Shown here: one piece after another, positions 1 through 28,946 of the stretch | How the letters are laid out: the number at the start of each line of letters is the position of its first letter | Numbering within the stretch: position 1 is the stretch's first letter | Virus record (IMG/VR): IMGVR_UViG_3300025614_000204 | Span: 1-28,946 of that record | DNA: 28,946 nucleotides | Direction: 5' to 3' (one strand) | From: a virus | Lineage: Duplodnaviria > Caudoviricetes | The notes under the pieces: model-generated | What the model was told of the DNA's origin: nothing | What the model saw: only the letters and a program-made list of their open reading frames with translations | The model's database searches: none | Program-made: the position numbers and the translations under genes

Positions 1-439
1 TTACGTCCAATTCAGCAACTTCAAGAGATGCATCAACAGTTACTTTAGATGCTTCAGATACTTGACCTAATGTAATACCAGCACCTGCAATCGAAGTAGA
101 TACTTCAAATTGATTAGTTACAGCAGATTTCTTTTGCATTAAACCAGAACCGTTTTGGTTCTTGTAGTTACCTGCTTTAAGTGCGATGCCTTCAATAGCA
201 GTTTCAACAAATACTTGAGTTGCTGTTACAGCAGAACCACCTGTAAGGTTTTCCATAGTCATAGTAACCTTAGCACCGTCAGTGGAACCAACTAATGTTA
301 AGTCTAGGTCTTGTGCGTAAGATGCTGCACCAGGATTACCGTCTGTGAATGTACCTTCATAATCTCCTAAAATTGAAACGTCAGCATTAGCAGTTAAAGT
401 TGTAGCAACAAGTGTTGCAAGTAAAAATTTATTGTTCAT
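1..439 (-). CDS. Porin-like / outer-membrane beta-strand protein with signal peptide (3' end runs off window; not in ORF track)
   Basis: Hand translation from ATG at 439 (AGGA SD upstream): MNNKFLLATLVATTLTANA|DVSILGDYEGTFTDGNPGAASYAQDLDLTLVGSTDGAKVTMTMENLTGGSAVTATQVFVETAIEGIALKAGNYK..., open to the edge. Sec signal with ANA cleavage site, then alternating amphipathic beta strands. Confidence 0.7.
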   Translation of the reverse strand, partial: MNNKFLLATLVATTLTANADVSILGDYEGTFTDGNPGAASYAQDLDLTLVGSTDGAKVTMTMENLTGGSAVTATQVFVETAIEGIALKAGNYKNQNGSGLMQKKSAVTNQFEVSTSIAGAGITLGQVSEASKVTVDASLEVAELDV

Positions 440-467
440 AATAGTCTTTCCTAATAATTAAAATATG

Positions 468-487
468 GATGGTTAATATTAACCATC
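468..487. promoter_or_regulatory. Perfect 20-bp palindrome GATGGTTAATATTAACCATC upstream of porin-like gene
   Basis: Directly visible self-complementary sequence; role (operator or mRNA hairpin) is inferred. Confidence 0.55.
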
Positions 488-508
488 ACTAATATATATA
501 CGTGGCGA

Positions 509-546
509 GTAGTAAAAATAAAACTATTCCGTAGTAAAAATACTAC
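509..546. repeat. Direct repeat GTAGTAAAAATA x2 (509-520, 531-542); second copy is part of inverted repeat GTAGTA-N4-TACTAC
   Basis: Seen in sequence; copies start 22 bp apart. Confidence 0.55.
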
Positions 547-570
547 TTAACTTTTCATACATATACCTAT

Positions 571-600
571 ATTATACTATACTAATGGTCAAAAGTAAAG
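571..600 (-). promoter_or_regulatory. Sigma70-type phage early promoter
   Basis: Minus strand CTTTACTTTTGACCATTAGTATAGTATAAT: TTTACT-N17-TATAAT; one of six equally spaced copies. Confidence 0.85.
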
Positions 601-603
601 TAT

Positions 604-1632
604 TTATTGTCTATTTTCGATTATTTGATTCAATTCGTCAATTTCCACCTTATTTAACCTAGTTTCAATCAAACCAACCTCAAACACATCTTCACCCAAA
701 GACTCAAGTAATGATATAATTTTCTGGGCACTGTTACGTTCAACAACTAATACCATACCGATACCGTCATTAAATACTCGGTGCATTTCCTCATCTCTAA
801 TATTACCTGCTTTTTGTATCCAATTAAATTCTTCTTGTCGAAACGACTTATTGTTGTTATTCCATTTTGGTTTTAGGTTAATATCACCAAGCAGTCGGTT
901 GACGTTATATCGACCACCACCAGTAATATGAGAGATGCCGTGGACATCGTCTCTATAATATTCTAAAACCTTTAAGATACTATTTACATAAATCCTAGTC
1001 GGTTTAAGCAAATCGGCAAATAACCCCTTTGGGATAGATTCAGGGTCGTTTTCTAATGCGTGAGAAACAACCTGACGAATTAAAGTATAACCATTTGAGT
1101 GAAATCCGTTTGATTTTAAACCTAACATAACATCACCAACATCAATACCACTGCCGTCAATAAACCTGTCCTTAGGACAAGCTCCAACACCAAATCCAGC
1201 AACGTCAAACTCTCCTTCCTTATACATATCACCCATGATGGCAGTCTCTCCACCAATCAAAGGAATACCATCGCCACACTGTGCTAGACCCTCATTAATA
1301 CCATCAATCAGTCCCATTGCATCTATCGAATCAATCGTATTGACTGATAAATAATCGTTGAAGAATATGGGTTTAGCGCCCGTACAAACAAGGTCATTGA
1401 CCACCATAGCGACCAAGTCAATACCAAGGTTTTTAATATCAACACCTTCTTCCTTCTGTGCCTGAGTGTACATTTTTACCTTAGTCCCCACTCCATCAGT
1501 AGATGATACAAGGTAATCATCACCAATATCAAATGCTCCACCAAAACCACCTAACCAAGGCATTTTTTGCCCCAACTTAGCATTAAACATATCCTGTTCG
1601 TGTAAGTCTACACCACTGTCTTTATAATTCAT
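604..1632 (-). CDS. purM: Phosphoribosylformylglycinamidine cyclo-ligase (AIR synthetase)
   Basis: YKDSGVD, STDGVGTK, GIDLVAMVVND, GGETA, SNGFHSNGYTL, HITGGG, FNDGIGM motifs. Start moved to 1632 because it overlaps the upstream stop (ATGA). Confidence 0.95.
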   Translation of the reverse strand: MNYKDSGVDLHEQDMFNAKLGQKMPWLGGFGGAFDIGDDYLVSSTDGVGTKVKMYTQAQKEEGVDIKNLGIDLVAMVVNDLVCTGAKPIFFNDYLSVNTIDSIDAMGLIDGINEGLAQCGDGIPLIGGETAIMGDMYKEGEFDVAGFGVGACPKDRFIDGSGIDVGDVMLGLKSNGFHSNGYTLIRQVVSHALENDPESIPKGLFADLLKPTRIYVNSILKVLEYYRDDVHGISHITGGGRYNVNRLLGDINLKPKWNNNNKSFRQEEFNWIQKAGNIRDEEMHRVFNDGIGMVLVVERNSAQKIISLLESLGEDVFEVGLIETRLNKVEIDELNQIIENRQ

Positions 1633-1760
1633 TTGTTTGCCATCCCACAACCAATATATTCATTAGATGCTTTATCATACCCTCGTTTATATGCAATTTC
1701 TATCATTTGAGCAAGTGATTTGCCTTCACGTACTAATTTATATAATTCTTCGTTTGTCAT
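1629..1760 (-). CDS. Small hypothetical protein, 43 aa (not in ORF track)
   Basis: MTNEELYKLVREGKSLAQMIEIAYKRGYDKASNEYIGCGMANK; ATGA overlaps with both ligase stop and purM start. Confidence 0.65.
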   Translation of the reverse strand: MTNEELYKLVREGKSLAQMIEIAYKRGYDKASNEYIGCGMANK

Positions 1761-3100
1761 AATATATCTGCCTTTGATTTGTCTAATCTAGTTTCTATGT
1801 AAATAGGTAAGAATAATGACTTAGTTGATTTGCGTTTGTCTTGAATAACTTCGTTATATTTAACCGTTATAATCTTACCAACGATATCCTCAGCAACCAT
1901 CTCACGGTCTTCGTCATTGAATCCCGAACCTACGTTTACTTCAAGTCCACCGTCAGCACTAACGCAAGTAACAGAACCCATCTTACCTTCAATACGTCCC
2001 GTGCCTTCATTCCAAGCAGTTACTAATAAGTCTGCTTCAAGTTCTGCTTTCATCTTCACTTGATATTTAGAACGTTTATCTTCCCACGGTGAGTCACCAT
2101 TCTTAAGAATAATACCCTCTTCACCATTATCTAGTGCTTGTTTAAATAACTCATTTGCTTGTTCAATGTTATCAACAGGAATAGATGCAATTGGTCTAAT
2201 ATATTCAATAGGGTGACTATTTGAAACTTCTTCCATACGCACTTGAAGTACACCGATTCTATCAAAATACGGTATGTTACAAATACCTGTCTTAAAGTCT
2301 TCAATTGGGATTAAGTCCCACGCTACCATTCTAACACGTTTAGCGTCTTCCTTTGTAATAGTTCCCTTTACTGCTTTATTAAGAATCCCGTTGCCAGTCT
2401 TACGGTCAAGGATTGTTACCATATCTTCAGCAAGAACAACCAACTCACCATCAACGACCGAACCTCTAAAGGGATCTAACGACTCAAGTGTTGGTTTGGT
2501 ATAAAATATCTCTTTCATATAGTCGTCAAGTAAACCATGTAATTCAATTTGCTTACCGTTTCTGCTACGAATATCAACAGTTCCTTCTGGAGTAATAATG
2601 ATGTTGGAGCGCATACCGTCCATCTTTAATTGTACCATAGCAGGATATTTGATATGTTTGAAGTTCTTTTGATTGTAAGCACCGGCGAGCATACAAGGAT
2701 ATGTTGAAATTGTACCTTTACCATATACTTTATTTACAGTTGACGTAGATACACCACACCTCAAATCACCACCAATGACACGTTCAATAACCTCAGCATC
2801 ACCTGCTGTTAGGTTTTCAAGAATATCAACGAGGTGTTGTTTTGCGTTGTTACCCGTCAGTTCTCTCGAGGATAACTTATCAAGGTTGTCTAGTGCCCAA
2901 TCTAATGGGTTTCTAAACTCTTTATCACCACGGTCGTAGTCAGGAATCTTCCTAATATAGTATTGTGTGTATGGGTCTAAAGTTGCCTTTAGTACACGTT
3001 CAAGTAGTTTGTTATCAAGGTTTTGTTCTAATACATCTACCTTAAATAGACGACTATTATCACTCTCTAACTCATTTAATATCTCAATTACACTTTTCAT
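1757..3100 (-). CDS. 30: ATP-dependent DNA ligase (T4 gp30-like)
   Basis: Motif I KMDGMR, III VDGEL, IV EGIILK, KRS..KMK, OB-fold VGSGF, LFLPIY..RLDK. Confidence 0.95.
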   Translation of the reverse strand: MKSVIEILNELESDNSRLFKVDVLEQNLDNKLLERVLKATLDPYTQYYIRKIPDYDRGDKEFRNPLDWALDNLDKLSSRELTGNNAKQHLVDILENLTAGDAEVIERVIGGDLRCGVSTSTVNKVYGKGTISTYPCMLAGAYNQKNFKHIKYPAMVQLKMDGMRSNIIITPEGTVDIRSRNGKQIELHGLLDDYMKEIFYTKPTLESLDPFRGSVVDGELVVLAEDMVTILDRKTGNGILNKAVKGTITKEDAKRVRMVAWDLIPIEDFKTGICNIPYFDRIGVLQVRMEEVSNSHPIEYIRPIASIPVDNIEQANELFKQALDNGEEGIILKNGDSPWEDKRSKYQVKMKAELEADLLVTAWNEGTGRIEGKMGSVTCVSADGGLEVNVGSGFNDEDREMVAEDIVGKIITVKYNEVIQDKRKSTKSLFLPIYIETRLDKSKADIL

Positions 3101-3131
3101 ATCACTCTTTTTTCAATCATTTATAGTACCT

Positions 3132-3161
3132 ATTATACCCTAGTTTGTCCTAAAAGTAAAG
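3132..3161 (-). promoter_or_regulatory. Sigma70-type phage early promoter upstream of ligase
   Basis: CTTTACTTTTAGGACAAACTAGGGTATAAT. Confidence 0.85.
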
Positions 3162-3171
3162 CGATATTTGA

Positions 3172-4020
3172 TTAAAAGTCTCCAATTACATCCATTAAGT
3201 TCTGTAACTTATTCATCACGAAGTAGTTATATAACTTCTTACGTTGTCCAATAGGTTCTTTCTTAAATGCATTTAAAATATCATTCTGCAGTAACTGAGG
3301 CACTTCATCAAATTGAGTCAGTAACGAATTGCGTTGCCATCTTTCCATCATTTCTTCATTACCTTCGCAAATCTGTTCTGGGGTTTGAGTCAACCAAACG
3401 TCTAACTTCTTCTTAGCAATTGACGTTTGTCTAATACCTTCTATAAGGAAGTCGTCACCAGATAAGAAATTAGGAATACCATCACCACGGTCACCACGGA
3501 TAATATGTTCTTTAGCGTATGCGATTGGGTCTGGGTGTCTTACCCACTTGCGTTGCATAGGAGAATACTGCTTAACATTCTTGTACTTATGCAGTTGAAT
3601 AAAATCCTTATCGCTTGAAAGGATTAATACTTTTTCTTCCATGTGCTTATATTTTGATAATACACCGATAACATCATCTGCTTCAGCTGCCATTACCTCA
3701 ATCACCTTATATGGGAAGTTTTCTTTTAGTTCTGCCTTGATATTATCAAACCATCCGAATAGGATTTCCCAATCAAATGCCGACTTATCTCGACCACTCT
3801 TACGAGCATGTTTGTAATTAGGAAATACGTCTCGTCTCCAATAATGACGTGAATCAATACATAGTATCAGTTCACCATACGTCTTACCATACTGTTTACG
3901 ATAACTTCTTAATGTGTTAAGAATCATATGACGAAGCAAATCTTCACTTACATCGTTCATTGACTTTGCTTGTGACATCAATCCACCCACCATAACTTGG
4001 CTGTAGTCCACGAGTATCAC
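3172..4020 (-). CDS. rnh: T4-type RNase H (5'-3' exonuclease, FEN family)
   Basis: MILVDYSQ, YWRRDVFPNYK..R, EADDVIG, SSDKDFIQL, GDRGDGIPN. Confidence 0.93.
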   Translation of the reverse strand: MILVDYSQVMVGGLMSQAKSMNDVSEDLLRHMILNTLRSYRKQYGKTYGELILCIDSRHYWRRDVFPNYKHARKSGRDKSAFDWEILFGWFDNIKAELKENFPYKVIEVMAAEADDVIGVLSKYKHMEEKVLILSSDKDFIQLHKYKNVKQYSPMQRKWVRHPDPIAYAKEHIIRGDRGDGIPNFLSGDDFLIEGIRQTSIAKKKLDVWLTQTPEQICEGNEEMMERWQRNSLLTQFDEVPQLLQNDILNAFKKEPIGQRKKLYNYFVMNKLQNLMDVIGDF

Positions 4021-4226
4021 GCCATTACCTCAAATATAAACTTTTTAAATTCTTCCATATCCCTCACCTTCACATCCTTAATTTCAAGGTCAACGTCACC
4101 CATTGTAAACAACAACGTACCTATTTCTAAATCAAACCCTTCAGCAGGTTTAATCTTTTTCACTATTGGTTTCTTTTTCTGTTCTACCTGTTTATTTCCA
4201 ACAGGCATCTCATCCATAAATTCCAT
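4017..4226 (-). CDS. Hypothetical protein, 69 aa
   Basis: Fills the gap between gp52 and rnh with abutting/overlapping ends. Confidence 0.7.
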   Translation of the reverse strand: MEFMDEMPVGNKQVEQKKKPIVKKIKPAEGFDLEIGTLLFTMGDVDLEIKDVKVRDMEEFKKFIFEVMA

Positions 4227-5522
4227 TTAAATCACCTTTAATTCCTTAATAAATTGGTCAGTCACGTCAATCGATTTCCAACCTTTAATTTGTTCATATA
4301 ATTCAGCACCCTTGTCTTTCAACTTATCAAGTTCATCTTGACATAATGAATAGATAGGCATGTTGATTAATATAGCAATAATCTCTTCTGAGTCGTCAGT
4401 AGTATCACTTAACTCTTTAAAGATTTGTTTTCTGTTCTTATTATTAAAGTCCAATTCACCACTGATAATCTTACCGATGAAACAAATCTTTGCTAGAATG
4501 AGTTCTAGGTCTTCAGTACCTTTATCAACCAACCACTCATAACGTTCTACATACTTAGTGATTCTATAATCACAAAAGCCTTTAACAATGTCAATGGTAT
4601 TATCATATACCTTTAACTGTCCTTCTTGGTTGATAACCGTTAGATTTTGGTTTAGTTTCTTCTTTAATCTAAACATAGTAATGATTTGATTATCAGTCAA
4701 AGTCTTACCACGTCTTAATGTTATGTCAAACTTAAAACCAGAAGCATCACACATATCCACATACGATACGATTTTACTTTCAGACTCTAGTTTATCAAGT
4801 AGGATAACATACGACTCACGAGTGAACCCAACAGGAACTTCAGTAATGTTTAACTTTGTAGAACCCTTTAGTTTATATACTCCTGTACAAAACACTTCAC
4901 CATTTACTTCTTCAATCTTCCCATTGAATCCAGGATAGGTAGGAAGTAGTTTCTTTTTAGATATGTTTTTACCACTCAAATGAGCACTACATAACTTAGC
5001 AAGTTCTTTGGGGTCATGAGGCTGTATCTCGGTTGCGAATCCGACCGCTATGCCCTTAATACCATTCACTAATACCCAAGGGATGATTGGCAAATAAAAC
5101 GCCGGCTCGGGGTCTTCTGGGTCTACAGAAGTCTCTGTGACCATAGTATCAGCAAAATACTGTTCAAAGTTCGTATGAGTCTGAACATATGTATAACGTG
5201 CCGCTGCAGCCTCAGGAACTAATCTAGAACCAAAAGAACCATGACCGCGTAGCAACGGAACGTTATTAACAAACGGTTGTACCATCTTAGTAATTGCTTC
5301 ATTTAACGAAGCATCACCATGGTGATAGTTTGCCTGACTAATAACATTACCACTTAACGATGCTGTTTTAATTCTAGCACCTTTGGCAGTCTTTAATGCC
5401 GTGTAAAGGATCTTACGTTGAGAGGGTTTTAACCCATCAATCATATGCGGAATAGCACGACTGTATAGCACGTACTTTGCATAATCCTTATATTGTGTAT
5501 CTATTAATTGTGTTATATTCAT
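4227..5522 (-). CDS. 52: DNA topoisomerase II medium subunit (gp52, GyrA/ParC-like)
   Basis: RAIP..DGLKPSQRKIL, YHHGDASL, GSFGS, catalytic AARYT, NGIKGIAVGFAT. Start at 5522 overlaps gp39 stop (ATGA). Confidence 0.93.
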   Translation of the reverse strand: MNITQLIDTQYKDYAKYVLYSRAIPHMIDGLKPSQRKILYTALKTAKGARIKTASLSGNVISQANYHHGDASLNEAITKMVQPFVNNVPLLRGHGSFGSRLVPEAAAARYTYVQTHTNFEQYFADTMVTETSVDPEDPEPAFYLPIIPWVLVNGIKGIAVGFATEIQPHDPKELAKLCSAHLSGKNISKKKLLPTYPGFNGKIEEVNGEVFCTGVYKLKGSTKLNITEVPVGFTRESYVILLDKLESESKIVSYVDMCDASGFKFDITLRRGKTLTDNQIITMFRLKKKLNQNLTVINQEGQLKVYDNTIDIVKGFCDYRITKYVERYEWLVDKGTEDLELILAKICFIGKIISGELDFNNKNRKQIFKELSDTTDDSEEIIAILINMPIYSLCQDELDKLKDKGAELYEQIKGWKSIDVTDQFIKELKVI

Positions 5523-7336
5523 TTCATTAACCATTTTTTACGAGGTAGAGAGTCTTTACCAAATACAGTCTCAAGACTTCTAGTCGCATCATCATCAAAT
5601 TTAATCACTTCGGTCACTGGGTCATTAATCATTAAGTCATATTCTTCAATACTCAAAGAACCCAAACCCTTATTATACTCTATTTTCCAATCAGAGTCAA
5701 GTTTTGCGTCAGAAAAATCTTTTAAGTCATAAAACCGTTTGACTTGTTTCTTTTTCTTAGCAATAACAATAGGGGACTTAATGAATAACAATCGTTCTTC
5801 ATCAAACAGTTCTTTCCAATATGAGAAGAAGTTGACTAATGCGGCTGCAATAGAGAACCCATCAAAGTCGGCGTCAGCAAGGATGCCGATTCTACCATAG
5901 TTCAAATCAGTAGCAGTTTCACCAAGTTCTAAACCAAGAATACTCATCAACTCAGACAATTCTTTGTTCTTCATAATATCAGTTGGTTTGATTTGTCGAA
6001 CGTTTTTGACTTTACCTCTTAAAGGATAACCTCCATGAATAGCAGTTTGTCTAACGTTAATCAAGTTACTGATAGCAGATTGACCCTCAGTGATAAATAA
6101 AATTTTATCTTCTGGGTTCTTACCAATAGCAGAGATGTGATTGGCGACTTTCTTTTTCTTAGCATTCTTTTGTGCTTTACGTAATGCTCGTGCTTCAGCA
6201 AGTTGTTTCTTTAATAACAATGCTTCAATGATGGGTTGAATAACCTCTTCATTTTTCATAATACGAGCAATAAACTTCTCGTCGTCAACACCAGCAAAGA
6301 TAGGTTTAATGTCCTTATCGTTGTTAGTTAATCGTTCTTTGGTTTGAGAATCAAACTTAGGATCTGATACTTTATTCGTTACGATAACAAATAACAATTT
6401 GTTCTTAATGTCCGGAATACGTATGTCTAATCTATGCTTACGTTTGATTGAATCTCTCAATGCAGAAGCAATAGATAATGATACAACATCACAATGAACA
6501 CCACCACCAAACGTGTCAATACCGTTTACGAATGAGATAAAGTTGCCGTCATCACTCGGTAGCACTGCCACAGAATAGTCGTTAGTTTCGTGTGCTACGA
6601 AGTCTGTACCAATCTTTGATAGATAGTCTTTAAACTTAGCACTCTTAACTAGTCGTCCGTTGTACTTAAATCTAATGTCTGGGAAACATACTGCTAAATC
6701 ATTAACACGTTTTTCAATCAAACTCATGTGGTCGATATCGACTGATTTCATACCCAATCGAGCAAAGTCCGCATAATACGATACAGACGTTCCTTTAATA
6801 CCTTTCGTCTTAGTAATTTCAACATCAACTTCAGACATATTATTCTTACATTCTAGTCTGAAATGTTTCTTACCATCGTCAGTATGAGCGATAAACTTCT
6901 TACTTAATATGTTTACTAATGTTGAACCAAGTCCATGAGTACCAATAGAAACGTTGCCCACGCCATCATCAAAATTCGCTCCTGCACGTAAGTTCGTGAA
7001 AGCAAGTTCTGCTTGCGTTTTCCCACCTTCCGTCTCGACAATAGGAATTCCACGTCCGTTGTCCTCAATTGTAATTTTTCCATTATCTTCAACCCTCACC
7101 TTGATTTCATTAGCAAATTTAAAGCCCGTACGAAATCCTTCATCAATACAGTTACTGATGATTTCATCAAATAACTTGAGGAAGGCAGGTACAACTTTAA
7201 CCTTTTTCTTTATAATTTGGTCATCGTCCATCACCCACTTCATGTGAGTACCAGATGTAGTATCACCAACATACATTCCAGGACGGTGAAGGACATGCTC
7301 TATTTCAGATAGAACTTTGACATCATTCTTACGCAT
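5519..7336 (-). CDS. 39: DNA topoisomerase II large subunit (gp39+gp60 as one ORF, GyrB/ParE-like)
   Basis: EHVLHRPGMYVG, DEIISNCID, DNGRGIP GHKL motifs; TOPRIM EGQSA, PLRGK, DADFDG; KGLGS. Confidence 0.94.
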   Translation of the reverse strand: MRKNDVKVLSEIEHVLHRPGMYVGDTTSGTHMKWVMDDDQIIKKKVKVVPAFLKLFDEIISNCIDEGFRTGFKFANEIKVRVEDNGKITIEDNGRGIPIVETEGGKTQAELAFTNLRAGANFDDGVGNVSIGTHGLGSTLVNILSKKFIAHTDDGKKHFRLECKNNMSEVDVEITKTKGIKGTSVSYYADFARLGMKSVDIDHMSLIEKRVNDLAVCFPDIRFKYNGRLVKSAKFKDYLSKIGTDFVAHETNDYSVAVLPSDDGNFISFVNGIDTFGGGVHCDVVSLSIASALRDSIKRKHRLDIRIPDIKNKLLFVIVTNKVSDPKFDSQTKERLTNNDKDIKPIFAGVDDEKFIARIMKNEEVIQPIIEALLLKKQLAEARALRKAQKNAKKKKVANHISAIGKNPEDKILFITEGQSAISNLINVRQTAIHGGYPLRGKVKNVRQIKPTDIMKNKELSELMSILGLELGETATDLNYGRIGILADADFDGFSIAAALVNFFSYWKELFDEERLLFIKSPIVIAKKKKQVKRFYDLKDFSDAKLDSDWKIEYNKGLGSLSIEEYDLMINDPVTEVIKFDDDATRSLETVFGKDSLPRKKWLMK

Positions 7337-7631
7337 TAATTAATCTACCTGAAGATGCAGTTGGAGTTTCAAATGAAGTCACAGAATCAATTCGGAACGA
7401 ACGGAATCCTTGTGCTTCTACATCAAAACAAGCAATTACTTCTTCGTTGACTTTCTTAGGGGCTTTAGTTGTTTTAGATTTGTCTGCTTCAGCAAACACG
7501 GGAAGTTCGGTAGACATCAACGTGCCTTTCATAACACGTTCAGTACCATCTTTCTTTGTAAAGGTGATTGTTGCGATATCGTTTCTTAACGCTTCAATAA
7601 CATTTTCTCTTACTACACTCAATTCACTCAT
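7329..7631 (-). CDS. Sm-like/SH3 beta-barrel protein (WYL_2/DUF2693-like)
   Basis: ITFTKKDGTERVMKGTL ... FDVEAQGFRSFRIDSV pattern; AAGGAG SD. Confidence 0.75.
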   Translation of the reverse strand: MSELSVVRENVIEALRNDIATITFTKKDGTERVMKGTLMSTELPVFAEADKSKTTKAPKKVNEEVIACFDVEAQGFRSFRIDSVTSFETPTASSGRLINA

Positions 7632-7664
7632 AATATAACTCCTTTTTTATTTAATATACTACGT

Positions 7665-7694
7665 ATTATACCCCACTTCAAAGGAAAAGTAAAG
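7665..7694 (-). promoter_or_regulatory. Sigma70-type phage early promoter upstream of topoisomerase operon
   Basis: CTTTACTTTTCCTTTGAAGTGGGGTATAAT. Confidence 0.85.
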
Positions 7695-7719
7695 CGATAT
7701 TATGACTTTATACCCCCTT

Positions 7720-7899
7720 TTATTTTAAGGTTTCTTTTAGTTTGAGCAATTCTTTCATTTCATCACTCATACCAGCACCACCAGTTGCTGACGTTTCTAC
7801 GTTATTTCCAACAACCACTCGGTTGTCATCTAATACATCATTGCCGTGGCAATCACACGTTTCATCACAAATTTCTTCTTTAGTATTCGTCGTCTTCAT
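7720..7899 (-). CDS. Small hypothetical protein, 59 aa (not in ORF track)
   Basis: MKTTNTKEEICDETCDCHGNDVLDDNRVVVGNNVETSATGGAGMSDEMKELLKLKETLK; fills an otherwise empty gap. Confidence 0.55.
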   Translation of the reverse strand: MKTTNTKEEICDETCDCHGNDVLDDNRVVVGNNVETSATGGAGMSDEMKELLKLKETLK

Positions 7900-8131
7900 A
7901 ATCTACTTCTAAGTCATTTATCAAATTTGCTTCATCTTCGTCATACCTACCGACAACAATTTCACCCGCCACTGGGTCTTTATATATTGCTATAATACCT
8001 TTATCGTGAAGGTCATTGATAACTACATGAACACCGACACTCAGTCCTTCTTTTTGTCCTTGCTTAAACGAAAAATAAGCAGATAAACAAATGCTCACTA
8101 CGAACCCCAATTGCCATAATTCTATGTACAT
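7880..8131 (-). CDS. Hypothetical protein with N-terminal membrane segment
   Basis: Hydrophobic LWQLGFVVSICLSAYFSF, acidic tail; AGGAG SD, own promoter. Confidence 0.75.
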   Translation of the reverse strand: MYIELWQLGFVVSICLSAYFSFKQGQKEGLSVGVHVVINDLHDKGIIAIYKDPVAGEIVVGRYDEDEANLINDLEVDYEDDEY

Positions 8132-8152
8132 AAATTCTCCTGTTAAGTTACT

Positions 8153-8182
8153 ATTATACTATAATATTGACCAAAAGTCAAG
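8153..8182 (-). promoter_or_regulatory. Sigma70-type phage early promoter
   Basis: CTTGACTTTTGGTCAATATTATAGTATAAT (TTGACT-N17-TATAAT). Confidence 0.85.
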
Positions 8183-8185
8183 TAA

Positions 8186-11100
8186 TTATTGAGTTTCATA
8201 CCCAGACCCAACTGGACCAAATTCAGACTCAATGCCATTAGACTTTTGTGTTACTTTGTAATAATAATCTATCGTTTCTTTTTGAGTATCATCAACAAAT
8301 GTCTGCGTAGATACATCAACACCGTAATGAGGGATAGTGTCAACATAATGATATTCTGGTGGATTTGCAGTATGTCCTGCTGTATCGGTCCTGTAAATAT
8401 TATACTCTTCTGCTGGGTTTTGGAATGCTGGATCCGGAACCCAAGTTCCATTTTGAGCAGGACATATTGTTTGGTCACCAAGTGTAGGATACACGTTCCA
8501 CGAATAACCATCAGAAGTAAAGGTATTTAAATTCCAAGTATGTTGTTGTTGCCAAGTGTTGTTGTCGTTTGTAAATTGATAAGGTGTCCACGTATGTTGC
8601 TGTGCCCACGAGTTTCCTTCGTTATCAAACGTGTATGTATTCCACGTAGAACCAGCATACCAAGTATTATTATCAGTCAAATAACTATTATTCCACCAAC
8701 TGTAGTTTGGTGCCCAAGTGTTGCCAGCACTCAAAAACGTATTTAGATTCCAACTATTGGCATATGTAAAGGTATTAGGGTTGTCCCATGTATATGTTCT
8801 TGCCCAAGTGTTGCCGTCGTTGGTCCACTGATTGCCTGACCAATTGTATCCATTATCCGTCCAAGTATGTGCCAACCAAGTATGTTGTTGACCCCAGTTA
8901 TTAGTCGGAGTCCAAGATGCTCCGTTTGGATACCAAGTATTGTCTGCAGTCCAAGTATTAGGTGTCCAAGTATTAGGTGTCCATGTGTTTGCAGTTCCCC
9001 AAGTTCGGTTTCCATTATCGACAGTAGAATTTTGAGGATAAATATATTCATTCGATTCCCAACCAGCACGATATGCGGGGTAGGGATTATACCATCCTGG
9101 GTAAATTTCAGGGTGGTTTATATTATTGTTTGCGAACCAAGTCTCCGCGGATGTTGGGTTACAAGAAGTCTGTGCAATATCAGTTACATACCATGCTGTG
9201 TATTTCCAATCGCTGGAACTTTCATGATCGACGTGTCCGTACTGACAACTAGGTATCCAGCCAGGTGGCTCCAAGTAATCTACCCTAACATAACAATTAC
9301 CTTTCGACAAACAAGTAGCAGAGGAATTGTCCCAAGCACTTTCATCGCTCGGTGGCATAGGACAGTTAATACCATTACCACTAACTATGATTTTGGAATT
9401 CACACAACTACCAGCAGACGTACAAGATGGGTCGGTAGTCCACGAAGAGTCTTGACAAAGTCCATTGCTGATGCCAGACGTACACGCAGAATAGTCGTGG
9501 TTTTTAGTAGTGTCAGTACAAGTTCCCCCGTCAATCGGATCTATACATACTAACTTATTGTTGTTATATGTAGCGTCTCCAACACAAGTTCCATCTACTT
9601 CACAAGCAAGCTGATTTTGAGAAGTAAAATCAGAACAATATGCTGTTGCTTCGCAATCAGTTTGATTGGTTTCTTGCGTATTAGTACACGCACCAGACAT
9701 ACCTAAACAGTCAGCAGAATTGTTGTATTGTGGGTCAGAACATCTATCAAGTTGGCAGGCGTTCAGTGTTGTGTAATTAGGATTTGAAGTTTCAGCAACG
9801 TCGTCGCACCAACCATTATCGGCATTAAAAAGGATACATGCACTTTCGTTACCAAAGGTTGGGTCGGAACAAAATCCAGATAAAGTACAAGCAGACGCGG
9901 TTGTATGAGTAGTAACAATTGTTCCACTACCAATAACACCGTCCCAACAATGACCAGTTCCAGTACAAACTGTTTGTAGATTATCATAAGCTGGGGTGTT
10001 TACTCCATCAACATTAAAACACAAACCAGCTAAATCCACACAAGATACTTCGTCCGTCCATGTAATATCACTACAAGAATAAGCATTTTCACAAGATGCT
10101 TGGGTATTATTAATTAAAGGAAAATCACTACAAATTCCATTTGCAATATTAACACAACCGGCTGGATCATTGTTGTATATTACTTCACTACAAGTTCCTT
10201 CATCAATACAAAGTTGTTTTGATTGTCCAGATAAATCACTACAATATCCATTTGCGTCTGATACACAAACGATTGGTTGATTATTATAAGAAGTATTTGA
10301 ACATATTCCTTCATCTTCGCAAGTCTGCTGTGTTGTTAAATTATAATTACTACAAACATTATCTTCACATAATGCTTCAGTATTAGGGTATGTGGCAGGA
10401 CCATCAGATAAGTTATCTTGTCTGTAAAAATTACCACCAACGTAAGTTTCAACATCACCAGGCGGTGTGAAATATAACTCTTCTCTCCAGTTGCCCCACC
10501 CCTGACCAAAGTACATAAGAATTGGGTAGTATGAATGAGCGTCAAGGGTTATTGTGTTTGATATTGACCGAGCTCCGTGTGGACCACTATTGTCAATAAG
10601 TTCATTAGTATTATTCCTTCTAGTGATCAAATCATCAATATCTTCGTCTTTATTTCCTACCCACAACCAAGTCGAATCATCGGAATTTATCCTAAATGTA
10701 TATACACCTGCATGTGTGGTTTTAAAATACCCTTGACGTTTACGAGCAAAGTATTGTTGAGAATTGTTACCGTTACTGTAAACTTGAGTATCTATCCAAG
10801 AACTAGTTAATGTTGCAGTATCAAACCAATTGAAGTTTCCGTCAAAATCTTGTCCCGCATTGCCACTGTACCCAGAATACTGCGTTGTATGCAACCCTAG
10901 TCCTGTTGTTAATTCACAATACCCATTTACAAGGTCAAGACAGTTATTAAATTGGTCTGTATATGTAGGGTTAGAACATGTTCCAGAAGTAATGCACTGT
11001 AAAGACGAGGGGTATGTTGGGTCACTACAAATAGCAGTTTCACAGAATGCTTTGCTTGAATTGTGAGTAGTGTCTAAACAATAACCATTAATATCAGCCT

Positions 11101-13153
11101 CACATTGATTTTGGTTGTTGTCATATGCAGGGATACTTATCTCCGGCAATACGTTCTTATCCCAGCATGAACCTGCTCCTTCACACGTTGCTTGGTCTGC
11201 ATAAGCAGTATCAGAACATCTAGCAATTTCACATGTAGATTCAGTAGTATATGTTGAAAAAGAACAAGTACCATCACTTTCACACGCAAATTGGTTGTTG
11301 TCGTAAGTAGTCCCAAGATTATTACACGTTCCTGCAGCACCACAAAGAGCCTGAGTTCCCCAAGTTTGATCAGAACACATAATAGACTCACACGCAAGTT
11401 CAAAAGTAAAGGTTGTGTCTGAACAATATCCACTAACAGGGTCTACACATAATGTTGGATTGTTGTTGTATGATGGATTGGAACAATCACCAGAATCTAC
11501 ACAATCCTCACCAACGTATATTGATATTAAAGAACCACCGATATCTTCACACTTATAACAATCACCAATTAAAGGGTTTACTGTTGGGTTTGATGTCCAA
11601 GATACCGTAATTTGTTTATACTGTCCAGAAGAAACCACCATATCTTCAACTAATTCCATATATTCATCACCAGACATAGAACCTTCTTCGCCAGGAAGTT
11701 CGACCTCCCAAGTAGCACCATGGTTTACGCAGATTTCAGGTGCGTAGTTTTCTATCCAATCACCAGTACCTCCGACTTGCCAAGTGTTAATTGATGGATC
11801 GTGCCAGAAGAAATACCATTGCGGATACCAGTTATACCCTTTGGTGCAGGCAGATTCGGTCCAACCGGCGTTCCCAGCAGTAAGGTTATACCAACTTCTA
11901 GGAGAAGTGAGGTTTGTAGTGCGTTCATAGTAACAAGCCGGTCCACTCATTCCATTACCAGAACAATTAATTTCGGTTTCAAATACAGAATGCCATGTAT
12001 TGGGGTCATTTTTCCTACGAACCATAAGTTCCAAACCAGTATCAGTATTTACACAAATAGAATGGTGCGGTGCTTCGCAAGATGCTTGATCGGTATCTTC
12101 GGAATACGGTTCGCACGTATATTCCTCACTACACCGAACGAACCCTGGAGACAAATCTCCAACACGAATAGCACCAGAACCAGTAACACTTAGAGCACCA
12201 ACCCAATAATAATGAGTGCCTATGTTAGATAACGTTACATCAGAGAACCAAATATCAGCAGTATTGCCGAGCAATTCTTGGTTCGATGTGAGGTTATCTT
12301 GGTCAAAGAAGTTAAATGCGTCTTTATCTATCGATCGATAAATGTTATATGAAACCGAACCAGCGACAGCAACCCAAGTTACTTGGACGAATCCTGGCAT
12401 TTGGTTATCACCGTCCGTAGCATTCAACGATGTTGGGGCGTCAACAGGATAGGATTGGACATTAACTCTAAATTCAGTATCAAAAAGAGTAAGTGTTAGA
12501 GGTTCTTCGTAAAATCTAAACCAAGATACCTCACACTTTTCTATTGAAACATTATTACTTGTTGCCCAATCATAACAAACACCATCAATTAATTCATAAC
12601 CAGCATTACATGGAATTGAATTATTGTCAATATCATATGTTTGGGGGTAAGAATCTAACGTTTTTCTATTTGTAGTAACAGGAATACTAACGGTTGCCTT
12701 TGGAACAGACCAACCTGTTGGTTGCAACCACGCATTGGTTCCGATCCAAATATTCTCTTCAGTCAGGCAATCGGTTTGGTTATCATTATAAGTCGGATCG
12801 GAACATTGTCCAATTGCAAGACAAACAAGTTCTTCTAAATAAGTTGGGTCTGAACAATGAGCAACTTCTTGTTCAATAAGATTAGTAGAAATAGTCAATT
12901 GCGAAACAGAAGCAAGTCCATCCGATGTGAAGAAACTACGAACTACTTCTAATACATTAGACGACCCCGCGTCTTTGAAGAATGGTTCTGCTACTGCCAA
13001 TTGGTTACATTTAAGGGTTGCCTCGGTTGCATTTTCAGAAGAGGTAATAATAGTGGTAACACGTAGGTTTCCACCATGCGTCGACATGCCCACATCTGCG
13101 ACATCGCCAGTCCATTCTTGTATTGGATTATAGTTAAATAGATTTTCACTCAT
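8186..13153 (-). CDS. Giant Cys/Trp-rich putative virion fibre/adhesin: two FN3-like domains, nested Cys-pair repeats, PA14 domain, Trp-rich return arm
   Basis: FN3 signatures (VTW..V..SYNIYRS..YYWV; ITVSW/YNIYR..YYYKV..ES); PA14 GYF..GVYTFRINSDD..LWVG..HG; about 30 CSDxxxxxxxxC modules; about 30 NT(W/F) motifs; no signal peptide. Confidence 0.8.
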   Translation of the reverse strand: MSENLFNYNPIQEWTGDVADVGMSTHGGNLRVTTIITSSENATEATLKCNQLAVAEPFFKDAGSSNVLEVVRSFFTSDGLASVSQLTISTNLIEQEVAHCSDPTYLEELVCLAIGQCSDPTYNDNQTDCLTEENIWIGTNAWLQPTGWSVPKATVSIPVTTNRKTLDSYPQTYDIDNNSIPCNAGYELIDGVCYDWATSNNVSIEKCEVSWFRFYEEPLTLTLFDTEFRVNVQSYPVDAPTSLNATDGDNQMPGFVQVTWVAVAGSVSYNIYRSIDKDAFNFFDQDNLTSNQELLGNTADIWFSDVTLSNIGTHYYWVGALSVTGSGAIRVGDLSPGFVRCSEEYTCEPYSEDTDQASCEAPHHSICVNTDTGLELMVRRKNDPNTWHSVFETEINCSGNGMSGPACYYERTTNLTSPRSWYNLTAGNAGWTESACTKGYNWYPQWYFFWHDPSINTWQVGGTGDWIENYAPEICVNHGATWEVELPGEEGSMSGDEYMELVEDMVVSSGQYKQITVSWTSNPTVNPLIGDCYKCEDIGGSLISIYVGEDCVDSGDCSNPSYNNNPTLCVDPVSGYCSDTTFTFELACESIMCSDQTWGTQALCGAAGTCNNLGTTYDNNQFACESDGTCSFSTYTTESTCEIARCSDTAYADQATCEGAGSCWDKNVLPEISIPAYDNNQNQCEADINGYCLDTTHNSSKAFCETAICSDPTYPSSLQCITSGTCSNPTYTDQFNNCLDLVNGYCELTTGLGLHTTQYSGYSGNAGQDFDGNFNWFDTATLTSSWIDTQVYSNGNNSQQYFARKRQGYFKTTHAGVYTFRINSDDSTWLWVGNKDEDIDDLITRRNNTNELIDNSGPHGARSISNTITLDAHSYYPILMYFGQGWGNWREELYFTPPGDVETYVGGNFYRQDNLSDGPATYPNTEALCEDNVCSNYNLTTQQTCEDEGICSNTSYNNQPIVCVSDANGYCSDLSGQSKQLCIDEGTCSEVIYNNDPAGCVNIANGICSDFPLINNTQASCENAYSCSDITWTDEVSCVDLAGLCFNVDGVNTPAYDNLQTVCTGTGHCWDGVIGSGTIVTTHTTASACTLSGFCSDPTFGNESACILFNADNGWCDDVAETSNPNYTTLNACQLDRCSDPQYNNSADCLGMSGACTNTQETNQTDCEATAYCSDFTSQNQLACEVDGTCVGDATYNNNKLVCIDPIDGGTCTDTTKNHDYSACTSGISNGLCQDSSWTTDPSCTSAGSCVNSKIIVSGNGINCPMPPSDESAWDNSSATCLSKGNCYVRVDYLEPPGWIPSCQYGHVDHESSSDWKYTAWYVTDIAQTSCNPTSAETWFANNNINHPEIYPGWYNPYPAYRAGWESNEYIYPQNSTVDNGNRTWGTANTWTPNTWTPNTWTADNTWYPNGASWTPTNNWGQQHTWLAHTWTDNGYNWSGNQWTNDGNTWARTYTWDNPNTFTYANSWNLNTFLSAGNTWAPNYSWWNNSYLTDNNTWYAGSTWNTYTFDNEGNSWAQQHTWTPYQFTNDNNTWQQQHTWNLNTFTSDGYSWNVYPTLGDQTICPAQNGTWVPDPAFQNPAEEYNIYRTDTAGHTANPPEYHYVDTIPHYGVDVSTQTFVDDTQKETIDYYYKVTQKSNGIESEFGPVGSGYETQ
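8498..9019 (-). repeat. Trp/Phe-rich 5-7 aa coding repeat array (xxNTW), including a perfect 15-bp tandem duplication at 8951-8980
   Basis: 29 motifs from DNGNRTW to TSDGYSW by hand count; CCAAGTATTAGGTGT x2. Confidence 0.9.
9160..11560 (-). repeat. Array of about 30 Cys-pair coding modules (C-S-D-x-x-(Y/W/F)-x4-6-C), interrupted by PA14 at about 10420-10903
   Basis: Read from translation, e.g. CSDTAYADQATC, CSDPTFGNESAC, CSDPQYNNSADC. Confidence 0.9.
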
Positions 13154-13161
13154 AGTGCTAC

Positions 13162-13169
13162 TATTTATT
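13162..13169 (-). promoter_or_regulatory. Probable T4-type late promoter (AATAAATA) 8 nt before the giant gene
   Basis: 7/8 match to TATAAATA, overlapping the upstream stop codon. Confidence 0.55.
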
Positions 13170-13746
13170 AGTTTTCTATACTAGAAACGACCTCTGAGTG
13201 TATTTTAGCAATGTAATACGCGTCAACCACATCACTTATTGGTCCATTGATTTTCTCAGGATTGATATCAAACCCAAAGGTTTTCTCAAGGTCTAATCCA
13301 GTTTCTTCGATAAATGCTTCATACATCTTTTCTTTATTGGCATTACCCTTTTCGGTAGCAAATTTCTTAACAGAAGAAGGAGCATATGTAGTTAAGTCCC
13401 AACCTTCTATTACTTGAATGTAGTGTTTAAGAATGCCAGTGTTTTCACCAATATTAAATACTTGTCCTTTTGCACCCATAGCATAACCCTCTAAACCAAT
13501 AGACGGTTCTGCAGAACCTTCGGGCCAGTGTTCGAAAATATACTCACGGACTTGTTGTGCTAGTTTATCAAAACGTTCGGCATTATGTTCCCAATCTTTA
13601 ACAAGAACGCCTTCAAATTGCCCATACACACCCTCATACTTCTTCATTGAAGTGATGTAAAGGAACTTACAGTTTTCTATTTTGAATTCACCGTCGCACA
13701 CACAAACAGCAGGAGACGACATCGAATAGTCAATTCCTACTATCAT
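13168..13746 (-). CDS. RuvC-like Holliday junction resolvase / RNase H-fold nuclease
   Basis: IVGIDYS (Asp), IGLEGY (Glu), VKKFAT.KGNANKE, SDVVDAYYIA (DxxDA). Confidence 0.8.
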   Translation of the reverse strand: MIVGIDYSMSSPAVCVCDGEFKIENCKFLYITSMKKYEGVYGQFEGVLVKDWEHNAERFDKLAQQVREYIFEHWPEGSAEPSIGLEGYAMGAKGQVFNIGENTGILKHYIQVIEGWDLTTYAPSSVKKFATEKGNANKEKMYEAFIEETGLDLEKTFGFDINPEKINGPISDVVDAYYIAKIHSEVVSSIEN

Positions 13747-13892
13747 TTACTTCTTTCTTCGGTCTCAACTGCAACGTCATCCGATCCACAGAAAGGACAT
13801 AGTTCTTCTATGTCATATCTAGATTCAATCATATCGTGTTGTATTTTACATACTGCTTGGCAGTCGTCGCATTGGATAGTCACTTCAATCAT
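13743..13892 (-). CDS. Small zinc-ribbon protein, 49 aa (not in ORF track)
   Basis: MIEVTIQCDDCQAVCKIQHDMIESRYDIEELCPFCGSDDVAVETEERSK; CxxC...CPFC; ATGA overlap with RuvC-like start. Confidence 0.75.
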   Translation of the reverse strand: MIEVTIQCDDCQAVCKIQHDMIESRYDIEELCPFCGSDDVAVETEERSK

Positions 13893-13919
13893 AATCTTAT
13901 TTGGTAGTTTAATTAAATT

Positions 13920-13927
13920 TATTTATA
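13920..13927 (-). promoter_or_regulatory. T4-type late promoter TATAAATA
   Basis: Exact intergenic match upstream of Zn-ribbon, RuvC-like and fibre genes. Confidence 0.7.
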
Positions 13928-13935
13928 ACCAAATA

Positions 13936-14319
13936 TTATCTACATCTATTAAAGTTTTTTATAGAACCAATATTTGATACATTTTTGTAACCAACCTCTT
14001 CTAATTTAGTCTTTGCCAATTGGGCAGTATATCCATCATTACAATACACCATAATAGGGATATTGTAAGAAATTCCTCTGCCTTGCATTTCCGTTTGGAT
14101 AAATTGACACGGTATATTTTGGGATAAATGTATTTTAGTTCCTTGGAAATCTACAGGCTGTCTTACATCAACAAGTAACCCTCCTGCATCAATTGTAAGT
14201 CTAACATCACCACAAGTCATCTCAGTAATAGAAGGCGTCTGCGGAGTTTCTTCAATATCCACAACATTTCTTAATTGACCTCTTACTTGGTCTCTAAAAC
14301 TTTCTCTCATACTTTTCAT
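13936..14319 (-). CDS. Single-domain rhodanese-like protein (PspE/GlpE-type)
   Basis: LLVDVR, NIP, IMVYCNDGYTA active-site loop, L...GYKNV.N. Start chosen just after upstream stop. Confidence 0.8.
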   Translation of the reverse strand: MKSMRESFRDQVRGQLRNVVDIEETPQTPSITEMTCGDVRLTIDAGGLLVDVRQPVDFQGTKIHLSQNIPCQFIQTEMQGRGISYNIPIMVYCNDGYTAQLAKTKLEEVGYKNVSNIGSIKNFNRCR

Positions 14320-14320
14320 A

Positions 14321-14539
14321 TTACATCCATCCTTTTCCATTCATCATTTCGTTTGCCTGTCTTACTGCAATATCTTTATCTGGTTCTTTAAACTTACTGC
14401 GAGAAACTGTAATATATCGTTTCCATTTCTTTTCACCACATTTACATGCGTCTAAGTCGATTGTCATATCTTCTGACCATGTACGCACAACTTCAATTAC
14501 TTCGTCGCACGATTCACATTTAAAATTATATATTGGCAT
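14321..14539 (-). CDS. FmdB-family zinc-ribbon protein
   Basis: MPIYNFKCESC ... CKCG. Confidence 0.8.
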   Translation of the reverse strand: MPIYNFKCESCDEVIEVVRTWSEDMTIDLDACKCGEKKWKRYITVSRSKFKEPDKDIAVRQANEMMNGKGWM

Positions 14540-14727
14540 TATTCGTCCTTTAAAAATACTTTATCGTTAGCACTGTATTGTAACCTTTCCGCAAGAATAT
14601 TTCCATCTGCATCTTTGATCCAATTTATACAACGTTCCTTCTTTTCACATTTATCAATAGCATCATTTACATCTTTAGCTGTTACTATAAATTCCTTATC
14701 TTCCGCATAATTTACGTTATATTTCAT
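14539..14727 (-). CDS. Hypothetical protein
   Basis: ATGA overlap with primase stop; TAATG overlap downstream. Confidence 0.65.
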   Translation of the reverse strand: MKYNVNYAEDKEFIVTAKDVNDAIDKCEKKERCINWIKDADGNILAERLQYSANDKVFLKDE

Positions 14728-15749
14728 ACCCTGCTCCATTTTGATAATGCCATCTTTGCTTGTAATCCTTTATATGTATGTCGTTTAATTGACTCGAAAA
14801 TTGATTCCGGAGTCATCCCCTTTAATACCATATCATTGACATCTTTCTCAATGATATTCTCATCCCATATACAGACCGAAAATCCATTATCGATGAACCC
14901 TTCAATCTTTCCTACAATTTCTTTGTTTCTATTTTCATTATCCATTACAATAACAAACTCAGCACCCTTATCTAGAACACACGTTTTTGCCATATCCGAC
15001 CCTGCCATAGCAATTGCATTTGGAATGAACATACTATCAATCGGTCCTTCTAATACGTACACAGGTTTGGTTGTGTCCATCTTATCAAGTCCATATAACT
15101 TACATACAGATTCATCTACCTTAATAGTTATATAACGTAGTTTTGACTTAGGATTGAGTGTTCGACCCTGAAATGCTATTAGGTCTCCTGATTCAGAAAA
15201 GAAAGGAATAATCAGTCGTGCTTCGTCGAACTTGATTGTACCAAACTTATTCTTAACAATAGTGTTAGTCCATGCTTGAAACGTATCAGTCCAATACAGA
15301 CGTTTGATATGTTCTTCAGGTATCTTTCTGCCTTTAACATATTTAACGGCAGGATGGTCGCTAGGCAACCTATCAACACGTTCTAATCCCTGTAACCTAT
15401 TATGTTGAGATGTTTTGAATTTCTTCTTTACAGATTTGAAGAAGTCGTCAACAGTTTCGGGATTCTTACGTTTAGTCTTATTACCAAACTTCTCCAATAC
15501 GTATTGTTTCTTTAGGTTTGGGTCAACGTCATTTAAGAAGTTAGAAAACCCAGTAGAGACTCCACAGTTATGGCACTTATACATTACATCGCCTTCATAT
15601 TCAAATATGAATCCACGTGCTTTAGTTTTGTCTTTTTGAGAGTCACCGCAAAGTGGGCAACGACAGTTCCAAAGGTTCTTTCCTCTCTTCTTAAACTGTT
15701 CTAAACGTACACCGACGATGCCGATATATTTTTGAGTAATATAATCCAT
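14724..15749 (-). CDS. 61: DNA primase (T4 gp61-like)
   Basis: Zn finger CPLCGDS..KARG..YKCHNCG; FQGR; TOPRIM VLEGPIDSMF, DNE.RN, KDVNDM. Confidence 0.95.
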   Translation of the reverse strand: MDYITQKYIGIVGVRLEQFKKRGKNLWNCRCPLCGDSQKDKTKARGFIFEYEGDVMYKCHNCGVSTGFSNFLNDVDPNLKKQYVLEKFGNKTKRKNPETVDDFFKSVKKKFKTSQHNRLQGLERVDRLPSDHPAVKYVKGRKIPEEHIKRLYWTDTFQAWTNTIVKNKFGTIKFDEARLIIPFFSESGDLIAFQGRTLNPKSKLRYITIKVDESVCKLYGLDKMDTTKPVYVLEGPIDSMFIPNAIAMAGSDMAKTCVLDKGAEFVIVMDNENRNKEIVGKIEGFIDNGFSVCIWDENIIEKDVNDMVLKGMTPESIFESIKRHTYKGLQAKMALSKWSRV

Positions 15750-15756
15750 AGTATCT

Positions 15757-15786
15757 ATTATACTATAAACTACATCAAAAGTAAAG
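15757..15786 (-). promoter_or_regulatory. Sigma70-type phage early promoter directly abutting primase ATG
   Basis: CTTTACTTTTGATGTAGTTTATAGTATAAT-AGATACT-ATG. Confidence 0.85.
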
Positions 15787-15789
15787 GTT

Positions 15790-16077
15790 TTATCTTCTTA
15801 TTACTTGAAAGACTGGGTCTTTTGGATGTTTGACTAACATCCCACCTTTATTTGCTTTTGCGTAGTTGGCGACGTTTTTGCCCCAAGACGATTTACCTAC
15901 GAATGAGTCCCAACGTTTATATCGGTTCTTTCCTAGTCGTACGTTGTCATACGTATCACTATCTGGGGCAGTGAAATAATTACTTCCAAATGCTTTACCG
16001 TTTGGTGTGAATAACGGCATGTCTTTTTGGACATTTACTGCTCCACCACCATCACCGACTGTTACTTCTTCATTCAT
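15790..16077 (-). CDS. Hypothetical protein
   Basis: 95-aa ORF coupled by ATGA overlap. Confidence 0.7.
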   Translation of the reverse strand: MNEEVTVGDGGGAVNVQKDMPLFTPNGKAFGSNYFTAPDSDTYDNVRLGKNRYKRWDSFVGKSSWGKNVANYAKANKGGMLVKHPKDPVFQVIRR

Positions 16078-16511
16078 TTTATATTCTCCAACAACATATG
16101 ATTACTCATTATTGTTTCCATCTGCATAGACTCACTTAGAGTAAGACTATCGTTACAATAATCAAGGAATGCTTCGTCTAATGCTTCTGAGTTCGTGCCA
16201 TGTTTAATAAGTTCTTCTTTAAATAAGAAATATGCAGCGGCCGCTTTGCCTAGTTTGGATTTCATTCCAGGTAGTTTTTCCATCAACTGTTTAAGTTTTC
16301 TTAAAAGTCTATGAAAGAATGTGTAGTTTGCCTTCTCAGCGGACATGGTACGGTTCTTTTTAATAACGTTACCCTTGTCATCAATAATACCAAGTTTATA
16401 TGCTTCCCAATCTGTCCAATCCATTGAGATAAACTTTGCGAATTTATACACAAAATACATATCTAATGCTGCAGATCCTCCACCTTGAGGTGCTTCGTTT
16501 AAATTATTCAT
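16074..16511 (-). CDS. Conserved hypothetical protein of marine T4-like phages
   Basis: AYKLGIIDDKGNVIK..YTFFHRL motif recalled from marine T4-like phages (not searched). Confidence 0.7.
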   Translation of the reverse strand: MNNLNEAPQGGGSAALDMYFVYKFAKFISMDWTDWEAYKLGIIDDKGNVIKKNRTMSAEKANYTFFHRLLRKLKQLMEKLPGMKSKLGKAAAAYFLFKEELIKHGTNSEALDEAFLDYCNDSLTLSESMQMETIMSNHMLLENIK

Positions 16512-16897
16512 CTCATCTCTTTGTTAATTAATTTACACACACTTTCGTCAATGCTCATTTCAGATTGTAGAAAATCGTCTAAGGCGTTCAATTTATGCAA
16601 AAACGTTGATATCACCTCATGGTGTTCTTCGTCTATTTTATACAATAAAATTCTTGTAGTTGCAAATGGACCTAAACTATTAATAAGAATAACAATATGA
16701 TTAATCATTAATCTGGTTTTCATCACACCAGTATTCTTATATTTTGACAACAACCTCTTGATATATTTAATACGTTTAAGGTCGTCCTCAAAATCACATA
16801 CGTCGTCAGTCAGACTCTCTGTATAATGACTCGCCATGTACATCAAAAAGTTCTTGCTGTTCAGGCTCGGAAAGTCCGACTCTTGTAGGTTGTTCAT
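16508..16897 (-). CDS. Conserved hypothetical protein of marine T4-like phages
   Basis: NFLMY..HY..FEDDLKRIKYIKRLL..INH motif recalled from cyanophage/pelagiphage hypotheticals; GAGG SD. Confidence 0.75.
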   Translation of the reverse strand: MNNLQESDFPSLNSKNFLMYMASHYTESLTDDVCDFEDDLKRIKYIKRLLSKYKNTGVMKTRLMINHIVILINSLGPFATTRILLYKIDEEHHEVISTFLHKLNALDDFLQSEMSIDESVCKLINKEMR

Positions 16898-16964
16898 TAT
16901 ATAATTCCTCAGTTACTTCAACTTCTTCTTGTGTAACGATAGTTTCGACCACACTTAGGAACAT

Positions 16965-17138
16965 TTACACTTCCCAGTAAGGTTCTCCACCCATACTACC
17001 TGATTGAGATTTACCTTTAGGAGCAGAACCTTTATAGAATGCTCCAGTGTTTGCATCACGCAATAATTGTTGCTTTGCTACTTTCTTTACATTTTCAGTT
17101 ACTTTTTCAGTTACTGTCTTTTTCTTATTCTTAGCCAT
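16965..17138 (-). CDS. Small basic hypothetical protein, 57 aa (not in ORF track)
   Basis: MAKNKKKTVTEKVTENVKKVAKQQLLRDANTGAFYKGSAPKGKSQSGSMGGEPYWEV; AAGGA SD. Confidence 0.7.
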   Translation of the reverse strand: MAKNKKKTVTEKVTENVKKVAKQQLLRDANTGAFYKGSAPKGKSQSGSMGGEPYWEV

Positions 17139-17152
17139 GATATTTCCTTGTA

Positions 17153-17311
17153 TTAATTAGAAGAAGTTGCCTTACGGTCTGCCTGAACAACTGGTTCTCT
17201 ATTGTATTTAGTTTTAGAAGCAATAAGTTCATTTTGAATTTTTGCTTTCTTAGCATTTTCAATCATTCTTAAATGACGAAGGTTGCCTTTATGTTTATCT
17301 AATAATCCCAT
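17153..17311 (-). CDS. Small basic hypothetical protein, 52 aa (not in ORF track)
   Basis: MGLLDKHKGNLRHLRMIENAKKAKIQNELIASKTKYNREPVVQADRKATSSN; GAGGAG SD. Confidence 0.7.
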   Translation of the reverse strand: MGLLDKHKGNLRHLRMIENAKKAKIQNELIASKTKYNREPVVQADRKATSSN

Positions 17312-17322
17312 TATATACTCCT

Positions 17323-19662
17323 CTATTTAGTGAACCAAATTTCAACAGAATCGTCTTTATAAGATGATGAGTCTGATTGCCATTTGGCGTAATATTGTGT
17401 TGCACCTTGCAACTTAATTTCTTTTTTAACTGCTGGAATAGTACCTTTACCTTTTGCACCAGCATATGTCTTCTTAGCAGTCTTTTGAAATGCTTTGATT
17501 TTATCCATTGCATCTCTAGTACCACGAGTACCGTCTCTTTCATCAACACCATCAATTAATAGTGCCATTGAATACTTCTCGTTTCTAACTGCACCAACAA
17601 AACCTTTTGCTTTTGCTTCAATCAATCCTCTTAATTCTTTGAATGATTTTCTTTCAACTGCTTCATTAATACCTTTCATGTCAGCAACGAATCCTTGAGA
17701 TTTAGCATATGCAATTACATCATCTGCTTTCTTAAATCCAATATGCATCCACTTGCCTTTTTTAACAATTTCAGCACCTTTAGGTAATTTGTTTCTTTCA
17801 TTATGCTTTTCAAATGCCATTATAAACATACCATCTTTCTTAGTACCAGTTATAATTTGCTTACCCTTATGTCTTAATGATAATGTAACACCAACAGTGG
17901 TTTTACCAACTACTTGTAAATCATATTGACCTTTTTTAGACAATGAAAATCCTTCATCAAGGTCAACAGATTCTTTAATTAAATCAGTTGATGTTAAAAT
18001 ATCAATTACTGTTTTCTTTGTTTTATCTAATTTAACATGAGCTTTTTGTCTTGCGGCAATACCACCAATCAATTTAGTTATTTTTCCCGTTTGCCCATGG
18101 TAACTAGATTTATCATCTACGAATTTTACTTTATCACCAACTTTAAAATCACGAATAGAACCTCTGTCGTATGCTTCGTCAAGTTCAACAGATTCAATTA
18201 AATTCTTTTTAAGGTATTTTACAGCATCAACACCACTCAATGGAGTAGTCATATTATTTTTGCTCGGAATAGTCCAAGTCAATGTAGTATTTTTATTAAC
18301 AGTTGCTGGGTTTACTTTACCACCTTTTGATTGACCATGGGCAACTGCTTTCTTTCCGTAGAAAATTGTGAAAGTTGAACCCTTTCCATTACGTTGCATC
18401 ATATATCCACTATCTTTGAAGATTTGTAGATTAGCACCTTCGTCAAGTTCAACTGATTCTTTAACAACTTTAAGTGTCTTATAAACTTTTTTGCCACGTA
18501 GGTCTGTTGCTTTAGTCAATTTCCAATGTTTATTATCAGCATCTTTTTGAGTTTTCAAAATACCTGACTTAAATTTCTCACCAGAAGTAGTAACACCAAC
18601 CACTCGAAAACCTTCTTCAATTTCAACTGACTCATTGGCTTTCTTTAATACATGAGCAATAATATCTTCATCAGCTAAACCTTTCTTAATCTTTTCGATT
18701 TGAGCATAAGCTTTATCATAGTTACCTGTAGATTTACGTGCAATACCAATAGCTTTTTTCATTTGAGCTTGGCTGAACACTTCATCAAGTTCAACTGATT
18801 CGTTAATTTTAGTCCAAGTGTCAAATTGAGATATAGGCATTAAAGATTGTTTCTTGCCTTTTTTCTTAACTGTAACTTTCTTGCCGCTGACAGCTATTAC
18901 CTTTAATGTTAATTTGTTCTTTTCAAATTCATCGCCAACTTTCACATCAGTATTGCCGTATCCTGCGGGTTTTGATTCTTCAACTGATTCCATACGACCT
19001 TTAACTTTGAATACTTTATATTCACCACCTACACGGTCAACTGCGTTACCACGTTTAGCATACTTATCTGCTTCTGCTTTAGATTTAAAGGTTTTAAACT
19101 TATCATCTACAGCATTCTTATTACCATTATAGTATTGTACACTGAAATAATCTTCTTCTAACTCAATTTCAACTGATTCACCCAAAGCATTCATTACATA
19201 ATCGGCAACATTGTCAAGTTCTTCTTTACCTAAACCTTCACGTGATAATACTTTCAATACATCTTTATATGATTTAGCATTTTTCTTCTTAGCAAGTGTT
19301 ACATACTTACCGTATCCGCCCCTTTTACCAAAACCAATACCTTTAGCATTTTTCATTGAAACTGCTTCTTCAAGGTCAACCGATTCAGTTGTGCTTCCAG
19401 GAAAGTATTTATTGCCTTTACCACGTTTCTTCTCATCAATAATATTAGCGGCAAGGAATGAAATATGGTCAATCTTAGCATCTCTGATTTGTTTAAGAAC
19501 ATTGTCAGGTAATTTTCTGAATGATTTAACTACTGCTTGGAATTCTTTGCTACTTGTATCAATTTTCTTTTTACCAGAATATTCTTTACGCAACTTATCC
19601 AATTGCGATTTTGAGAAACTTGCTTCGTTAATTTGTGCTTTTAATTCTTTAAATGTTTTCAT
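17323..19662 (-). CDS. Putative internal-head polyprotein: about 10 Lys-rich modules separated by ESV(E/D)L(D/E)E linkers
   Basis: N-terminal MKTFKELKAQINE tag; eight ESVxxxE linkers; unrelated basic modules between them. Confidence 0.75.
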   Translation of the reverse strand: MKTFKELKAQINEASFSKSQLDKLRKEYSGKKKIDTSSKEFQAVVKSFRKLPDNVLKQIRDAKIDHISFLAANIIDEKKRGKGNKYFPGSTTESVDLEEAVSMKNAKGIGFGKRGGYGKYVTLAKKKNAKSYKDVLKVLSREGLGKEELDNVADYVMNALGESVEIELEEDYFSVQYYNGNKNAVDDKFKTFKSKAEADKYAKRGNAVDRVGGEYKVFKVKGRMESVEESKPAGYGNTDVKVGDEFEKNKLTLKVIAVSGKKVTVKKKGKKQSLMPISQFDTWTKINESVELDEVFSQAQMKKAIGIARKSTGNYDKAYAQIEKIKKGLADEDIIAHVLKKANESVEIEEGFRVVGVTTSGEKFKSGILKTQKDADNKHWKLTKATDLRGKKVYKTLKVVKESVELDEGANLQIFKDSGYMMQRNGKGSTFTIFYGKKAVAHGQSKGGKVNPATVNKNTTLTWTIPSKNNMTTPLSGVDAVKYLKKNLIESVELDEAYDRGSIRDFKVGDKVKFVDDKSSYHGQTGKITKLIGGIAARQKAHVKLDKTKKTVIDILTSTDLIKESVDLDEGFSLSKKGQYDLQVVGKTTVGVTLSLRHKGKQIITGTKKDGMFIMAFEKHNERNKLPKGAEIVKKGKWMHIGFKKADDVIAYAKSQGFVADMKGINEAVERKSFKELRGLIEAKAKGFVGAVRNEKYSMALLIDGVDERDGTRGTRDAMDKIKAFQKTAKKTYAGAKGKGTIPAVKKEIKLQGATQYYAKWQSDSSSYKDDSVEIWFTK
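17953..19386 (-). repeat. Eight dispersed ~21-bp in-frame repeats, consensus GAATC(A/T)GTTGA(A/C)CTTGA(C/T)GAA
   Basis: Copies at about 17953, 18175, 18439, 18613, 18781, 18973, 19155, 19366. Confidence 0.85.
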
Positions 19663-19799
19663 TTTCTATTTCCTTGTCTTGCTTCTGAATGTGTCCAACC
19701 CTGTGCTTCTGCCCATTCGGCATCAGTCATCGTTCTTGTTGGAACTTTATCTAAAATTCTTTTCTTTTCTTCTTTGGTTGGAGTCTTTGGTCTACTCAC
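19659..19799 (-). CDS. Small hypothetical protein, 46 aa, GTG start (not in ORF track)
   Basis: MSRPKTPTKEEKKRILDKVPTRTMTDAEWAEAQGWTHSEARQGNRK; stop overlaps polyprotein ATG (ATGA). Confidence 0.55.
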   Translation of the reverse strand: MSRPKTPTKEEKKRILDKVPTRTMTDAEWAEAQGWTHSEARQGNRK

Positions 19800-20058
19800 A
19801 GCAATCCGAGCTGTACCCTAATACGTTAGTCATTTCTGAATTAGTAATAGTAGTCATCACACCATTGCCTAAATCAAATACACCAATATTTGCACCCTTA
19901 TCGTGTTTCTTAATTTCCTCGTTAGTCAAAACGTCAGAATCTACACCATTATTTAATCCACTTAAATCAGCAACTCTGGTAAATTGACGCAATTTATCAT
20001 CAATAATACATCTAACTACACTTTCATCAAGTTTCTTTACTAAATCTTTTTTTGTCAT
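19792..20058 (-). CDS. Hypothetical protein, paralog of adjacent gene, possibly Sm/SH3-like
   Basis: VRCIIDDKLRQFTR..IGVFDL aligns with neighbour VRCTVDGVLKQYTR..IGVWEM; TAATG coupling, AGGAG SD. Confidence 0.7.
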   Translation of the reverse strand: MTKKDLVKKLDESVVRCIIDDKLRQFTRVADLSGLNNGVDSDVLTNEEIKKHDKGANIGVFDLGNGVMTTITNSEMTNVLGYSSDCCE

Positions 20059-20384
20059 TACAACTTCTCCTTTGACGAACAACACGACGATTCCTCTTCG
20101 GGCTCGTCTATTCCATGTCCAATAATTTTATCAATCTCTTCGGGGATTATAGTGAAAAACAAATTTGATTGCATTTCCCATACTCCAATTCTTTCGTCAG
20201 TGTCCAAAGACAACAACATATCTCTCCAATACAATTCCGAAACAAAACCACAACTCTTCTCACCTTTATGACAATTACATGTGTCTGCTGTTCCTGCATC
20301 TCTAGTATATTGTTTTAATACACCATCAACCGTACATCTAACTGGACCTAATTCTAATAAGTCTTCTAATTCTTCGTTTGACAT
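20058..20384 (-). CDS. Hypothetical Cys-rich protein, paralog of adjacent gene
   Basis: Shared motifs with 19792-20058; CNCH..C insert and SSCC tail. Confidence 0.7.
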   Translation of the reverse strand: MSNEELEDLLELGPVRCTVDGVLKQYTRDAGTADTCNCHKGEKSCGFVSELYWRDMLLSLDTDERIGVWEMQSNLFFTIIPEEIDKIIGHGIDEPEEESSCCSSKEKL

Positions 20385-20572
20385 TTGCATTCTTTACCAC
20401 CTTTTTCACATTTATTCATTATTAATTTATACGTCAATAACCAAAAGGCAATTGAAGTAAATATCATCAATCCAAACGATAACCATCCGTTAGTTTGAAC
20501 GAACAACGTTACCGAAGCACTACCAAATCCCAAAAATGCTAATACTGCTAACGTCCAACAAATAGGACACAT
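20366..20572 (-). CDS. Small two-helix membrane protein with CPxC and CxC
   Basis: MCPICW, two hydrophobic stretches, C-terminal C...CKC. Confidence 0.7.
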   Translation of the reverse strand: MCPICWTLAVLAFLGFGSASVTLFVQTNGWLSFGLMIFTSIAFWLLTYKLIMNKCEKGGKECKCQTKN

Positions 20573-21492
20573 TACTTAACTGTATCTGATAATGCTTTCT
20601 GAAAATCAGACTTAGGAATATTATTAATTACCCAATGATAAAGTTGTTTCATTACTTTATCTTCTTTAGTCATTGGTTTGCCACGTTTCTTCAACGTCAA
20701 GTAAGTAAAGTCTTTAACAACAGGTCCATTTACCTTGCCACTTATTTTAGATGTTCTATCATTGCTTGAAGGAGTAAACATAACGGTGTTTTCTTTGTTA
20801 TTTAAAATAACGTGAATTTCACCATTGATTGCCATTTTCTTACCCTTACCAGTAACATACTTGTAAACAGTTTCTGAAGCGCCTTGATGAGTTGCTAACA
20901 TAATATCAGAAGCAACAACACGTTCCCTATCAGCGTTTTGTTTAATAGCAATTTCATAATCAGTTAATACCCATACAAGATGAATATTAGCAGGATTATA
21001 ACCAGCCTTTAATAAACGTGGCATAAACTGTTCAACGTCTTTAGTATCTTTTGCGGTAATATCAAACATAATATTAGGCAATTTCTTACGGTCTTTCAAT
21101 TGGTCAAGCATTACGTCAAGGGTCTTATTCTTAAGATTAAGTTTCTTAACAAACATATGTAACTTACCAACGTCGGCAGGTTTCTTTAGATCTAAACCTC
21201 TAATCTCATCGTACTCACCTTTAGGTATCTTTGAACCAGCACGCATCATTTTGGCATGCTTCTCGGGTTTGTCGATGATGTCAGCAAGTGCCATAAAGGT
21301 TTTCTTCCACTCATCTACATCACGGACTTTAAACTTTTCCTTTTCCATAAAGTTGGATGCAGCGAAACCTTTACCAGAACCAGCACCACCTGCTAAGAAA
21401 ACGATCTGTCCATCTTTACGACCGTTGTTCAGCATAATGAGTTTCTCATCAAGTTGTTGCTGTTCTACTAAATGTTGTTTAAATGTTTTCAT
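20572..21492 (-). CDS. P-loop kinase (zeta-toxin/AAA_33/Pnk-like) with N-terminal tag
   Basis: IVFLAGGAGSGKG Walker A, DVD, IMFD Walker B, NADRER lid; starts MKTFKQHLVE. Confidence 0.75.
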   Translation of the reverse strand: MKTFKQHLVEQQQLDEKLIMLNNGRKDGQIVFLAGGAGSGKGFAASNFMEKEKFKVRDVDEWKKTFMALADIIDKPEKHAKMMRAGSKIPKGEYDEIRGLDLKKPADVGKLHMFVKKLNLKNKTLDVMLDQLKDRKKLPNIMFDITAKDTKDVEQFMPRLLKAGYNPANIHLVWVLTDYEIAIKQNADRERVVASDIMLATHQGASETVYKYVTGKGKKMAINGEIHVILNNKENTVMFTPSSNDRTSKISGKVNGPVVKDFTYLTLKKRGKPMTKEDKVMKQLYHWVINNIPKSDFQKALSDTVK

Positions 21493-21493
21493 A

Positions 21494-21700
21494 TTATTTT
21501 GTAACAGAAATCTTAAATTTAGTGATTACTTCTTTTGCTTTCTTTAAATGCTTAGCGTCATATTTAGCTCCATTACGACTATCTTCATATTCGTTCCAAG
21601 CAATCATTGCTTTAACGTTATCTGCCTGAGCAATCGTATTCACTAAACTTTCAACACGTTTTTTCATGTTCTCTGTTAAATGTTGTCTAAATGTATTCAT
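21494..21700 (-). CDS. Small putative internal head protein
   Basis: MNTFRQHLTE tag; late promoter and AAGGA SD upstream. Confidence 0.7.
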   Translation of the reverse strand: MNTFRQHLTENMKKRVESLVNTIAQADNVKAMIAWNEYEDSRNGAKYDAKHLKKAKEVITKFKISVTK

Positions 21701-21725
21701 CTTAATATCCTTTTAATTCTATCAA

Positions 21726-21733
21726 TATTTATA
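21726..21733 (-). promoter_or_regulatory. T4-type late promoter TATAAATA
   Basis: Exact intergenic match. Confidence 0.75.
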
Positions 21734-21737
21734 ATAA

Positions 21738-23024
21738 TTAAACTTTCAATTTTGGGTCGTTAGTTTTGAAATTCTTCTTTCTCATAACGGTTTTTGCTAC
21801 TAAATCAAACTCATCCATATTCGGATCGTAGTTTAATACAAACGGTAAATTAATATCTGTTTGTAAATCATTTAATACTGCTTCAGTGTCGTCACCCATC
21901 TTGGCAATTTTCTTTCCGTGTTTCTTATATGTTTGTTTAAATAACCTAGTCAATTCAGCAACTGTAATTTCTTTACCGTTGCGAGCATCATTAACCCTAT
22001 CAAGGAAATGTTTAGTAAATTCAACGTCAATACCAACCTTAGCAAATACTTTATCAGCAAAACGTTCTACTGTATCTAAGTCGATCTTACTAATTTGTTC
22101 CGTTAAATTAAAATCTTCAAAACTTTCATATCTAGTTTTTTTATCTAATACTTTTTTCAATTCTTTAGTAGAAATACCAACCATTTGTGCAGCCTTTGCT
22201 AACGCAAGTCCTTTTGGATTCATTACCATAATACCAGATGAATTTTGAGATTCAGGAGACCGATTATAATGCTGAATCATAGAATGATACAACTTCATTG
22301 CTTGTTTATACTTCTTCTCGTGTACAGCACGATTGAACGTATGCATTGTTTTCTTGCCAATGATTGCTTTGAATATATCTTTTAAAGTACCTTCCATAAT
22401 TTCCCCTGGAGTTTTCTTTTTGTACTCTTTAGTAGTTTCATCAGTACCAATTTCAAGGTATTCGCTGATTCCCATACCAGACTTAACATCATTAAAGAAG
22501 TTTTCACCATCTTTCTTTGAGACACCTTTAGGTAAACCTTTGACGAATGAGTTCATATCACCATTCTTTACGTGATTTCTCATATCAGTACCAGATACAC
22601 CTTCTTTACGATTGCCTGAATTTACTACTTTAAATTTTTCAAATCCATAATCTTCGACATACGGTCTAATACGTTTCTCAAATTCAGCAACTCTATCACC
22701 ACCTACAACCATTGTAACATCTTTATACCCTTGTTCGGATAACCAATCGAGTACGTGGAATGGAGTTTTGATTTTAGTATTTTTGATAATAGTTGCTTTT
22801 TTGAAGAACTTCTTCAAATACTTAATCTTTTGATTATAATCAAGAGGATTCTTTTTAGCATCTTGAGAGGCTGAAGTGAATATCATTCCTTCTCCACCTT
22901 TTGCAGTTTTAACTACGAAGTCAATTAATTCTCCATGACCTTTAGTGATAGGATTAAACCTACCAAACGTAAACGCAACTGGTTTATTCTGTGCTTCAGT
23001 AATATGTTGTATAAATGTTTTCAT
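21738..23024 (-). CDS. HxGH-family nucleotidyltransferase ('cytidyltransferase'-like) fused to a C-terminal RegB/RelE-like domain
   Basis: FTFGRFNPITKGH, KNPL, VVGGDR, VSGTDMR; C-terminal EFTKHFLDR..KTVMRK; starts MKTFIQHITE. Confidence 0.8.
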   Translation of the reverse strand: MKTFIQHITEAQNKPVAFTFGRFNPITKGHGELIDFVVKTAKGGEGMIFTSASQDAKKNPLDYNQKIKYLKKFFKKATIIKNTKIKTPFHVLDWLSEQGYKDVTMVVGGDRVAEFEKRIRPYVEDYGFEKFKVVNSGNRKEGVSGTDMRNHVKNGDMNSFVKGLPKGVSKKDGENFFNDVKSGMGISEYLEIGTDETTKEYKKKTPGEIMEGTLKDIFKAIIGKKTMHTFNRAVHEKKYKQAMKLYHSMIQHYNRSPESQNSSGIMVMNPKGLALAKAAQMVGISTKELKKVLDKKTRYESFEDFNLTEQISKIDLDTVERFADKVFAKVGIDVEFTKHFLDRVNDARNGKEITVAELTRLFKQTYKKHGKKIAKMGDDTEAVLNDLQTDINLPFVLNYDPNMDEFDLVAKTVMRKKNFKTNDPKLKV

Positions 23025-23287
23025 TACTTAAACGAGTCCTTTGCCCAAGTCAATTTACTGAATGATCTATCTTTACCACGTGCGTTTTGAATTGCTTTGC
23101 CGTCTTTAAAAGCAAAGAAGTATTTTTCTGAACGTGAAGTGCCGACTTTAATGATAACATCTTTACCATTAACGTATTCTAATTCTGGAGACCAAGTCTT
23201 TAGGTCAATCAACTTCTCATTCTCTTTAGAGACTGTCTTGTTCATCTTCCAACCTTCGTTTATGTATAATTCAAACGATTTCATCAT
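23024..23287 (-). CDS. Small putative internal head protein
   Basis: MKSFELYINE tag; basic. Confidence 0.7.
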   Translation of the reverse strand: MMKSFELYINEGWKMNKTVSKENEKLIDLKTWSPELEYVNGKDVIIKVGTSRSEKYFFAFKDGKAIQNARGKDRSFSKLTWAKDSFK

Positions 23288-23607
23288 TCTTCCTCCAAAT
23301 CTCTTGGTTTACGTTTAGACCCTTTAAGTCTACTCTTTTCTGCCTTGCCTCTATTTGTAGAGACATCTTCATATCCTACGATCTTACCATTAACATGAGA
23401 TGCATCCATCCCTTTATGTTCAGGTTTTCTGTGCTTTCTGTTATATCTATTCAATTCCCCACGATAGTTTTTTCGTTCATCGGACGATTGAAACTTATCA
23501 TACTCTTTTCTATAATCACGTAGATGACACCACTTACATCCAGGAACTGGTTTTAGTGATTTCTTTTCTTCAATAGCGCAAAAGTCTTTAAATGTAAAGG
23601 GTTTCAT
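23284..23607 (-). CDS. Small HNH-like (beta-beta-alpha-metal) protein
   Basis: RDYRKEY..R..NR..DASH..NR pattern of small phage HNH-like proteins; CKWC. Confidence 0.55.
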   Translation of the reverse strand: MKPFTFKDFCAIEEKKSLKPVPGCKWCHLRDYRKEYDKFQSSDERKNYRGELNRYNRKHRKPEHKGMDASHVNGKIVGYEDVSTNRGKAEKSRLKGSKRKPRDLEEE

Positions 23608-23608
23608 A

Positions 23609-24829
23609 TTATCCCCAACTCTTAATTGCGTTAAAGTTTGCTTGACTAAATTCTAGTCTATCAACTAACTTAACTGCACTATTCGATAACGTATCAATTG
23701 CAACAAACCCTTCTGGACCAGTTACTTTATAACCAGTGGTCGTCTTAATGAAAGCAGGAATACTGTTTACTGTTTCTAATTTCTTGACAATCATCATCTT
23801 AATATCAACTACTGCATTATGCCATTCTAGTGCATGGGCAAAAGTTCCTGCCATTTTACCAGAACGTAGTTCTTTAAGGAATCCGTCTAATTCTTTTTGT
23901 TTCTTTTCTTTACCCTTTTCGCTCTTCAGTTTATCAATTTTCTTTTTGTAGTCTGATGTTACAAAATCAATAAACGTACCAACTGCTTCTTGTTTCTTAG
24001 TAAACTTTTGACCTTGTCTTACTTGAGCATTGATGTAAACTTTAACCAATTTAGATAATGAAGTTTTTCCAAATAATTTACCCATTGATGTTCTATCAAG
24101 TAATCCAAGTTCTTTATGAGCATTTGCTAATAATTTTTTAATAGTTGTCATCTCTTTCTTAGTCATCGTAGATGTACCAGACGTATCACGGAACGTAGTA
24201 TCAGTAAACCACACAGACGATTGTTTAGTGAAATTACTAAGACTAATATTGAAATTAGCAGACAAATCAGCAATAGTATCACCAGTATAAGTTGTATGCC
24301 AAATCACACCTGCTTTTGCTTTACTAATAGTTTTTTGTAAATCCGATCCCATAGGAACTGCATACGTAATAGTATTAGGAGTAAACGTCAAATAAGATTC
24401 ACCGTCAATAGTTTCTTTTTTAAGGTCTTCGGGAGTAAACATGAAGTCGCCTTGAAAGATACCTTTCATTTTCATCTTAGGAAATTCTTTAAGGGCAACT
24501 TTTAATTTATCAGCAAGTCCACCAGAGTGATTCTTATCGATATCAGCATTAGTGTAATTGATTTTAGGTGTCTTATTGAATATAGACTTAGAACCAACAA
24601 AGAACTTACCGTTCTCTGGGTCATACCCCGCAATGATTGCTGGAGCACCATCCACTTTTGCCTGTATATTTACAGCACGTTTTGAATGACCTTCTAAAGA
24701 ATGAGCAACGTCGTCAAGTATTTGAAGAGCCTGTTTGGCACCATCAACACCGAAGTCAAAGATTGCGTCTTCAACATGCTCGAGATGAGTTAGTTTTTCT
24801 TCGGTGATGTATGACTTAAATGATTTCAT
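23609..24829 (-). CDS. Ligase-fold covalent nucleotidyltransferase-like protein (recalled as DUF6267-type) with N-terminal tag
   Basis: HLEHVED, motif I KVDG, SKS, FQGDF, EGFV, VKLVDR; starts MKSFKSYITE. Confidence 0.7.
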   Translation of the reverse strand: MKSFKSYITEEKLTHLEHVEDAIFDFGVDGAKQALQILDDVAHSLEGHSKRAVNIQAKVDGAPAIIAGYDPENGKFFVGSKSIFNKTPKINYTNADIDKNHSGGLADKLKVALKEFPKMKMKGIFQGDFMFTPEDLKKETIDGESYLTFTPNTITYAVPMGSDLQKTISKAKAGVIWHTTYTGDTIADLSANFNISLSNFTKQSSVWFTDTTFRDTSGTSTMTKKEMTTIKKLLANAHKELGLLDRTSMGKLFGKTSLSKLVKVYINAQVRQGQKFTKKQEAVGTFIDFVTSDYKKKIDKLKSEKGKEKKQKELDGFLKELRSGKMAGTFAHALEWHNAVVDIKMMIVKKLETVNSIPAFIKTTTGYKVTGPEGFVAIDTLSNSAVKLVDRLEFSQANFNAIKSWG

Positions 24830-24834
24830 ACATA

Positions 24835-24842
24835 TATTTATA
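24835..24842 (-). promoter_or_regulatory. T4-type late promoter TATAAATA, 5 nt before ATG
   Basis: Exact match between helicase stop and first gene of the tagged block. Confidence 0.75.
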
Positions 24843-24846
24843 ATAA

Positions 24847-26232
24847 TTACACCTTGAAGTCTTTAAATGCATTCTTTTTCTTAGACCCTTTTGATGAAGC
24901 AAACACACTTTCAGGTTCGTCTTTGGACGAATCGTTACCTAATATATCAGTTTGAGCATCCTGTTCAACATCATACCACTTCATCTTTGCTTTGTTGATA
25001 CCGATAACAAATCGTTTGTTTAGGTTCTCATCACCATACCTATTCTTCAATTGTTTGACCATTACTTGGTTTAATTCTTGTAATTCTTCAGTTTGAATCA
25101 ATGCAAGGAATAAGTCAGCAGTAGCAGGTAAACCAAATGATTCAGATGTATCTTCAAGACCCATATCAGATGACGAAAAACCTGTTCTATTAACTTGTGT
25201 TGCAGACCAAATAGGAACGTTATATTCTACAGCAAGACCACGTAACTCTTCGGCAATTGCTTTAACGTATGTATAACTGTTCACGTTTTGAGCACCACTA
25301 AGTCGTTGTGAAGCACAAATGTTTAGATAGTCAATGTAAATGATATCAGGAACGAAGTTCTTTTTCAATGCCAATTCTTTTAATAAGTGTCTGAAGTGCC
25401 CAGCATGAGCAGTTGATGTTGGGTATTCCTTAACAATCAACTTACCTTTAGTCTTCGATTGAATTTGTTCAATCTTCTTAGAATAACGTTCAAACGATAA
25501 GTCTTTCAAACTGTCGACTTCAACGTCCATTAAATTAGCATCGATTCTTTCAGCAATACGTTCCTCTGCCATTTCAGCAGTAATATATAAAACGTTATGA
25601 CCAGTAGTAAGATTCGCAGATGCCATGTGACACATACCAATTGTTTTACCAACACCAGTTCCTGCCATAAGAATATTTAAAGTTTTACGTGGAATGCCGC
25701 CTTTTGTAATTTTATTAAGATACTCAATATCAAAAGGAATACGTTCTTCTTTACGCTGGTAGAACTCATATCGCTCTTCAGCATTATCTAAGAAATCGTG
25801 TCCAATATGAGTATCAAATGAAACACCTAAAGCATCAGATAACAACTCAGTGATACCACCATTAGAAGATTCAGGGTCATCAATAATACCAATCGAATTC
25901 ATAATGGCATTATATACTGCCTTGTCTTTACAAAACTTCTCAGTCTCATCAACTAACCATTGGTCATTAGAATCTTCTTTTGCTAACGAATTGACAAGCA
26001 TAGACGATTCTTCATAGTCCGTAGAACTTAAATCTTCACGACCGTCAATAGCAAGGTCTAATGCTTCTTTGGTAGGAACGTTATTGTATTTTGCGTAGAA
26101 CTTTTGAATCTCATTAAATACAATTTTATCAGTATTTGACTGAAAATAATCATCCTTTAAGAATACAATTACACGTCTTGCATAGTCTTCATTATATATT
26201 AGATTCGATAGAATCGTGTTTTCGATACTCAA
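24847..26232 (-). CDS. 41: Replicative DNA helicase (T4 gp41, DnaB-like)
   Basis: AGTGVGKT, EMAEERIAERIDAN, KEYPT, IDYLNI, SATQVNR, SESFGLP, KQLKNRY. Confidence 0.96.
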   Translation of the reverse strand: MSIENTILSNLIYNEDYARRVIVFLKDDYFQSNTDKIVFNEIQKFYAKYNNVPTKEALDLAIDGREDLSSTDYEESSMLVNSLAKEDSNDQWLVDETEKFCKDKAVYNAIMNSIGIIDDPESSNGGITELLSDALGVSFDTHIGHDFLDNAEERYEFYQRKEERIPFDIEYLNKITKGGIPRKTLNILMAGTGVGKTIGMCHMASANLTTGHNVLYITAEMAEERIAERIDANLMDVEVDSLKDLSFERYSKKIEQIQSKTKGKLIVKEYPTSTAHAGHFRHLLKELALKKNFVPDIIYIDYLNICASQRLSGAQNVNSYTYVKAIAEELRGLAVEYNVPIWSATQVNRTGFSSSDMGLEDTSESFGLPATADLFLALIQTEELQELNQVMVKQLKNRYGDENLNKRFVIGINKAKMKWYDVEQDAQTDILGNDSSKDEPESVFASSKGSKKKNAFKDFKV

Positions 26233-26445
26233 TCATTTCCCCTTTTGCATTATTTCAAGCATATGTTCTGTAATCAGTTTAGATAGTATTTCTTGAACCT
26301 CAGTTTCATAAGGTTCGGAGGCAACATCCTCTTCTACAGCATTATAACTATATGATATTTCATTATCATTGAATTCTAAATCGAATACAGCAATGTCAGT
26401 TTCATCAGAAGTTTTTATGTAAAATATATCCTTATTCATCGTCAC
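26233..26445 (-). CDS. Small acidic protein in the syntenic position of T4 gp40
   Basis: Lies between uvsX and 41; identity rests on synteny only. Confidence 0.5.
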   Translation of the reverse strand: MTMNKDIFYIKTSDETDIAVFDLEFNDNEISYSYNAVEEDVASEPYETEVQEILSKLITEHMLEIMQKGK

Positions 26446-27469
26446 TTTCTATTAAAGAAGTTCTTCCGATAGCATATTTGTTAGTCATAAATGTTTTGAA
26501 TTCGTCATTGTTGATAATACTTTCCCAAAACTCTTTAGTGTGGGTATCTTTTTCTCGTACTTTCTTTTCGGAGACTTCACCTGTGGTAGTATCAATTTTA
26601 GAATACCATCCTAAACTAGGTTTAACAACGTGACCAGATTCAATCGCAACATCTAGTAGACCAGAATATTTCTTAATTCCACCTTCCCATGTTACTGATA
26701 CTGGAATCTTTGATTTTTCTTTTGTGAATCTAGATTTTTCAATATTGACAATAAAGTCGTATCCTTCAATTTCAGTACCTTTCTTATTCTGACGACGACC
26801 AATAACCCATACGTTGTCAGCAGAATACATCACACCAGTACCACCAGATACAACTGATTTAGAAAACATTTCTTGAGTTTGGTATGTGTGATTGATAGCA
26901 ATTAGAGGAATATCTTTAAGAGTCAAATATGGTGTAACCATTCTGAATAAAGATTTAAGTTGTTTAGCACGTGTCATATCAGCAACAGATTTGCCGTCTT
27001 TAGCGTCATCCATCTCTTTCTTAGACGCAAGATTACCAATAGAATCAATCATAATATAAACGTTATCTTTTACGTCCATATCTTCAAGTTGATTTACGAT
27101 GTCGAATTTAAGTTCTTCAATGTTTTTAATAGGAACGTGTAACACTCTATCAGTATCAATATCAAACGATTCAAAATATGATTGTGGTGTACCAAATTCT
27201 GAGTCATAAAACAATGCGATTGCTTCGGGATACTTGTCAAGGTATGCCTTCATCATTAATAAACCAAATGCAGTTTTAAAGTGTTTTGATGGACCTGCGA
27301 GAACAGTTAGTCCAGATGTGATACCACCATCCATTCTACCAGATAATGCAACGTTCACCATTGGAACGGAAGTCGGAATAACATCCTTTGCGTTGAATAA
27401 CGCAGACTTAGAAAGTTGCGTCGATTTGATTGTGCCTGATTTCTTCAGACGTGCCATTAAGTCACTCAT
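26432..27469 (-). CDS. uvsX: RecA-like recombinase UvsX
   Basis: GPSKHFKT, YDSEFG, DSIGNLASKKE, DMTRAK, SGGTG, EKSRF. Confidence 0.96.
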   Translation of the reverse strand: MSDLMARLKKSGTIKSTQLSKSALFNAKDVIPTSVPMVNVALSGRMDGGITSGLTVLAGPSKHFKTAFGLLMMKAYLDKYPEAIALFYDSEFGTPQSYFESFDIDTDRVLHVPIKNIEELKFDIVNQLEDMDVKDNVYIMIDSIGNLASKKEMDDAKDGKSVADMTRAKQLKSLFRMVTPYLTLKDIPLIAINHTYQTQEMFSKSVVSGGTGVMYSADNVWVIGRRQNKKGTEIEGYDFIVNIEKSRFTKEKSKIPVSVTWEGGIKKYSGLLDVAIESGHVVKPSLGWYSKIDTTTGEVSEKKVREKDTHTKEFWESIINNDEFKTFMTNKYAIGRTSLIESDDE

Positions 27470-27501
27470 AATATAATTCCTTTTTTATTCAATATACCTC
27501 T

Positions 27502-27531
27502 ATTATACCCTACAAACGGGCAAAAGTAAAG
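27502..27531 (-). promoter_or_regulatory. Sigma70-type phage early promoter upstream of uvsX
   Basis: CTTTACTTTTGCCCGTTTGTAGGGTATAAT. Confidence 0.85.
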
Positions 27532-27534
27532 TAT

Positions 27535-27981
27535 TTATCTACGAACAGGATTGTCGCGTAATTCTTGTAGATTGGAAGGTTTTCTTAAATTTGCCCAGCG
27601 GGTTAAATAAATAACAGGAAACTTAGGAAACAATTTCAAAAAATCTTTAGTATCAAATTGAAGGTCTGAAGCAATCTCTTTGTGATCAGAAGGGACAGAA
27701 GACAATCCATAAAATGCTCTAGACTCAATCAGAGCATTAATTCTATCTGATGTTGGTTGTATTCCGTTCAAAATCATAACTTCTGCTGCTATCTTTTCGT
27801 TCCAGATATCTCCAACAATGTAGCCATCAACATCAAGTTCGTATTCTCTGTCACTTTGAATATCTTCATACTTTTGACGGGCTGTCAGGTTCTTAATATT
27901 ATCTTGGAAGTTACCAACAAAAGAATTAAAATCATTTCCTTTACTTTCTTCTGCTACTGTATCTACATTAATCTTTGCCAT
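27535..27981 (-). CDS. dsrC: DsrC/TusE-like protein lacking cysteines, with N-terminal extension
   Basis: ELDVDGYI...WNEKIA...GI.....R.FY...LFP..P......ANLRKP aligns by eye with DsrC/TusE (LDxEGYL..WxxxVA..R.YY..LFPxGPAKQACxxAGLPKPTGCV). Confidence 0.7.
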   Translation of the reverse strand: MAKINVDTVAEESKGNDFNSFVGNFQDNIKNLTARQKYEDIQSDREYELDVDGYIVGDIWNEKIAAEVMILNGIQPTSDRINALIESRAFYGLSSVPSDHKEIASDLQFDTKDFLKLFPKFPVIYLTRWANLRKPSNLQELRDNPVRR

Positions 27982-27992
27982 ATGCTATCTCT

Positions 27993-28946
27993 CTAAAAGA
28001 ATGAATCTAGGGAACTTTTCTTTTCCCATTCCCAACCAATTGGTTGTAAAATGCCCTCTAGTGGGTTTAAATAAGTTTTCTGAAACTGTATATCATAATC
28101 AATTAAATTACTCATATCAAACTCTTTAGGCAACCCACCAACAAATGATATTACATTTTGATGATATTTATTTGGTAGTTTTAAATACGCAAACTTAACC
28201 TTAGTTCCAGCATCAATCTTCTCAATATTTTTCAAACCATGATTATCTAATAACTTATTAAATAATATAGAACCACGTACATGAATAGGGACACTCTTTT
28301 CTTGCGTCAAGTATTTCTTATATTCATTAAGTCCTCTAGGGAACGAAATATCCTCAATAGGGAGATTATTAAACTCTTCCCTATATTTAGTTACTAATTG
28401 CTGTAATTCTACTTCATTTCCTGTTAGAATGATTTTAACAGATTCTTTAAGTTTATCCCTAACGTTAGATGGTGTTGACGATTTCACAATCTCTAATCCC
28501 ATTACTTTCATTTTAGGTTCTGCGTATCTAACACCCTCATTATCATAAACATTCAAAGCATAACGTTTCTTAGCTGTCCATAGTCCAGTATCGGATATTG
28601 CCTCACGTCCCATCTGCATCTTCTGTTCATATGCATTAACATAGTCAGCAAGTTCTTCATACGACTTATCAATAAAAGGTTCAATTGCCTTTTGACTTAC
28701 TTTATCTAAGAAGTTTACAATATCCTCTTTAGATGGACTTTTACCTTTAAACGAACCTTCAACAATTTTATTAAGTCTTAGGTAAACAGAGTCGGTATCA
28801 ATTGCAACAACGTAGTCGTAATCCTCAGTCTTACAAATATCATTCAAATAAGCATTAAGTTTCTTTTCAATCCACTTAATTGCTAATTGACCGCCTGTTG
28901 TAATTGCTTCTGCATTACGTAAATCATAGTACCTGAAATATTGATT
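27993..28946 (-). CDS. 43: Family B DNA polymerase (T4 gp43), C-terminal part; 5' end outside window
   Basis: Frame open to window edge (NQYFRYYDLRNAEAITTGGQ...), DTDSVY, KKRYALNV, GLEIVKSSTP, C-terminal clamp-binding SLDSFF. Confidence 0.96.
   Translation of the reverse strand, partial: NQYFRYYDLRNAEAITTGGQLAIKWIEKKLNAYLNDICKTEDYDYVVAIDTDSVYLRLNKIVEGSFKGKSPSKEDIVNFLDKVSQKAIEPFIDKSYEELADYVNAYEQKMQMGREAISDTGLWTAKKRYALNVYDNEGVRYAEPKMKVMGLEIVKSSTPSNVRDKLKESVKIILTGNEVELQQLVTKYREEFNNLPIEDISFPRGLNEYKKYLTQEKSVPIHVRGSILFNKLLDNHGLKNIEKIDAGTKVKFAYLKLPNKYHQNVISFVGGLPKEFDMSNLIDYDIQFQKTYLNPLEGILQPIGWEWEKKSSLDSFF

Follow-up and report, generated by a model that had tools for sequence, protein, structure and literature searches.

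Introduction

A chain that runs out and back is a plan common to streptococcal antigen I/II proteins, the T4 gp37 needle and bovine ultralong CDR H3. In antigen I/II (SspB, AspA, SpaP), an Ala-rich helix and a polyproline helix form a stalk with the variable region at its apex (PMC3178794); as described in the cited part of that paper, one chain leaves and returns, and unlike repeat regions pair to project the variable domain. In the T4 gp37 needle, where D11 is inserted in D10, the chain runs to the tip and turns back (PMC9603124), so that a phage receptor-binding extension sits within another domain; it is an interwoven trimer of 20 nm and fixed length, with no Cys-pair modules and no split repeats. 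Bovine ultralong CDR H3 places a stalk and a variable knob in a loop of an Ig-like domain (PMC5994613), with at most about 70 amino acids of non-repeat sequence. FN3/Ig-like and PA14/GLEYA folds are, in addition, found as accessory domains of phage virions.

Here we describe P0001, a protein encoded in a 28,946-nucleotide stretch of viral DNA (IMG/VR record IMGVR_UViG_3300025614_000204; hereafter the window, meaning this whole stretch), which was first singled out by an earlier note made from the sequence alone. Antigen I/II proteins are cell-wall proteins without a Cys/Trp unit, whereas the two halves of the P0001 unit also occur joined, and stacks of the P0001 type reach nesting depths of 3 to 30, form branches and pass from one gene to another. 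Antigen I/II-type repeats were not found in P0001, whose arms consist of Cys-pair modules and Trp/Asn/Thr motifs, and no such Pfam match was obtained. Unlike the short CDR H3 loop, the P0001 insertion comprises 1,040 amino acids of modular, register-matched halves; and unlike the phage accessory domains, both of whose folds it contains, P0001 has a predicted FN3 domain split by the stalk and a PA14 domain nested inside a Cys loop. As described in the cited parts of these papers, none of the three out-and-back systems has a unit that occurs both whole and split, nests, branches and is mobile. The earlier note knew of no phage fibre built in this way, and our search agrees: the open-access literature, to which it was confined, yielded no description of a recursive split-repeat or mirror-order Cys/Trp stalk.

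Results

A hypervariable gene of a marine T4-like phage

All long open reading frames of the window lie on the minus strand, and its genes include a DnaB-like helicase, a UvsX-like recombinase, a primase, an exonuclease, a RuvC-like resolvase and purM. The P0001 gene sits amid these replication and auxiliary genes, outside any structural cluster, and its start lies 1.5 kb upstream of the interval considered in the earlier note (8186..11640). P0001 has no PHROG match. The runs in which the gene was located come from marine or seawater metagenomes of 17 studies, 8 of the 20 listed rows being flagged as a possible source. The open reading frame recurs unchanged in a 129-kb contig (L010) and is spanned with zero differences by one 13.8-kb contig in run X1, whose source is possibly shared with the window; module and motif counts in a 76%-identical homolog equal those of the window. 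Together, these three observations rule out an assembly artefact. The window also encodes a DsrC-like protein (Pfam, E = 2e-5) without a match among GenBank phages. Ocean contigs with dsrC or soxYZ have been assigned, in the part of the report cited, to the T4 superfamily, probably infecting sulfur-oxidising proteobacteria (10.1101/053090); the DsrC-like gene fits that report, with such a host as a candidate only.

Parts of P0001

The features of the 1655-aa protein are collected in Table 1. The N-terminal domain has no Pfam or PHROG match; it is 45% identical between P0016 and P0001 over aa 1-77 and is likely to be the virion anchor. Two weak leads bear on the first FN3-like domain, namely ESM Atlas FN3 clusters at 0.84-0.85 for residues 1-245 of homolog P0008 and phrog_7440 (E = 5e-4) on residues 150-215 of P0011. 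Nest 2 encloses three Cys-pair modules and a Trp-rich return within its outer pair, and by eye its depth is equal in P0013. The PA14/GLEYA domain is matched by PF10528 (E = 2e-10; 41.1 bits against a cut-off of 26.2) and PF07691 (E = 5e-8; 33.3 against 24), and its top-scoring match among phages, at 28%, was with a putative tail protein of Pelagibacter phage HTVC112P. It occupies module 12 in the window; other alleles have it in module 11, 3 or 2, or lack it. A divergent contig end falls at 9051, within the tip (runs X8 and X11).

Table 1. Features of the P0001 gene and protein, with positions in the window
Feature	Position	Strand	Basis and remarks
Whole gene P0001, 1655 aa	8186..13153	-	Hypervariable locus; RuvC-like gene on one side, 83-aa gene on the other
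Conserved N-terminal domain, aa 1-95	12869..13153	-	Alignment A3; common to all full-length family 1 members and family 2
Small nest 1, aa 100-148	12710..12856	-	Sequence; two Cys-pair modules, then W136, W142, W148
First FN3-like domain, uninterrupted, aa about 236-338	12140..12448	-	Sequence pattern read by eye
Nest 2, aa 341-482	11708..12133	-	Hand reading; outer pair C341..C475-W482
Second FN3 domain (predicted), N-terminal strands, aa 499-528	11570..11659	-	L008 homolog model, pLDDT about 78; VIA-align
C532, opening half of outermost split unit	11558..11560	-	Partners C1564 and W1571 invariant in alignment A2
Outgoing arm, 30 Cys-pair modules, aa 535-1331	9161..11551	-	C535 (nt 11551) to C1331 (nt 9161-9163); loops mostly 10-12 aa, linkers 4-9 aa
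PA14/GLEYA domain in loop of module 12 (C746..C929)	10370..10915	-	PF10528, PF07691; predicted carbohydrate-binding
Tip, aa 1250-1384	9002..9406	-	Modules 29-30 with enlarged loops, extra Cys pair, W1339, turn; most variable part
Return arm, 29 aromatic anchors spaced 5-7 aa, Cys-free, aa 1385-1552	8498..9001	-	W1552 (nt 8500) to W1385 (nt 9001); 167 aa, at most approximately 55 nm fully extended
Closing half of outermost unit, C1564 and W1571	8441..8497	-	Sequence, alignment A2
Second FN3 domain (predicted), C-terminal strands, aa 1572-1655	8189..8440	-	Alignment A2; homolog model pLDDT about 80

Matched arms in mirror order

The earlier note had counted by hand about 30 Cys modules, followed by 29 aromatic motifs and a tip, all closed by an outer pair. 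Recounting bears this out. The segment aa 533-1335 contains 62 Cys, which give 30 pairs once C1264 and C1303, an extra pair in the tip loops, are set aside. A fixed anchor rule (step back 5-7 residues to W, F or Y, with W preferred) returned 29 anchors on the return arm; the tip has another three Trp (1339, 1354 and 1365), and W1339 comes after the last Cys in the way seen in intact units. C532 (nt 11560) and C1564-W1571 enclose the whole nest, as had been claimed.

The note's further claim, that properties of modules and motifs match when both arms are numbered from the outside in, also stood, less firmly in the inner half. Over modules 1-28, linkers of at least 7 residues lay opposite 5-mers in 7 of 8 cases, compared with 2 of 20 for the others (Fisher p = 2e-4), and this association was strongest at mirror shift 0 (phi 0.75; next best 0.58 among 33 registers), with the linker, loop and motif classes picked after inspection of the data and a period-3 pattern in modules 1-14 supplying much of the register signal. 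All five 4-residue linkers of the window faced 6-mers (p = 0.005), as the note had it. Its pairing of F/Y-ending motifs with Y(N/D)N-type loops held for a broader class: a Y-N-N loop expression gave zero matches, and an aromatic/Leu-[DN]-[DN] class was used instead. With that class, 6/6 F/Y-ending motifs lay opposite such a loop, and 6/9 modules with the loop faced an F/Y motif compared with 0/19 others (p = 2e-4). For the non-periodic inner part (modules 15-28) alone, the linker test gave p = 0.04, and neither mutual information (p = 0.11) nor a Mantel test (1418/10000 permutations; p 0.14) was significant there. The whole-array Mantel correlation was r = 0.21 (17/10000), yet shift -2 gives 0.22. 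Taken alone, the window sequence is thus suggestive, and the case rests on the homologs.

At the DNA level, Tandem Repeats Finder reported only a 15-bp unit at 8949-8983, and self-comparison gave two weak repeats. The modules are therefore old, and slippage on perfect repeats is excluded as a present mechanism by this weak self-similarity.

Co-variation of counts across three protein families

Homolog searches yielded three protein families. Family 1 is the P0001 gene itself, for which 10 complete stalks were counted under one rule (leaving out the partial P0005, P0006, P0007, P0009 and P0014 and the frame-broken L009). Half the number of Cys against the number of chained anchors gave, under the raw rule, 31/29, 31/29, 15/15, 6/6, 6/7, 7/7, 6/7, 7/7, 3/3 and 7/3. 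Family 2 has the N-terminal domain in common with P0001 and carries several stacks per protein; read as opening and closing brackets, its main stacks gave 23/22, 13/13, 29/21, 14/14, 27/28 and 15/14, and its stacks are branched, side nests closing back to depth 2-4 before the next opens. Family 3 comprises unrelated proteins that match baseplate wedge families (phrog_17744, E 1e-42), with 13/13, 9/9 and 11/13. The earlier note had proposed equal counts in homologs as a check, and the two numbers do co-vary: over these 19 homologous stacks, with counts from 3 to about 30, r = 0.97, with 14/19 agreeing within one and 17/19 within two, the stacks being related rather than independent, so that p-values overstate their independence. 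The two outliers (7/3 and 29/21) arise where the rule breaks at a longer spacer, and read by hand they become 7/7 and 29/29; the remaining offsets are extra Cys or aromatics at tips.

The two halves also come and go together. Among 27 wedge loci fetched, the insertion site could be located in 13, of which 12 have neither half and one carries a 9/9 stack. In five other alleles, which are related to one another, 4-residue linkers again lay opposite 6-mers (5/5 vs 1/27) and the loop class opposite 5-mers (8/9 vs 6/23); the long-linker rule was not significant in these five (2/2 vs 12/30, p = 0.18). The unit C-x10-12-C-x4-7-W was found both split and intact in tandem, the latter in the N-terminal part of P0012 and P0013 with 2 Cys and 1 Trp each. 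Family 2 was absent from the viral_contigs search, a profile of the C-terminal FN3 half came up empty in 3 of 5 viral records, which are all incomplete, and GenBank phages (50,697 phage records) included no stalk relative, isolate or virion proteome, only PA14 giving a match. Judged by sequence, the pattern is genuine, and all three protein families follow it as a rule. The count match spans a tenfold range and different host proteins, despite the kinship of the stacks.

An FN3 domain predicted to be split by the insertion

For the 6-module allele of L008 (311-aa equivalent, 14 alignment rows; about 44% identical to the window protein), AlphaFold2 gave a mean pLDDT of 57.8; both flanks reached about 78-86 and the tip 60-80, and modules 1-3 and the outer return arm stayed under 50. 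VIA-align matched this model to whole FN3 domains (Z 11-12, rmsd 2.1-3.2 A, 92-104 residues aligned), one match at Z 12.0, rmsd 3.2 and 104 aligned residues and a second at Z 11.7, rmsd 2.5 and 99/99 aligned. The matches extend from residue 11-14 to 309-311 of the model and could not be supplied by its 87 C-terminal residues alone. Since both flanks form one modelled FN3 domain, the insertion leaves and re-enters a single domain. In the window protein, about 1,040 residues would interrupt the corresponding domain as a loop, barring a swap between chains. The Pfam fn3 profile PF00041 had no match in P0001 or 10 homologs, and a profile of the C-terminal half reached an Fn3-like chain only at E = 0.78. 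The modelled split domain thus supports the hairpin topology independently of the counts, and with the matched counts it would agree with an out-and-back topology with a variable apex as in antigen I/II. The nesting proposed in the earlier note is to this extent borne out by the counts and by the split FN3 model, and that note's interpretation as a whole is partly supported.

For the stalk itself, the models are of low confidence and its structure is described conditionally throughout. In the L008 model, 5/6 second Cys fall in short helices, and strands occur in the G-x-C linkers (120-122, 138-143) and the return motifs (171-176, 179-181), positions that mirror pairing would need; strand partners are not part of the model output. 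AlphaFold2 on aa 500-1655 (2 sequences) gave a mean pLDDT of 25.9 and no usable stalk contacts, a two-chain prediction of the outer Cys arm with the outer Trp arm scored 0.05, which speaks neither way, and the ESM Atlas gave no usable match for aa 930-1575. Viral fold matches were tail-tip and virion proteins, all with E above 0.001, and FN3 filled the fold lists; gp37 D10-D11 was not among the sequence and fold matches listed for P0001, the stalk model being of low confidence and FN3 filling those lists.

Length change by exchange of balanced blocks

Near-identical phages from the same samples carry a 6-module allele at the window's locus. In L002, the flanks are 95-98% identical to the window and enclose an allele of 944 aa with 6 modules; inside the gene, only short DNA patches are alike. 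Runs X13, X14 and X16 contain contigs of the long and the short allele alike, and short-allele joints are also present in X11 and X12. On a finer scale, the sole difference between P0002 and P0001 is in aa 1254-1269, a stretch in which P0002 is similar to P0003.

The earlier note held that a change of length needs edits in two distant tracts and that insertions and deletions should come in mirrored pairs. This stands for P0010, which keeps the tip and PA14 with 1 module and 1 motif between them where the window has 16/16; its tip is homologous to those of P0005 (45%, E 4e-39) and the window (26%). Other differences involve a single contiguous, balanced tract: P0016 has a 4/4 sub-stack at its tip without counterpart in P0011, and a 142-aa block of five modules with their motifs is 70% identical between the wedge protein P0026 and the family 2 protein P0020. 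A balanced block is therefore common to different gene families, and wedge proteins occur with or without a stack. Exchange of a single cassette at two junctions matched in depth would account for the single-tract and the two-tract differences alike, and the phage encodes a UvsX-like recombinase.

Discussion

We favour, at a probability of roughly 70%, the reading that P0001 is a virion-associated adhesin of a T4-like phage in which a 2-Cys/1-Trp unit has inserted into itself 30 times, the chain folding back as a stalk. The chain would leave the FN3 domain, extend as a string of loops that are likely closed by disulfides, turn at the variable tip and return as an extended strand, likely contributing one aromatic residue per loop. 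Intact units have 2 Cys and 1 Trp, which argues for one Cys pair and one Trp cap per module. Each Trp would pack against its own module's Cys pair, with the G-x-C linker and the T-W motif pairing as beta strands; in the nest, the G-x-C of the next module would take the place of G-T-W, with the Trp supplied on the way back. Trp packing and strand pairing would do most of the work of keeping the arms together. This departs from the disulfide-stapled arms of the earlier note: the Cys pairs would close loops inside modules, and only C532-C1564 would bridge the arms as that note had it. Phage assembly is cytoplasmic, hence reducing, and the disulfides must nonetheless form. Our look-out for an oxidase covered the 29-kb window.

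The resulting stalk would be thin and reach up to about 55 nm (167 residues of return arm at 0.33 nm per residue), with the lectin-like PA14 domain at mid-height, at a distance from the virus particle, for a predicted glycan contact and the hypervariable tip making the first, reversible contact with host surface glycans. The FN3 domains, the wedge cases and the PA14 match to a tail protein point to a virion antenna; atomic structure, disulfide state, oligomeric state and virion location are candidate readings within this picture. The unit would have two sites that tolerate insertions, one within the Cys loop and the other after the second Cys but ahead of the Trp. Cys-loop insertions are found as the whole stalk (C532..C1564), as PA14 (C746..C929) and as a 90-residue domain in P0026 and P0021. 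Recombination at two junctions of equal depth could add, remove or exchange any balanced block as a single DNA tract, with selection removing the unbalanced products.

The same pairing could run between chains: in a domain-swapped fibre, dimeric or trimeric, the Trp arm of each subunit would meet the Cys arm of a different one. Such an arrangement would yield matched counts and a mirror register just as well, many phage fibres are trimers, and in the T4 gp37 needle, by the cited part of the paper, the chain twists round its neighbour before turning back (PMC9603124). We nevertheless regard it as improbable, because side nests closing at depth 2-4 and single intact units are simpler to accommodate in one chain, and the FN3 domain closes in cis in the monomer model, albeit a monomer-only one. 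Slightly less probable still is a nested stalk whose Cys bind Zn or Fe or pair across linkers. The reducing cytoplasm would suit it, and the C-x4-9-C linkers bring Cys of adjacent modules close; against it, the intact tandem units of P0013 and P0012 have exactly 2 Cys and 1 Trp, no recurrent His or extra ligand pattern is seen in the modules, and linker pairing would leave both stack ends unpaired, since stacks start with a first Cys and end with a second.

A stalk that acts in the infected cell rather than on the virion, for example in superinfection exclusion or as a released decoy, would sit well with the location of the gene among replication and auxiliary genes and with metatranscriptome runs that include contigs carrying it, although such contigs do not prove transcription. 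By eye, no signal peptide or membrane segment is evident in P0001, the same stack occurs in baseplate wedge proteins, and the FN3 and PA14 matches lead to proteins of phage tails or virions. There is also a late-promoter-like TATAAATA, which we take to be the T4 late-promoter consensus, upstream of the RuvC gene, but the three such matches are at chance frequency. We consider a purely intracellular or released form about as improbable as pairing between chains. Strongly disfavoured, and the least probable of these alternatives by far, is that the arms are two independent arrays, self-contained Cys modules beside a separately folding Trp/Asn/Thr-rich strand or solenoid, whose numbers match by inherited coincidence. 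No structure displays the contacts, period-3 patterns fit several registers, and the inner-half statistics are weak; against this, in three families the two counts rise and fall together across a tenfold range, including the partial closures of branched stacks, and stackless wedge proteins have neither half.

Known repeat proteins are built from successive units or from two unlike regions that pair, whereas the P0001 unit occurs whole and split, nests and branches. Because the split form nests and branches, folding information would be encoded as long-range mirror pairing. On balance, we lean towards regarding the self-inserted stalk as an architectural class new to proteins: a repeat that nests in itself and follows a balanced-bracket grammar like that of an RNA stem, whose halves may lie up to 1,000 residues apart, with 30 levels, branches, lectin domains in loops and transfer of cassettes between virion proteins, yielding tunable single-chain antennae. 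If this is true, it would add a new route to a long rod made of one chain, and the alleles would offer a natural series (3, 6, 7, 14 and 30 levels) of a chain that finds partners hundreds of residues away, in a case where AlphaFold2 failed here. For the phages themselves, it would provide a readable rule by which a host-contact protein may change its reach and its tip through cassette exchange.

Nested stacks in related proteins

The N-terminal domain of the stalk gene is common to all family 2 proteins, whose nested stacks are branched and which carry PA14 at the C-terminal end; a search for genomic context of these six proteins found none. Among the baseplate wedge proteins the nested stack is optional. 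Here a glucose/sorbosone dehydrogenase-like domain encloses a second small nest, and H-x-H motifs are numerous across one long region. At another homologous locus (L009:980-1354), two frame changes surround the PA14 region of a long-stalk homolog, reflecting either an assembly error or a broken allele.

Proteins and sequence features discussed in the text
Feature	Position or identifiers	Strand	Remarks
Family 2 proteins	P0004, P0019-P0022, P0024		1.9-2.6 kaa
Baseplate wedge proteins	P0023, P0025, P0026; loci L011-L037		2.7-2.9 kaa
Porin-like or outer-membrane-like ORF and the adjoining purM	2-439 and 604-1650	both -	
Short intergenic stretches	3083-3168, 7618-7708, 8152-8187, 27459-27536		35-90 bases
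ATAAATA	13162-13168	-	ends 9 bases ahead of stalk-gene start codon
TATAAATA	13920-13927	-	upstream of RuvC-like gene
Rhodanese-like gene	13936-14340	-	
N-termini of seven ORFs	17323-24829	-	MKTFKEL, MKTFKQHL, MNTFRQHL, MKTFIQHI, MMKSFELY, MKPFTFKDF, MKSFKSYI; each then Glu
DsrC/TusE-like protein	27535-27981	-	Pfam match just above cut-off

Neighboring genes and intergenic stretches

Seven ORFs of the window begin with similar N-termini, reminiscent of the leader that directs the internal proteins of T4 to the capsid. One of them (17323-19662; 779 aa), for which Pfam and PHROG searches gave no match above cut-off, consists of short blocks in a chain, and the ESVELDE-like motifs between these blocks are possibly prohead-protease sites.

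The DsrC/TusE-like protein contains no cysteine and therefore lacks the catalytic Cys motif that 10.1101/053090 describes at the C-terminus. Near-identical phages also differ by a swap at the rhodanese-like gene, with another allele in L002, and contigs of two sequencing runs (X11 and X12) skip 13929-14321 in this region. The porin-like ORF, which has a signal-peptide-like start, and purM are both kept in three homologous loci (L001, L002, and L003).

All three matches of the late-promoter-like TATAAATA in the window are intergenic and on the coding strand, and their number is not in excess of chance. The four short intergenic stretches, one of which lies directly behind the stalk gene (8186-13153), resemble the L002 counterparts of one another at 75-84% identity. 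They may be cassettes, for promoters or for recombination, placed where modules meet.
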